64,000 nucleotides of DNA from an uncultured Nitrospiraceae bacterium (GTDB taxonomy: Bacteria; Nitrospirota; Thermodesulfovibrionia; Thermodesulfovibrionales; SM23-35): NCBI GenBank assembly GCA_963727775.1, contig CAVSHB010000001.1, positions 608,001 through 672,000 of the forward strand. Reading direction: 5' to 3'. Below are positions 1 through 64,000 of this stretch, piece by piece. Below the pieces are notes generated by a model, which saw nothing but the letters and a program-made list of their open reading frames with translations, was not told the origin of the DNA and did no database searches. Each line of letters opens with the position of its first letter. The stretch's first letter is position 1. The translations under genes and the position numbers were made by a program.

Positions 1-1468
1 TCATTGACAGTGCATAGGGATTGCCCGTGCTGCTGATTGAGCCGCTCCAGGAGCTGAAGGTGTAGCCGGCATTTGCAACAGCAGTTAAACTTGTGACCCC
101 GCTGTTAATCCAGCACCCGGCTGGACAGTTAGGGTTCACGCTTCCTCCTCCGGCAGGATTCACGGATGTCATCAATTGGTATTGAGTAGTGAATAAGGCC
201 GTATAGGTCGTGGCTACTGAAGGTGTCGTTATCTTATCGGTGGTCTGTAAAGCTCCGTCGCTCCAAGAGGAAAAGACATACTGCGTCCCTGTGCCACCGC
301 TTTGGGGCGATGCCACCCCTAAAGTATGGCTTGATCCTGCCGCCCAACTGAATGTATGAGGTGCTGTATAAGTAGTTCCATCCACATTGATCTGTTCGCC
401 TGAAGGAGATGTAGTCACTGTGGTATAAACAGAGGAAGATCCCGAAACACTGCCGCATAACGAGACCTGGAGAGCTGATAATACGGCTCCAATCGGATTG
501 CCGATGCCGATACCGGCTTGCGTGCCGGCAAAATTCAGCGCAACGGCCGCGTTTGTTTTGGCATCCAATACCGGTGAACCGGAGTCTCCGGGCGCGCTCA
601 TGACCGTATAAGGCGCAGTAGGCGAATACATAATTGCATTGCTGAATCTCCCCACTCCTCCGCATGCCTGCCCATAATTTACGTTGACAGTCAGGTTAAC
701 GCCTGTCACTGTTCCGCAGGTCATGCCACTCGTTCGCCCGCTTTTGCAAACGGTCTGCCCCAGGTATGCGGCGGCAACCGTATTGTTTTGTGGGCCTAAG
801 CCTTGGATGTTATTTGAGACCAGTGTGTCGCTACTTTGGACAAAGGCGGCATCAACATAGTTTATAGTGGCGCCGTCCATAATTACAGGAACAAATCGGT
901 TGAGGGAACCGATAGCAGTTGCCCCGGTTGTAGTACAAACCGGATTATCGTCAATAACGCCGGGCAAATAGAAGATTGTTCCGAGTGGTGCGCTGTTTGG
1001 GCACAAATTTGGGCAGCCTGAAGCCGCTACGTGGTTGTTGGTGATGATTCCGTCAACTGCTGCAGTTGTGTTATCGCAGACCTTGAAACCAACTGTGCCT
1101 CCCGAGCAGTAGTTGCCGCATATGAGGCTGTTACCTCCGGAGACGCCGAGATTAATTGCGTGAGCTGAGATTTCGCCGACTACCCGTGTGATAGTCGACA
1201 TATCCTCTATGCGCCCAGGTATATTTGGCAGCCGACTTTCGTCATCAACAAGAATAAGAATCCCGAGTTTCCCGAGATTTTCTCCGATTCCAACGCCGTG
1301 GACACCCGGAAGGCGCAACAGGTCTTCCGCATGGTGAGTATGAACTGCCCTCGCATGCTCTATCTCTTTTTGACTGAACAGATGCATCTCAGCGAAAGCC
1401 CCTGAGGGAAGCACAAGAAGTGTGACCACGACTATCACGGCCAAACTTATAAGTGCTTTATATTTCAT
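1..1468 (-). CDS. Secreted trypsin-like (S1, alpha-lytic/Nal1-like) serine protease with pro-domain and C-terminal InlB B-repeat-like domains; 3' end runs off the window
   Basis: Absent from the ORF track; translated by hand from ATG 1468 (RBS AAGGAGG). Signal peptide MKYKALISLAVIVVVTLLVLPSGAFA, pro-domain HAEDLLRLPGVHGVGIG, triad motifs TNNHV / VDAAF / GDSGS, KSGRTSGMTCG, then GYTFSSWSG-type repeat. No stop before position 1. Confidence 0.85.
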   Translation of the reverse strand, partial: MKYKALISLAVIVVVTLLVLPSGAFAEMHLFSQKEIEHARAVHTHHAEDLLRLPGVHGVGIGENLGKLGILILVDDESRLPNIPGRIEDMSTITRVVGEISAHAINLGVSGGNSLICGNYCSGGTVGFKVCDNTTAAVDGIITNNHVAASGCPNLCPNSAPLGTIFYLPGVIDDNPVCTTTGATAIGSLNRFVPVIMDGATINYVDAAFVQSSDTLVSNNIQGLGPQNNTVAAAYLGQTVCKSGRTSGMTCGTVTGVNLTVNVNYGQACGGVGRFSNAIMYSPTAPYTVMSAPGDSGSPVLDAKTNAAVALNFAGTQAGIGIGNPIGAVLSALQVSLCGSVSGSSSVYTTVTTSPSGEQINVDGTTYTAPHTFSWAAGSSHTLGVASPQSGGTGTQYVFSSWSDGALQTTDKITTPSVATTYTALFTTQYQLMTSVNPAGGGSVNPNCPAGCWINSGVTSLTAVANAGYTFSSWSGSISSTGNPYALSM

Positions 1469-1529
1469 TGTTCCCTCCTTACCCCTTGTACAATTGTAAA
1501 AAGTTTCCCTCATTTTAATGAGTATCCGT

Positions 1530-1835
1530 TCAGTTATCCGGATGCGCCCGTATTTCCCCTGTTGTCTCTATCGAGATCTCGTAGCCCCCAATGAGCCCTG
1601 GTATTTTTTTATCTAATTCGGGGGTCCTTTTGATGACATAGACTTTTATGCAAGAGTTGTTGCCGCAAAGTCCCTGGCCGATGCCGACAACACCTGGTAT
1701 GGACATCAATTCTTCAGAGTGTTTCTTTATTGTTCCTTCGATGGAAAGCGTTGTCGTATTGGTCTTTGCCGGGGGATCATCAATTACATTGCCCATGCAG
1801 AACGTGGCACAGATTACGACAGAGATTACCCTCAT
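1530..1835 (-). CDS. Small exported protein homologous to the pro-domain of the adjacent protease
   Basis: HSEELMSIPGVVGIGQG...IKVYV...IPGLIGGYEISIETTGEIRAH aligns by eye with HAEDLLRLPGVHGVGIG...IPGRIEDMSTITRVVGEISAH. Start uncertain (1835 or 1907). Confidence 0.65.
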   Translation of the reverse strand: MRVISVVICATFCMGNVIDDPPAKTNTTTLSIEGTIKKHSEELMSIPGVVGIGQGLCGNNSCIKVYVIKRTPELDKKIPGLIGGYEISIETTGEIRAHPDN

Positions 1836-2058
1836 AATTGAATTGATATGACGTTCATCTTCGCTCTCTTTATATTTAATTTTACCATACCAGTTAGATG
1901 CCTGCACTATATATTAAACGAGCGGTGGGGTTTGTCATATAGGATCGCATAAAAGATGAAATTGCATTTCCTTTACTTTCAACATATTGCAAAATTTTTC
2001 AGCAAGTAATTTCCAAATAAATTCGTGGTGAAGATGAAGTAATCCCTAAGATGTTTAA

Positions 2059-2106
2059 AGGGGACAGGCTGCATTTCAAGAAAAGCAGCCTGTCCCCTCT
2101 TTTTTT
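2059..2106. terminator. 14-bp hairpin, probable intrinsic terminator or REP-like palindrome
   Basis: AGGGGACAGGCTGC (2059-2072) / GCAGCCTGTCCCCT (2085-2098), followed by a T-run, directly after the minus-strand ORF remnant. Confidence 0.6.
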
Positions 2107-2109
2107 CAC

Positions 2110-2280
2110 TTACCTGGCAATCACTGCTTCACTTCCCTTTAACAGTTGGCCTTTGAGATTCGTGAGGGCTGCAGCGTGGGCTGCCATGGAATTTAGTATC
2201 GCTGAAGCAAAAATGTACTCCGCAGGAGTTGTCCAGCCAGGGTGCTTAAGTATCTGGATGAGATGTTTGAAATCATCTCG
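2110..2280 (-). pseudogene. Start-less remnant of a small hypothetical protein
   Basis: Open frame RDDFKHLIQILKHPGWTTPAEYIFASAILNSMAAHAAALTNLKGQLLKGSEAVIAR*, preceded by in-frame TAG. The PGWTTPAE motif is recalled from small hypothetical proteins, not verified. Confidence 0.45.
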
Positions 2281-3012
2281 CTACTGCCCCCAAATCGGCT
2301 TGGAGTTGAGCGAACTTGAACCCTGGCGCAAAGCCGGGCTTCTTTGCTTCCGGAGGAAGAATTGCGTAGGCCTCGTCGACACATTCATCCCACCATGCCC
2401 AAGTCGCCTTCTGAGTATTCCCCCAGGTGAGGACGGTCACACCGGTCGCATCGTATGCGACGGCAAATACCGCACATCCTGTGTTAGCTGGCCAGGCGTC
2501 CACGGTCGGCGAGCGTCGAATTGCTCAATGCAATTCTCTTGCACCTGAAACCCCAGGTAAACGCCACCAAAAAGCTGAATTGCCTGTTTAATGTGCGTGT
2601 GATTTTTTATATCAATACCGGCAAACGCGAGAATCTCGTCTCCACCAATAACGTTACTGCGCCAGTAGTTCAGCACATCGAGTTCATTCAGACCGGAGTC
2701 TATTCCACCTGTCAGATGCATGTACAACTTAACGACACCCTGCTTGGACATGATTCTTTTCTTCTTGCTAACCAGGCCGCGATAGGTTGTAGTCGCGTGG
2801 GCCAGAGCAGCGATGGTGCAGTCTCCCAAGGTATCGTTACCGTCCATCGGGAATAATTTTGTCGGGTCAGAAGTCTTCAGGTTCTTGTAAACCTTGGGTA
2901 GAACGTCATAAGAAGCAGGCGGCGCCGCAAGTTTGTCCGACAAATAGTTCTTGAAGCGCAATGTGCGGTAGTCTTGCTTAGGCGGGTGCTTTCCAAATCG
3001 ATATGCAGACAT
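2273..3012 (-). pseudogene. Papain-like cysteine peptidase, frameshifted at the catalytic His
   Basis: ORF 2437..3012 has GNDTLGDCTIAA (Cys); ORF 2273..2503 has AVFAVAYD..TWG. The junction reads CAG GAT GT GCG GTA (2474-2475) where GH is expected. Confidence 0.65.
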
Positions 3013-3746
3013 AAATGTGATCTCCTATTTTTATGGGATGCTTTGGCAAGGCATAAGATCGATCGCCGCATCCATTAAGCGATCGGTTTCCTAAAATTGA
3101 CCAACCTTCCCACCGTTATATAAGAATTGCGCTCAATCCATTTCGTCGTCACCTCCTAACCCGGCATAGCCGGGACCGAGTTTAAAATGTTCAGACTGCA
3201 TAGGACAGCTGCGATTAACATGGCTGACACGATAAGCTATAGCCATGGACTCTTTTATAAAGAAGTTGGTTTTGTTCCTACCCTCCAAATATCGCCTATA
3301 GGGAATAGGTGTAATGAAAATAAAATGTCAAATTACATTAATTGTTTTCTTATCTTTTCCTTAAAATATCAAGACAATATTAACTCTTTTTTCTGCAAAT
3401 GTCTGTCAGGGAAGTTTGACATTTTTTGTAGGGGAAGTTTGACAAATGGAAAATGCAGGAGAAGTAATCTCGTTTGAAAATAGTTATAAGAACTATTCTT
3501 AGCTGTTAAATGATCGTCTTTTTGTCCGGCAAATTCATATTGTTCGGATTGAGGTGTCGTTGCAGCAATTATGCTGTTTATTCTTAATAAACAATAACGT
3601 GGCTTAGGGTTATTTATCTGTGTAGGTACCATTAAGAACCCGAAATTATAGCCTAATAAATTTTTCTGAGAGTTACGCCCGAGGAGCCATACCTTTTCCT
3701 TATGCAAATTCCAGCCGGAGATATAAATTCCATAAGGAGCATAAAA

Positions 3747-3956
3747 ATGTATAAATATGAGGTGATAGTTTACTGGAGCGATGAAGATGAAGCATTCATC
3801 GTAGAGGTTCCGGAACTTCCTGGTTGTATGGCTGACGGTGCTACATATGAAGAAGCAATTAAGAATGTACAAGTAATTATTGCTGAATGGATAGAAACAG
3901 CGAGGCAGTTGAATCGCGAAATACCTGAGCCCAAAGGTAAACTTGCATATGCATAG
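3747..3956 (+). CDS. hicB: HicB-family antitoxin (orphan)
   Basis: MYKYEVIVYWSDEDEAFIVEVPELPGCMADGATYEEA...IPEPKG; RBS AAGGAG; no hicA seen upstream. Confidence 0.88.
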   Translation: MYKYEVIVYWSDEDEAFIVEVPELPGCMADGATYEEAIKNVQVIIAEWIETARQLNREIPEPKGKLAYA

Positions 3957-4264
3957 CTGCAAGCCTTTTTATTTAGATGTAAAGATATTCTACGCGGGCT
4001 GCACTTTTTGAAATCTCAATCATAATTGGAATTCTGTTGGTCGCACTAAATCTTTTCCTCACTTTTGTCCAGTAGTAAACAACACCAAAATCCCTCTTTC
4101 ATATAGAACTCGATAGGCGAAAAATATTTTGAAAGAGTAGATTATTATTTGAAACAAATATTCTGATGTGTTTCTGCCTTGTATGGATTGCGCCTCGAAA
4201 TGAATATTTTACTCACAACTAAAGATAGTTCATTATAGATATTTATAAAAAGACGCAACCAATA

Positions 4265-4633
4265 CTATTGATTTATTAACCACTCCTTTGCCTGATCGTG
4301 TGTGCCAAATATGGGCAATGTTCTTTTGGAGAAAGCCATAATGGTGTTATAGGCTAACTTCACGAGAGGTCTTGTAATTCCTACGATAGCTCCTGCTTTA
4401 ACGTATGGTTTATTATATAAGGTCAGGTCTTTTAAAACAGTGAGAATTTCTGCATCATAGTGGGCATTTGTTACATCTGTTAGGGTTAAGACAGAATTGA
4501 GATCCTTACCTTGTACCCACTGTTTTGCAGCGTCTACAATTGGCATGATTTCTTCTTTGCTGGTGCAATTAGAGAAATCAAAGAAGAGTATTTTCTTCCC
4601 CCTATATTCCAGTTCTTGAAGTTCTTTTCTCAT
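4265..4633 (-). CDS. Hypothetical protein, possibly STAS/SEC14 (SpoIIAA-like)
   Basis: 122-aa ORF with LTLTDVTNA, AIVG and F..DQAKEWL patterns. Confidence 0.6.
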   Translation of the reverse strand: MRKELQELEYRGKKILFFDFSNCTSKEEIMPIVDAAKQWVQGKDLNSVLTLTDVTNAHYDAEILTVLKDLTLYNKPYVKAGAIVGITRPLVKLAYNTIMAFSKRTLPIFGTHDQAKEWLINQ

Positions 4634-4747
4634 AATTTTTTGTCTTACCTGAACTTTTGAAAAATATTTACCCCCTACCTAGGTAGGATGGTCATCTTTT
4701 AAGGATAATTATAAACTAAGCATAGTTCTAATTATATTAGATAAATT

Positions 4748-5887
4748 ATGAAGATAGATCAAAAAAACTGGACAGCAGAAAATGGATGGATTCCTGAGTT
4801 TTCGGGAAAAACAGACGAAAAAGTCCAATTGGTTCTCTTCTTTGGCTCCACTCAGATATTAAGAAGTAGAATTCCATGCGCGGAGATTAAACAGGCTTAT
4901 CCGAATGCCCATTTTTTTGGATGTTCAACAGCAGGTGAAATTGCCGGAACGCAGGTTACTGATAATGCATTTGTTATGACAGCAATAAGCTTTGAATCTG
5001 TCAGGATTGAAGGCGCACAGGTTGAGTTGAGCCAAACTTTCGACAGTTATCGGGCAGGACAGCTTCTTGCCCAGTCTCTCGAAACAAATGGGCTGAGACA
5101 TGTCATAGTTCTCTCTGACGGGCTTTACGTAAATGGCAGTGATCTGGTAAGGGGTTTGACTGAAAATCTTCCACCTGAAGTATCAATAACAGGAGGTCTC
5201 GCAGGAGATGGAGAAAGATTTGAAGAGACACTGGTATGCTGGGATAGCCACCCTCAGAATAAAACAGTTGCTGCGGTTGGCTTATATGGGGATAAATTAA
5301 GAATTGGTTATGCTTCACAAGGGGGCTGGGATCCATTTGGTCCTGAAAGGGTAATAACAAAGGCAAAAGGCAATATATTATACGAACTGGATGGCAAGTC
5401 AGCCCTGGACCTGTATAAATTATACCTGGGCAAACAAGCTGCAGGACTCCCTGCCACGGGCCTTCTTTTTCCCCTGAGTATTCGAACAAAAGACAGCCAA
5501 ACAAGTCTCGTCAGAACGATTCTTTCTGTAAATGAAGGAGAACAAAGCATGACGTTTGCCGGAGATGTTCCTGATGGGTCTTATGCCCGTTTAATGAAAG
5601 CAAACTTTGACAGGCTCATTGACGGTGCAAGCGGAGCGGCAACAAAAAGTTATGAGGCAATCGGCTCTTTCTCTCCGGAACTTGCCATACTCATCAGTTG
5701 TGTCGGGAGAAAAATGATCCTCAAGCAGAGGACTGAAGAGGAGATTGAAGGTGTTCGTGATATTTTAGGAAAAAAGACTGTAATGACAGGCTTTTATTCA
5801 TATGGAGAATTATCACCGTTCAATCAGGGCGGCATCTGTGCATTGCACAATCAGACAATGACAATTACTGTTCTTTCTGAAGAATAA
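4748..5887 (+). CDS. FIST (FIST_N/FIST_C) signal-transduction protein, NosP-like
   Basis: GCSTAGEI, LSDGL, GGLAGD, SCVGR, GFYSYGE and LHNQT motifs. Confidence 0.92.
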   Translation: MKIDQKNWTAENGWIPEFSGKTDEKVQLVLFFGSTQILRSRIPCAEIKQAYPNAHFFGCSTAGEIAGTQVTDNAFVMTAISFESVRIEGAQVELSQTFDSYRAGQLLAQSLETNGLRHVIVLSDGLYVNGSDLVRGLTENLPPEVSITGGLAGDGERFEETLVCWDSHPQNKTVAAVGLYGDKLRIGYASQGGWDPFGPERVITKAKGNILYELDGKSALDLYKLYLGKQAAGLPATGLLFPLSIRTKDSQTSLVRTILSVNEGEQSMTFAGDVPDGSYARLMKANFDRLIDGASGAATKSYEAIGSFSPELAILISCVGRKMILKQRTEEEIEGVRDILGKKTVMTGFYSYGELSPFNQGGICALHNQTMTITVLSEE

Positions 5888-6527
5888 CCATGGAAAACAT
5901 ACACAGCCTCCTTAAACGTCAGATTAAGAAACATTTAGGTGAGTTGTCTTCTCTTCCAAAGGAATTGAAGGACATTTTTGCTTCTATAAATAATGCGTAT
6001 ATTCAATCAGATATTGACAGAAATATGCTTGAGCGATCTCTTGATCTGAGTTCTCACGAATTACTCATTGCAAACGAAGAACTCAAAAAAACCCTGTCAC
6101 TCCTCAATGCAACAATTGAATCTACCAGAGATGGAATACTCGTTGTTGATTTGACAGGGGGAATAACCAGTTTTAATAAAAAATTCATAGAAATGTGGAA
6201 TATTCCACAATATATTATCGATTCTCGGGATGATTCCTCAGCACTCAGTTTTGTTTTGGATCAGCTACAAAACCTTGATGGTTTTATAAAGAAAGTACAG
6301 GAATTATATGCACAATCAGATGCAGAGAGCTATGATCTGCTGCAATTCAAGGATGGCAGGATCTTTGAACGGTATTCAAGACCTCAGAGAATAGAAGAGA
6401 AATGTGTTGGGAGAGTTTGGAGTTTTAGCGTATTTTCTTTTATGAAAACACCCATAAATGCTTATATTACAATAGATTACCGTGTATTTGGCTTTCAAAT
6501 GTAGCCATATAATATAGCATTTTATAG

Positions 6528-6556
6528 TTGACATAGTGGTAATCATATCCTATAAT
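6528..6556 (+). promoter_or_regulatory. Consensus sigma70 promoter inside IS1634
   Basis: TTGACA-N17-TATAAT ending 7 nt before transposase ATG 6564. Confidence 0.8.
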
Positions 6557-6563
6557 AGTAGCC

Positions 6564-8195
6564 ATGCCATTTAAAAAGAAGCCACGCCCCCATCTCGAAA
6601 TACAGACTTCCGGCAATAAGCACTACGGCGTTATTCGCACTACCTTCCGTGAGAAGGGCGAAATCAGGCACACGACACATGGGACCATTAAGGATATGAG
6701 TCTTGAACAACTAAAGCTCATACAGGCCGCCTTCAGGGGCAATGTGCTGGTAAAGGGTTCAGCCGACGCTCACAAAATCGCGGAATCGAAAGAGTACGGC
6801 GCTTCCTATGCGGTATTGCAGTTGGCGAAGGAATTAGAGTTGGACAAGATGATTTATTCGAGATATTCCGAGCAGTGGGTTAAAGACTGTCTTGCCATGA
6901 TAATCGGCCGTTTAGTATATAGCGGCAGCAAGCTGGCTTTATCGCACAGATGGGAGGACACGGCATTATGGGAACTCTGCGGGATAGAAGGGCCGGTTGA
7001 CGTAGATAAGCATTGTTATGAGCCTATGGATCGTCTTTTACAGAGGCAGGATGCCATCCAAAGTACATTGGCGAAAAAGCATCTCCGAAACGGCGCGCTT
7101 GTGCTTTACGATATAACCAGCAGTTATTTTGAGGGCGAGTATGAAGACAGTGAGATCGTTAAATTCGGATATAACCGGGACGGCAAGCGGGGGCATGAAC
7201 AGATGGTGATAGGGCTGCTTTGCAGTCCCGAGGGGTGCCCTGTGGGTGTGGAAGTTTTCCCTGGGAATACTCAGGATGCTCAAACGGTACCCGATAAAAT
7301 AGCTGAGGTGCAGAAAAAATATGGGATCCAGGAGATAATCTTTGTAGGTGATCGTGGAATGGTTACTCATGCCAATTACGAAAAGGTTAAGGATGTAAAA
7401 GGGCTCAATATAATATCGGCATTAACACACCACCAGATAAAAGAGCTACTGGAACGCAAGGTGATTCAGATCGATATGTTTGATGAAAAGGAGATTATTG
7501 AAGTAGTGGATCCTGAGGCGATAGGACGGCGATACTGCTTATGCCGCAATCCAAAGACCGCTACAAGGGAAGCTGTGACACGCAAAGGCTTGATTGAGGT
7601 CACCAGAAAGGCATTGGATAGCATAGCCCAATCAAAACGGAAGTCGTCAAACGAGAAGATAGCGGCAAGGGTGGGGAAGGTTCTGGGAAAGTGGAAGACA
7701 GGTAAATTTGTAGAGTGGTCAGTACAGGATGGACGTCTCACATGGAAATTAAAAACAGAGAAGATCGAGACTGAGGAATTGATTGACGGCTGTTACATCA
7801 TTGCCTCCGATGTTCCTGCCGGGCTGATGGCAAAGCAGGCAATAGTGGCATCATATAAAAAGCTTGCTCTTGTAGAACAGGCGTTTCGGAACTTAAAGAG
7901 CGTACAGCTTGAGGTGCGGCCCGTTTATCACAAGACCGACGACCGAATCCGCTGTCATGTGTTTCTTTGCATGCTTGCCTACTACTTGCAGTGGCATATG
8001 AATCAGAGACTAAAGCCTCTGTTTCAGTCTGACGGAAAAAATAAACACCGCAGATGGACATTTGAGTATGTGATTGAGAGATTAAAGAGCCTGAGAAGGC
8101 AGAGACTTCAAGTGCAGGGCTCTTCGTGCCGAATTGTTTGCACCCCGGATAACAGTCAGCAAAAGATTCTTGATCTGCTCAAGGTAAAATTGTAG
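6564..8195 (+). CDS. IS1634-family DDE transposase
   Basis: LYDITSSYFEG, GYNRDGK, VGDRGM, VEQAFRNLKS, RPVYH...HVFLCMLAY. Confidence 0.95.
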   Translation: MPFKKKPRPHLEIQTSGNKHYGVIRTTFREKGEIRHTTHGTIKDMSLEQLKLIQAAFRGNVLVKGSADAHKIAESKEYGASYAVLQLAKELELDKMIYSRYSEQWVKDCLAMIIGRLVYSGSKLALSHRWEDTALWELCGIEGPVDVDKHCYEPMDRLLQRQDAIQSTLAKKHLRNGALVLYDITSSYFEGEYEDSEIVKFGYNRDGKRGHEQMVIGLLCSPEGCPVGVEVFPGNTQDAQTVPDKIAEVQKKYGIQEIIFVGDRGMVTHANYEKVKDVKGLNIISALTHHQIKELLERKVIQIDMFDEKEIIEVVDPEAIGRRYCLCRNPKTATREAVTRKGLIEVTRKALDSIAQSKRKSSNEKIAARVGKVLGKWKTGKFVEWSVQDGRLTWKLKTEKIETEELIDGCYIIASDVPAGLMAKQAIVASYKKLALVEQAFRNLKSVQLEVRPVYHKTDDRIRCHVFLCMLAYYLQWHMNQRLKPLFQSDGKNKHRRWTFEYVIERLKSLRRQRLQVQGSSCRIVCTPDNSQQKILDLLKVKL

Positions 8196-9773
8196 CCATT
8201 TTCTTGAAATTAGAAATCGCCTTCAAATCATTGCAGCATATGGAGTTCCTCGTAGTTTTTAAAAAGAAAATACGTTTTAGCGATATCACGGCACGGAAAA
8301 AAGCTGAGGAACAAGTCGCCCAAATGGCATATTTTGATGTTCTCACCAATCTGCCGAATCGCTATTTATTCAAAGATCGTTTGAATCAAGCGCTTTTATA
8401 TTCAGAAAAATATAAAAAATTATTAGCGATAATTTATATTGATTTAGATGATTTCAAACGTATAAATGATACATTTGGCCATAATTTTGGAGATAAGTTT
8501 TTGCAGTCCGTTTCTGATCGCTTGTTAAAAAAAATACGCAGCATTGATACTCTTGCCTGTGTCGAAGAAGATTATTTAGGAACAACTATAGCTCGCCTTG
8601 GAGGTGATGAATTTACCATATTACTAAGAGAAATAAAGGAAACTCAGGATGCCGGCAGAGTAGCACAACGTATTATTGATCTTTTCTCACAACCTTTTTA
8701 CGTAGAGAACCGAATGATATTTATTTCGCCGAGCATCGGCATAGCATTATATCCTAATGATGGTCATGATGTTGATACTCTTTTAAGAAATGCAGATACA
8801 GCAATGTACCATTCAAAAGAAAAAGGGAGAAATAATTACCAATTCTTCTCAGAGAGCATGAATATCGAAGCCCTTGAACGATTTTACCTGGAGAATAGCC
8901 TGAGAAGCGCCATAGACAAGGAAGATTTTCAATTACATTATCAGCCACAATATGACAGTTCGACAGGTAAGATTATCGGCGTGGAAGCCTTAATAAGGTG
9001 GATACACCCTGAAAGGGGAATGCTTTTGCCGGATGAATTTATTACGATTGCAGAGGAAAGTGGTCTAATTCTGCCGATTGGAAGTTGGGTACTCAAGACA
9101 GCCTGTGAACAGAACAAAGCCTGGCAACTTGCTGAGTGCAGGCCAATATACGTTACCATAAATATATCCGGTGTGCAGTTTAACCAGAATAATTTTGTGG
9201 AATCTGTAGCTCAGACGTTGCTCGATACAGGGTTAGAACCGCAATACCTTGAGCTGGAGCTTACAGAGAGCATTCTTATGGAGCCAACAGAAAAAACTTT
9301 CATTACTCTGAATGAGTTAAAAGCTACAGGAGTAAGGATTGCAATTGATGATTTCGGCAAAGGATATTCTTCGCTCGGATATTTAAAGCGGTTACCTATA
9401 GATACCTTGAAAATTGACCGTTCTTTTGTGAGGGATATCATATCGAATTCTGACGACAGAGCAATCATAAGAGCCGTTATATCACTGGCACGTTCTCTCA
9501 ATCTAAAAGTTATTGCTGAAGGAGTAGAAAATCACGACCAGTTAACATATCTTAGGGAACAAGGCAGTGATGGGATACAAGGTTTTTTGTTGAGTAAGCC
9601 AATGACACCAAATTCATTCATACAACTCTTTAAGCAAGAAGATCAACTGCCCTTTGATAAATTCACAGAATACATAAAAACAGAATAATCTTTAACCCAA
9701 ATCTACGGAAATGATTAAAGATTTATCTCAATACTTTATTAAAACGTCACATAATTAATAGTTCATTAATCTC

Positions 9774-9900
9774 CATACCCCGCCGTCTCTGCGGCGGGCA
9801 CCTTACGTCGTCGGGGTGCAGGGCGTCGGAGCGAAGCGCAGACCCTTGCCGACCCGCGGGGTCTAATACCCCGTGGTGTCGTGCCGAGCAAAGCGAGGTT
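9774..9900. repeat. GC-rich multi-hairpin element, probably MITE/REP-like
   Basis: CCCGCCG-TCTCTG-CGGCGGG and CCGCGGGGT-CTAAT-ACCCCGTGG hairpins inside AT-rich flanks. Confidence 0.5.
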
Positions 9901-10036
9901 TAGTTTATTTCGTAAAAATGACTCATTTCGGATACACTCCTGACTTCTCAATTCGAAATGTACTGCGCACTCAATGATCAGAATCGGAAATGCGGACTTG
10001 ATGAAGGAAATGACAGCGAAACTTTCGGTGCATAGT

Positions 10037-10147
10037 CCTCGACGATCCGAAGCAATGCAAAGGGAGAAGGAGATTAAGAGGAAGAAGAGCAGGCAATATA
10101 TTCAGAACTTGGTCAGTCGGCAGAGTCCCGAAGGCGTTCGGGATTAA
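10037..10147 (+). pseudogene. C-terminal fragment of a GIY-YIG nuclease
   Basis: RSEAMQREKEIKRKKSRQYIQNL matches the typical C-terminal helix of small GIY-YIG proteins; GIY/YIG motifs are absent. Confidence 0.7.
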
Positions 10148-10191
10148 CCACCCTGTCCCGCAGGATTGCGGGAATCCCTCCCCGGGAGCCA
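10113..10191 (+). pseudogene. tRNA-Asn-like relic disrupted by two hairpins
   Basis: D-arm TCAGTCGGCAGAG, anticodon 3' half TTAACCACC, 3' end GAATCCCTCCCCGGGAGCCA. The 5' acceptor strand and GTTC T-loop are missing. Confidence 0.6.
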
Positions 10192-10485
10192 ATAATCTTA
10201 GAGTTAATATAACAGGGCTTAACAATTAAATTAACACGATCGGTAATTCACTAATTTTCTGCGGCGTAATATTCATCAGCACAATAAGTCTTATCTGTGC
10301 AACACTACTTCCTAAAATCCGTACTTCACAAAACACGCAAAATGTTGTAGGTTATATTCGGTAATTTATAAAAGAAGGGATATCCGCAAAGTAGTTCGGA
10401 TATAGCACTAAAAATGGTGGATTAGACGTACTTCATATATTCGGATAGACCGAATGTTAGGCATGATGCTTGTAAGGAGTGACAG

Positions 10486-11460
10486 ATGTTAAAAATATTG
10501 TATAACTCAAGTCAGATTAGAAAAGAAATTACCAGACTTTTTTCTGCACCGCGTTGCCGAAGAGTTGCTATAGTAGCTTTTGTTGGTGATGGTGCAGAAT
10601 CTTATTTGCCAAAACCAAAAGGATTGCATTTGATTTGCTGGCCAAAAGCAGGCGGTACTAATCCAAATGCTATTCGTCAACTCATAAAACGTAACGTTAA
10701 GGTTTCTTTTGTGGATTCCCTACATATGAAAGTATATTGGGCAGAAGGTCGGGGTGCAATAATAACTTCTGCAAACCTTTCCACAAATGCTCTTGGTTCT
10801 GGAGACTTAAAGGAGGTCGGGGTTCTTTTATCAGATGAAGACCTTGATATCGATTATTTGATTTCGTCTTTAAAATTGCGCAATCCATCAAAAAAGGAAT
10901 TATCAAATTTAGACCGTCTGCACGATTTGTTTTATGTTAAAAATCCCCCTATGCGTAAAAAGAGACATGTCCCGACATTCAAGACATGGTATCAATCAAT
11001 CGCCCCTCGCCTGTGGAAACTCGGCTGGGCAGATGAGCGCGGAACCTTCTCTCGATCAGCAAAGGAAATTGCAAAACAAGATTACGGTCTTTCGCCCTAC
11101 TGGTTTGTCGCCTGCAAAAAGAATGATTTTAGAAAAGAAGACTGGGTTCTAACATTTATGCTCCAAAATAATGCTGCAACAGAACTTGCCTGGATGTTTG
11201 TTGATTACATTGTGCCTGTAGCTAAGAATGACAAACGTGCTTATTCGTCAGAGTATCCTTTTCAAGCAGTTCAAGTTGGCAAACGAAGTCGTTATCCGAT
11301 TCCACCATTCGGAATTGATACAGTTTTTCGAAAAGCGTTCACAAAAGCTATTAAAGAAATTGGAGGTTCAGAAAGAGTAGAAGCACTAAAATCTATGAAA
11401 CCACCGAAAACATTAGTTAAATTAATTGCAAATACTACGCTTAAAAGGAGTTCTATTTGA
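10486..11460 (+). CDS. PLD (HKD)-family nuclease, restriction-endonuclease-like
   Basis: AIVAFVG, LHMKVYWAE (HxKx4E), TSANLS...KEVG; uncharacterised C-terminal half. Confidence 0.8.
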   Translation: MLKILYNSSQIRKEITRLFSAPRCRRVAIVAFVGDGAESYLPKPKGLHLICWPKAGGTNPNAIRQLIKRNVKVSFVDSLHMKVYWAEGRGAIITSANLSTNALGSGDLKEVGVLLSDEDLDIDYLISSLKLRNPSKKELSNLDRLHDLFYVKNPPMRKKRHVPTFKTWYQSIAPRLWKLGWADERGTFSRSAKEIAKQDYGLSPYWFVACKKNDFRKEDWVLTFMLQNNAATELAWMFVDYIVPVAKNDKRAYSSEYPFQAVQVGKRSRYPIPPFGIDTVFRKAFTKAIKEIGGSERVEALKSMKPPKTLVKLIANTTLKRSSI

Positions 11461-11548
11461 ACCATGCTCGACACTTCATTTAACAGGCAGTTTTGCGACG
11501 TTCCAATATCCAGATGCGCCTGTGCTATATTCTTTTATTAGGTGAACG

Positions 11549-12265
11549 ATGAAACCTGATGAAGTCAAAAAAATATTGGAAGCTATCGTTACTACTTTTG
11601 GGCCATTCTTAGGCGCTCTTCTTATATTTACAGTGCTCGTAATTTGCGTTATCTTGTACTTTTTTAAAAAACGTATCGAATCTATTGCAGACGAAATATC
11701 GAAAAAGGCTGTTACTGAATTTGGCAAGAAATTGGATTTGGCTTTTCGAGACGAAGCTTTAAGGATTGATTTGCAGAGCCACCTCGGGAAAACATCAATT
11801 GATAAGAAGCTTACGTTGTATGAAGAGGTTTATTCATTATACTTTGACTATCAGAAGTCATGGACATTTAAGAAAGAAACTCCTCAAGAAGACATTCGGG
11901 CACTTTGGAGTAAGATTCTGCAGATGAGGCAAAAAATATTTTTGAACTCTATATATCTTGGCGGTTACTTGACAGATAATCTTCTGAAAGCAGTTATTTC
12001 AATGCACACTCTCTTAGAGGATAAGGTCGCCAATATTAATAATCCCCTGATAAAATATTTCCCTTCATATGTTCATTCCGATAAAACCCTCTTTTCAGAA
12101 GAAGAAAGACTCGGAGAATATTTGGACAAGTCCAGAACATGGCTGTACGAGAATTTGTTGACAGACCAAAATATAAGAATGTACGACTTCACGGATAACC
12201 AGAAAAACTTCCTGAGAGAAGAAAGAGAGAAGATTTTTCACCCAAGCCATGAATACGGCGCATAG
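11549..12265 (+). CDS. Hypothetical membrane-anchored helical protein
   Basis: One N-terminal hydrophobic helix followed by a helical soluble region; AT-rich. Confidence 0.65.
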   Translation: MKPDEVKKILEAIVTTFGPFLGALLIFTVLVICVILYFFKKRIESIADEISKKAVTEFGKKLDLAFRDEALRIDLQSHLGKTSIDKKLTLYEEVYSLYFDYQKSWTFKKETPQEDIRALWSKILQMRQKIFLNSIYLGGYLTDNLLKAVISMHTLLEDKVANINNPLIKYFPSYVHSDKTLFSEEERLGEYLDKSRTWLYENLLTDQNIRMYDFTDNQKNFLREEREKIFHPSHEYGA

Positions 12266-12637
12266 CATGGTGCAAGAGATTAACGTCCAAACCATTTGGG
12301 CTTTTTTTGAACTGTGAACGTTCATTTGTACCGGAAATTTTCATTTTTCACCACCTCTTGATTGTTCTGATTTGTAGGTGAAGTCCATAAACAACGGGTG
12401 TTTGTTATGGGTGTTAAACTATTCCTTCGCTGGAAGGACCTATCTTCTTGCTATTTGAGTGGCATGGTTATATCCTGCAAGGTGAATATAGATAAACGTG
12501 ACGATTCTGCATCAGATGCATAGTTTAATGTCCCTTTCTTATATTGCAAAAATATTACTATGATAGTAAATTCAAATAAGAAAGGAGGACAAAGGTTTTT
12601 CGGCTGCAACTATTCGGATTACACCTTCTGAAAAATA

Positions 12638-13945
12638 ATGAACCGGTACAGAGCTGAATATAAAAAGAAATTGACATCTCCGCAAAAGGCGGTGGAAAGA
12701 ATAAAAAATGGCGATACTATTATTCACAGCGTTACATTAACTGAACCACCTGCTCTTTTGAACGCCATCGCTGATAGGGCAAGAGCAGGAGATATTAAAG
12801 GGATTAAGATATACTCCTTTAATCCATCCGTGTATGCTGAAAAGTCTTACTTCTCTGTAGATCTTTGTGATTGTATCGAAACATATTCATGGTTTGTCAG
12901 CAAAACAGCCAGGAACCAGGTTGCCGTTGGACTCTGTCAGTATATACCATCATATCTTCACCAAGTCCCTAAATTCATACAGGAAAATATGACTGTTGAT
13001 GTCACTGTTACAACTGTCTCGCCGATGGACAACGCCGGTTTTTTCAGCCTTGGCCTGGCCAACCCATTCACATCAATCGCTGCAAGACAAAGCAAAATGT
13101 TTATCGTTGAAGTTAATAAAAACATGCCCCGTGTTTTTGGCGATTGCCTTGTGCATATTTCTGAGGTAGATGCAATAGCAGAAAATCATGTTCCACTTCT
13201 GGATTTACCGCTGCCCGAGCCAAAACCTGAAGATGAAATTATAGGTAAGCAAATGGTTGAATTGATACCTGACGGAGCTGCTCTTCAGTTGGGAATCGGC
13301 ACCCTCCCGAACGCTATATGCCCATTCCTTACAGGGCATAAAGACCTCGGAATTCATACAGAGCTTCTTGGTCCCGGAATGGTAGAACTTATTAAAAATG
13401 GCGTTATTAACGGGCGCAGGAAAACTCTCCACCGCCGAAAGCACATTTTTTCTGTCTGTTACGGCAGGAAGGACACCTTTGATTTTATGGACGATAATCC
13501 GAGTATGGAATGTTATCCTTCTTCTTATGTTATGGATCCGTCTGTTATTTCTAAAAACGATAATATGATAGCTATCAATTCTATTATCGAAGTAGATCTG
13601 ACAGGTCAATGCAATGCCGAGTTTCTGGGAGGATTTCAATACAGCGGTACCGGCGGTCAACTGGATTTTGTCAGGGGAGCTTATGCATCCCGTGGCGGAA
13701 AGTCAATTATGGCTTTTTATGCTACCGCGAAAAAAGGGGAGGTGTCCCGCGTTGTTCCCCGGCTGGCGGAAGGGACAAGCGTTACAACTCCACGAATGGA
13801 TGTGCAATATCTTGCAACAGAGTATGGGATTGTAAATTTAAAGCAAAAGTCTGTTCGCGAAAGAGCCTTAGCATTAATCAGCATTGCACACCCTAAATTC
13901 AGGGACAGCCTGTTGCGGGAGGCTGAAAATATGCTTCTCATGTAG
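12638..13945 (+). CDS. Acetyl-CoA hydrolase/transferase (4-hydroxybutyrate CoA-transferase-like)
   Basis: LQLGIG, LGIHTE and SGTGGQLDFVRGA motifs. Confidence 0.92.
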   Translation: MNRYRAEYKKKLTSPQKAVERIKNGDTIIHSVTLTEPPALLNAIADRARAGDIKGIKIYSFNPSVYAEKSYFSVDLCDCIETYSWFVSKTARNQVAVGLCQYIPSYLHQVPKFIQENMTVDVTVTTVSPMDNAGFFSLGLANPFTSIAARQSKMFIVEVNKNMPRVFGDCLVHISEVDAIAENHVPLLDLPLPEPKPEDEIIGKQMVELIPDGAALQLGIGTLPNAICPFLTGHKDLGIHTELLGPGMVELIKNGVINGRRKTLHRRKHIFSVCYGRKDTFDFMDDNPSMECYPSSYVMDPSVISKNDNMIAINSIIEVDLTGQCNAEFLGGFQYSGTGGQLDFVRGAYASRGGKSIMAFYATAKKGEVSRVVPRLAEGTSVTTPRMDVQYLATEYGIVNLKQKSVRERALALISIAHPKFRDSLLREAENMLLM

Positions 13946-13990
13946 ACCCACAATTATTCGTCATTATGAAATAAGGCCGTGCGATTTGCG

Positions 13991-15934
13991 TCAAGACCGA
14001 TTTTCTGAGCCTTTAAATTCAATTACCATCATAGTAATATCATCCGACTGCGATACACCGTGAGCAAAAGAAACAACCTTTTCCATTATTCCCTCAAGTA
14101 TCTCTTGAATAGGCTTGTCCTGTAATGCAATGACATCTTTTCCGAGCCGTTCACTTGTGAATTGTTCTTCATGTTCATTCATTGCCTCTGTAACACCATC
14201 GGTATACATGAAAAGCGCATCTCCGGGATGGAATACAATTCGGTCCGTCTTATAATTGACCTGTTCCATTGCGCCAATAAAGATATTCGTCTCTCCTTCA
14301 AGCCATATCACTTGTTTCCCCTTTTGAATGATTAACGGAGGGTTATGTCCTGCGTTCGTGTACAATATTTCTCCTGTTTTCGTATCCAGAATCCCGCAAA
14401 AAACAGTTACAAACATACTGGAATCATTGCCGATACAAAGTTCTTCGTTCACTTTAGTTAAAAGTTCACCAGGTGCTATGCCCGGAGTAGCTATCGCTTT
14501 TATAAATGTTCTGGTCACGGCCATGAAAAGAGCTGCAGGGATGCCTTTACCTGAAACATCAGCGATGACGAAACAGAGGAGATTCTGATCAATGAAGAAA
14601 AAGTCATAGAAGTCTCCTCCGATTTCCTTTGCAGGTTTGATCGTTGCAAAGATGTCGAACTCTGTCCTGTCAGGGAATGGAGGAAATTTTTTGGGTAGGA
14701 TACCCATCTGTATTTCACTGGCTATTTTTAGTTCGCTTTCAATCCTTTCCTTTGCGGCAGTGGTCTCCGTAAGTTGTCTGATGTATTCTTTCAATGATGT
14801 TTTCATATAATGGAATGCTGCTGTGAGTTTACCTACCTCATCGCCTGATTTCACAGGGGGCAATTCAATGTCCAAGTCTCCCGTACCAATACGCTCGGCT
14901 GCTTCGGACATTTCTCTCAATTGTCTTGTAATTGACCTCGTATTCAGTATTACCGCTACTGAAAGGAGCAAAATACCCGCTATCCCAAGAAATATAACTG
15001 TTCTGTTGAGATGAATTATATCCTCTGTCAGTTCATCCTTTGGATAAATAACCCCGATAGCCCATCCACTTGAAGGCACGGGAGTATAATACATCCAGCA
15101 CGGTCTCCCACGAACGATGCTTCTAAATGGAACAAAACCCGACTCGCCTCTGATCATCTTTCTCCCGATTTCTCTAAGAAGGGCATCGCCTCTTCTTTCT
15201 GCCACACTGAATATGGTTTCGTTCATGATCAATTCTTTATTATAGTGAGTTATAACCGTCCCATTCTTTGAAATCAGAAAGGCATACCCTGTCTTTAGTA
15301 TCTTTATAGAAAGAATCATCTCCCTGAGCCACTCAAGTGACACATCCGCTGTTACAACACCCATGAATTGTCTCTTCCCTTTAACATTTTTATGGAAGGG
15401 GACTGAATAGGTTGCCATCATTATATTCCCGGACCCTTCGTCAAAATATGGTTCACTCCATACAGGGCGGTCCAGTTCTTTGGGGATTTGATACCAATCT
15501 GAAATGAAATAGTTATATTTAAAAACATCTTGTAAATTTTTCAGTCTTATCTTGCCGTTTTCTTTATAAAAATAGGGTGCAAAGGCGGGTAAATTATTAT
15601 CGAATGAATAATGTTCAAACGCTATCGTAGAACCATATATTTCGGGATTGTTTTCGACTGTTATTTTGAGAAACTGTAATAGTTCTTTTTTATTATAAGA
15701 ACTGTTTTCCAAAAAACAGGCCATGTTTTCTGTCACTTTCTGAACTGAACGGAGTATGGTTTCAATCCTGTTTGCGGTGGAAAAAGCAAGATTTTTCGCG
15801 TTCTCTTTTACATCCTTTTCTATCATCCGTCGTGACGCATAGTAGTTGTAGCTGAGAATGATCAAAAAAACAAGAGCACTGCTCAATGTAATCAGGACTA
15901 TGAGTTTAAAAGCTATGCCTCTATTTTTCAGCAT
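13991..15934 (-). CDS. Cache-HAMP-PP2C (SpoIIE/RsbU-type) phosphatase
   Basis: Two TM helices flanking a Cache domain (WY..PK, WSEPY), HAMP, GGDFYD, ADVSGKG, YTDGVTE, DDIT. Start overlaps the upstream ORF's end. Confidence 0.92.
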   Translation of the reverse strand: MLKNRGIAFKLIVLITLSSALVFLIILSYNYYASRRMIEKDVKENAKNLAFSTANRIETILRSVQKVTENMACFLENSSYNKKELLQFLKITVENNPEIYGSTIAFEHYSFDNNLPAFAPYFYKENGKIRLKNLQDVFKYNYFISDWYQIPKELDRPVWSEPYFDEGSGNIMMATYSVPFHKNVKGKRQFMGVVTADVSLEWLREMILSIKILKTGYAFLISKNGTVITHYNKELIMNETIFSVAERRGDALLREIGRKMIRGESGFVPFRSIVRGRPCWMYYTPVPSSGWAIGVIYPKDELTEDIIHLNRTVIFLGIAGILLLSVAVILNTRSITRQLREMSEAAERIGTGDLDIELPPVKSGDEVGKLTAAFHYMKTSLKEYIRQLTETTAAKERIESELKIASEIQMGILPKKFPPFPDRTEFDIFATIKPAKEIGGDFYDFFFIDQNLLCFVIADVSGKGIPAALFMAVTRTFIKAIATPGIAPGELLTKVNEELCIGNDSSMFVTVFCGILDTKTGEILYTNAGHNPPLIIQKGKQVIWLEGETNIFIGAMEQVNYKTDRIVFHPGDALFMYTDGVTEAMNEHEEQFTSERLGKDVIALQDKPIQEILEGIMEKVVSFAHGVSQSDDITMMVIEFKGSENRS

Positions 15935-16976
15935 GTACGGAACACTCTCGGCAGAAAGATTCAAACTCCGGTATGTCTTTTATAAAACCATTTTCTTTCA
16001 GCTCTTTCGCTACCCGTAAAAAATCGGCCTTGAGTAATATGCCGATAGGGGTTTTATTATCCTGAGGAGAAATAAGATCTTTTGTCTTTTCAAGCATCCA
16101 TTTCTGGTGCACTCTGTTTGCAGGAATGTTCACTATTGTCATGTATTTCAACACAATGTCAAGTGCCTCATCAGGATGAGCAAAGGCATATTGCCAGCCT
16201 TCAATAGAGGCTTTTACAAAAGCACAGGAAAGTGAAGGGTCTTTATTGAAATTGCTTTCAAGGGTATATATTCCGTCCTCAGGAAAATTCAGCCCATGGT
16301 CATAAAAGAAAAAAGTTGTCAATTCTTCAGGGTTAATTCCTGAATTTATGATAGTGTGGTATTCGTTATACCACATGGCAGATGCAACATCTACACCGTC
16401 TCTGAGGAAAAGATTGACTGAAGATGACTGGGGTATAACCCTTACTTTAAGATTATATTTTTTAAATAAAGCTTTCGGCTGGATTTGATATTCTGCGCTC
16501 CAGAGGCCGACTTTCTTGCCATTTATATCCTGAGGCTTAAGTATACCTTTTGTTTTTTTTGCAACGAGCATTAAGGCAGAGCGCTGTATTATTTGTCCGA
16601 TATTTACTAATTTTACTCCTTGAGATCGTTTCTGGATTGCCGTTGAAAGCCACATGGTTGCAAAGTCAGCTTTCCCTTTTTTAAGAAATTCTACAGAGGA
16701 ACTGTTAGGGCCGCCTTTGAGAATAGTTAAATCAATTCCATATTTTTTATAGATTCCCTTTTCATAGGCGACATAATATCCTGCAAATTGTGCCTGCGGC
16801 TGCCAATGAGGAATAAAAGTTACTTTCTTTAGATTTTCCCCCAGGCATGGAGAGATCATAAAGTTAAATATAATGAGCAACAGTGCGTATGTTCTCAGTC
16901 TGAATTTGCTTTTAATCTTTATTTTGAGGTGCATTACTCTTAAGCGGCATAGGCCAATCGACCGGATGCATCGCAT
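15921..16976 (-). CDS. NMT1/THI5-like periplasmic substrate-binding protein
   Basis: HWQPQAQFAGYYVAYEKG, SAMWYNE, FVKASIEGWQYA. True start is probably downstream of 16976. Confidence 0.88.
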   Translation of the reverse strand: MRCIRSIGLCRLRVMHLKIKIKSKFRLRTYALLLIIFNFMISPCLGENLKKVTFIPHWQPQAQFAGYYVAYEKGIYKKYGIDLTILKGGPNSSSVEFLKKGKADFATMWLSTAIQKRSQGVKLVNIGQIIQRSALMLVAKKTKGILKPQDINGKKVGLWSAEYQIQPKALFKKYNLKVRVIPQSSSVNLFLRDGVDVASAMWYNEYHTIINSGINPEELTTFFFYDHGLNFPEDGIYTLESNFNKDPSLSCAFVKASIEGWQYAFAHPDEALDIVLKYMTIVNIPANRVHQKWMLEKTKDLISPQDNKTPIGILLKADFLRVAKELKENGFIKDIPEFESFCRECSVHAEK

Positions 16977-17447
16977 TACTTTTCATGTTTTGTGTAATGT
17001 AAGAATTTTAATATTAATAATTAATTCTCTAATCTTGCGCAGCATTGAGAAACCCGGTTAGTACAGATTAGAACAAATGCCATTGCTGGATCTGTGCGTC
17101 AGTCCACTTATTCGCGTACAAAACAAACGCATATCCTCAGGTTGTTGCTATTTGTTAAAATTCGAAAGACTTCCTCCGCGCAATTCTCAATAGAGTCTAA
17201 TATTGGATGAACATTTCTATAGCTTCTATTTTTAATCCCAGCGGACTTATAGGTAAATCCAATAATGAGAGCTTGTTTTTATAGAGCGAATCCATATCAA
17301 CCCCCTGAAAAGATATTAACCCTAATCGTAATAAATGGTTCCGGAATATGCAATGGCCGGCTCTAAAGGGACGGGATCAAAGGGGAAAGCAACCTTTTCT
17401 GTAAATATCCCCACTTCCCCATCCAGGGTAAAATCTCACGGAATCAA

Positions 17448-17903
17448 TTATTGATAATAACCGCAGCCTACTACAATATCCTGATATTTTTCTACATATG
17501 TACGCTTCTTCTGAACCTTTTTCGTTACGGGGTTCATAAAGTCATACGAAACCCAGCCGCTATCGGATTTCTTAACGAGTTCTATCATCTGTTTAACGAA
17601 CTTTGTCTGGCTTTCGTCCTTGATATCCATATGGTTTTTTCCAACCCATTGGGGAAATTGGCCATGTGCAAGGACTGTGCCATCAAGTTTGTTTACGAAG
17701 ACATAGGTATCCTTGACAGTAAAACGCCCCTTTTTATTGCTGATTTCAGCTAAGGCTTTTTCACGGCCGACTTCTTTGATGTACGCAATAGCCTTTTGCA
17801 CCATCTCCTGTGCCTGTTTTTCTTTGCCTTCGCCCGCGTATGATAAAAGCGCAGAGGACAATAAAATACCAACAGTCAATAAAACAACACTAAACTTTTT
17901 CAT
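17448..17903 (-). CDS. Stand-alone periplasmic single-Cache domain protein
   Basis: Signal peptide, YVFV..LDG..LAH, GWVSY...NP..K...KRTY, VGCGYY; RBS GGAGG. Confidence 0.88.
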   Translation of the reverse strand: MKKFSVVLLTVGILLSSALLSYAGEGKEKQAQEMVQKAIAYIKEVGREKALAEISNKKGRFTVKDTYVFVNKLDGTVLAHGQFPQWVGKNHMDIKDESQTKFVKQMIELVKKSDSGWVSYDFMNPVTKKVQKKRTYVEKYQDIVVGCGYYQ

Positions 17904-18208
17904 GTTACTAACCTCCATTATTTAAAATTAACATGAATCATGCATCAGAACACGAGGTAACATAACACAAGAGGTTAAAACACAACAAGGCTTACATTTA
18001 ATGCGCCCGCCAGGCCGGGGGATTTTTTCGCTTCTTTTCAAAGAAACTTCGAGCGTTCGCAGAATATATTGGCTATTACGAGGCTGCATTAACCGTAGCA
18101 CGCTCTTCTATCACCAATTTTTCTTGAGGAGTTTATCCTAAATTTGAGTTATTGCTTTTTAACAGACCTTTATCTAAACTTTTATTAAACAAAACTGCAG
18201 GAGGAATT

Positions 18209-18544
18209 ATGGAAATAGATGCTCAAAAGAAAAAGAACGCTTTAGTTGTTTCAGCGAAAGGCAGGATTGATGCTATTACAGCGCCCCAGTTTGAAAACAG
18301 TTTATTTGATTTCATATCTAAAGGGGAGAATATTTTTGTTATTAATTTTGCTCATCTTGAATATATAAGCAGCGCCGGCCTTAGAAGTATTCTTGCAACT
18401 GCTAAAAAATTAAAAGAAAAAAAAGGTAAAATGCTGTTTGCCGGATTACAGGAGCCTGTTAAGGAGGTTTTCAGGATTTCAGGGTTTAACTCTATCTTTC
18501 AAGTATTCACTACCGATGAAGAAGCGCTTGCGACAATTGAATGA
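18209..18544 (+). CDS. STAS anti-anti-sigma factor (RsbV/SpoIIAA-like)
   Basis: GRIDA...YISSAGLR...VFRISGF; RBS GGAGG. Confidence 0.92.
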   Translation: MEIDAQKKKNALVVSAKGRIDAITAPQFENSLFDFISKGENIFVINFAHLEYISSAGLRSILATAKKLKEKKGKMLFAGLQEPVKEVFRISGFNSIFQVFTTDEEALATIE

Positions 18545-18960
18545 AAATTCTCTCGCAAAAAAAAATACCTGCAAGGCTTGATTATTTGAAGAAAAGCTTA
18601 GATTTTATCTCATCTTGCGCAAGAGATCAGGGGTTTAATATGAAGAAAATCCTCGAGATAGAACTTGCGGCCGAGGAAGCCCTTGTGAATATTTTCAATT
18701 ACGCATATAAAGGTAGAGAAGGGGATGTTGAGATTATCTGCAAGCTTGATAATAATGAAAACTTCATGATCGAGATAGCGGACTCGGGGGAGCCTTTTAA
18801 TGTGCTTTCTGTTGCAGATCCGGATATCCACGCTGACATTTCCGAACGTCAACCAGGAGGCCTCGGCGTATTTTTCATAAAAAAATTAATGGACGGTGTC
18901 CAATATAGATATGAAGGAAACAAGAACATATTAAGACTTATTATTTCTAAGGAGAAATGA
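18541..18960 (+). CDS. Anti-sigma factor Ser/Thr kinase (RsbW-like HATPase)
   Basis: EEALVNI..YAY, DSGEPFN, GGLGVF; ATGA overlap with the STAS gene. Confidence 0.92.
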   Translation: MKILSQKKIPARLDYLKKSLDFISSCARDQGFNMKKILEIELAAEEALVNIFNYAYKGREGDVEIICKLDNNENFMIEIADSGEPFNVLSVADPDIHADISERQPGGLGVFFIKKLMDGVQYRYEGNKNILRLIISKEK

Positions 18961-19149
18961 TATCCTGCTGAGGCGGCATTTGGGTAGAAGAGAATGTTGA
19001 AGAGGCATATGTCGTTGACAAATTGTAATCTTTATCTTACGATTTACACACGCATTAGAGAAGGAGGATTTGTTTGGAAGGATGTGCGGCAGTGTATCCG
19101 GCACCGGGCCTCAGGATAGAGCGTAAGAATCTTCGGCAGCAGATGGGTC

Positions 19150-20148
19150 ATGGCTAATAACGATCAGATAGCCATCCTGTTACAGGGTTCGGAGAGGTGG
19201 AACAAATGGAGAGAAGAAAACCGCGAAGCTGAAATAGATCTCAGCAATGCGGAACTGGATGGCGCCAATCTCTCTTCGATGAATCTACGGAATGCCAACT
19301 TTTCTCATGCGTCGATGAAGGGCGCCAATTTTGCCAACTCTGACCTGAGCAGCACGACTTTTGCGCTTGCCGACCTCGAAAACGCCTTATTTTTTTTCTC
19401 CACTCTTGTAGGGGCGGACATGAGGGGGGCCAACCTGCTGAACGTTTCACTGGAAGACGCAAAGCTTGCAGGAGCGGACTTTTCTCACGCCAACCTCACA
19501 GGCGCCATGATGGCCCATGCCGACTGCAAGAACATTGATCTTGTAAATGCGAACCTGACAGGTGCGAACTTGACAGGTGCGAACCTGGAAAGCGCAAAGG
19601 TTTCCTCCGTCGTCTATGACCGGAAGATTTTTTTCAGGACCCTGAAGAAGGTAAAGTTCAGCCCGGTGAAGATGTGGGGAAAGAGGTATGATCTTCTGCT
19701 CGGCACGACGTGTCGATGCAAGGGTGTCCACACGGCGTCGTGTTACGGCAGTCAGAGGTTCCAGCTTTTTCTTGAAGACCAGGATTATCTCGAGGAACTT
19801 CTGGAAACCAAATGGGGTAAACCGATAGTGTTCATCTGGTGGGCCCTCGCGGACTGTGGCCGTTCGATGATGCGATGGGCGGGCTGGTCCTTACTCTTCG
19901 TATTGTTTTTTGCCATCCTTTACTGGGAGATGGGAGCTCAACATTTCCATGTTGCGAACCTCCCGTTCGGTCTGATAACGATGGTGTATTACAGCATGGT
20001 TACCTTTACGACCCTGGGATTCGGGGACGTTGCTCCAAAGACCAACTTCGCCGCGATGCTGATTACCGCAGAAGTGATCATCGGCTACATAATGCTGGGG
20101 GGTCTGATCTCCATATTCGCGAATAAGCTGGCGCGCAGAAGGCGATAA
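19150..20148 (+). CDS. Pentapeptide-repeat protein fused to a K+ channel-like pore domain
   Basis: A(D/N)Lxx repeats at the N-terminus; YYSMVTFTTLGFGD selectivity-filter motif between TM helices. Confidence 0.88.
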   Translation: MANNDQIAILLQGSERWNKWREENREAEIDLSNAELDGANLSSMNLRNANFSHASMKGANFANSDLSSTTFALADLENALFFFSTLVGADMRGANLLNVSLEDAKLAGADFSHANLTGAMMAHADCKNIDLVNANLTGANLTGANLESAKVSSVVYDRKIFFRTLKKVKFSPVKMWGKRYDLLLGTTCRCKGVHTASCYGSQRFQLFLEDQDYLEELLETKWGKPIVFIWWALADCGRSMMRWAGWSLLFVLFFAILYWEMGAQHFHVANLPFGLITMVYYSMVTFTTLGFGDVAPKTNFAAMLITAEVIIGYIMLGGLISIFANKLARRRR

Positions 20149-20256
20149 GCGTACGAATTCTTCGCGGGACGGAAAGCGCGTACGATCCCTGCCCTTGCTG
20201 TCAGAGTCATGTATTTTATTGAGTCAGAGTTTATTACTTGCCTGCAATTGTAGCCC

Positions 20257-20286
20257 TTGACATCCATAAACTATTGTTTATATATT
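20257..20286 (+). promoter_or_regulatory. Promoter/operator of the ars-like operon
   Basis: TTGACA-N18-TATATT with TAAAC-TATT-GTTTA palindrome in the spacer (possible ArsR site). Confidence 0.5.
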
Positions 20287-20305
20287 AACAAATAATAGTA
20301 AAACG

Positions 20306-21256
20306 ATGTTAAAGCTCATTTCGCAATATATAGCTTACGAACTACTGAAATTGGAGCACGGCTCTCATCTCGCTGATGCTGTAGATTTCTTTATTTACGA
20401 TACAATCAAGATATTTCTTTTACTTGCGGGCATAATATTTGTTGTCTCGACAATTCGCAGCTTTTTCCCTCCTGAAAAAACGAAACGGATATTGTCCCAT
20501 AAAAAAGAGTTTATAGGAAATATTTTGGCAGCCCTCCTCGGTATTGTAACTCCATTCTGCTCATGCTCTGCAGTGCCGCTATTTATCGGCTTTGTAGAGG
20601 CCGGCGTACCCTTAGGCGTAACGTTTTCATTCCTTATTTCATCACCGATGGTAAATGAGGTCGCGGTCGTTTTGCTTTTCGGGCTCTTTGGCTGGAAGGT
20701 GGCTGCGCTCTATGCCGGAGCCGGCCTTCTTGTTGCAATTTTCGGAGGTTTGGTTATAGGGAAACTCAAGCTTGAAAAGTGGGTAGAGGAATATGTATAC
20801 CAATTCCACAATGGACAGGAATATGAAATACTTAGGCAAAGCTTTAGAGAAAGGCTCCTATACGCAAAAGAAAATACCGTAGATATATTAAAAAGGGTAT
20901 GGCTGTATATTATTATTGCGATCGGCATAGGCGGGTTTATTCATGGGTATGTGCCTCAGGACTTTCTTGTCCGTTATGCCGGACCCGGGAATCCCTTTGC
21001 CGTTCCTATAGCAGTATTGCTCGGGGTTCCTCTCTACGCAAATGCTGCAGGAGTCATTCCGATAGTCTATGCCCTTATGGAAAAAGGATTGAGCATGGGA
21101 ACGGTATTGGCCTTTATGATGGCAGTAACGGCATTGTCGTTTCCCGAAATGATAATCCTAAGGAAAGTCTTGAAGATTCCACTTCTCGCGGTATTTGTCG
21201 GTATAATGACTGTGACCATTATAGCCGTTGGCTATTTGTTTAATGCAATTCTATAG
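20306..21256 (+). CDS. DUF318/ArsP-family permease
   Basis: TPFCSCSAVP and GVPLYAN motifs; multiple TM helices. Confidence 0.9.
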   Translation: MLKLISQYIAYELLKLEHGSHLADAVDFFIYDTIKIFLLLAGIIFVVSTIRSFFPPEKTKRILSHKKEFIGNILAALLGIVTPFCSCSAVPLFIGFVEAGVPLGVTFSFLISSPMVNEVAVVLLFGLFGWKVAALYAGAGLLVAIFGGLVIGKLKLEKWVEEYVYQFHNGQEYEILRQSFRERLLYAKENTVDILKRVWLYIIIAIGIGGFIHGYVPQDFLVRYAGPGNPFAVPIAVLLGVPLYANAAGVIPIVYALMEKGLSMGTVLAFMMAVTALSFPEMIILRKVLKIPLLAVFVGIMTVTIIAVGYLFNAIL

Positions 21257-21268
21257 AGGAGAGGATCT

Positions 21269-21586
21269 GTGAGAATAGATTGTTATATGTCGTCGACCTG
21301 CGGAGCGGAAGAAGGTCTGAGGGAAAATATCTCTCAAGCATTAGATTTGGAGGACTTACAGGCAGAAGTGCAGTTCTACCGGATCGATAATATACAGGCC
21401 GCGACATTAGAGCTTCGTGGTTCTCCCTCTGTGCTTATTGATGGAAAAGACATTCAGCCGGCAGATGTAGCCGGGTTTTCCTGAAGGTTATTCAAAGACG
21501 AAGCCGGGAAGCTTCTGAATATCCCGTCTGTGGAAATATTGAGAAAAGTAATCAGAGAGAAAAAGGAGGAAGAGCAATGGAAATAA
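21269..21586 (+). CDS. Thioredoxin-fold selenoprotein (105 aa, Sec at TGA 21482-21484)
   Basis: GSPSVLIDGKD...GFS-TGA-RLF mirrors the SCR(L/V)Y motif of this family. The frame continues 33 codons to a TAA just past the next ATG, and a SECIS-like hairpin follows the TGA. Confidence 0.78.
21489..21521 (+). promoter_or_regulatory. Bacterial SECIS-like hairpin
   Basis: TATTCA..GAAGC-CGGGAA-GCTTC-TGAATA; the G-containing apical loop begins 20 nt after the UGA. Confidence 0.7.
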
Positions 21587-21816
21587 AAATATTAGGCCCG
21601 GGTTGTCCTAACTGCTCGATGATGGAGGAACTGGCCCAAAAGGCGGTAAAAGAACTCGGCATTGAAGCGAGGGTGGATAAGATAACAGACATCAGGGAGA
21701 TCATGAAATTCACTATGTCAACGCCTGCACTTCTTATTAACGGGAAACTGAAACATTCCGGGAAACCTTTGCCGACTCTTGACAAAGTGAAAGACTTAAT
21801 AAGGGCGGCGGTGTAA
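21577..21816 (+). CDS. Small redox-active disulfide protein (thioredoxin-like)
   Basis: MEIKILGPGCPNC...TPALLING. Confidence 0.92.
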   Translation: MEIKILGPGCPNCSMMEELAQKAVKELGIEARVDKITDIREIMKFTMSTPALLINGKLKHSGKPLPTLDKVKDLIRAAV

Positions 21817-21818
21817 CC

Positions 21819-22196
21819 ATGCAGGACCTCCTAAGTGTCTTTAAATCACTTTCTGAAGAAACGAGACTGAGAATTGTTAAACTCCTTGAACACGGAGAAC
21901 TCTGCGTCTGCGATATAGTTGCCGCCCTGGACATGATACAGCCAAAGGTGTCTTTTCATCTTGCTGTTCTGAAAGAGGCCGGTCTTATCAAAGACCGAAA
22001 ACAGGGCAAATGGACTCATTACAGCATTGCTGATGCTGATATATTCAGGAGATTTCTCCTCCTCTCAACACTGGATAAAATTTCTGCTGAAACAGTATCT
22101 GAGGATACGAGAAGATTGAAGGCTTTCCTGAAAATTAAACATCAGAAAGCAAACGTGGTTTCCCTGCCCAACAGAAATGCCTGCTGCGGGAGGTAA
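21819..22196 (+). CDS. arsR: ArsR/SmtB transcriptional repressor
   Basis: ELCVCDI HTH motif, VSFHLAVLKEAGL, C-terminal CC. Confidence 0.9.
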   Translation: MQDLLSVFKSLSEETRLRIVKLLEHGELCVCDIVAALDMIQPKVSFHLAVLKEAGLIKDRKQGKWTHYSIADADIFRRFLLLSTLDKISAETVSEDTRRLKAFLKIKHQKANVVSLPNRNACCGR

Positions 22197-22200
22197 CGAA

Positions 22201-22371
22201 ATGGCTGAAGTAGTGAAGAGGCTGTCATTTCTTAACCGTTTTCTCACCTTATGGATATTTCTGGCAATGGCTGTCGGCGTTGGTTCAGGTCTGGTAAATA
22301 TAGCGCTGTATTTTAAGCGGAAATATTTTGCTGCTGAGTATTGCCGGATTAAAGGGACTGAGCCGATATAA
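22201..22371 (+). pseudogene. acr3: Internally deleted ACR3 arsenite transporter
   Basis: The Acr3 N-terminus (RLSFLNRFLTLWIFLAMAVGVG) is fused directly to the Acr3 C-terminus (GLVNIALYFKRKYF). Confidence 0.8.
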
Positions 22372-22578
22372 TCGGTGCAATGGTTGAATAAACGTCAAGT
22401 GCATATTCCGGTGAAACCTACCACTCATTCCATTGGAATCCTGCCACCTGTTCCGACGAGAGCCTGCATAGGGGGCCGGGGATATCTTGACTCCACAAAT
22501 TATGTTTGGTCCGCCCCGTAATGCGCACAACTCGTTTGTGGATAACACCTCGGAATCAACAGTGGTGACTTTTTATTG

Positions 22579-22633
22579 ATTCCCAGTAAGCGTCATTCCG
22601 CTGCGAAGTTGCGGAATGACGCTTACTGGGAAT
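22579..22633. repeat. Perfect 23-bp inverted repeat (REP-like/terminator)
   Basis: ATTCCCAGTAAGCGTCATTCCGC-N9-GCGGAATGACGCTTACTGGGAAT between convergent genes. Confidence 0.8.
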
Positions 22634-22682
22634 GCACAGATATAAATCCCTACTTTTTTTGTAGCAGGGTGGTACGTGGAAT

Positions 22683-23468
22683 CTATTTTTTCTTTCTGAA
22701 AATAATCATAGGGCAGTTTTTACAGACATCTGCACCAGGGAAATGATCTCCCGGTTTTGTAAGGGATGCGCTTCCAAGATTATTAATGCGATCCAGGAGT
22801 CTCTGTATAGTTGCCTCTATATGCTCTCCGGGAATCGTTACGTTTATTTCGCCTCTTTCCATTTTACCGGAATTATAAGTGCCACCGCAGGCGCTAATCA
22901 TGTTCGCTGATTTTTCAAGATACGAGAATACATTGCCTCCGCATGCAGCAGAATTAACAGTAAGATTGCTATGAATTGGATGTATGTCCATTGCAGACAT
23001 ATAGTCAACCAAAAGGTGATAAGCTTGCATATTATCACAATAGAAATGAACCGTATCAGGAGCAAAATATGAGCCAGCAAGGGGAGACACGATAAAAGCT
23101 TTGAGGGCGCCTTCAGGAAGTCTGGGTTTTGTCTTTACAAACTTTACCGCCTGATCCCAGTTCTTTGCATACTTTAAATGAGTCTTTACTTCAGCATCAT
23201 CAAAAGGCTTCCATCCAAAAACAAAAGAAGCATTACTGCAGCCTAACTTCTCCTTCGTTCCGAGAACTGTCTGGCCTTTCATGCGAGCAGCAATCTCAAA
23301 TTGGCAGAAGGTAAGTGGCTTCGCAGCCTCATGATACGATGCGTTTTCCATAAAATCTTCGAGATCTTCATCTTTAAAGATAAATTTCACAGCAATGGGA
23401 TAATGCATAAGACGAAGCTCATCCATCAATATCTTCTGCATATCTTGATAGGATATTTTCTTGTCCAT
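22683..23468 (-). CDS. DUF169-family protein
   Basis: PIAVKF, LTFCQ, LGCSNA, SAACG patterns and C-terminal CKNC. Confidence 0.75.
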   Translation of the reverse strand: MDKKISYQDMQKILMDELRLMHYPIAVKFIFKDEDLEDFMENASYHEAAKPLTFCQFEIAARMKGQTVLGTKEKLGCSNASFVFGWKPFDDAEVKTHLKYAKNWDQAVKFVKTKPRLPEGALKAFIVSPLAGSYFAPDTVHFYCDNMQAYHLLVDYMSAMDIHPIHSNLTVNSAACGGNVFSYLEKSANMISACGGTYNSGKMERGEINVTIPGEHIEATIQRLLDRINNLGSASLTKPGDHFPGADVCKNCPMIIFRKKK

Positions 23469-23723
23469 TTATGAACCTCCGCAAATAATGCAATCAATAC
23501 TTCATAAAAATTATTCTCTAAATATCATAACACTTACACAAAATCCTCAGGCCACCAATAATATTTTGCAAATAAGAACTGGTATCAGGCTGGCCTACAG
23601 GAGCATGTAACGTTTATTAACAGAAGAAACATACATTTTTAAACGCTTTCTATGCGGTGTCTAATTCAGGAAGGACATCTCCGCTCTCCGGGTATGTCAA
23701 CGCAGATCTCAACTTCTTACTTT

Positions 23724-24155
23724 CTACCCATTGTTTTTTTTGGCTTTTGCAATAAACCATGTGAATGTGCCTTCAAAGGTGGTGTTCTTCCCTTCGTCTA
23801 CGATCTTTACTGTGACGTCCACAAGGGTCCGTCCCTTTTCCGAGAGTTCTTTCTTTGCCTTCGTGGCTCTGTCTGCGTCAATAAAGCCTTCTGAAAATAG
23901 TCTTCCCTTTGCTGGGTTTCTATATTTGACTTCAACTCTCCTCACTACGGGAAAATAAGCTCCGTTCCAGTCGCCAAAGTTTCTTTCCAGGATCTCCCCG
24001 CTTGAGGCTTCAGCCAGTGCATATTGAGCAGATGCATGAATGGTCCCTAAATGATTCTGATATTTTACACTGTCTTCAAGCATAAGAATCGTGTCAGGTT
24101 CATCCGACTTTTTAATCAATAGGATCTTATTAAAAGGCAGGTCCAAAACATTCAT
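23724..24155 (-). CDS. Hotdog-fold thioesterase (PaaI/YiiD-like)
   Basis: NHLGTIHASAQYALAE motif. Confidence 0.8.
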   Translation of the reverse strand: MNVLDLPFNKILLIKKSDEPDTILMLEDSVKYQNHLGTIHASAQYALAEASSGEILERNFGDWNGAYFPVVRRVEVKYRNPAKGRLFSEGFIDADRATKAKKELSEKGRTLVDVTVKIVDEGKNTTFEGTFTWFIAKAKKNNG

Positions 24156-24429
24156 TCTTTTCCTTTCGTATAAGCTGATAATGATAGCAAGTCAAGAGTT
24201 GCGCTTACAAGCATATGTGATTATTAGTTTTAAAGCCACTGGATCCCTCACTATATAAGCTCAGGAAAATGACAATTACTGTTTATACTCTGCACCATTA
24301 TATCATGCTCAGGAGGTCTCAGTTACAGAGGAAGGATGTTTGCCTATCAGGACTCTCTGGAATACTGCGTTTCTTTCGTCCCGTAATGCGCATACCTTTT
24401 TTGTCAAAGACACCTACAGTGCCGCCTAA

Positions 24430-26080
24430 CCCACATAATTCATAAATTTTTGGCACATGAGATTTTTGGTGGCTTTTTGAGTCAAGTGAAGACAATAGAA
24501 GACCAATACGGAGCAGTTTTATAGACGAGTCACGATCTGATCTCGTAAAATCAGTCGGAGAAGGGCTTCATGGCAGTTTTTAAGCGCACTTCACCATTGA
24601 GGACATTTCCTGTTGAAGTTTTTCCGTAAGAAAATGTTCAGGTCGTATCAGCAGCAAGCCGATGATATACTAATGCAAAGATTTTCTTCCAGGGATAGCC
24701 ACTGGCTAAGCGAAACCATACCCGTCGGGCTGTCTGGATTACCTGGGCTCCAATCTTCAGAAGCCTCAGCCTTAACTGCTGTATCTGCATTGAGGCAAAT
24801 TCTGTTTTCTGAAGAGCTTCCCTGAGCCTCAGAACAAGCCAGTACGCCGCCATATGCAGGAAGAGTCTGAACTGGTTGGCAACAAAGCGATGACAACTCA
24901 ACCGGTCTGCCTTGAGCCCATTTTTAAACTCGTCAATCCGTACCTCACAGGTACCGCCACGCTCGGTGTAAAACTCATAGAGTTCTTTTGGTTCATAGGA
25001 GAGGTTGGTTACGACAAAACGACGGTTAGGTCCCTGTATCAGCCATTCAGCCTTCATGATAACCCGTCGCTCTTTCGGCCAACTCTGCGCCTGATATAAT
25101 CCCTCTGTAAACATCCTCTGTTTTTGTCCTGTTTCCGTATACTGCTTATGCGCTTTCTTGAGAATGGCTTCGATCATCCGCTCAAGCACATCATTACGGA
25201 TCAGACCGATCATATATTTGAGACCCTCTTCTTCACAGTATTCATATAACTCTGGTACTGCAAATCCAGCATCGCCACGGACGATGATCTCTGTTTTTGG
25301 AAACGCCTCCTTAAGTTTCGGAATGATCCGCTTGAGGATCGACACCGCTCCATAACTGGCATGCCGGTTACCAGCTCTGAGGGCCGCTGTTATCAGTTGC
25401 CCTGTGTCAGCATCGTAGATTACAAGCGGATGGTACATGTATTGGTCATAGTAGCCATGAAAGAACGTCAACTGCTGATTGCCGTATGTCGGATCGTCCG
25501 TCCCATCAAGGTCCAGAATAATCCTTTTTGGCTTTCTCTTCCGGTTCCGACGAATGTAAAGATTAATAAAATATTCTCCTATCCTGTATAGATCGTTCCG
25601 GGTGATTGCGTTTTCCAAGCGTGACAAGGTGGGCTGTGAGCCAAGATCTTCATCGCTCAACTTCCGTCCACAGGCTGTCTTCAGTGCTGGATCTTTTCTT
25701 ACTATGTTTGCATCGTTACAGTCCTCATACCCAGCAACGATTTGATATGTCCGCTGACGTAACAGTGTCTCCAGATTGTGATCGGTGTAACGGTTGTCTC
25801 TTCGGTCTGTAATACATCCTGCCATCCCTGTTATCAACCGCAAAGCATTGTCTGCTTGCCTCACCAGCAACAAGCCCGAATCAGAGGTTATCTCCCCTCC
25901 CTCAAAATCCACAGTTACTTTGTGCTTCCGAATGAATGAAAAGGTGAGCTGTTTTGTGATACACTCTGTCATATAGCCAACCATCCTTTCTTTGGTCTTT
26001 GAGGCTTCGCAATCTCAATGATACCAAAGGTCTTAGGATTGTTGGCTATTTTCTTAAACAGAATTTATGAATTATCTGGG
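24430..26080 (-). mobile_element. IS1380-family insertion sequence (1651 bp)
   Basis: IRs CCCACATAATTCATAAATT / AATTTATGAATTATCTGGG (18/19 match); TSD CTAA at 24426-24429 and 26081-26084. Confidence 0.92.
24638..25984 (-). CDS. IS1380 transposase
   Basis: TSDSGLLL, GYEDCND, DLDGTDD, RGDAGF, DRLSCHRF. Confidence 0.95.
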   Translation of the reverse strand: MVGYMTECITKQLTFSFIRKHKVTVDFEGGEITSDSGLLLVRQADNALRLITGMAGCITDRRDNRYTDHNLETLLRQRTYQIVAGYEDCNDANIVRKDPALKTACGRKLSDEDLGSQPTLSRLENAITRNDLYRIGEYFINLYIRRNRKRKPKRIILDLDGTDDPTYGNQQLTFFHGYYDQYMYHPLVIYDADTGQLITAALRAGNRHASYGAVSILKRIIPKLKEAFPKTEIIVRGDAGFAVPELYEYCEEEGLKYMIGLIRNDVLERMIEAILKKAHKQYTETGQKQRMFTEGLYQAQSWPKERRVIMKAEWLIQGPNRRFVVTNLSYEPKELYEFYTERGGTCEVRIDEFKNGLKADRLSCHRFVANQFRLFLHMAAYWLVLRLREALQKTEFASMQIQQLRLRLLKIGAQVIQTARRVWFRLASGYPWKKIFALVYHRLAADTT

Positions 26081-26364
26081 CTAATAAGAGATGAAAAAGT
26101 GCCTGTTATTGTATCCCGTAAAGCGTGAATGACGACTATTAAGTTTTTTGAGTCTGTAGCGTTATCTGAGATCTCTTTGGGTTGTGGAGCCGTTGTCTGA
26201 CAGTCCACTGAGGATCTGCAATGTATTATGCTCATCGATATCCAGATGACTGTTCATGTTGTGAACATAACATAGGGTTTATTTGGCTGTCAAGCTTGCA
26301 ATTTATTCAAGCAAAATTTGATAAATTCGCCGGATTTCATGTAAAATTTCGAGTTGGAGGACAT

Positions 26365-27132
26365 ATGAAAATCAAAGTTATAGGGTGTTCAGGTGCAGAA
26401 TTTCCCGGGCATAACGCACCTGCCTTTCTTCTGGACAATGAAATCCTGTTTGATGCGGGGAGTCTAACCAGCGTCCTGGATGAGAAAGCGCAGTTAAGAA
26501 TAAAGGATATCTTTGTTACCCATGCCCACCTTGATCATATACGGAGCATACCGTTTCTTGCCGATAACATTGTTGTCGGAAAAAAGAACAGCAAGATCAC
26601 GATTTTCAGTATCTCTTCTGTAATAAAAACAATTAAGAGACACCTTTTCAATAGTTCGGTTTGGCCTGATTTCACATTAATTCCAAACCCCGAAAATGCA
26701 ATTCTGAACCTTGTCGAACTGAAAGCCGGGACATCTATAAAAATAAATGGTTACACGATAACCCCGCATAAGGTAAATCATCCTGTCCCTGCTGTAGGAT
26801 ATTTGGTTGAGGACAAAATGGGGAAAAGATTTTTTTATACAGGGGATACGGGACCGTCTTCCAATACCTGGAAAAAGATCGGCAGTGCAAAGATCCATTG
26901 TCTCATCATTGATGTCTCTTTTCCCAATAATATGAGAGACCTGGCTATCAGTACGGGACATCTCACCCCCGACCTTTTAAAAGAAGAACTGCTGAAGATT
27001 CAGCCTGGACCTGAACATATATATATTACTCATCCAAAGCCCCATTATTTAAAAAACATTCAAGCACAGCTCAATAAGCTCAGGATGAAAAACCTTACCA
27101 TATTAAAAGACGGGGATATAATCAAGGTTTAA
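26365..27132 (+). CDS. Class II (MBL-fold) cyclic-nucleotide phosphodiesterase
   Basis: VIGCSG, DAGS, THAHLDH, FNSSVWPDF, HPVP, TGDT, GHLTP; RBS GGAGG. Confidence 0.85.
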   Translation: MKIKVIGCSGAEFPGHNAPAFLLDNEILFDAGSLTSVLDEKAQLRIKDIFVTHAHLDHIRSIPFLADNIVVGKKNSKITIFSISSVIKTIKRHLFNSSVWPDFTLIPNPENAILNLVELKAGTSIKINGYTITPHKVNHPVPAVGYLVEDKMGKRFFYTGDTGPSSNTWKKIGSAKIHCLIIDVSFPNNMRDLAISTGHLTPDLLKEELLKIQPGPEHIYITHPKPHYLKNIQAQLNKLRMKNLTILKDGDIIKV

Positions 27133-27150
27133 TTCCGGTTTAATCTTTTC

Positions 27151-27894
27151 TATAAAAGTCTTGTTTGAGAAAAGAGATCAGATGATTCCGGAAACTATCT
27201 TATAGGAATTGAATTCCATAAACAAAGGGCCCATCCTGAAGCTTTCCATGCGGTTGCACGGAGGCACGGTAAACGGATGACCCCCTCAGATCTCGATTTC
27301 CTCCTGAGCACAAATCTTTTTAGTTCAATCCCACAAGAATCTATCGACCCGTTATTGCATTGCCTGACATTCCAAAATATCAAAGCAGGTGAGAGGTTTA
27401 TAAAGAAAGGAGGGGAAGGCGACGGTCTATATATCATTCGCAGCGGTTCATGTATAGTGAATTTGTAACAAAACAATTCCTTACATCCAATCGCCCGCCT
27501 CAAAGCAGGTGATATTGTCGGGGAGATGGCTGTGTTGACCGGCGCCCGCAGAAGCACGCATGTGGATGCAGAAACCGATATCAGTCTGTGGCGACTCAGC
27601 AGGGCCAAATTTAATGAATTATCTCTGGAATACCCTGACTTAAGGAATTTCCTGACCGAGATAGTTACAAACCGCATTTCCACTTCAAAATTGACGGCAT
27701 TCAGGACCATCGGGAAATACATCATAAAGGAGAATATCGGACAGGGTGCATGGAGTGTGGTATACAAGGGCATTCATGGGAAACTGAATTTCCCTGTTGC
27801 TATTAAAATGTTGAAGCACACCATGGCTATGGATCCGGAATTCTGGGATAAATTTCAAAATGAAGCAAAGACGATAGCAAAACTGAACCAGTAA
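27151..27894 (+). pseudogene. Decayed (PilZ?)-cNMP-binding-Ser/Thr kinase
   Basis: One frame: LV*EKRSDDSGNYLIGIEF (PilZ-like tail), cNMP domain with internal TAA (27466-27468) and GEMAVLTGARRST, kinase start IGQGAWSVVYKG..VAIK, truncated at 27891. Confidence 0.8.
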
Positions 27895-27926
27895 ACTACC
27901 ACCGACAAGGTCGGTGGTAGTTTACT
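27890..27926. repeat. Perfect 17-bp hairpin truncating the kinase (REP/IS200-IS605-end-like)
   Basis: AGTAAACTACCACCGAC-AAG-GTCGGTGGTAGTTTACT. Confidence 0.75.
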
Positions 27927-27946
27927 AAATTGTTGCCGCACTATTT

Positions 27947-29287
27947 GACAGTGTAAACTTGACTGTGTGAAATTCAAACGAGGGGAAAAATAAGGGCGCA
28001 CCTCCTATAAAATATTTTGTTAGACCAATAACAAAAATCAAAAGGAGGAGCACCCATGGAAATTAAGATTAGCGTACCAGAAGTCGTAAATTTAATCAAA
28101 GAATTGCAGGAGAATCCGTCGAGGATATTTGAGATGGCCACGCTGAATGTGCAAAAGGACGTAGGCAACTATTTGACGAACCTGATGAAGGCAGAACTGA
28201 CGCATGTTTTAGGGCGTGGAAGATATGAGCGTGGCAAGGGGGAGGCCAACCATCGCAACGGGAGCTATCCCCGGGACTTCTGTATTAAGGGGATTGGAGA
28301 AGTAGCAGTAAAGGTACCTAGAGATCGGAAGGGCGAATATCAGACACAGGTATTGCCTCGTGGGAAGCGATATGAAACCAGGATCGCGGAGGATCTGTCG
28401 ATGATGTATCTGACGGGGATAAGCACGCGGACGCTCTCGATGTTAAGCAAGAGACTTATAGGGCGTGAGATATCTCATGAAGAAGTGAGCAAGGCGAGCA
28501 AGGAATTGACGGCAGGGGTAGAGAATTGGCGCAACCGTGATTTATCCCAGGAGCCAATAAAATACATCTTTGTAGACGGCGTGATCTTCAAGATGAGATT
28601 GAAGTATAGTGTGGAGAATGTCCCCGTACTTGCAGCAATAGGGGTAACAGGGGATGGAACGAAATTAGTGCTCGGTCTGCAGAGCGGCGACAAGGAATCG
28701 GCTACGAACTGGAGGGAGTTTTTTAAGGATCTAAAAAGCAGAGGGCTCGACGGGTCATCGGTGAGGCTGGGAATCATGGATGGGCTTTCTGGGCTGGAGA
28801 AAGTATTTGAAGAAGAGTTTCCCAATGCAAAAGTGCAGAGGTGCCAGGTGCATGTGGCCCGTAATGTACTGGCGAAGGTACCTCATAAATTGAAAAAGGA
28901 AGTAGCAGATGATCTGAGGTCTATATTCTATGCCTCTTCAAAAGGAAAGGCAGATGAATTCTACAGGAGCTTTTACACGAAGTGGAGCAAAGAACTCCCC
29001 TCAGCCGTGAAATCATTAGGCCAGTCAATAGACGCCTGTTTGACATTCTTCAAGTTCCCGGAAGAAGAATGGATATCATTACGGACGTCGAACATTATTG
29101 AGCGCCTGAACAAGGAATTCAAGAGAAGAACGAAGACTATGGAGATAGTAGCCGGAGAGGATGCCTGTTATAGGCTTCTTGCTTTTATATCGTTAAAGAT
29201 GGAGTTGAGTTGGAGATCAAATCCAATAGGAAAGGTGCGACCCAATTTGCCCCTTTATCAAATTTACACAAAATAGTTGACACTACC
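27947..29287 (+). mobile_element. IS256-family insertion sequence (1341 bp)
   Basis: Imperfect IRs GACAGTGTAAACT..TGTGT / ACACAAAATAGTTGACACTACC; 8-bp TSD CACTATTT at 27939-27946 and 29288-29295. Confidence 0.9.
28056..29276 (+). CDS. IS256 transposase
   Basis: RNGSY, VPRDR, FVDG, MDGLSGL, QRCQVH, RTSNIIERLNKEFKRR. Confidence 0.95.
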   Translation: MEIKISVPEVVNLIKELQENPSRIFEMATLNVQKDVGNYLTNLMKAELTHVLGRGRYERGKGEANHRNGSYPRDFCIKGIGEVAVKVPRDRKGEYQTQVLPRGKRYETRIAEDLSMMYLTGISTRTLSMLSKRLIGREISHEEVSKASKELTAGVENWRNRDLSQEPIKYIFVDGVIFKMRLKYSVENVPVLAAIGVTGDGTKLVLGLQSGDKESATNWREFFKDLKSRGLDGSSVRLGIMDGLSGLEKVFEEEFPNAKVQRCQVHVARNVLAKVPHKLKKEVADDLRSIFYASSKGKADEFYRSFYTKWSKELPSAVKSLGQSIDACLTFFKFPEEEWISLRTSNIIERLNKEFKRRTKTMEIVAGEDACYRLLAFISLKMELSWRSNPIGKVRPNLPLYQIYTK

Positions 29288-29431
29288 CACTATTTGTGTG
29301 ACCTTTATGTATCACATAAAAAAGAATAAAATGCGGGTTTTGAATCAATATTTGCAAAAATGATGGTTTTTATTGACGTTTACCTGTAAAGAGGCTAAAA
29401 TACTTCCGCAAGCTGCAAATCAAGGGGAAAT

Positions 29432-30940
29432 ATGAATAGGGGTAACCTTTTTTTTCTCTGTATATATTTGCTGGTTTTTCTGTCTCTCAATTCGCCCAAT
29501 ATTTACGCATCCGATAACCTCCTCGAAAAAGGTATCGAAGAATATAAAGCAGAAAATTACGAAGAATCTCTCGATATTCTTTTAGCAGTTAGATCCCAGC
29601 AGCCGGATTCTTCCATAGCGGCATTTTATCTCGGCCTTGCCTTCAAACAGGTGAAAGATTACAAACAAGCTGAAATACACCTCAGAGATGCAGTGCGCCT
29701 AATCCCTCCGGTAAAAGACGCATATATAGAACTTGCGGAGGTCCTCTTTACGCTCGATAAACTCAAAGAGGCGGAAGTCTGGATAGCGAGGGCTGAAAAG
29801 GAAGGCATTAAGCCTGCCAATACATTATTCCTGAAAGGGCTTATCCTACTAAAGGAAGGGAAAACAGAACAGGCTGCTGAGGCATTCCGCAGGGCAAAGC
29901 AGCTTGACCCGTCCCTGTCCCAGCCTGCCGATTTGCAGATCGCAATGGCGCAGATAGCAGCGCAGCGTTTTGAAGACGCCAAAAAGAGCCTGCGCACAAT
30001 TCAGGACATAGACCCGACATCCGACCTTGCATCCTTTGCACAGGAATATGAAAAGGCGTTGGACAGGACGCTCCGGACATACAAGCCGTGGCAGTTCAGG
30101 CTGGGCGTTGCATGCCAGTATGACGACAATGTTGTTTTAAAGCCCTCATCAGACATCTCGGGGGTACTCATTTCCGGGGAGAAAGACGGCAGCATCGTAG
30201 GCACCTTCGGCGTTTCTTACAGTCCATTGCTGAACGGCCCCTATTTCCTGAATTTTAAATATGACATTTATACCGACACCTATTTCAAAACAGACTCGCA
30301 TAACCTTCTGATACAGACCGTGTCCCTCAATCCCGGAGTCAACGTAAACAGTGTTGCCTTGTCTTTGCCGGTTTCATATTCTTACGCACTCGTGCAGCAG
30401 GAAGGATACATGGGCCTCGGTAGCGTAAAACCGACAGTGCAGATCGCCTTCCGGCCTGAACATATCGGCGTATTCTCCGTGGGATATGAAAGAAGAGAGC
30501 TGCTTCAGGCGCCGATCAATCGTGATGAAAACAGGGACGGCAATATATTCAGCATTTCCGCAGGTTATATACATCCCTTTAAAGAAGGCAAGGGCATCTT
30601 CAATATAGCGTACGAATTTACGGATGACGACGCCGAAGGCAAAAACTGGGCAAACCTCGGCAACAGGTTCAGCCTCAGCCTCCTTTTGCCGGGTGTGGTA
30701 AAAAAGACAAACCTGATTTTATCGGGTGATATGTTCCTGCAGGACTATAAAAACACGCATACTGCCTTCGGGGTAAAAAGAATGGACCGGACATACACGG
30801 CATCCGCAACAATCATCGTAGCGTTACTTAAAAACGTAAACCTCAACGTGCAGTATACCCACATAACAGCTGATTCTAATGTCGCCGTCTATGATTACAG
30901 TCGCAACATTTATACAGTGGGGGTCGAATATAAATTTTAG
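29432..30940 (+). CDS. TPR plus outer-membrane beta-barrel protein (DUF560/Slam-like)
   Basis: Signal peptide, N-terminal TPRs, QYDDNV, alternating beta-strands, C-terminal VGVEYKF beta-signal. Confidence 0.75.
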   Translation: MNRGNLFFLCIYLLVFLSLNSPNIYASDNLLEKGIEEYKAENYEESLDILLAVRSQQPDSSIAAFYLGLAFKQVKDYKQAEIHLRDAVRLIPPVKDAYIELAEVLFTLDKLKEAEVWIARAEKEGIKPANTLFLKGLILLKEGKTEQAAEAFRRAKQLDPSLSQPADLQIAMAQIAAQRFEDAKKSLRTIQDIDPTSDLASFAQEYEKALDRTLRTYKPWQFRLGVACQYDDNVVLKPSSDISGVLISGEKDGSIVGTFGVSYSPLLNGPYFLNFKYDIYTDTYFKTDSHNLLIQTVSLNPGVNVNSVALSLPVSYSYALVQQEGYMGLGSVKPTVQIAFRPEHIGVFSVGYERRELLQAPINRDENRDGNIFSISAGYIHPFKEGKGIFNIAYEFTDDDAEGKNWANLGNRFSLSLLLPGVVKKTNLILSGDMFLQDYKNTHTAFGVKRMDRTYTASATIIVALLKNVNLNVQYTHITADSNVAVYDYSRNIYTVGVEYKF

Positions 30941-31055
30941 ATTATATGGGGATAGTATGGAAAGGACTATCTTCCTTTAGAAAAGCTGATCAAATGATGA
31001 TTCGTAAAACACTGAAATAACGTTTTTAAGATCGGTGATATTAAGGAGTAACGCC

Positions 31056-33281
31056 ATGACAGATCACACAGCACATAGGATACGAAATAAAGCAGTCGGT
31101 CAGGGACCGGTCTTACTCATTACTTTTTTACTGATTGCGGTTTGTTGTTTGTTTTCCAGTAAAGTGAATGCTTTTGCATCGGAAATAGTCGGACAATTCA
31201 CGCATGTTGAGGGTAAAGTCGACCTTTTGAGAGAAGGCGCTCTCCCTGCAAAAAACGTGAATATCAAAGACCCGGTAATGCTTAAGGACATCATCAGGAC
31301 AAAAAGCAATTCAAAGGCCGAAATCACGCTCCGCGACAATACCGTCCTGCGCATTGCACAGAGGAGCAGGATCGACATCAGTGAATATTTTACGGGGGAT
31401 TCAAAGAACAAAGGGGTAGTAAAACTCTCACGGGGACAGATGCAGGCTATGGTAGACAAGACGATGGCAAAGCGCATCTCCGCTGCTCCTAATGCCAACA
31501 CCTTTGAGATCCATACGCCGAATGCGGTGGCAGGGGTCAGGGGCACTGACTTTTTTGTTTCCTATGACCGAGATGTGACAACGGTCCTTTTAAAAGAGGG
31601 AGAGGTCTGTATCTATAATTTAAAATTCCCTTCTTCTGTCACCTGTCTGCCTCCAAATTTTATAGTCACTATTACCGGAGCAAATATACCTGCTCAACCA
31701 AGGAAGGCGACGAATATGGAATTGCAGATATTTGAAAGAGAAACATCACCGATGCTCCCTGCTGCAAAAGGCTTTTCAGGAATTGCCCCCCCTGCCTCAG
31801 CGGCTGCAGCATCGTTGAACCAAGGGGCTTTGATTACACCACTCTCATCTTCTGCTACGGATGCACCGGCAAACATAACAGACATACCTATCTCAAAACC
31901 GATTACAGAACAGATTCCAATAACCGAGCAACCCAAAACGTCTGAGAGCGCCATCAGTGCAAGTATATGGAGTAATTTCCCAACAGTAAGCGATGGGTCT
32001 TTCAATGCTCTAATGAAAAGCACTGATACATTATGGATTGCTACTCAGAACTCACCGGCTACTATGCAGCTCACCGGAACGTATTCAGCCGGCAGCAGCC
32101 TACCGCATATCTGGTTCCAGCAGGATGTTTTCAGCAACAACACCGGCAATGGCACCAAAACCACGTTTGACGGAGGCGCTTACCGGGGCTTTATCGGCGG
32201 AACAGAAATCAGCAATGCATCTGAAGCAGCATTTTTAGGCCTTTTCATAGACCCTTCAGGGAATACAGGATTTCTGAAAGGCAATGTGACCGGTACGACG
32301 ACCGGCTCGTCTTTGTCAATGAATGGAGGTTTATATCCGGTCAGGATCGGGACGAGTACCATAAGCCCGGCAGACTTTTATAATGCCATCTCAACAAGCG
32401 TGTTCTCTGTCAATGGTCCAAGCTTCACAAATGATGTCTTAAATATCAACGTTGTATCAGGGGCCGGCCAGACTATGAACATCAATGGCCAGAACGACTG
32501 GGGAATTTCTCAGATACTGTTAAACGGAACATATACGGATAGCGTCAATGATTCCTGGTCTCTGTCCCTTAGCAACTCCTCTGACACGGGGCAATTCAAT
32601 GCAGACCTTCAAGGGAATAAATGGTCGCAGAACAAGGTCAATGCAGCAGGCTCAGGATACTGGGTTGATGCAAGTACTGCTTCTCCCCTGACGGGGATAT
32701 ATATCGGAGAGACCATCGGGACTTTCAATCCTGCAGACCATACGTGGCAGGCGGTTTCATCCGGTATATTGCTTGAGACGAACAGACTGCTTCAGATGGC
32801 GTCTACCGCAAACGGCAGAAACAGTCTCCAGCAGCTGAACATCCCGGCCTTTGAGGTGGGCAGGACCAGCCTCTCGGGCTCTCTCATAGAAGGGCAGAGC
32901 GGTTCTTTTGATCACGTAAGCGTATTTATGAACGACGTAGTATTTCTTGCCCCTTCCACAGGGCAGAAGCCCGGCATATGGGCAACAAATGCAGTGAGCG
33001 GGCAATATGATTTTACTCACGGGTTTATCACCCCGGCCAATATCACCGGTGCGGATAGTGTGATCGCAATCACGAACGGCGGCAATATCAGCGCAGACTT
33101 CCAGTTCAAAAACTGGAACACTGCCAATAACACGTGGACTGCGGGTGTCAATAACGGAACAGGCAATCTGAGCGGGGGTTCGTACAGCGGCCCGGTGAAT
33201 TTCAACGGCGTTGCGGCAGGTACGCGCACAGGCATAAACTCAGGCTCTTTCACAGGGACGGGAGCGGGGACTGTGAGATGA
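31056..33281 (+). CDS. FecR-domain exported protein with Pro/Ala linker and beta-rich C-terminal domains
   Basis: DIIRTKSNSKAEI, HTPNAVAGVRGTDF; Gly/Thr/Ser/Asn-rich beta C-terminus; RBS AAGGAG. Confidence 0.85.
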   Translation: MTDHTAHRIRNKAVGQGPVLLITFLLIAVCCLFSSKVNAFASEIVGQFTHVEGKVDLLREGALPAKNVNIKDPVMLKDIIRTKSNSKAEITLRDNTVLRIAQRSRIDISEYFTGDSKNKGVVKLSRGQMQAMVDKTMAKRISAAPNANTFEIHTPNAVAGVRGTDFFVSYDRDVTTVLLKEGEVCIYNLKFPSSVTCLPPNFIVTITGANIPAQPRKATNMELQIFERETSPMLPAAKGFSGIAPPASAAAASLNQGALITPLSSSATDAPANITDIPISKPITEQIPITEQPKTSESAISASIWSNFPTVSDGSFNALMKSTDTLWIATQNSPATMQLTGTYSAGSSLPHIWFQQDVFSNNTGNGTKTTFDGGAYRGFIGGTEISNASEAAFLGLFIDPSGNTGFLKGNVTGTTTGSSLSMNGGLYPVRIGTSTISPADFYNAISTSVFSVNGPSFTNDVLNINVVSGAGQTMNINGQNDWGISQILLNGTYTDSVNDSWSLSLSNSSDTGQFNADLQGNKWSQNKVNAAGSGYWVDASTASPLTGIYIGETIGTFNPADHTWQAVSSGILLETNRLLQMASTANGRNSLQQLNIPAFEVGRTSLSGSLIEGQSGSFDHVSVFMNDVVFLAPSTGQKPGIWATNAVSGQYDFTHGFITPANITGADSVIAITNGGNISADFQFKNWNTANNTWTAGVNNGTGNLSGGSYSGPVNFNGVAAGTRTGINSGSFTGTGAGTVR

Positions 33282-33304
33282 TTTCTTCTGAAAATACCTC
33301 CCCT

Positions 33305-33327
33305 TCCCCTCCTTGCAAAGGAGGGGA
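33305..33327. repeat. REP-like hairpin
   Basis: TCCCCTCCTT-GCA-AAGGAGGGGA. Confidence 0.6.
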
Positions 33328-33390
33328 TTAAAGAGGGTGGTACTGATAAAATATCCTTAATTTAGTCATCAGTCGTGGGGGGATCTGACT

Positions 33391-36300
33391 ATGAAAAAGC
33401 TTAATACCTTAATCTTTGCCATTATTATCTTTAACATCTTTCTTATCACAGGGATACTGATTCCACTTAATTCCGATGCAGCAACTCAAACCATGTATAC
33501 ACCAAACTGGGACACTAACACTATTAGCAAGGCAAATCTTGATGGCTCAGGCGGAGTCAGCCTCAACCTCGGGCTGTTAAATTACCCGTTTGGCATAGCA
33601 ATATCCGGCGAGAGGATGTATGTAGTCAATTATCAAAATAGCAAGGTTATCCGGGCAAATCTTGATGGCACTGGCGCACAAGATATCGGCAACCCCGGAA
33701 GCTTTCTCAGTAATCCGACGGGCATAGCGATATCCGGCGGAAAGATGTATATTGTTGCAATCGACGTGTCCCCTTACAAAGTTGTCCAGGCAAATCTTGA
33801 TGGCACTGGTGCACAAGATCTCGGCAACCTCAACGGTACGCTCAATGTGCCGAGAGGCATAGCAATAGACCCTTCAGGATACATATATGTAGCCAACGCT
33901 GGCGGCAACAACATCAGCAAAGCGGATATTAATGGTGGAGGTGGAGTGAGCCTTGATATCAGCGGACTATGCAACACGCCCGATGGCATAGCGATATCAG
34001 GCGGCAAGATATATGTTGCTTGCAATGGCAGTCAAAACATTGTCCGGTTAAATCTTGATGGCACTGGTGTGCAAAACCTCGGCAACCTGGGAGGGCTAAG
34101 CAAGCCGACGGGCATAGCGATAGACGCTTATGGCGGCAAGATGTATGTAGTGAGCAGTGATAACGGAAATGGCAATCAAAAAATTGTCCAGGCAAATCTT
34201 GACGGTACTGGTGGAACAAACCTAGGCAACTTAAGCGGCGTGCTACATTTTGGGCAGATGATTGCAATATTCACACAGCATAATCTTACGGTAACGAAGA
34301 CCGGCAACGGAACGATAATAAGCCTTCCTGCGGGTATTAATTGTGATACCGATTGCAACGAATTATATACCGAGGGAACTGTCGTTACCCTGAAGGCCAT
34401 TCCTGACGCAGGTTCGTACTTCAATGGATGGACGGGTGACTGCGTGAGTCAGGCATTGGAGTGTAAAGTGACGATGGATGCGGCGAAGAATGTTACCGCC
34501 AATTTCACAACTACTCCTCCATCCGTTCAAACCTGGGCAAAAACCTATGGCGGCACAGGTGGAGATTGGGCCAATTCCATCCAGCAGACCTCGGATGGCG
34601 GTTTCATTGTATCTGGTGCTACCGCGTCATTTGGTTCAGGCAGTAATGATGCATGGATATTGAAGCTTAATGCGGACGGAACAGTAGCATGGCAGAACAC
34701 CTATGGCGGAACGGGAGATGATGGTGCCGGTGCTATCCAGCAGACCTCGGATGGCGGTTACATTGTGGCTGGTAGTACCGCGTCATTTGGCGCAGGCAGT
34801 GCTGATGTATGGATATTGAAGCTTAATGCGGACGGAACAGTGGCATGGCAGAACACCTATGGTGGAACGGGAGATGATGGTGCCGGTGCCATCCAGCAGA
34901 CCTCGGATGGCGGGTACATTGTGGCTGGTAGTACCGCGTTATTTGGCGCAGGCAGTGCTGATGCATGGGTATTGAAGCTTAATGCGGACGGAACCGTAGC
35001 CTGGCAGAAAACCTATGGCGGAGCGGGCAATGATTATGCCAATTCCGTCCAGCAGACCTTAGATGGCGGGTACATTGTGGCTGGTTATACAGATTCATTT
35101 GGTGCAGGTTACGGCGATGCATGGATATTGAAGCTTAATGCGGATGGAACCGTAGCATGGCAAAACGCTTATGGTGGAGCGGGTGCTGATTATGCTGCTG
35201 CCGTCCAGCAGACCTCGGATGGCAGTTACATTGTGGCTGGTTATACCAATTCATTTGGTGCAGGTTCCGGCGATGCATGGATATTGAAGCTTAATGCGGA
35301 CGGAACCGTAGCCTGGCAGAAAACCTATGGCGGAGCGAGCGATGATTATGCCACTGCCGTCCAGCAGACCTCGGATGGCGGTTACATTGTGGCTGGTCGT
35401 GCAGATTCATTTGGTGCAGGTTACGGCGATGCATGGATATTGAAACTTAATGCGGATGGAACAGTGGCCTGGCAGAAAACCTATGGCGGGGCGGGAGATG
35501 ATTATGCCTACTCCGTCCAGCAGACCTCGGATGGCGGTTACATTGTGGTTGGTCGTACAGATTCATTTGGTGCAGGCGGTACGGATATATGGATATTGAA
35601 GCTTGATTCGGCTGGGAATATATCCGGATGCCCTTCAGGATTAATAGGGGTAACAAATGTATTAGGAAGTAGTGCAGGTGCGACTTTGACAGGTACGGCA
35701 GTGATAGCTGCAGGCACTGCTGTTAGCCCTCAGACAAGCATTGCAACTGTAACAGACACGAGCGTTTCAGGGGCGGTTATATGTACCGGTTTGCAGGAGT
35801 ACATGCTGACGGTTGCGAAGTCAGGCACAGGAGTCGGTTCTGTAACAAGCTCTCCCGCAGGTATCAATTGTGATACTTCGAATTTCGACTGTTCTGGGTT
35901 ATATCTTTCAGGCTCTGTCGTAACCCTTACTGCGTCAACGTATTCGGGCAATGCATTTACAGGCTGGTCAGGAGGCGGGTGCACCGGCACAGGAACCTGT
36001 GTTGTAACTGTAAACGCTCCCGTAACGGTAACCGCAAACTTTGATGCGGTGCCGACTTATCAAATGTCTGTTGTCCCATCAGGCACGGGTGCCGGCAGGG
36101 TAACAAGCACACCCGGCTATATCGACTGCAGTACAAATTGCGGTGACTGTTCTTGCGGGCAAAGTTACAATGAAGGCACAGCAGTCACACTTTCTGCAAC
36201 AGCTGATCCGGGGTCGGTATTTACCGGATGGACAGTCTCGGGCAATCCGACCGCTTGTCCCGGTACCGGAAACTGTCAGGTAACTATGAGCGCTGACCAG

Positions 36301-39300
36301 TCGGTGACTGCAGACTTCGAATTAGGTCCTACCATCAGGGTATTGCCGGCAAATTATAATTTCGGAGATACACCTGTCTCGACTCCATTGACACGTGAAG
36401 TGACAATCTCCAATATCGGCAGCGTAGGAAATCTAAACGTTACAAGTGACATGACCTTATCTGATTCTACTAACTATTCCCTGGATACGGGCAGTGGCTC
36501 AAGTCCCTGCGGCAGCACGACGCCGACAATTTCTCCCAGCAGCAATTGCACAGTTGTTATCACATTCACTCCTAAATCAACCGGTATTTTCAATACAACT
36601 CTGTCAATAATTTCAAATGATCCTGTTACACCGACGATAAATGTTCCGATGTCCGGTTCCTCCGGCGCTACAGGGATCAGCTGGGCAAAGACCTATGGCG
36701 GCACAGGTGTAGATAGGGCCAATACCATCCGGCAGACCACGGACGGTGGGTATATTGTAGCTGGATATACCGAGTCATTTGGCGCAGGCAATGGCTATGC
36801 ATGGGTAATGAAGCTTGGTTCAGGTGGTGCTGTGCAGTGGCAGAAGACCTATGGCGGTGGCGGTGTCAATGAAGTGTATTCTGTCCAGCAGACCACGGAC
36901 GGTGGGTATATTGTAGCTGGATATACCAATTCATCTGGTGCAGGCAGTGGCGATGTATGGATAATGAAGCTTGATAGTGATGGAAATGTTGGGTCAGATT
37001 ATTCGGGTACATGGCAGAAGACCTATGGCGGTGGCAATGTTGAGGTAGTGTATTCTATCCAGCAGACCACGGACGGTGGGTATATTGTAGCTGGATATAC
37101 CAGTTCATTTGGTGCAGGCAATGGCGATGCATGGATAATGAAGCTTGATAGTGATGGAAATGTTGGGTCAGATTATTCGGGTACATGGCAGAAGACCTAT
37201 GGCGGTGGCAATGTTGATGCAATGTATTCTATCCGGCAGACCACGGACGGTGGGTATATTGTAGCTGGATATACCGATTCATCTGGTGCAGGCGATAGCG
37301 ATGCATGGGTGATGAAACTCAACACAGACGGAAGCGTTGCATGGCAGAAGACCTATGGCGGTGCAGGTTCGGAGTATGCCTATCCCATTCAGCAGACTAC
37401 GGACGGTGGGTATATTGTGGCTGGAGGTACGTATTCATTTGGTGCAGGCAATGGCGATGCATGGATAATGAAGCTTGATAGTGATGGAAATGTTGGGTCA
37501 GGTTATCCCGGCACATGGCAGAAGACCTATGGCGGTGCAGACTATGACTTTGCCAATTCCATCCAGCAGACTACGGACGGTGGGTATATTGTAGCTGGAG
37601 GTACGTATTCATTTGGTGCAGGCAATGGCGATGTATGGATAATGAAGCTTGATAGTGATGGAAATGTTGGGTCAGGTTATCCAGGCACATGGCAGAAGAC
37701 CTATGGCGGTGCAGGCAATGATTATGCCAATTCTATCCAGCAGACTACGGACGGTGGGTATATTGTAGCTGGATATACTGAGTCATTTGGTGCAGGCAAT
37801 GGCGATGCATGGGTACTGAAGCTTGACTCGTATGGAAATATATCCGGCTGTGCGGCAAGTCTAATAGGTATCACAAATACAAATATATCAGGGATTGATA
37901 CGAATGCTACGGTAACTGATACCAGCGTGACAGGGATAGACACCTCCGTTACTCCACAACCGAGCAGCGCAACCGTAGCCGATACCGGCGTGACAGGTTT
38001 AGATATTTGTCCTCCATTAGGGTCTGTCCTCGATAATCCTTCCTTGACATGGACAACCGGCGGTGATGCACCCTGGTTCGGTGAGACGCTTTTCTCGATT
38101 GACGGGGATGCAGCGCAGAGCGGCGCTATTTCTAATGGGCAGAGTTCAACACTGCAGACGACTATCAATCCCTCTCAAGATGCTATTTTATCATTTTACT
38201 GGAAGGTCTCATCCGACCCTGCTCATGCTTTTTTGACTTTTTATATAGACGACATTGAACAATCAGGAGGACATATAAGCGGCGAGGTTGACTGGCAACT
38301 GAAACAGTATCCAATTTCAGCGGGTACCCATACCATCAAGTGGATTTATTCAAAAGATCCGTCAGCAAGCATCGTTAATTATGATGCGGGCTGGGTTGAT
38401 AAGGTGCAATTGGCAACATTATATAATCTGACAGTCAATAAAACAGGCAGCACAGGAGAGGGAACCGTAATAAGCCTGCCACCCGGCATCAACTGTGATC
38501 TATCGAATACTGACTGTTCTGAAATGTATGGAGATGGCTCTGTCGTTACCTTAAAAGCCGTTCCTGCTGCAGGTTTCTATTTTGCAGGCTGGTCAGGTGA
38601 CTGCGTCAGTCAAGCATTGGAGTGCAAGGTTGCGATAGATGCAGCGAAGACTGTTACCGCCAATTTTACGACTACACCTCCGATAGTGCAAACCTGGGTA
38701 AAGGTCATCGGAGACGCACAGGATGATGAGGCTAATTCTGTACAGCAGACATCGGATGGAGGGTATATTGTTGCGGGTACAAAAGACGGCGGCAGTGAAG
38801 GAACAGGTGATTTCTGGATAATGAAATTAACGGCTGCAGGTGATATCTCCTGGCAGAAGACTTATGGCAACGCAGATTCAGATTGGCCTTATTCTCTGGA
38901 GCAGACTGCGGACGGCGGCTTTATAGTGACCGGTATGACCGGTTATGGAGAATCCGGCAGCGGGCTTATCTGGATGTTAAAGCTCGATAAAGACGGAAAT
39001 ATAGAGTGGCAGAAAGAGTCTGATGGGTATAGTGAGCGCGGGAAGGCCATACACCAGACGTTTGATGGCGGGTATATAGTTATAGGCGAAACCAATTCAA
39101 GCGGCGCCGGATCGCAAGATATTCTGGTTTTAAAACTTGATAAAGACGGAAATATTCTGTGGAAAAAGACTTATGGCAGCGACGGGTATGAAGGAGCCAA
39201 TGATATAAAGCAGACTACAGATGGCGGGTACATTATTTCAGGCTATTCGGGGACCCTCGGCTCCGGAGCCTTTGATGCATGGATAATAAAACTTGATAGT

Positions 39301-42300
39301 AACGGAAATGTGGGGACAGGTTTTCCAGGTACGTGGCAAAAGACCTTTGGCGGAGGCGGCTCTACGAATGATTACCTGTCATCCATTCAGCAGACGTCTG
39401 ATGGCGGGTACATTGCTGCCGGAAATACCGAATCTTTTGGAGAAGGCAGTACCGATTTGTGGGTATTCAAGCTGCTTGCAAATGGTGATATTGACTGGCA
39501 AAAAACATTCGGAAGTACCGGCAATGAAGGGGCCAGTTCCGTACAGGAGGTCTATCAGGGAGGATATGTAATTGCAGGCAGCGGTTTTGACGGCAGCTGG
39601 ATATTGAGACTCGATCAATCCGGGAATAAGATATGGGAAAAGACCTACGGAAATTCAAGCAATGACAATGCCGCATCTGTCCGGCAAACATCGGATAACG
39701 GTTTTATTGTTGCAGGCTGGACTTCGTACCTCGGCAACAATCGTTTCCTGATTGCGAAGCTCGATGCTGATGGAGATGTTGGAGGCTGTTCGTTTATCAG
39801 TTCTGCTGCAAATTCCACAATGCATAATATAAATGCAGTTGTAGGGAACAGTTCAGGAACAATGGGAATCTCTTCAGATACACTCCAGTCAACTTTCGCT
39901 ACAGTCACACCTACAAGTGTAACAGAGGCGAATGTATGCAGCGGAACAGTTATTTTGTGGATCGGAGGAGACGGCAACTGGAGCGACCCTGCAAAATGGA
40001 GCTCCGGGTCTGTTCCGCTGGCAACTGACGATGCTCTGATAACCGTAGACGGCGATTATACGGTAACGGTGGCTTCGGACGCTGCAATACACAACCTGAC
40101 CCTCGGCGGCGCGTCCGGCACTCAGAAGCTTTCGATTAGCAACCCCTTTACATTTACAATAAACGGCGCAAGCACAATCAATAATCATGCCGGAATAGAC
40201 CTGAGCGGAACATTAAATGCAATCGGGGACATGACAATGAACGGCGTCCTGACCTGGAGCGGCGGGACGATCACCGGAGCCGGGGCTTTGATCATAAACA
40301 ACCAGGCGGTACTGAGCGGTACGGATATGACACTTGACGCAAAAACTGTAATCAATAATTCCTGGGTGTCATGGGTATACGGGAATGTTTATTTCAACAA
40401 TGGGGCGCAGTTCAATAATCAGGTCGGCGCGATATTAAGTATAGAGGCGGATTATAGTGCTTCCAGTAGCGCAGGCACCGGCGGTGCATTCAACAATAAC
40501 GGCGGCTTTATTACAAAAAACACAGGCACCGGGACGACGACTCTATCTAACATTGCATTCAATAATGACGGTACAGTGAGCATCGAGAGCGGTACGATTA
40601 AATTCGATAGCTCCATGTCATTTTCTAATACAGGGCCCAGTCGTTTGCAGGGTTATGGCACCCTTGATTTCTCGGGATATCCCTTCGGATCCAACAACGG
40701 CATCATCAGCCCCGGCACATCCATTGGTACCTTGTCCATTATCGGCAACCTCATACAGATGCCTTCGAGTGCTATAAATATCGAAATCGGAGGTACTGCT
40801 CAGTACGACCAGTTGAATATCAACGGCGCTGTTACTTTGGGCGGTACGCTGAATGTGAGTCTGACAGGAGGCTTTACTCCGAGTATAGGCGATACATTCA
40901 CCATCCTGAATTATATATCAAAAAGCGGAACCTTCAGCACTCAAAACCTGCCTTCACTGACGGGAAAGCAATGGAATGTAAACATTGGAGCGACCTCTGT
41001 TGTTTTAACCGTTACATCCAGTGATACCACCCCGCCAACTGTAAGTTCCACGAGCCCGGTTAACAGTGATACAAACGTCCCTATTACCTCGAATATCTCC
41101 GCGACCTTCAGTGAGGCGATGGATGCCTCGACGATCAACGGCTCGACATTCACTGTTAGTGGTGGCGTCACAGGCACTATCAATTATGATGCAATAACCC
41201 ATACCGCCACATTAACTCCGTCTGCGAATCTCGCCTACAGCACGATATACACGGCAACTATTACCGCAGGAGTAAAAGATGTAGCCGGGAATAATATGGC
41301 AGCAGCCTACACATGGACTTTCACTACAGCGGCAGCGCCTCCATGTACATACACATTTAATAATCCGGCAAGTGCGAACGTTCCGAATACGGGCGGAAAC
41401 AACCTCAGTTTCACAGTCACTGCTTCTTCACAGAGTTGTGTTTGGACAGCGAGCAGTAATAATCCCACATGGATCACCAGTGTATCAGGTGGCGCAACGG
41501 GTAATGGAACGGTGACCTATAACGTGTCCGTCAACACAGGGCTTGGCCGGTCCGGTTCGATATCGGTCGGCAGTCAGTCCTTCGTTGTTAATCAGGCGGC
41601 GGAAAACACCCCTCCAACCGTGACCGGTACGAACCCGGTTAACAATGCTACAAGTGTGCCAATTACCAGTGCTGTCTCTGCGACCTTCAGTGAGGCAATG
41701 GATGCGACAACAATAGCAGGGGCAACATTCACCTTAACCGGGGCAGCGGGTGGAGTGACGGGTACAGTTGCATATAATGCGGGGACAAACACTGCAACCT
41801 TTACGCCGTCTGCAAACCTTGCCTACAACACGACATATACGGCAACGATCACAACAGGAGTAAAAGACGTTGCAGGAAACAACATGGCGTCAAACTATAC
41901 ATGGAGTTTTACAACAGCGCCCCAGTATATGCTTAATGTGACTAAAACGGGTACGGGCAGTGGAACAGTAACAGGCAACACACCGCATACGGAGATCAAC
42001 TGCGGAAGCACTTGCAGCGCATCTTATGCCGCAGGAACAAATGTAACTCTTACCGCCGCACCGGCGGCAGGTTCAGGCTTTGCCGGATGGTCTGGGGCAT
42101 GTTCGGGAACCAACAGTTCATCAACCGTGACAATGGGTGGCCCCAGGACATGCACGGCAACATTCAGTGATATTGTTTATCCCACAGTCAGTTCTGCTGC
42201 TCCGAACAGTGGCGCCACAGGTGTTCCTGTGAATACATCCATCTCCGCGACCTTCAGTGAGGCGATGAACGCTTCAACAATAACAGGGGCGACCTTCACC

Positions 42301-45081
42301 TTAACCGGAGTAGCGGGCGCAGTTGCATATAATTCCGGCACAAACACTGCAACCTTTACCCCGTCTGCGAATCTCGCCTACAACACAACCTATACAGCTA
42401 CCGTCACAACAGGGGTTAAGGATATCTCAGGGAATAATATGGCGTCAAACTACATATGGAGCTTCACAACAGCGGCAGCGCCTCAGTACAACCTTAATGT
42501 AACCAAAACAGGAACTGGGACCGGTACTGTCAACAGTTCTGAGACGCCTTCTCCATTGATCAATTGCGGCAGCGCCTGCAGCGCAACATATAATTCCGGT
42601 ACCGTAGTCACGCTTACCGCCACAGCAGCGTCCGGCTCAGCCTTCACTGGCTGGTCAGGGGCCTGTTCAGGAGGGGCGCAGCAGTGTGCGGTAACCATGG
42701 ATGGTACTAAAACAGCTACAGCCAATTTTGACGTAGGCCAGGTCGCAACCCATGTCGTTACCCCATCCTCAGGAGGAAACGGCGATATTAGTCCTGCAAC
42801 ACAGCAGAACGTTCCGGACAATACGCCTGCTTCATTCGCCCTGAACCCTTCCACCGGCTACCACGTCTCCTCTGTGACCGGCACATGCGGAGGCACATTA
42901 AACGGTAATACGTTTACGACAAATCCTGTAAAAAGTAATTGTACTGTAACAGCCAATTTTGCGATCAACACTTACAAAATCACGCCTTCCGTAAATACAC
43001 AGGGAGGCACGCATGGCGTAATAACTCCGTCAGGACTTCAAACAGTCAATTACAATACACCTAAATCTTTTACCCTTACGCCTGTCACGGGGTATTATGT
43101 CGATACGGTTACGGGTGACTGCGGAGGCACATTAACCGGCAATGCTTTTAAAACGAATCCGGTGACCGCTGACTGTGCTGTAGTCGCCAACTTTGCGGCT
43201 AATACATACAGTGTTTCTACATCCATCGGCAGCGGCACAGGGGGAAGTATCAGCCCTACGGGTGTAACCGTAAACTACAGGGACAGGCCGCAATTCACAA
43301 TAACTCCCGATACGGGTTTTCATATCGGATCAGCAAGCGGCTGCGGCGGCTCTTTGAGCGGCAATACCTATACAACCGGCCAGATAACCTCAAACTGTAC
43401 GGTGGCCGCTTCATTTGCGATCAATACTTATACTATCTCAACTTCTGCCGGAACAGGCGGCGGGATCAGCCCCATGAGCGCCAAGCCAAATTATGGAGAC
43501 ACCCCGCAGTTTATGATAAACCCGAACGACGGTTACCATATCGTTTCTGTGAGCGGCTGCGGCGGTTCATTAAACGGCAATACTTATAAAACCGGCCAGA
43601 TTACAGGGAACTGCACGGTGACCGCAAGCTTTGCAATCAATACATATAATGTTTCCACATCTTCAGGCACAGGGGGTAACATAAGTCCTGTTAGCGCAAC
43701 AGTCGGTCAGGGGAACCCAACACAATTCATCCTAACGCCCGACGTCGGGTATCACATTGCATCAGTATCAGGTTGTGGGGGAACGCCGTTCCAGAGCTTA
43801 AATGTTATCACTTCAAAAAAGAAGCCAAAAAGAAATGCGCTCTTGAACAACACTTACACAACCGGTCCCATCACAGCGGATTGCACAGTCACAGCAGAAT
43901 TTGCAATCAACACTTATACCGTCACACCTTCTGCAGGAGCGCATGGAGGCATTAGTCCCTCATCTCCGCAGACAGTGGAAAACAATAACCCGATCTCATT
44001 CGGAATAAATCCTGATGCCGGTTATCATATCAATTCTGTGAGCGGCTGCGGCGGCGCATTATCCGGCGACATTTATAAAACAGGCCTGATCACAGGGGAT
44101 TGTACAGTCACAGCTTCTTTTGCGATCGATACCCACCTCGTTTCGACTTCAGCAGGTCAGGGCGGAGAAATCAACCCTGCAAGCGCGACGGTCAATGATG
44201 GTAGCACGACACAGTTCACTATAACTCCCGATGACGGATATTATCTCATCTCAGTATCAGGCTGTGGAGGAACACCTTTGCTGAGTTCAGGCGCAACGGC
44301 GAGAAAGCAGAAGAGTTCGCTCTCCGCTTACACATATAAGACCGGGCCGATAACAGCGGATTGTACAGTTATAGCGGAATATGCGGTAAGCATTTTTACT
44401 GTGACTCCTTCGGCGGTAGGGAACGGCAGCATTGATCCTTCAACTCCCCAAACAGCAAAATATAATGATAAGCTCACATTTACCATTAAGCCTGATTCGG
44501 GTTATCATATCACAACAGTGTCCGGCTGCGGCGGGTCTCTGTCCGGCAACATTTTTACCACCGGCAATATTACGGGGGATTGTATAGTCTCCGTATCTTT
44601 CGCAGTAAACACATATGTTGTTACAGCTTCTGCCGATCAGAACGGCAGCATTGTGCCTTCCGGGCGCCAGTACGCGGCCTATAATGAAATGCTGTCATTC
44701 ACCGTAACTCCGGACAACCATTACCACATCTCTTCTGTTACAGGCTGTGGTGGAACGCTCTCCGGCAACACATACACGACCGGGCCTATCACTCAAGACT
44801 GTAATGTCAATGCCGGATTTGCTATAGACGCCTATGAATTTGCAATCTCTATATCAGGCACAGGCAGCGGTACCATAACTGCGAATGGATTGTCCTGTAT
44901 AGGGAACGCCTGTTCAGAATTTCCGTATGGCATAAAGGTAGTCTTCAAGATACAGCCGGACCCCGGTTGCCGTGTAGCCGATATCAAGATTGACGGGGTC
45001 TCTATCGGCGCGGTTAATACCATAACCTTTAAGCAGATGACCAGTGATCATACTATTGAGGTTGTTTTTGAGACAATGTAA
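33391..45081 (+). CDS. Giant (3896 aa) secreted multi-domain surface protein/adhesin
   Basis: Signal peptide; NHL/YWTD-like propeller; three QQTxDGGYIVAG propellers; InlB B-repeats; Ig-like (ATFSEAM) domains x3; BACON-like domain; beta-helix-like segment; many C-terminal GYHI.SVSGCGG repeats. Confidence 0.9.
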   Translation: MKKLNTLIFAIIIFNIFLITGILIPLNSDAATQTMYTPNWDTNTISKANLDGSGGVSLNLGLLNYPFGIAISGERMYVVNYQNSKVIRANLDGTGAQDIGNPGSFLSNPTGIAISGGKMYIVAIDVSPYKVVQANLDGTGAQDLGNLNGTLNVPRGIAIDPSGYIYVANAGGNNISKADINGGGGVSLDISGLCNTPDGIAISGGKIYVACNGSQNIVRLNLDGTGVQNLGNLGGLSKPTGIAIDAYGGKMYVVSSDNGNGNQKIVQANLDGTGGTNLGNLSGVLHFGQMIAIFTQHNLTVTKTGNGTIISLPAGINCDTDCNELYTEGTVVTLKAIPDAGSYFNGWTGDCVSQALECKVTMDAAKNVTANFTTTPPSVQTWAKTYGGTGGDWANSIQQTSDGGFIVSGATASFGSGSNDAWILKLNADGTVAWQNTYGGTGDDGAGAIQQTSDGGYIVAGSTASFGAGSADVWILKLNADGTVAWQNTYGGTGDDGAGAIQQTSDGGYIVAGSTALFGAGSADAWVLKLNADGTVAWQKTYGGAGNDYANSVQQTLDGGYIVAGYTDSFGAGYGDAWILKLNADGTVAWQNAYGGAGADYAAAVQQTSDGSYIVAGYTNSFGAGSGDAWILKLNADGTVAWQKTYGGASDDYATAVQQTSDGGYIVAGRADSFGAGYGDAWILKLNADGTVAWQKTYGGAGDDYAYSVQQTSDGGYIVVGRTDSFGAGGTDIWILKLDSAGNISGCPSGLIGVTNVLGSSAGATLTGTAVIAAGTAVSPQTSIATVTDTSVSGAVICTGLQEYMLTVAKSGTGVGSVTSSPAGINCDTSNFDCSGLYLSGSVVTLTASTYSGNAFTGWSGGGCTGTGTCVVTVNAPVTVTANFDAVPTYQMSVVPSGTGAGRVTSTPGYIDCSTNCGDCSCGQSYNEGTAVTLSATADPGSVFTGWTVSGNPTACPGTGNCQVTMSADQSVTADFELGPTIRVLPANYNFGDTPVSTPLTREVTISNIGSVGNLNVTSDMTLSDSTNYSLDTGSGSSPCGSTTPTISPSSNCTVVITFTPKSTGIFNTTLSIISNDPVTPTINVPMSGSSGATGISWAKTYGGTGVDRANTIRQTTDGGYIVAGYTESFGAGNGYAWVMKLGSGGAVQWQKTYGGGGVNEVYSVQQTTDGGYIVAGYTNSSGAGSGDVWIMKLDSDGNVGSDYSGTWQKTYGGGNVEVVYSIQQTTDGGYIVAGYTSSFGAGNGDAWIMKLDSDGNVGSDYSGTWQKTYGGGNVDAMYSIRQTTDGGYIVAGYTDSSGAGDSDAWVMKLNTDGSVAWQKTYGGAGSEYAYPIQQTTDGGYIVAGGTYSFGAGNGDAWIMKLDSDGNVGSGYPGTWQKTYGGADYDFANSIQQTTDGGYIVAGGTYSFGAGNGDVWIMKLDSDGNVGSGYPGTWQKTYGGAGNDYANSIQQTTDGGYIVAGYTESFGAGNGDAWVLKLDSYGNISGCAASLIGITNTNISGIDTNATVTDTSVTGIDTSVTPQPSSATVADTGVTGLDICPPLGSVLDNPSLTWTTGGDAPWFGETLFSIDGDAAQSGAISNGQSSTLQTTINPSQDAILSFYWKVSSDPAHAFLTFYIDDIEQSGGHISGEVDWQLKQYPISAGTHTIKWIYSKDPSASIVNYDAGWVDKVQLATLYNLTVNKTGSTGEGTVISLPPGINCDLSNTDCSEMYGDGSVVTLKAVPAAGFYFAGWSGDCVSQALECKVAIDAAKTVTANFTTTPPIVQTWVKVIGDAQDDEANSVQQTSDGGYIVAGTKDGGSEGTGDFWIMKLTAAGDISWQKTYGNADSDWPYSLEQTADGGFIVTGMTGYGESGSGLIWMLKLDKDGNIEWQKESDGYSERGKAIHQTFDGGYIVIGETNSSGAGSQDILVLKLDKDGNILWKKTYGSDGYEGANDIKQTTDGGYIISGYSGTLGSGAFDAWIIKLDSNGNVGTGFPGTWQKTFGGGGSTNDYLSSIQQTSDGGYIAAGNTESFGEGSTDLWVFKLLANGDIDWQKTFGSTGNEGASSVQEVYQGGYVIAGSGFDGSWILRLDQSGNKIWEKTYGNSSNDNAASVRQTSDNGFIVAGWTSYLGNNRFLIAKLDADGDVGGCSFISSAANSTMHNINAVVGNSSGTMGISSDTLQSTFATVTPTSVTEANVCSGTVILWIGGDGNWSDPAKWSSGSVPLATDDALITVDGDYTVTVASDAAIHNLTLGGASGTQKLSISNPFTFTINGASTINNHAGIDLSGTLNAIGDMTMNGVLTWSGGTITGAGALIINNQAVLSGTDMTLDAKTVINNSWVSWVYGNVYFNNGAQFNNQVGAILSIEADYSASSSAGTGGAFNNNGGFITKNTGTGTTTLSNIAFNNDGTVSIESGTIKFDSSMSFSNTGPSRLQGYGTLDFSGYPFGSNNGIISPGTSIGTLSIIGNLIQMPSSAINIEIGGTAQYDQLNINGAVTLGGTLNVSLTGGFTPSIGDTFTILNYISKSGTFSTQNLPSLTGKQWNVNIGATSVVLTVTSSDTTPPTVSSTSPVNSDTNVPITSNISATFSEAMDASTINGSTFTVSGGVTGTINYDAITHTATLTPSANLAYSTIYTATITAGVKDVAGNNMAAAYTWTFTTAAAPPCTYTFNNPASANVPNTGGNNLSFTVTASSQSCVWTASSNNPTWITSVSGGATGNGTVTYNVSVNTGLGRSGSISVGSQSFVVNQAAENTPPTVTGTNPVNNATSVPITSAVSATFSEAMDATTIAGATFTLTGAAGGVTGTVAYNAGTNTATFTPSANLAYNTTYTATITTGVKDVAGNNMASNYTWSFTTAPQYMLNVTKTGTGSGTVTGNTPHTEINCGSTCSASYAAGTNVTLTAAPAAGSGFAGWSGACSGTNSSSTVTMGGPRTCTATFSDIVYPTVSSAAPNSGATGVPVNTSISATFSEAMNASTITGATFTLTGVAGAVAYNSGTNTATFTPSANLAYNTTYTATVTTGVKDISGNNMASNYIWSFTTAAAPQYNLNVTKTGTGTGTVNSSETPSPLINCGSACSATYNSGTVVTLTATAASGSAFTGWSGACSGGAQQCAVTMDGTKTATANFDVGQVATHVVTPSSGGNGDISPATQQNVPDNTPASFALNPSTGYHVSSVTGTCGGTLNGNTFTTNPVKSNCTVTANFAINTYKITPSVNTQGGTHGVITPSGLQTVNYNTPKSFTLTPVTGYYVDTVTGDCGGTLTGNAFKTNPVTADCAVVANFAANTYSVSTSIGSGTGGSISPTGVTVNYRDRPQFTITPDTGFHIGSASGCGGSLSGNTYTTGQITSNCTVAASFAINTYTISTSAGTGGGISPMSAKPNYGDTPQFMINPNDGYHIVSVSGCGGSLNGNTYKTGQITGNCTVTASFAINTYNVSTSSGTGGNISPVSATVGQGNPTQFILTPDVGYHIASVSGCGGTPFQSLNVITSKKKPKRNALLNNTYTTGPITADCTVTAEFAINTYTVTPSAGAHGGISPSSPQTVENNNPISFGINPDAGYHINSVSGCGGALSGDIYKTGLITGDCTVTASFAIDTHLVSTSAGQGGEINPASATVNDGSTTQFTITPDDGYYLISVSGCGGTPLLSSGATARKQKSSLSAYTYKTGPITADCTVIAEYAVSIFTVTPSAVGNGSIDPSTPQTAKYNDKLTFTIKPDSGYHITTVSGCGGSLSGNIFTTGNITGDCIVSVSFAVNTYVVTASADQNGSIVPSGRQYAAYNEMLSFTVTPDNHYHISSVTGCGGTLSGNTYTTGPITQDCNVNAGFAIDAYEFAISISGTGSGTITANGLSCIGNACSEFPYGIKVVFKIQPDPGCRVADIKIDGVSIGAVNTITFKQMTSDHTIEVVFETM
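34525..37840 (+). repeat. Near-identical intragenic tandem repeats (43-aa/129-bp and 53-aa/159-bp blades)
   Basis: Recurring CAGCAGACCTCGGATGGCGG (about 34.5-35.6 kb) and CAGCAGACCACGGACGGTGGGTATATTG (about 36.7-37.8 kb). Confidence 0.85.
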
Positions 45082-45089
45082 AAGTTAAT

Positions 45090-46391
45090 TCAGTGGGTTG
45101 CACAGCTGAGACAGGGATCGAATATCCTTACACACCGGCTGATGAGTTTCTCGCCTTCTCCGGATATCCTGTCTCCTTCTAAATGTTTTTCTGCCAGATG
45201 TCTAAGAAAAAAGTTGATGTAGGCGTTATTAAACTGTGTGGCAACCAGAAGACGCATGCGTTCAATCTTCCCCTGATTGACGAGGTAACTGTGCATAAGT
45301 ATCCCTCGCGGCGCCTCTAAGACACCTGTCCCCTGTCCGCTTGCCGTCAGATCAGCGTCGACGGTCATCTGTGCAAGGTCTATCTTCTCTGTCAGATGAA
45401 GTATTTTTTTTGCGGCCCAGAAGATCTCCAGAAGGCGGCAGGCGTCATACGACTCCAGTGTCAATGAACTGCGGTTGCGTAACAGATTAGTAAGGTCAAG
45501 ATTAAGCAAATCCGGGTCGTGCAATGGTCCATTCTCCTGGAAACTACGGGACAGAGGCCCAACGAGCATGATCCCGTCCGGAAACCCCAGTCTTGTTAAA
45601 AAAGGAAATTTGGCAAGAGTCCAATCAGTTCTTAATTCGGAAATGTTATCCATAAAATCGTTGCGTCCAAAACGGAATTCCTGTCCTCCTTTTTGATTGT
45701 ATACGCAGAATGCGTCTTCTCCATCATTGCCATCGTAAGCTACAAAGTTAATGCGTTGTTCCGAAGGGAAAGGGATACTTTTCGACGAAGAATGAATCTC
45801 CCCGAGTTGTTGAATGAGACTTAGTGTGCGCGCTTTGACATCCATAGTTATAGTGCGAATTTCTTCAATGTCGGCAGAAGATGGAGACGAAGAAAAGCGG
45901 CCTATCCCGATCGTTACAGGATGAGACGTGCGTTTCCCCAGGAGCCGGACAATGCGCAATCCTGCATTACGCAGAGCAAAGGCTTCCCTCGTTATATCGG
46001 GGTGACTTTTCATAAGTTCAAAAATTCCTGCAGATGCGCCCATAAAGTCAGGCATGGTCAGAAAAAAATAACTTAAAGCGTGGCTGTCGATCCATTCACC
46101 TAATACCATTATTTCGCGGAGGGCTTTTACAGAGGGGGTCGGCTGGATCGATAGCGCTTCTTCAATGGCGCTGATTGAAGCAACCTGATGGGAGGATGAA
46201 CACAGGCCGCAGATCCGTGAGACCATATGAGGAACATGCTCAACACGCAGCCCGCGGGTAAATCCTTCAAAACCGCGAAACTCATGTACCAAAAACCGCG
46301 CTGTCTTTATTTTGCCTTCTTCGACCTCGATCTGAATATTGGCGTTTCCCTCTATTCGCGTGGCCTTCTGAAAAAGAATTTTTTTGCTCAT
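45090..46391 (-). CDS. Group 3-type [NiFe]-hydrogenase large subunit without C-terminal extension
   Basis: TRIEG, RGFE, L1 RICGLC, EAPRG, L2 DPCLSCATH followed directly by TGA. Confidence 0.92.
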   Translation of the reverse strand: MSKKILFQKATRIEGNANIQIEVEEGKIKTARFLVHEFRGFEGFTRGLRVEHVPHMVSRICGLCSSSHQVASISAIEEALSIQPTPSVKALREIMVLGEWIDSHALSYFFLTMPDFMGASAGIFELMKSHPDITREAFALRNAGLRIVRLLGKRTSHPVTIGIGRFSSSPSSADIEEIRTITMDVKARTLSLIQQLGEIHSSSKSIPFPSEQRINFVAYDGNDGEDAFCVYNQKGGQEFRFGRNDFMDNISELRTDWTLAKFPFLTRLGFPDGIMLVGPLSRSFQENGPLHDPDLLNLDLTNLLRNRSSLTLESYDACRLLEIFWAAKKILHLTEKIDLAQMTVDADLTASGQGTGVLEAPRGILMHSYLVNQGKIERMRLLVATQFNNAYINFFLRHLAEKHLEGDRISGEGEKLISRCVRIFDPCLSCATH

Positions 46392-48286
46392 CTGATCCTC
46401 GATCTGTCACTCGGGAAATAGCGGTTGAACTTGAGTGAGCTGTTCGCATGTTTGCGGTAGATCTTCATCACCGACTTGATCTGGTCTTCCAAATGCGGAT
46501 GGCGTCCAACGAGTGAACTTAGCATGACCTCTTCAAAACTGCTCCCTTCGTCCATTTTTTTGAAAGCAGTCTGCGAAGGTCCGCGACATCCCCAGCACGG
46601 AAGGCCACCCCGAGGACAGACAGCCCCGCAGCCGCCCTTTGTCATGAATCCCATACATATAGCGCCACGGGAAGTGAAACAATGGTCTTTTCCCCATTCA
46701 GGTCTTGGGGCGACCCAGAAATGCTCTGCCGGAATTTTCTGCGGTTTGCGGCTGCACTCAGCACATACAATGGGTTTTGTTTTTACAGATTGCGCTTCAC
46801 CTTTGAGTTCGTTAATGAGCCGGCTGAGAAGGCCGACGTTTGGCGGGCATCCCGGAAGGTAATAATCAACCCTGACGAAATCATCCAGTTTCCTTGCGCG
46901 TCTGAGCAGTTTTAATTCCTCTTCCTGGTCCTGGTAAGTTGCCCGGGCTATCCCGCGCGAGCCCGACATGTAATATGCGAGGGGGTCTTTTGCATGGCCG
47001 TAAGATTCTTCGATCAATTCCTCAAGTTCGTATTGGTTGGCATAAGCCGGTATACCTCCAAAAGCGGCGCATGTCCCCCATGCAATGAGATATTTGGCCT
47101 TATGGCGGGCTTCTATAAGCTTTTCCTCGTCTTCTTTAACCCTTACCGTGCCATCAACAATTGCGATTTCTACCTCTACGATTTCTTCGGCATCAATCAG
47201 CATAGGGCAATATGAGATATTTATCTTTTTGAGAAGGTTTGTCAGCATTGCTTGGTCTTCCAGCAATACCGCAGAACAACCGCCGCAGGTGGACAAAGAA
47301 ACAATAGCAGTGCTGGTCCGGTTTTTCTTTCTCAATGGAGGAGGCATGTTGCGCATAATTACGCCTATTGATTTTTCAGGAGCGTTCAACGTCATCAACA
47401 GCATCCGCAGGCGGATGATTAAGCCCTGCAATATATACAGACCCAGTTCGGGTTCTGCCTTAATCCTCTCGGTGAACTCGTCCAGCTTTACAGGAAACAA
47501 TAGGGTACGCCCGGCAGCAGAAGCGTGGGCTGTCCTGCTTTGGCCGGTGATTATGGATGTCTCCCCAAAAAATTCTCCAGGTCCTAAATGCGCTAAAACG
47601 TACCTGTCATTATCCGGTCCCTGGCTGATCTCAATCTTGCCCTCGACTACAATAAATAGCCTGTCGCCGGGATCACCCTGATGAAATATGTATTCTCCAT
47701 CCTCGAACCATACACATTCTTCCCGATTGACAGAGACATCAACTGAAGAGTGTAATGACTTCTCTCGTGTCGGTAAATCTTTCAGATCTTCAGATTCCTG
47801 ATATCCCGCAGCCTGTGTGGACCCTGATTTTACGATGACATCAATATCAGGCGGCTGCGGGGATTCTGTCTGCTCATTCCGTTTATTTTCAATCAGGGCG
47901 CGTAAATTTTCATCGCCTTCAACTACAGCCTGCACGAGACGGCTTGTTTTTGTAATCCGCAGGCATAAAGTCTTAAACAGATGCGTGATCACTCCGGGAT
48001 CATGACGTATACGATTCAGCAATGATATACGGGTCAGGGGTAAAAGACAACTGCGGCTGATTGCTGTGGCAGTGGCTGCCCTGGCGTGATGGTCAAACAG
48101 CGCCATTTCTCCAAAAAAGTCCCCACGTTCCAATAATGCGAGAACATTCTTCTGCTCGTCTTTATTCCGGCTGATCTCAACAGCCCCCGATTGAATAATG
48201 TACATGGTATTACCCTGGTCGCCCTCACGGAATATGATCGCGCCTTTCTCGTAGGTAATGCCGAAAAGCTCTTCGCCCTTGCTCAT
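46388..48286 (-). CDS. Tandem cNMP-binding domains fused to a group 3 [NiFe]-hydrogenase small subunit
   Basis: GDFFGEMAL..RAATA and GEFFGETSI..RTAHA; then TCGGC, GTCAAFGGIP, LPGCPP, CAEC, CF, CMG..TKGGCGAVCP..GLPCWGCRG; ATGA overlap with the large subunit. Confidence 0.92.
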   Translation of the reverse strand: MSKGEELFGITYEKGAIIFREGDQGNTMYIIQSGAVEISRNKDEQKNVLALLERGDFFGEMALFDHHARAATATAISRSCLLPLTRISLLNRIRHDPGVITHLFKTLCLRITKTSRLVQAVVEGDENLRALIENKRNEQTESPQPPDIDVIVKSGSTQAAGYQESEDLKDLPTREKSLHSSVDVSVNREECVWFEDGEYIFHQGDPGDRLFIVVEGKIEISQGPDNDRYVLAHLGPGEFFGETSIITGQSRTAHASAAGRTLLFPVKLDEFTERIKAEPELGLYILQGLIIRLRMLLMTLNAPEKSIGVIMRNMPPPLRKKNRTSTAIVSLSTCGGCSAVLLEDQAMLTNLLKKINISYCPMLIDAEEIVEVEIAIVDGTVRVKEDEEKLIEARHKAKYLIAWGTCAAFGGIPAYANQYELEELIEESYGHAKDPLAYYMSGSRGIARATYQDQEEELKLLRRARKLDDFVRVDYYLPGCPPNVGLLSRLINELKGEAQSVKTKPIVCAECSRKPQKIPAEHFWVAPRPEWGKDHCFTSRGAICMGFMTKGGCGAVCPRGGLPCWGCRGPSQTAFKKMDEGSSFEEVMLSSLVGRHPHLEDQIKSVMKIYRKHANSSLKFNRYFPSDRSRIR

Positions 48287-48529
48287 GGAGATATGCTCTG
48301 CGCACTTTGAATAAGCACGCTGTTTCCTCCTCAATTCAGTTCGGTCCTGCCTGCTCCAGGCTGAAACAGTATAACATATGGATAATGCCGATAAGGAACA
48401 ACAATATATAACCCGGGAAAATTTTGGCGGGATATATGGTTTTCAGGCATGGTATCATATTACACGTCAAGTCGAAAGAAAAACCCCTCGTCCGGGAAGG
48501 ATGGTGCTTAGTGCTAAGGAACAGGTCTT

Positions 48530-50506
48530 ATGCTGGGAGATAGATCAAAAAAAGCTCAGGTCATTTTCCTCATAGGAATTTTCATTACGGGGTTACTGGC
48601 ATTTTTAATGGTCATAAAATTTCGTCCCCTTGAAAGTCTCGAAGGCATGATGTACGACCTGAGATTCAGACTTATGGGGAATACGCCGCCTCCTGAAAAT
48701 ATTGTTATCGCTGCGATAGACGATAAAAGCATCGAAAGACTCGGGAGATGGCCGTGGAGCAGAGATAAGATTGCCCGGCTTATCACAAAGCTGACTGAAG
48801 CAGGGGCAGAGTTGATTGTATTTGATGTATTCATGACCGAAAAAGAAGAACACGATCCGGTCTTCGTTAAGACCGTGAGAGATGCGGGAAACGTTTTGCT
48901 TCCCCTTGTCTTTTACTTTGACAGGAGGACGGATACCAAAGAGAGCGAGCCTTTGTTGAACGCTGCGTTTCATTCAATTAAGGACGCCGAGAAGTTTAAC
49001 AGATATGCTCCCCTGAGTGTTAAGGGTGTTCTTGCCCCTTTGCCGGAACTCATCCGGGAATCTATGTCGCTCGGACATATCAATATGGTCCCGGACAGAG
49101 ACGGAATTCTCCGGTGGGAAATGATGGCCCTTGAATATCATGGATACCTGTATCCATCCCTGGACGCCCAGACAGCAGCAGTTTATCTTGCAATACCACA
49201 TGAGAAAGTAAGTGTTCATGCCACTGAAGGGATACAATTAGGGTCTAAACGATATATCCCGACTGATGAATATGGCAGGAGCCTGATTTTCTATTATGGA
49301 CCGTCAGGTACATTCAGGCAATTTTCAATTGCCGATATAATGGAAGACAAAATACCGTCCGGATTCCTGCAGGGTAAAATCGTGCTTATCGGTGCAACGG
49401 CGCTGGGGATTTATGATCTCAGGGTGACGCCTTTTTCCGAGGTCATGGCCGGAGTCGAAAAGCATGCAAATGTTATTGCTTCCGTCATCGAAAACAGGTT
49501 CCTCAGGAAAGCTCCCTTCTATGTAAACCTCATTATACTTCTGCTCTCCGGGTTTATTCTCTCTATTACAGTAGGAAGATTTAAGTCCGGCATTTCGTTC
49601 ATCATCTCCTTTATTATGACTTTATTTCTAATAACGCTTAGTTACTGGTTGTTTGCCGGAAAGGGTATTTGGATAAATGTCGGATATCCGGTCATTACCG
49701 TGTTGCTTGTATTTGTAAACGGGACAGCCTATAGCTATGCTGCCGAGGAGACATATGCAAGGAAAATACGTACCATGTTTTCAAGCTATGTAACAGAGAG
49801 GGTCGTTGATGAACTAATCAAGAACCCGGGTATGGCAAAACTCGGAGGCGAGAGAACAGAGGTGACCATTCTTTTCTCGGATGTGAGGGGGTTTACAGCT
49901 TTTTCTGAAAACCATTCGCCTGAAGAAGTCGTTACAATCCTCAATGAGTATCTCGGGGCCATGACAGAGATCATATTTAAGTGGGAGGGCACACTCGACA
50001 AGTTTATAGGGGACGCTATCCTGGCCTTTTGGGGTGCTCCAATGAAGCAGGATAACCATGCTGATCTCGCTGTAAAATGTGCGCTGAACATGGTAAAAAA
50101 ACTCGATGAACTGCAGCAGAAGTGGATTTCTGAGGGGAAGCCTGCCCTTAATGCCGGGATAGGAATAAATACCGGCGAAGTGATCGTGGGCAATATCGGG
50201 GTAGAAGGTAAGAAAATGGACTATACGATTATCGGAGACCATGTGAACCTTGCGTCAAGAGTTGAGTCGTTGACGAAAAAGTACAATGCCGCTCTTCTAT
50301 TAACGGAATTTACTTTAAATAAAATAAAGGGGGCCATAGTTGGGGGAAGAATAAGCCATGTAGAGGCGACAGGACTGGAGAGGGTCATCGTAAAAGGCAA
50401 GGAAAAAGCGGTTGCTATTTATGAAGCCAAGTCGCTCGAACACGGCGGTCAAAGCAGGATTGTTGAATGTGAGGAAGGGAAAATAGTGCGCCACAAAGAA
50501 AAATAG
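48530..50506 (+). CDS. CHASE2-domain class III adenylate cyclase
   Basis: IVIAAIDDKS..GRWPWSR, three TM helices, FSDVRGFT, DKFIGDA, DYTIIGDHVNLASRVE (Lys/Thr pair indicates ATP specificity). Confidence 0.93.
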   Translation: MLGDRSKKAQVIFLIGIFITGLLAFLMVIKFRPLESLEGMMYDLRFRLMGNTPPPENIVIAAIDDKSIERLGRWPWSRDKIARLITKLTEAGAELIVFDVFMTEKEEHDPVFVKTVRDAGNVLLPLVFYFDRRTDTKESEPLLNAAFHSIKDAEKFNRYAPLSVKGVLAPLPELIRESMSLGHINMVPDRDGILRWEMMALEYHGYLYPSLDAQTAAVYLAIPHEKVSVHATEGIQLGSKRYIPTDEYGRSLIFYYGPSGTFRQFSIADIMEDKIPSGFLQGKIVLIGATALGIYDLRVTPFSEVMAGVEKHANVIASVIENRFLRKAPFYVNLIILLLSGFILSITVGRFKSGISFIISFIMTLFLITLSYWLFAGKGIWINVGYPVITVLLVFVNGTAYSYAAEETYARKIRTMFSSYVTERVVDELIKNPGMAKLGGERTEVTILFSDVRGFTAFSENHSPEEVVTILNEYLGAMTEIIFKWEGTLDKFIGDAILAFWGAPMKQDNHADLAVKCALNMVKKLDELQQKWISEGKPALNAGIGINTGEVIVGNIGVEGKKMDYTIIGDHVNLASRVESLTKKYNAALLLTEFTLNKIKGAIVGGRISHVEATGLERVIVKGKEKAVAIYEAKSLEHGGQSRIVECEEGKIVRHKEK

Positions 50507-50556
50507 TGGGCCCGGAAAATCCGGTTGACGGTTATGTCACCGGTTCTATGAGTTAA

Positions 50557-50714
50557 CCCACTTAATTCATAAAATATACGGGTGCCGACAAATACAGTAT
50601 TTACGCTCATTCTCGGCCCGGTACAAATCGGGCCTCCGAGGCAAATTCTTTCTTCGAAAGAATTTAAAACCGCTTAAATACTGCATCTGTCGGCAATCTT
50701 ATGAATAGTGCGGG
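50557..50714. mobile_element. 158-bp MITE with IS1380-like ends (copy 1)
   Basis: Ends CCCACTTAATTCATAA / TTATGAATAGTGCGGG; TTAA on both sides. Confidence 0.85.
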
Positions 50715-50728
50715 TTAAAATAGCAGGC

Positions 50729-51226
50729 ATGAGAATACGACTCGCATTCGGGTTCATCGTTTATTTTATCGGAACCTGTTTGCACGAACTAACGCATTAT
50801 GTTGCAGCCCTCCTATTGGGGAAGGCTGAAGGTTTTTCGGTAATCCCCAGGACGGAAGGGAACCGATTTGTACTCGGCAGTGTAAGGTATAGGGTCAGAT
50901 ATAAGTTCCTGTCATCTTTTATAGCCGTAGCCCCTCTCGCCTGGTGGGCAATCCTGTTCCTGATATTGCTTTATCTCCATATCATCCGGCTGCGCAATGG
51001 CATACCAATAATCGGTTATGAACTGATCGCGAAAAAGCTCAGGTCCTTTTCCTTTTCAGATGCTTTTTACCTGTGGGTATTTATGCAAATGGTGTGGGCT
51101 GGGCACCTCTCCGTGCAAGATACAAAAAATGTTTTTAGAGGAATATTCTCTGTCTCGGGACTGGTTTTTCTGTCAGTAGTGATAATCCTGTTCTATCTGT
51201 TTCGGTACTTTATCTTGAATTTTTAA
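50729..51226 (+). CDS. Membrane protein with HExxH motif (M50-like metalloprotease?)
   Basis: GTCLHELTH...VLGSV...IAVAP; several TM helices. Confidence 0.6.
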   Translation: MRIRLAFGFIVYFIGTCLHELTHYVAALLLGKAEGFSVIPRTEGNRFVLGSVRYRVRYKFLSSFIAVAPLAWWAILFLILLYLHIIRLRNGIPIIGYELIAKKLRSFSFSDAFYLWVFMQMVWAGHLSVQDTKNVFRGIFSVSGLVFLSVVIILFYLFRYFILNF

Positions 51227-51557
51227 AGCAATAATGACAGTGTGTCAGGGTCATGGTTCCATTAGATCGGGCATCTTGCCTTGTTTGCTAAGCTCCCTGT
51301 TGCCGAGGTTTTCATTAATTTCAATAAGTTATATCTTGGTATTCTTCTTGCTCTTAAAAATGCCGGAGGGGGTGAAAAACGGGCAAAAATATTACGTTGT
51401 ACTGACATGGGAGTTAGATGCGATTAGGTCGGTCGCAAAGGAGCGCTTGCTGCAGCAGTAAAAAAGGTTTGGTTTTGAGAAAACTTTGAGTGGATCTAAA
51501 TTCAAACATTTTGTGTCTTGTAAACAACTTAAATTATTAAGTCAAAGGAGATTCAGC

Positions 51558-52133
51558 ATGAAAAAAGCATTTTTGTTGATTACGATTACCATATTGCCGG
51601 CGCTCATGCTGCCCGGACTTATCGCCGGCGGTATCGTCTTATTAGGTTGCATAGGAAAGTCGGATGGGTCCCACAGCTTATCGGCGCCGGTCCCGATTAA
51701 GGTCTATTCCGTTGAAAAAGGGGGCTACATCATGAGTGAAACTGTTAATAAGAGCAATGAAGAGTGGAAAAAACAGCTGACACCCGAACAGTATCACATC
51801 CTGCGGGAAAAAGGGACTGAACGGGCGTTTTCCGGAAAATACGCCGACTTTCACGAACATGGTATTTACCAGTGCGCGGCCTGCGGGCTTGACCTGTTCA
51901 GGTCGGAAGACAAATACGAGTCCGGCACCGGATGGCCGAGCTTCACGGCGCCGATAGCCGCGGAAAACATCATCACCAAACCGGACAAGAGCTTATTCAC
52001 CAGTCGCACAGAAGTTCTCTGCCGCCGTTGCGGCGGCCATCTCGGCCATGTTTTTGACGATGGTCCCAAACCGACAGGGCTGCGCTACTGTATGAATTCG
52101 GCTGCCCTGCAATTCGCGGCAACAAAGAAATGA
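51558..52133 (+). CDS. msrB: Methionine-R-sulfoxide reductase, exported/lipoprotein-like
   Basis: [31 protein letters not shown]-terminal hydrophobic stretch with LLGC. Confidence 0.95.
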
Positions 52134-52157
52134 GCGGATTGTCAGAGAGGAGGCATA

Positions 52158-52766
52158 ATGAAAATGTTTATTACTGCGATGTTGGGACTTTCAGTCTTCC
52201 TCATCGTAAACACCACTGTCATGGCTGCACCTAATCTTGAAAAGGCGACCTTTGCGGGAGGCTGCTTCTGGTGTATGGAGCACCCCTTCGATGAGATTCC
52301 CGGCGTAGTTTCGGTAACATCCGGATACACCGGCGGGTGGAAAAAGAATCCTACGTACGAAGAGGTCTCAGCCGGAGGAACGGGGCATGCCGAGTCAGTC
52401 CAGGTCATTTATGATCCGGCAAGAGTCACGTACGAAAAGCTCCTGAACGTCTTTTGGCATAACATCGACCCGACCGCTAAGGACCGGCAGTTCTGTGATT
52501 CCGGGCATCAGTATCGAAGTGCAATTTTTTATCATAATGAGGGACAGCACCGGCTGGCGCTGCAGTCGAAGACACTATTGGAAAAGAACAAGACCATCAA
52601 AGAACCTATCGTAACCGAGATTGTGCAGGCCACTGAGTTCTACCCGGCAGAGGATTACCACCAGCACTATTACAAGAAGAACCCGATCCGTTACAAATAC
52701 TACCGTTTTAGATGCGGTCGTGACCAAAGGCTTAAGGAACTGTGGGGCAATGCGGCGGGTCATTGA
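52158..52766 (+). CDS. msrA: Methionine-S-sulfoxide reductase with signal peptide
   Basis: GGCFWC, SGYTGG, GHAE, AEDYHQ. Confidence 0.95.
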   Translation: MKMFITAMLGLSVFLIVNTTVMAAPNLEKATFAGGCFWCMEHPFDEIPGVVSVTSGYTGGWKKNPTYEEVSAGGTGHAESVQVIYDPARVTYEKLLNVFWHNIDPTAKDRQFCDSGHQYRSAIFYHNEGQHRLALQSKTLLEKNKTIKEPIVTEIVQATEFYPAEDYHQHYYKKNPIRYKYYRFRCGRDQRLKELWGNAAGH

Positions 52767-52870
52767 CAGAGGGTGATTAGATTCAACTCTTAGTACGATA
52801 ATCCCGGACAAGCCGGAATGACATCTTTGATACCTCGCAGCTCTGTTAGGGGCTTGTTCAATCCGTTGTT

Positions 52871-53230
52871 TTACATGCCCGGTTTCGACTGCCAGAGTCC
52901 AGAAGCCGCACCGGTCGGATCGACAATCACACTGAACCACCCCATGTCCGGAACCTCGGTGACATCCTTGGCAATGGCAGCTCCGAGCGACTTCGTTTTC
53001 TTTGTTGATGCCGCGACATCGTTTACCAGGATGTATGGAAGCCAGTTGTCGGGACCGCCCGGCATCGGGTTCTTCATAATCCCTCCGCCCGTGCCTTCTC
53101 CGACATTGATTATCGTGTACTCCATTCCCGGAAGTTCTTCCATCTTCCAGTCGAACATGCCTGCGTAGAACTTCTTTGACTTGTCCACGTCTTGTGTATG
53201 CAATTCAATGTGAACAAATGGATTTGCCAT
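52871..53230 (-). CDS. VOC/glyoxalase family protein
   Basis: FVHIEL, FY..MFDW, WLPYILV, DPTGA. Confidence 0.9.
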   Translation of the reverse strand: MANPFVHIELHTQDVDKSKKFYAGMFDWKMEELPGMEYTIINVGEGTGGGIMKNPMPGGPDNWLPYILVNDVAASTKKTKSLGAAIAKDVTEVPDMGWFSVIVDPTGAASGLWQSKPGM

Positions 53231-53291
53231 GTTGCACCTCCTCAAGTATTTATATTTCTGAGTATAGCAGGTACATGCCGCCCATCAAGTG

Positions 53292-53321
53292 GGTAGGGGC
53301 ACGTTGCAACGTGCCCCTACC
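53292..53321. repeat. GTAG-type REP, perfect 30-bp palindrome
   Basis: GGTAGGGGCACGTTGCAACGTGCCCCTACC. Confidence 0.8.
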
Positions 53322-53377
53322 TATCTTGATTGATTTGTCTTCTTGAGAATTTCTTTTGCACATGATATTCTTCGCTT

Positions 53378-54286
53378 ATGCTGAAGAAACAGATTCCTTC
53401 CACTAATCTGCAATTCATAAAAAAGATCAGCGCATTGTTTCTGATCGTGGTTGCTGCTGCATCGCTCACCGGCTGCATCACCTTTCTGACCGAAATCAAA
53501 GTCCGGGGTGACGGCAGCGGGACGATGGTGCAGACGATAACCCTGAACCCGGAGCAGATGAAGGAATCGATGGCAGGCATTGCGAAACAGATGGGCGCGC
53601 CAGTCGAATCAAAAACAAAAGATTTGAAAAATGACTCGCCGAAGGTATCAAAGGAGAGACCGTTCAAGGAAGCTGACCTCAAGGGCAAGGCCGCAGATAT
53701 GGGCCCGGGGGTAACATTTGTGTCCGCGGAAACGATTGACACGAAGACGGTAGCCGGAGTCCGTGTGACCTACGCCTTTAAGGACATCAATCAATTAGCT
53801 GTCAACCCAAAGCCGGCTGCGGCGATGGGGACGGTTGCCGCCGGAGCTTCTGCACAGGAAGCCGTGAAGTTCCGGTTCAACCGCCTGCCGAACGGCAACG
53901 CAGTTCTCACAATCATCCTTGCCCAGGCCAAGCCGGAGACCAAGGAACAAGCCGCCACACCGCCGCCTCCGGCTTCTCCGGAAGAATCGGCCCAGCAGAC
54001 GGCACTAATAAGGCAGATGTTCAGAGGTCTCCACATGGGACTGTCTGTTGATGTGGAGGGCAAAGTTGTTAAGACGAACAGCCCGTATGTCGAAGGATCG
54101 AAGGTCACGCTGATGGACATCGACTTCGACCCGCTTTTCTCCGAGGAGGAGGGTTTCAAGGCGTTGAGCGCGAAGCTGGAGAAAGTGACGGGAGACGATC
54201 GGAAGACGATGGAGATTCTCAAGGGAGTTAAGGGCCTTAAGATCGTGACGGACCCGGAAGTCTCGATCGAGTTCACCCCGAAATAG
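53378..54286 (+). CDS. Hypothetical lipoprotein
   Basis: Lipobox SLTGC then IKVRGDGSGT. Confidence 0.75.
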   Translation: MLKKQIPSTNLQFIKKISALFLIVVAAASLTGCITFLTEIKVRGDGSGTMVQTITLNPEQMKESMAGIAKQMGAPVESKTKDLKNDSPKVSKERPFKEADLKGKAADMGPGVTFVSAETIDTKTVAGVRVTYAFKDINQLAVNPKPAAAMGTVAAGASAQEAVKFRFNRLPNGNAVLTIILAQAKPETKEQAATPPPPASPEESAQQTALIRQMFRGLHMGLSVDVEGKVVKTNSPYVEGSKVTLMDIDFDPLFSEEEGFKALSAKLEKVTGDDRKTMEILKGVKGLKIVTDPEVSIEFTPK

Positions 54287-54423
54287 AGTTCACCGTAATA
54301 CCTGACCCCGTTGACGTCTTTTGAATACATAGTCCTCAAGCCGTAGAGCATTGGTGAGCCCCCATGCCTTGAAAGATGCCTTGAAAGATGTCATTCTATA
54401 GACAGAAGGAAACTGTGTAAGGA

Positions 54424-55332
54424 ATGATACTCAACCATGGCCCTAATATCAACATATTATTAATCGAGGATAACCCGGCTGACGCAAGGCTCATCAAAGA
54501 AATGCTTGAAGATGATGGGGGCTGCAGTTTCACGATTGAAAACGTGAAACTGCTCTCAAACGGCTTGAAATGTCTTAAAGAGAAAAAATTTGATGTGCTT
54601 CTTCTGGATCTTGGATTGCCGGACAGTACAGGAAATGAGACAATCGGAAGTGTTCTAAATCTTAAATCCGGAGTGCCTATCGTAGTGTTAACGGGTTATG
54701 CAGATGAAACGTTGGGGATTGAAGCAGTGAAAGAGGGTGCACAGGATTACCTTGTAAAAGGCCGCGTTGACCGCCAACTTCTTATGCGGTCGATTCATTA
54801 TGCTATTGAACGTCAAAAGCTTTTATTAGAACTGCATAACCAGTCACTGACAGATTTTCTCACCGGCCTGAATAACAGGCGAGGCTTCTTTTCGCTGGCT
54901 GAGCAGCAGGCCAAGGTGGCGAAAAGAGAAAAAAAAGGGCTGTTGCTCATTATGATTGATATTGATGACTTTAAAAAAATCAACGATACCTTCGGCCACG
55001 GAACAGGCGATCATGTATTGGTTGAGACAGCGCGGCTATTGAGGGAGACTTTCCGTGATTCTGATATTATAGGCCGAATCGGCGGTGATGAATTTGCAAT
55101 CTGCGTGTTGGAAGATGACACTGTCAATGAAGACATTCTTACGGCAAGGCTGCAGGAAAACCTTAAGGAACTTAACAGTAAAAAAACGCTCCCCTGCGGT
55201 CTTTCTTTCAGCGCGGGTTTCGCCAGATGTTCTGTAGAAGCGCCTCGTTCTCTTGAAGAATTGGTATCGGCGGCAGACAAATCAATGTATGAACGGAAAA
55301 AGAACTACAAGAGTCAACTAAGCAATTATTGA
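54424..55332 (+). CDS. REC-GGDEF response-regulator diguanylate cyclase
   Basis: IEDN, LLDLGLPD, AQDYLVK; RDSD I-site and GGDEF. Confidence 0.93.
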   Translation: MILNHGPNINILLIEDNPADARLIKEMLEDDGGCSFTIENVKLLSNGLKCLKEKKFDVLLLDLGLPDSTGNETIGSVLNLKSGVPIVVLTGYADETLGIEAVKEGAQDYLVKGRVDRQLLMRSIHYAIERQKLLLELHNQSLTDFLTGLNNRRGFFSLAEQQAKVAKREKKGLLLIMIDIDDFKKINDTFGHGTGDHVLVETARLLRETFRDSDIIGRIGGDEFAICVLEDDTVNEDILTARLQENLKELNSKKTLPCGLSFSAGFARCSVEAPRSLEELVSAADKSMYERKKNYKSQLSNY

Positions 55333-55404
55333 GTTTCGCATTCTTCATGTTCTTTCCTTGCAGTATATTCCCTGTGTATCTTCTTTATATCGGAAGTAGT
55401 CCGC

Positions 55405-55821
55405 TTACTCTCCGATAATCTTGATAAGTACTCTCTTTTTCCTGCGACCGTCAAATTCTCCGTAAAAAATCTGTTCCCAGGGACCAAAATCAAGCTTTCC
55501 GTTGGTGACGGCAACAACGACCTCTCTTCCCATGATCTGTCTCTTCAGGTGGGCATCGGCATTGTCTTCACCCACATTATGGCGGTACTGCTTCACCGGC
55601 TCATGGGGAGCCAGTTTTTCAAGCCAGACATCAAAGTCGTGATGGAGTCCCGGCTCGTCGTCATTGATGAAAACAGACGCCGTTATGTGCATGGCGTTGC
55701 AAAGCACAAGGCCTTCTTTGACACCGCTCTCCTTAAGACATTCCTCTATTTGAGACGTGATATTAATAAATGCTCTGCGGGTTGGGACACTAAACCAAAG
55801 CTCTTTCCTATAGGTTTTCAT
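55405..55821 (-). CDS. yjbQ: YjbQ/UPF0047 protein
   Basis: HITAS, NADAHLK, EFDG. Confidence 0.9.
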
Positions 55822-56239
55822 CTATATAACCTCCTGAATATTGGATTTCTCACGGCTTTACGGAAAAAGTTATCCTAATCAATAGTATTAACATAATAGC
55901 ATGGAAGTCGCGACGGCGCACCCATCCGGATCGGAGTCCGGAAGATATTGCTTTTCAGTGTGCTGAACAGCTCGTGAGCAATTCAGGCCAAGAGCCCCAG
56001 AATCGTGACGGATCCGGAAGTCTCGAACGAGTTCGCTCCGAAATAGAGTTCCCCCCCCAAAAGGTATTTGCCTTGACCCGTAACGAGATTATGAACCTAT
56101 CACAAATTGTGACAGGATCCCACATATGAAGCATGGCCTGCGCAATTTTTGCACTGAGCATATCTCAAAGGCTTTTTCTATATCGCCGGCTCAAATATGC
56201 ATCCTTGCGGCATGACTACGAAAAAGCATAAAATAGCCA

Positions 56240-56974
56240 ATGGAACCGATCATAAAAAATCTTGACGAGAGGGTGGCGAAGGCGGTTTCTCATTACTGGT
56301 TGACCCGTGAAAATCAAGCCAGAAAACAAGAAGGCTCGGGACGTGCGGATCAGGGGCTGAGAAGTGCTGTTACAGGCGGCGCACAGATGGATGGCTTCAT
56401 TGGCTTGTTGACTGAAATAATAGTTGATGCAGGGATAGATAAGCAGCATGTTTTTCATAATAAAAATCTTGAACTCCCCGGCTTTTTCAGACCCACAAAA
56501 GAATGGGACCTCCTGGTAATCAAAGATGGTCAGTTGCTCGTCGCTCTCGAAGCAAAATCACAGGTAGGCCCTTCTTTCGGCAACAATTTCAATAACAGAA
56601 CAGAGGAAGCCATGGGCAGTGCACTGGACCTCTGGACAGCATACAGAGAGGGCGCTTTTAATAAAACAATACGACCCTGGCTCGGGTATATCTTCCTGCT
56701 CGAAGACTGCAAACAATCGCAAAACGCGGTAAGAGTGAAAGAACCCCATTTCAGTGTCTTTGAGGAATTCAGGGGCGCATCATATGCGAAAAGATATGAG
56801 CTTTTCTGCAGGAAGCTTGTAAGGGAACGACACTACAATGCCTCGGCCTTTCTTCTCAGCGACAGGAAAGCCGGTCAAGAGGGCGCTTTCAGAGAACCTG
56901 CTGAAGACCTCACAATCGAGCTTTACATGCGGTCACTCGTGGCGCACGTTGCTGCATTTGGCAAAGGCCGTTGA
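56240..56974 (+). CDS. PaeR7I/XhoI-family type II restriction endonuclease
   Basis: LPGFFRPTKEWD, EAKSQVGPSFGNNFNNRTEEA. Confidence 0.88.
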   Translation: MEPIIKNLDERVAKAVSHYWLTRENQARKQEGSGRADQGLRSAVTGGAQMDGFIGLLTEIIVDAGIDKQHVFHNKNLELPGFFRPTKEWDLLVIKDGQLLVALEAKSQVGPSFGNNFNNRTEEAMGSALDLWTAYREGAFNKTIRPWLGYIFLLEDCKQSQNAVRVKEPHFSVFEEFRGASYAKRYELFCRKLVRERHYNASAFLLSDRKAGQEGAFREPAEDLTIELYMRSLVAHVAAFGKGR

Positions 56975-57936
56975 TGCTCACCGAGCTAAAAAATGAGAAT
57001 CAAACCACATCGCATCGCCTTATCCATGGCGATAACCGCACCCTGTCCTTTATTGCTGATGAATCCGTACACCTTGTTGTCACTTCTCCGCCTTACTGGT
57101 CACTGAAGAGATACAATGAACACCCCGACCAGCTTGGGCACATCGCTGATTATGAGATTTTCCTCTCGGAACTGTCGAAAGTCTGGAAAGAAGCCTATCG
57201 CGTCCTTGTCCCCGGCGGCAGGCTTGTCTGTGTTGTGGGGGACGTCTGCTTGTCCCGAAGGGAGTACGGAAGGCATCTCGTAATGCCGCTCCACTCGGAT
57301 ATATCTGTCATATGCCGTAAACTCGGTTTCGACAATCTCAATCCGATCATCTGGCACAAGATTTCGAATGCGTCGTTCGAGGCAAACGACGGCACAAAGT
57401 TCTTGGGGAAGCCGTATGAACCCAACGCAATCATAAAGAACGATATAGAATTCCTCCTGATGCAACGGAAGCCTGGGGGCTACAGAAAGCCGACGCAGGA
57501 GCAGCGCAGGTTAAGCATGATCGGCAAGGAAGACTATAACGAGTGGTTCAGACAGTTTTGGAACATTACCGGCGCGTCCACAAAAAATCATCCGGCCCCC
57601 TTTCCCTTTGAGCTTGCATACCGGCTTGTGAGGATGTTTTCCTTCTGGGGTGATACCGTGCTCGACCCTTTTTGCGGAACCGGAACAACCATGCTCGCCG
57701 CCTTAAAGTGTGGAAGAAATAGCATTGGTGTGGAGATCGACGGCGAATATTGCCGCATGGCGCTCCACCGCCTCAGGACCGAAGGTCACGATTTGCTTCG
57801 TGAAGCCGAAATTGAATTTTCGACGATGGGCGACAACGGAGGCAACCTGTTTGTTCAGAAAGAGTCTGTAGTTTATGGGGGAACAAAGAGGAAGAAGACA
57901 GCAAGGATGAAGGGCGGCAGTCGCAAGGGACGTTGA
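56971..57936 (+). CDS. Beta-class amino DNA methyltransferase (N4-C/N6-A)
   Basis: VTSPPY, HPAPFP, VLDPFCGTGTT; overlaps the endonuclease stop. Confidence 0.93.
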   Translation: MMLTELKNENQTTSHRLIHGDNRTLSFIADESVHLVVTSPPYWSLKRYNEHPDQLGHIADYEIFLSELSKVWKEAYRVLVPGGRLVCVVGDVCLSRREYGRHLVMPLHSDISVICRKLGFDNLNPIIWHKISNASFEANDGTKFLGKPYEPNAIIKNDIEFLLMQRKPGGYRKPTQEQRRLSMIGKEDYNEWFRQFWNITGASTKNHPAPFPFELAYRLVRMFSFWGDTVLDPFCGTGTTMLAALKCGRNSIGVEIDGEYCRMALHRLRTEGHDLLREAEIEFSTMGDNGGNLFVQKESVVYGGTKRKKTARMKGGSRKGR

Positions 57937-57963
57937 TGAATCAGTCAACTTGACACCTATTAC

Positions 57964-58080
57964 ATCGAGGACATGGAGAATAAATATGACCATCAGTCCA
58001 AGATCATCTTTGCTGCGATAAAGCAGTTGCTGGTGCCTCCAGCGGAGGCGATAGGATTTCGATGGGGAAAGGATGTGTAG
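57964..58080 (+). pseudogene. C-terminal remnant of an ORF6N-type DNA-binding protein
   Basis: IEDMENKYDHQSKIIFAAIKQLLVPP..IGF matches the typical ORF6N tail (MEKKYD.QF..VF.AI.QL..P..IGF). Confidence 0.6.
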
Positions 58081-58212
58081 CAAATCCGCCTGTATTCGGG
58101 CAGTCTTCAGCCTGTACCATAATGGCTGGGGGGAAAAAGCAATTCACGCAGGACGCACATGGGGTCTGGCTTGACTATTGACTTATAACGATTGCAGTTA
58201 GATCACATCACC

Positions 58213-58452
58213 ATGAAGAAAAAGGCTATCAAGGCTAAGGAAATTGAAAAGAAATTTGATGAAGGCGAGGACATTTCCAAGTATCTCGATCTGTCAAAAG
58301 CAAGGAGACCCGAGCAAGAACAGAAAAGAGTAAATGTGGATTTCCCTTTGTGGATGATCCATTTATTGGATAAAGAGACAAGACGCTTGGGCGTACCTCG
58401 ACAATCCATCATCAAAGTCTGGGTGGCAGAGCGTCTTGAAAAGGCATCTTGA
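58213..58452 (+). CDS. BrnA/CopG-like antitoxin (orphan)
   Basis: KFDEGEDISKYLDLSKARRP..RVNVDFP.W...RQSIIKVW. Confidence 0.85.
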   Translation: MKKKAIKAKEIEKKFDEGEDISKYLDLSKARRPEQEQKRVNVDFPLWMIHLLDKETRRLGVPRQSIIKVWVAERLEKAS

Positions 58453-58498
58453 AACGGATAGCGAGCGAATATGAAAAACAACCCCCTGTCCTTGCGTC

Positions 58499-59002
58499 CT
58501 ATAACTCCTTAATCAAAACGTCGGCAATCTTCTTGCGCTGAGAAGTTCTGCTTCCGGCACGCGGGTGGCCGATAGCGACAACGGCCATAAGTTCCATTTC
58601 CGGAGGCAATTCGAGAAGCGCCCGAACGTTCTCTGCATTTTTCAGTATCTCTCCCAGCCAGACGGCCCCAAGCCCAAGGGCGTGCGCTGCAAGCAGCATG
58701 TTCTGAATGCACGCCCCCATCGCCTGATGATCTTTGATATCATTGTACATCGCCCCTCTGTCAATGAATACGGCAATACACGCCGGGGCGGACTCAATGA
58801 TCGTCCGGTATTTTGTGAACTCAGCCAGTTTTACACGGGTCTCCCTCTCTATCACAATAACAAAACGCCACGGCTGATTATTCATGCCGGATGGCGCCCA
58901 TGCCCCGGCCTTAATGATCTCCATAAGTTGCTCTCGCTCAACCGGCTGTTCGGTATATTGCCTAACGCTCCGCCGGGTATAAATTCCTTCAAGCAGGTCC
59001 AT
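58499..59002 (-). CDS. Nitroreductase
   Basis: RRSVR, APSGMNNQPWRF, QNMLLAAHALGLG. Confidence 0.93.
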   Translation of the reverse strand: MDLLEGIYTRRSVRQYTEQPVEREQLMEIIKAGAWAPSGMNNQPWRFVIVIERETRVKLAEFTKYRTIIESAPACIAVFIDRGAMYNDIKDHQAMGACIQNMLLAAHALGLGAVWLGEILKNAENVRALLELPPEMELMAVVAIGHPRAGSRTSQRKKIADVLIKEL

Positions 59003-59051
59003 TTTTTTGCCTCCTATCGAACACAGTGAGCTTTTAAAAAAATTTATTTAG

Positions 59052-59209
59052 CCCAAACTATTCATAAGATTGCCGACAGATACAGTATTTAAGCGGCCTT
59101 AAATTCTTTCAAAGAAAGAATTTGCCTCGGAGGCCCGATTTGTACCGGGTCGAGAATGAGCGCAAATACTGTATTTGTCGGCACCCGCTTATTTTATGAA
59201 TTTAGCAGG
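59052..59209. mobile_element. 158-bp MITE with IS1380-like ends (copy 2, inverted)
   Basis: Near-identical reverse complement of 50557-50714; flanks TTAG/TCAG. Confidence 0.85.
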
Positions 59210-59435
59210 TCAGTTTGTTGTCACCGCATTAATGATAATACGTTCTTCTCAAGCATGACAAGAGACTATTCTTACAGGAAGGCGAAACCTTCCATTCACT
59301 CCATCTTCCGTCCCCATAAGAGTTGAAATCTTTAGCGGCTACAACACATAATGTGTTTTACGAGTGTTCGTCTTGTTTTGTAAAAACTGCTTGAGAATTT
59401 TATTTGCAGACTTATTGGATCGCACAAAGGGGGAG

Positions 59436-60974
59436 ATGAAGAGAACCGGAAGAGCGATCTTGTGCGCAGCAGGGGTCATTGTATGGCTGGGTTTCGGAAC
59501 TGTGGCAGGCGAAGAACACCGCCATGACGTGCTTATAGTCGGCGCCGGGATCTCCGGACTTTCGGCTGCCCTGGAGTTGGCGCGCAGCGGCATCGACGTT
59601 GCTGTGATCGAGATGTCGCCCCATTATGGCGGCGCGGCAGTGGTGAGTGATGGACGCATTTGCATCGTTGGCACCCCTGAACAGGAGCAAGCTGGCGTGC
59701 ACGACTCGCCGCAGACCGCCTTTGAGGACTTCATGGAGTTCGGCCGTGACGAGCGCGGTTCCGGTCCCAACGCCGGGTGGGTGCGCTATTATGTGACAGA
59801 GTCTCGCCATGAGATTTACGATTGGCTCACCGGTCTCGGAGTGCGATTCGAGAAGAACGTAGTGCTGATGCCCGGAAATCGTGTTCCGCGCTGGCATAAA
59901 GTCATCGGCGGGGGACTTGGATTCGTGGAGCCTATCTATCACGAATGTGTAAAAACCGGCAATGTAACTTTTTCCTGGGACACCAAGGGTATTTCATTGC
60001 TCCGGGACGGCGACCGCATCATAGGTGTTAGGGCCAAACGACTGCGTGACGGTACGGAAACAGACTATCTTGCCCGGGTCGTGATACTGGCAACCGGCGG
60101 ATTCCAGAACAACATGGAGATGGTCCGTGAGTATTGGCCAAAGGACCTGCCGTTTCCTGAGCGGCTCCTGTTCGGTGGCGGTCCGAATGCGGTCGGATTT
60201 GGCCATGGGATGGCGAAGGCAGCCGGCGCACAACTGCGGAATATGAGTTATCAATGGAACTATTCGAACGGCCTGCCGGATCCGCATGATCTATCAGGCC
60301 GGCGTGGCCTGAACGCCTTTAGCCTGCAGTCGATCTGGGTCAATAAGACAGGCCGGCGTTTCGTAAATGAGTCACAGGACACGAAGACCACTTTCCCTGT
60401 GGTACTCAGGCAACCCGGAAGCATGTATTGGGCCATCTTTGATAGTGCGGCCCGCGGGACCTTTTACGTCTCCGGGTGGAACCACGAGAAGATCGAGAGC
60501 AAGATCTTCGGCAATCCGATCATGAAACCGTTTGTTAAATCGGCACTAACGGTACATGAGCTCGCTACCGCAGCGGGACTTCCTCCGGATGTGATGGAGG
60601 CCACTGTACGCAACTGGAACAAGATGGTAACGGACGGCCGCGATGCTGACTTTGGGCGTATCGGCAGCAGCAAGTCACCCTGGGCACATCCTCAACGGAT
60701 CGAACGGCCACCTTTCTACGTTGTGCAGTTCTTTCCACTAACGCGCAAGAGCATGGGTGGTGTAGCTATTGATCAGTCATGCCGCGTCATCGATATCTTA
60801 GATCGCCCAATTCAGGGCCTGTATGCGGTCGGCGAGCTGACCGGCCTGGCGGGAATCAATGGCAAGGCCTCTCTTGAAGGGACCTTCCTCGGTTCATCCA
60901 TCATCACCGGCCGTGTCGCGGGACGTGCCGTTGCAGCGGAGCTGGCTGCCCGGCCTATCCCACAATCAAAATAG
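59436..60974 (+). CDS. Exported FAD-dependent oxidoreductase (flavocytochrome c/fumarate reductase flavoprotein family)
   Basis: Signal-like N-terminus, GAGISG, LATGGF, GRRFVNE, GLYAVGE. Confidence 0.85.
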   Translation: MKRTGRAILCAAGVIVWLGFGTVAGEEHRHDVLIVGAGISGLSAALELARSGIDVAVIEMSPHYGGAAVVSDGRICIVGTPEQEQAGVHDSPQTAFEDFMEFGRDERGSGPNAGWVRYYVTESRHEIYDWLTGLGVRFEKNVVLMPGNRVPRWHKVIGGGLGFVEPIYHECVKTGNVTFSWDTKGISLLRDGDRIIGVRAKRLRDGTETDYLARVVILATGGFQNNMEMVREYWPKDLPFPERLLFGGGPNAVGFGHGMAKAAGAQLRNMSYQWNYSNGLPDPHDLSGRRGLNAFSLQSIWVNKTGRRFVNESQDTKTTFPVVLRQPGSMYWAIFDSAARGTFYVSGWNHEKIESKIFGNPIMKPFVKSALTVHELATAAGLPPDVMEATVRNWNKMVTDGRDADFGRIGSSKSPWAHPQRIERPPFYVVQFFPLTRKSMGGVAIDQSCRVIDILDRPIQGLYAVGELTGLAGINGKASLEGTFLGSSIITGRVAGRAVAAELAARPIPQSK

Positions 60975-60977
60975 GAA

Positions 60978-61742
60978 TTAAATCTCCACTACATCCAGGT
61001 CATCGATTGAAGTTATCACTGGCTTTTCGAGATCCAGAACTGCAATAGTTCGATTGATTGTATAGGCATAAGAGGTCATCAGCGTCAGACAACGCCTGTC
61101 AAAGATCACATCTCTCATACGGGGCTGGTGAGACCTTACGCAAACGTTTGCGCCGAGTTGCTTCATCACGCGTGTGAAATAATCCCTGCCGTACCTCGGA
61201 CGCTCATCAGGCCCGCTGAGTAATTCTCCGGCCTCTTCGCTGAAATCACCCCAGGTCAGCTGCAACCAGGTCTCACTGCACAACTCGACGTCCTCAACCC
61301 TTCCAAGATCCATTACGTCGGGAGGGACCCCGTGCAGAGCTATCAGACCGTTAGCGGTGACAGCCGCAAATGGGAGAACCTTGCATATCTCCGAATAGTA
61401 ATCGAGTTCACCTTGAGAGAGGCTCTCCCAAAAGTCGGCAGGACCAAATGGAACAGAGCAGAATGCCTCGTGATTGCCCGCAAGCAGATAGACCTGTTTT
61501 GGTGCCTCAACCTTTTTTCTGAGAAGAAACTCGATATTTTCCCGTGATTCGGGGCCACGGTCTACATAATCTCCGAGAAACACGAGAACATATCCGGGGG
61601 TGAAGTAGGTGTCGAAGACTGTCTTTGTGGCATCGAAATCTCCATGCGTATCACCCACAAATACGGCCTTGCCCTCTGATGGAAGCCGGATGAGTCTTCC
61701 ATCATTCGAGATAGCCTGCTTTACTTTTTCAAGAGCGATCAT
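60978..61742 (-). CDS. PPP-family Ser/Thr protein phosphatase (metallophosphoesterase)
   Basis: GDTHG, GDYVDRG, GNHE, HG, RSHQ. Confidence 0.88.
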   Translation of the reverse strand: MIALEKVKQAISNDGRLIRLPSEGKAVFVGDTHGDFDATKTVFDTYFTPGYVLVFLGDYVDRGPESRENIEFLLRKKVEAPKQVYLLAGNHEAFCSVPFGPADFWESLSQGELDYYSEICKVLPFAAVTANGLIALHGVPPDVMDLGRVEDVELCSETWLQLTWGDFSEEAGELLSGPDERPRYGRDYFTRVMKQLGANVCVRSHQPRMRDVIFDRRCLTLMTSYAYTINRTIAVLDLEKPVITSIDDLDVVEI

Positions 61743-63290
61743 CTAATCTTCAAAACGGGTTATCTTAAGAACAGCTCCGGTTTCATTGACCTGTCTGCCG
61801 AATTCCTCGATATATTTTTTCAGTTCAAGTTGCTGTTCTTCCTGAAAAACGAGGAACATACCTATCATGCGATTTTCCCTGCAGAAACAAGGACGCTCAA
61901 TTCCGAGACGTTTGGCGAGTGGGGCGAGCTCCTTCAAAGCCTCTGCAACATTTGCATACCTTGCCGACGGATCTCTCCTGATTGTTCTCATAAAGAAATT
62001 GTGTATTTCAACCGGCAGATTTTCGATAGTTGAACGCGTATCATGAATATCTTCTTCCACATGCCATTTAAGGATATCCCGACCCTCTGTCTGCTGAAAA
62101 GGCTTTTGACCGGTCACCATCTCATACACTGTGATGCCCATAGAATAAATATCGGTGCGCTCGTCAACAGGGGCTCCCCTGATCTGTTCGGGAGATATAT
62201 AGTGCAATGAGCCCGGAAAAAGAAAATTTGTATCAACACTTCCTTTGCGACAGGCAAGACCGAAATCAATTATCTTTACTCTGCCATCGGACTGAACAAA
62301 TATGTTCCTCGGATTTATGTCCTGGTGAATTATGCCCATACTGTGGGCATATTCAAGACCGCTGCATACCTGGAGCGTAATATCCACGATGCGCTGCAGT
62401 GACATTGTGGTCACGTTCTCGATAATATTGTCCAGCGTTGCACCTTCAAGGTATTCCATAATAATGAATACTGTCTTGTAGGCATTTTCGATGTCATAAA
62501 CCTTAACAATGTTCGGATGGTTCATCTTTGCGATTGTCATAGCCTCATTACGGAATAGCTCAATAAAGTCGGGATCCATAGACATCTCATGTGTGAGCAT
62601 TTTTATCACAACCGGCATTTTGAGAATACCGTGCATCCCCGTGAAAACTATGCCCGCTCCGCCGTGGCCGATATTCTCGGTCACGGTATACTTGCCGATC
62701 ATCTTTTCATCGGCCAATTTCGATGTGCTGAGGATATGAGCTACCACCGATGACATGAAACTCTTCAATTCCGGAAAATCCGCAGCCATTTTTTCGAACT
62801 GCTCCCTGCTCATACTCAGCACATCGACATCCGTCTCAGCATGAACATGAGCAGCCGCCGGGCTGCCATCAAACAATGCCGCCGAACCCACAATATCACC
62901 GGTGCTCAGCATTTCCACATCATAAAGGATATCCTCCCTTGCGACATTAACGCCGCAGATTCCCTGAAGGATAAGATGGAAATGATTGAGTGGCTCTCCC
63001 TGCGTGACGATCCTGTCACCCTTAAAGAATCGCCTGTGAGTCATCTTCTTCAGAAATTCATAAGCGATTTCCTGGGGGAGGGAATCAAGCAACCTCGAAC
63101 AGAATTTATATTGCGAAGTCTGCTCCGTCTTTCCTTGAGGCGTCTTAATATCAAGCAGGTAGCAAAAAACTTCCGTATGGGAAAGAATTACATTTTTTAT
63201 GGCTCCGTCATCCGACATTTCTGTATACCTCGTTAATATCTTAATACCAAAATTATTGCAGAATCGGCGAGAAAAAGGAACAGCCTTCAT
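61743..63290 (-). CDS. cNMP-binding domain plus Hanks-type Ser/Thr kinase
   Basis: cNMP domain (GDRIVTQGE, GDIVG); IGHGGAG, VVIK, HQDINPRN, DFG, YISPEQ, DIYSMG. Start may be 63218. Confidence 0.9.
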   Translation of the reverse strand: MKAVPFSRRFCNNFGIKILTRYTEMSDDGAIKNVILSHTEVFCYLLDIKTPQGKTEQTSQYKFCSRLLDSLPQEIAYEFLKKMTHRRFFKGDRIVTQGEPLNHFHLILQGICGVNVAREDILYDVEMLSTGDIVGSAALFDGSPAAAHVHAETDVDVLSMSREQFEKMAADFPELKSFMSSVVAHILSTSKLADEKMIGKYTVTENIGHGGAGIVFTGMHGILKMPVVIKMLTHEMSMDPDFIELFRNEAMTIAKMNHPNIVKVYDIENAYKTVFIIMEYLEGATLDNIIENVTTMSLQRIVDITLQVCSGLEYAHSMGIIHQDINPRNIFVQSDGRVKIIDFGLACRKGSVDTNFLFPGSLHYISPEQIRGAPVDERTDIYSMGITVYEMVTGQKPFQQTEGRDILKWHVEEDIHDTRSTIENLPVEIHNFFMRTIRRDPSARYANVAEALKELAPLAKRLGIERPCFCRENRMIGMFLVFQEEQQLELKKYIEEFGRQVNETGAVLKITRFED

Positions 63291-63435
63291 CTTCTCGCAA
63301 GTACAGATTCGGCTTGAAATTCCATAGATAAGAATATTGTTTTACTAATCGCCCAGGTAATCTGCGTTCTCTGTTTGTTTATCATGTTCCTTTTTTGTTA
63401 TGCTTTTAAAATATTTCGTTTAGAGGGAGAGTTTT

Positions 63436-63975
63436 ATGAAATCAAAAATTGTTGCTTTATTTGTCCTTACAGTCATGCTTTCCGTTATTTCTGTTTGTTA
63501 CGCAACGGATATGTGCTATGAATATATCGAGAAGAAGAAATACGATGATGCTATCAGAGAATGTACACGGCAAATAAACGCGGAGACTGAAGTAGATGAT
63601 ATAGGTATTTCTTATACAAATAGAGGTATCGCCTATGCGGGGAAAGGACAATATGAGCAGGCCATTGATGATTACAATAAAGCTGTAAAGGCAAAACCGA
63701 AATATGAGAAGGCGTACTTCAACCGCGGGAATGCCTATTATACAAAAGGACAATATGAGCAGGCCATTGATGATTATAAAAAAGTCATTGAGCTGAACCC
63801 CAAAAACCCCAATACATATTACAATATGGCTTGTATATATTCCGTTGAAGCCTGCAAATGGTTAAAGAAAAGTGTGGAGAATGGGTTCAAAAATTGGGAC
63901 GGCATTAAGAAAGATAAAGACCTCGACAATATTCGCAATTCTTCCTGCTACAAAGAAATAATAAAGGAAAAGTAA
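63436..63975 (+). CDS. Exported TPR protein
   Basis: Signal peptide, NRG.AY..KGQYEQAIDDY repeats, YYNMACIYS, DKDLDNIR tail. Confidence 0.88.
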   Translation: MKSKIVALFVLTVMLSVISVCYATDMCYEYIEKKKYDDAIRECTRQINAETEVDDIGISYTNRGIAYAGKGQYEQAIDDYNKAVKAKPKYEKAYFNRGNAYYTKGQYEQAIDDYKKVIELNPKNPNTYYNMACIYSVEACKWLKKSVENGFKNWDGIKKDKDLDNIRNSSCYKEIIKEK

Positions 63976-64000
63976 TAAAAAGAGCTCTCCCGCTTAATTA

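Follow-up and report, generated by a model that had tools for sequence, protein, structure and literature searches.

The window, a stretch of 64,000 nucleotides from an uncultured Nitrospiraceae bacterium, contains a two-gene operon for a [NiFe]-hydrogenase whose small subunit is fused to two cNMP-binding domains. The features of the locus are the following:

26221..27132 (+), class II cAMP phosphodiesterase-like protein (PF02112), the genome's only match, 18 kb from the hydrogenase
29432..33281 (+), TPR/outer-membrane-barrel gene and FecR-domain gene, the remaining two members of the CHASE2-cyclase module
33391..45081 (+), surface protein of 3896 aa (Big_5, InlB B-repeat, DUF5122)
45090..46391 (-), group-3 [NiFe] large subunit, 433 aa, ending at DPCLSCATH without a maturation tail
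46388..48286 (-), fused small-subunit ORF, 632 aa, ATG start; domain order cNMP-A, variable linker, cNMP-B, MvhG-like three-cluster Fe-S domain, helical C-terminal extension
46577..47317 (-), hydrogenase small-subunit domain, aa ~324-570, 12 conserved Cys
47384..47719 (-), cNMP-binding domain B, aa ~190-301, FGE..R251 pocket
47915..48265 (-), cNMP-binding domain A, aa ~8-124, FGEMAL..R69 pocket and CRP-type C-helix with R110
48287..48529 (no strand), divergent intergenic region, 243 bp
48530..50506 (+), CHASE2 / class III nucleotide cyclase (CHASE2 + Guanylate_cyc), one of two cyclases in the genome
61743..63290 (-), cNMP-domain Ser/Thr kinase

The surface-protein gene is convergent with the hydrogenase and ends 8 bp from its stop. 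On the other side, 243 bp separate the small-subunit ATG from the start of the CHASE2 cyclase at 48530, in agreement with the original prediction of a divergent cyclase about 240 bp upstream. The same prediction saw no flanking diaphorase, HydB/G, Hdr or maturation genes, and none of these, hyp genes included, occurs among the window ORFs scanned with Pfam. A sigma-70 promoter scan gave 9 sites for 8.8 expected, none of them within the 243-bp intergenic region, where a CRP-like box is likewise absent at 7/10 matches; Rfam has no match over 44000-52000. Transposases are also present in the window.

The fused small subunit and its partner

Pfam assigns two cNMP_binding stretches (PF00027, 157 bits) and an Oxidored_q6 domain to the 632-aa ORF, and the motifs FGEMAL..RAAT and FGETSI..RTA are both found in it, which bears out the joining of two cNMP domains to a group-3-type small subunit in one frame. 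PF00027 and PF01058 occur together in all 120 homologue clusters listed, and a related-strain contig (run X4, 1144 bp, 46518-47658, 86 other letters) spans the junction between cNMP-B and the small subunit. The fusion is thus neither a singleton nor a product of chance or misassembly.

Domains A and B were scored for the G-E...R motif plus a C-helix Arg, the marks of the CRP pocket. Pocket residues G59/E60/R69 of domain A are intact in 112/112 homologues covering the region and G241/E242/R251 of domain B in 109/112, while the C-helix Arg is kept at R110 in 115/116 and at R292 in 120/120. Both pockets are, judged from the alignments, held under strong constraint, and their near-invariance extends over homologues of 45-70% sequence identity. 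The residue following the pocket Arg (Ser in A, 74/112; Thr in B, 80/120) does not discriminate cAMP from cGMP, and pockets of the CRP type are able to serve other ligands too.

The model of the two cNMP domains reaches a pTM of 0.80 despite a disordered linker. Its best structural matches are CRP, Clr-cAMP and the cAMP-binding EAL enzyme Bd1971 (Z 15.5, 14.8 and 14.8, respectively; rmsd 2.9-3.5 Å over 111-124 residues), whereas the PKA-R/PKG tandem can be aligned only at rmsd 9-21 Å. Some single CRP-type chains align over residues ~3-300 of the module, which would follow from a packing of A's barrel against B's helix. A and B are predicted to form a CRP-like pseudo-dimer within one chain. Domain B ends in a C-helix that contains the invariant R292 and runs into the hydrogenase domain. 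The full-length AlphaFold model is poor in the Cys-rich part (mean pLDDT 71) and was left out of inter-domain claims.

Each of the 12 Fe-S cysteines (334, 337, 406, 480, 508, 511, 536, 544, 553, 557, 564 and 567) is kept in at least 119/120 homologues, and three clusters as in MvhG are predicted. The small subunit matches structure 5odc_E (E 3e-46) and scores 169 bits against the VhuG profile, for which the cut-off is 450.

The large-subunit gene overlaps that of the small subunit by ATGA and encodes L1 (RICGLCSSSH) and L2 (DPCLSCATH), both intact as first described, together with E14 and the APRG arginine. All group 3 traits scored are present (L1/L2 CxxC, proton-transfer Glu, canopy Arg, sequence affinity) and all top matches of the hydrogenase sequences belong to group 3, not group 2; the large subunit can accordingly be placed by affinity in group 3, in a separate long-stemmed clade. 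The protein terminates at the Ni-site His without a cleavable tail, and the tail is absent from 120/120 homologues and 77/77 closed locus ends. RIEGH has become RIEGN in 115/120 homologues, and the four Ni cysteines, E14, H68, R362, T385 and H433 are invariant in 59/59 aligned large subunits. The predicted large-small complex scores 0.91 against 0.00 for the best control, a mark reached by 116/157 solved and 2/215 mismatched pairs, with at least 89% of contacts shared between runs and a partner pLDDT of at least 83; since the model resembles solved Mvh pairs, it is to be read as a likeness. Of the maturation genes, hypD is present in the own genome, and hypF/D/E adjoin the operon in G392 and G1040. 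A mature NiFe(CN)2CO site and H2 turnover, both expected of a group 3 enzyme, are putative.

Relation to known hydrogenases and cNMP-binding proteins

The best sequence matches of both subunits are MvhAG/VhuAG of group 3c (PDB 5odc, 9sw2) and the group-3 module of PDB 7t2r (E 2e-57 to 4e-52 for the large subunit), and the 12-Cys three-cluster small subunit is common to the MvhG/VhuG type and the fusion family. However, identity is only ~30%, and the fusion family forms a separate clade, has an N-terminal tandem cNMP module and a different small-subunit C-terminus, and lacks both the cleavable tail and the MvhD/HdrA partner; MvhD and HdrA are not encoded alongside at the family loci scanned. 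The large subunit scores 173 bits against the VhuA profile, compared with 338-540 for ordinary 3c/3d controls, and an AU test argues against its joining the four-row clade of the genome's own 3c enzyme (p 0.014, the group having been named after the tree). As for group 3b, HyhB/HyhG are absent from the window and from the family neighbours scanned, and the best trees keep the large subunit apart from 3b, although a joint clade is not rejected by the AU test (p 0.24). Group 3d is characterized by a HoxFU diaphorase, which is not among the neighbours, and by a single-cluster HoxY, as against 12 conserved Cys here.

The clade may correspond to the provisional group 3e, described in West-Roberts et al. 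(bioRxiv 10.1101/2021.08.23.457424) as divergent, near 3c/3d, consisting of small and large subunit only, and found in Anaerolineae. The fusion family fits this wording, the comparison being one of descriptions, but it also spans two other phyla, and the neighbour genes named in the figure legend are not found beside the three Chloroflexota fusion loci. The words 'cyclic' and 'cAMP' do not occur in the main text of that preprint. Among 301 genomes of the class of the Anaerolineae member, the tailed sister clade (P0248) has only matches of 33-39%, and 14 other large subunits from this class are ordinary 3c/3d-type.

The regulatory hydrogenase HoxBC (2b) and the putative 2c enzymes (HydDB, PMC5037454) share with the fusion family a cytoplasmic dimer with a tail-less large subunit, a signalling context and the lack of a dedicated electron acceptor. 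In contrast to them, the fusion family is of group 3 sequence and carries its own ligand-input domains, and the neighbour ORFs scanned include neither a conserved histidine kinase, of the HoxJ type or otherwise, nor a conserved diguanylate cyclase. HoxI (HoxHYFUI2) and the group 3b cNMP-like gene provide a further parallel, in that a CRP-like domain is there associated with a hydrogenase of group 3. However, HoxI belongs to a flavin-containing enzyme as a subunit of its own that can dissociate, while the fusion family has two fused domains, keeps the pocket Arg and is without a diaphorase. Finally, Bd1971, Clr and CRP also place an N-terminal CRP-type cNMP domain and a long C-helix before the effector, but the effector of the fusion family is a metalloenzyme subunit and each chain bears two domains, predicted to form a pseudo-dimer.

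Distribution and cAMP-related neighbourhood

The fusion defines a conserved family with homologue labels from three phyla, whose large subunits form one long-stemmed clade. Its spread is patchy, with carriers in 10/390, 2/401 and 8/401 genomes surveyed, the two being genomes of the class of the Anaerolineae member. The own genome, which has a 3c operon elsewhere, and all five carriers checked encode other hydrogenases. Three loci (L111, L130, L149) carry internal deletions, so that the operon is dispensable. Apart from generic cNMP proteins, the Atlas yielded just one cluster, that of the family itself (53 members), and a weak search of 771 candidates yielded no longer fusion with an output domain.

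Varied cAMP genes (phosphodiesterase, cyclases, cNMP-kinase) lie near the operon in 8/10 carriers of the own family and in 5/8 carriers of the deltaproteobacterial class, but in 0/3 Chloroflexota carriers (L001, L002, L210). The linkage is far above background in two of the three lineages, and to that extent the predicted association with cyclase genes stands; it does not extend to Chloroflexota, nor is CHASE2 a fixed partner, since the nearest cAMP gene varies. The divergent cyclase was also considered as a dedicated partner and rejected: a cyclase is present in 10/10 carriers, yet also in 36/47 non-carriers of the family.

For comparison, canonical group-3 controls were taken from a GTDB scan by large-subunit alignment in which the generic L2 motif was dominant (4 of 80 listed loci belong to the fusion family, 76 do not). 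A cNMP-related gene lies within 7 kb at 23/76 family loci (331 kb of flank) versus 3/76 controls (890 kb), and at 15/25 versus 3/70 loci with at least 5 kb of flank, with the caveat that the profiles were trained on family neighbours, that the controls differ in taxonomy and that kin are not independent. Within the same genomes, a cyclase or cNMP gene lies no more than ~8 kb from 3/14 other hydrogenase loci as well, so that the contrast is smaller than the 7-kb comparison implies. By whole-genome Pfam, the sole class II phosphodiesterase of G162, G175 and G200 lies 0.4-2.7 kb from the operon and the sole cyclase of G160 within 10 kb; the chance estimates of p 0.0004-0.11 per genome are rough, with distances entered by hand and related genomes, and were not multiplied.

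The cyclases near the operon differ in architecture (CHASE2, AAA-TPR, soluble), and other cNMP-receptor fusions are found there as well (kinase, GNAT, sigma54, SulP/STAS, MMPL-GGDEF, rhodanese). The cNMP-kinase architecture of the window recurs at many other loci as an immediate neighbour of the hydrogenase. In G160 and G1026, the flanks of the operon hold FecR-TPR genes and a CHASE2 cyclase. No conserved Hdr, diaphorase or HydB/G partner exists beside the operon across the family neighbourhoods; among the 290 of 308 neighbour ORFs scanned (18 short ones left out), a single FlpD-bearing gene was found, in L186, ~7 kb off and on the other strand. In the window, the operon is located inside the CHASE2-cyclase/phosphodiesterase/FecR/TPR cluster described as horizontally moved by Mo et al. 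2022 (PMC9239204), all four gene types of which are present. The word 'hydrogenase' does not occur in the main text of that paper; as an output of the module, the hydrogenase would be new.

Proposed roles: a gated hydrogenase or a sensor

The fusion of two intact cNMP domains, its recurrence in many uncultured bacteria and the cAMP-gene surroundings make it likely that the enzyme is switched by a second messenger. To its best explanation, a cAMP-gated hydrogenase that is an output of cAMP signalling and has its electron partner in trans, we assign about an even chance. The NiFe site would be loaded by Hyp proteins encoded elsewhere, with no need for a protease, and A and B would pack as the pseudo-dimer. 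Cyclic AMP (or cGMP) would come from a nearby cyclase and be removed by the class II phosphodiesterase. Once bound, it would move the C-helix of domain B where this runs into the Fe-S domain, and thereby gate H2 turnover or the access of a carrier, ferredoxin or MvhD-HdrA encoded in trans, to the distal cluster. The hydrogenase would reside in the cytoplasm and play an accessory part in cells with other hydrogenases. The original prediction had left two directions open; of these, the evidence favours cAMP as a switch of the hydrogenase over H2 as an input to cAMP signalling. Intact pockets, the CRP-like module, an operon without output domain, cAMP-type neighbours and the invariant Ni site were counted for gating; the missing conserved electron partner, the 0/3 in Chloroflexota and the dispensable operon were counted against.

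It is possible, though unlikely, that the protein is instead an H2/redox sensor or coincidence detector with little turnover, like a regulatory hydrogenase, in which Fe-S reduction would change how tightly the cNMP module holds cAMP, or its binding of partners, and would thereby tune a neighbouring kinase, phosphatase, cyclase or phosphodiesterase. The consistently missing tail, a trait of 2b sensors according to passages of PMC7294309, points in this direction, but the same passages report tails missing also in group 4 enzymes, and 14 non-family rows among 150 group-3 representatives are tail-less too. A sensor would also suit the lack of a redox partner, signalling neighbours that include PP2C and the cNMP-kinase, and the other hydrogenases of the own genome and 5/5 carriers checked. 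Against it, there is no output domain and no invariant neighbour for docking, and cyclase architectures vary. The family-specific helical C-terminal extension of the small subunit was counted for a sensor, but its terminal SRIR, which in the window sequence encodes the ribosome site of the large subunit, may be conserved for that reason instead. Moreover, cNMP domains usually act as inputs. The missing tail and the missing partner fit a sensor as well as a gated enzyme.

Less probable still is a HoxI-like metabolite site, with the domains binding NADP(H) or another adenine metabolite and coupling the enzyme to redox poise. Chloroflexota carriers without cAMP neighbours are consistent with this. 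However, L006 has a cNMP-like gene next to a canonical hydrogenase, comparable to HoxI in its context only, in which His stands at the position of the pocket Arg that the fusion family retains; no flavin subunit is there to use NADP(H), and the linkage is to enzymes making and breaking cAMP. It is very improbable that the cAMP neighbourhood hitch-hikes on a mobile signalling island, the fusion being real and its cNMP domains structural or vestigial: the reported horizontal movement of the module (in the text of PMC9239204), the transposases of the window and the patchy spread would agree with it, but the pockets are near-invariant over 45-70% identity, and one event would not yield at least 8 neighbour architectures in two classes. 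A nickel-free or inactive scaffold, whose large subunit merely stabilizes an Fe-S/cNMP regulatory protein, can be largely dismissed: it would explain the absent tail for maturation proof-reading, the RIEGN change and the long stem branch, and genetically tail-less SH and Hyd-2 assemble without nickel, but the Ni-site residues are invariant in 59/59, hyp genes are adjacent in G392/G1040 and natural tail-less enzymes are matured by Hyp (both reports in passages of PMC7294309).

Hydrogenase control is known via gene expression, maturation and O2, and known sensory hydrogenases signal to kinases or, putatively, diguanylate cyclases. In the literature searched, outside of which lay subscription journals and bioRxiv supplements, neither second-messenger switching of a hydrogenase nor, as had been supposed, a fusion of tandem cNMP domains to a hydrogenase small subunit was found described. 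Returning to the gated enzyme, a broader joint reading is on balance rather probable, namely that of a new group-3 subgroup that wires H2 directly to a second messenger through a protease-independent dimer and a CRP-like pseudo-dimer, and that travels with the mobile CHASE2/FecR/TPR/PDE module. It would be either cAMP-gated or an AND gate, with neighbouring kinases under the joint control of cAMP and H2 redox state. If true, direct allosteric control by cAMP/cGMP would add a new tier of regulation, through which surface sensing is coupled to the H2 metabolism of anaerobic sediment bacteria. With two genes, a soluble product and no need of a maturation protease, the enzyme should lend itself to expression, and a hydrogenase that a ligand can switch would be of practical use. 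The family also bears on annotation, since databases label its genes as ordinary F420-non-reducing or NAD-reducing hydrogenases.

The operon and its relatives

The fusion, the ATGA overlap and the divergent cyclase originally predicted here are all present in the window. The fused small-subunit ORF (46388-48286, minus strand) encodes 632 aa from an ATG at 48286, which is also where the homologues start; an in-frame TTG occurs upstream at 48334. The overlap joins it to a large-subunit ORF of 433 aa (45090-46391, minus strand), which terminates exactly at DPCLSCATH, a point absent from the original prediction, while the CHASE2 cyclase, expected about 240 bp off, starts 243 bp away on the opposite strand.

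The architecture is real and conserved. A protein search with the fused small subunit gave 392 matches out of 7999 scored candidates, and all 120 matches listed (self included; 45-70 % identity) combine PF00027 with PF01058, so that the fusion is not a singleton. The source labels of these 120 are Nitrospirota, Deltaproteobacteria and Chloroflexota; going by such labels, the window's genome probably belongs to Nitrospirota. The cleavable C-terminal maturation extension (tail) is absent from 120/120 large subunits listed, of which 115 carry RIEGN, and from all 77 closed large-subunit ends in the locus survey. This survey covered 84 family loci, 45 with less than 2 kb upstream and 39 usable for fusion architecture. 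Among the latter, each with at least 2 kb upstream, the two cNMP-binding domains and the small subunit form one ORF at 33, are split into pieces at four, and are reduced to deletion remnants at two. Deletion remnants of the operon lie at these positions:

Locus L130, 452-762: deletion remnant
Locus L149, 194-505: deletion remnant
Locus L111, 2171-3223: deletion remnant

Both L130 and L149 lie beside a cNMP-kinase and bring the small subunit's first 40 residues up against the large subunit's last ~55. Carriers of the family are few and scattered: they make up 10 of 390 genomes in the class of the window's genome (all 10 in that genome's own family), 2 of 401 in the class to which an Anaerolineae member belongs and 8 of 401 in that of a deltaproteobacterial member.

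Family large subunits occupy one side of a fully supported branch with a long stem (FastTree, 103 rows; IQ-TREE quick, 45 rows), in trees without 3a, 3f or 3g references and without an outgroup, so that any placement within group 3 is tentative. Their sister group consists of P0247 and P0248, tailed singleton large subunits with RIEGN. Union with the clade that holds the genome's own 3c, a group picked after tree inspection, was rejected (AU p 0.014), while union with 3b was not (AU p 0.24). Two further hydrogenase operons, each with a tail, were read from the genome's sequence, one canonical (HdrA-MvhD-MvhG-MvhA) and one of type 3b with four genes; hypD and one HycI protease are encoded elsewhere in the genome.

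No description of a cNMP-hydrogenase fusion was found in the literature searched, and the architecture, suspected from the outset to be new, is apparently undescribed so far. Archaeal hybrids make up groups 3f and 3g (PMC11216029). A provisional group 3e could, with nearly even chances, be the same clade seen by its large subunit only; its main text makes no reference to cyclic nucleotides (bioRxiv 10.1101/2021.08.23.457424).

Cyclic AMP genes around the operon

A Pfam scan of 290 of the 308 neighbour ORFs at 76 deduplicated loci returned, as recurrent neighbours, class II cAMP phosphodiesterases (PDEs), cNMP-Ser/Thr kinases, PP2C phosphatases, other cNMP fusions, and cyclases of several architectures. 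No widely recurring redox partner was found among these 290 ORFs; ApbE and ETF genes lie downstream of the operon in one lineage, and flavoproteins and a 2-oxoacid oxidoreductase occur once each. With profiles trained on family neighbours, which missed some directly abutting genes, a cyclase, PDE or CHASE2 gene was counted within 7 kb at 12/76 family loci versus 1/76 canonical group-3 controls (1.7 % in random windows of the own genome), and any cNMP-related gene at 23/76 versus 3/76 (4.4 %).

Whole-genome Pfam searches are free of this training bias. They place the sole PDE of carrier genomes G162, G175 and G200 0.4-2.7 kb from the operon, and a cyclase at 2 kb in G175, 6.5 kb in G186, 10 kb in G160 (the only one of that genome) and 25 kb in G189. 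A cAMP-related gene lies within 7 kb in 8 of the 10 own-family carriers, the exceptions being G189 (nearest cyclase and PDE ~24 kb off) and G188 (contig ends). In the deltaproteobacterial member's class this holds for 5 of 8 carriers, two of them syntenic with each other, the other three offering a one-sided view or a short contig; chance expectation is ~6-8 %, from 17-27 cNMP and 7-17 cyclase matches per genome. However, none of three Chloroflexota loci has a cAMP-related neighbour, and a gene of this kind lies within ~8 kb of three out of 14 loci for other hydrogenases in carrier genomes, both of which count against the cAMP link.

CHASE2 cyclase, PDE, FecR and TPR genes belong to a published, horizontally moved cAMP module (PMC9239204), and all four gene types are present in the window. 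FecR-TPR and CHASE2 cyclase genes also flank the operon in G160 and G1026. Given the module and the varied neighbours, the predicted cyclase linkage stands for cAMP signalling generally, not for this one CHASE2 cyclase. The putative cyclic-nucleotide link of the hydrogenase has good genomic support. DUF6901, found repeatedly close to the operon or to the cyclase that accompanies it (L132, L147, L182, L211), may be part of the module.

Protein anatomy and possible function

The Ni ligands C61, C64, C427 and C430, along with E14, H68, R362, T385 and H433, are invariant in 59/59 aligned large subunits. Since twelve Fe-S cysteines are each kept in at least 119 of the 120 homologues listed, the small subunit should form a full MvhG-like wire requiring an outside electron carrier. 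No signal peptide was seen at the N-terminus of either subunit. The predicted large-small complex passes (0.91 vs 0.00 for the best control), as expected from the subunits' resemblance to solved pairs.

After exclusion of eight rows without the first cNMP-binding domain, its pocket is intact in 112/112 homologues and that of the second in 109/112. Both domains keep a C-helix Arg of CRP type, which we take to be the equivalent of CRP's Arg. The isolated module is predicted to fold (pLDDT 84.5, pTM 0.80) with a disordered linker, a region of 29 to 75 residues across homologues. Each modelled domain best matches CRP, Clr and Bd1971, and overlay of the pair on PKA/PKG regulatory subunits gave no match. 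The model suggests that the two domains may pair within one chain as a CRP-like pseudo-dimer, with its second helix leading into the Fe-S domain.

Input domains and a catalytic core make up the operon, which lacks an output domain; other cNMP receptors of diverse kinds are encoded nearby. The simplest reading is a cAMP-gated hydrogenase, which we give an even chance of being right and of which we infer everything beyond the sequence facts: the hydrogenase itself would be one more cAMP receptor, and cAMP binding would move the C-helices and so gate turnover or carrier access. That it is instead a sensor is possible but doubtful; the missing tail, the missing redox partner and the other hydrogenases of the carriers fit this role, but tail loss is not specific to sensors and an invariant docking partner is absent. 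HydDB assigns sensing to group 2b and, putatively, 2c, group 3 being cofactor-coupled (PMC5037454). The cNMP-like hydrogenase subunit known so far is HoxI (PMC12319191, PMC3189943), and HoxI-like metabolite binding by the cNMP domains is unlikely here. Hitch-hiking of the cAMP-gene neighbourhood on a mobile signalling island appears quite improbable, as does, slightly more so, an inactive scaffold.

Other features of the surroundings

At L204 (G392) and L205 (G1040) the hydrogenase is separated from hypF/D/E by an MMPL-cNMP(-GGDEF) membrane protein and followed by ApbE and ETF genes; the G392 island also holds HycI and a group-1 hydrogenase that has a TGA in frame. A 3896-aa surface protein (33391-45081) lies downstream of TPR-barrel and FecR genes in the window, and in G189 (L212) other large repeat proteins separate the hydrogenase from PDE/cyclase genes. 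Elsewhere in the window are msrB-msrA (51486-52766), a pair made up of an XhoI-family restriction endonuclease and an N6/N4 methylase (56240-57936), a cNMP-Ser/Thr kinase and, after it, a calcineurin-like metallophosphoesterase (60978-63290, 13 kb from the operon) and transposases at 6564, 24638 and 28056. A dispersed repeat of ~165 bp (50552-50718), which folds as a long hairpin and has no match in Rfam, occurs in dozens of copies, 80-96 % identical, across all four contigs. In sequencing run X4 a copy is joined at 45085-45087, directly beyond the hydrogenase stop. The repeat looks like a MITE-type element.
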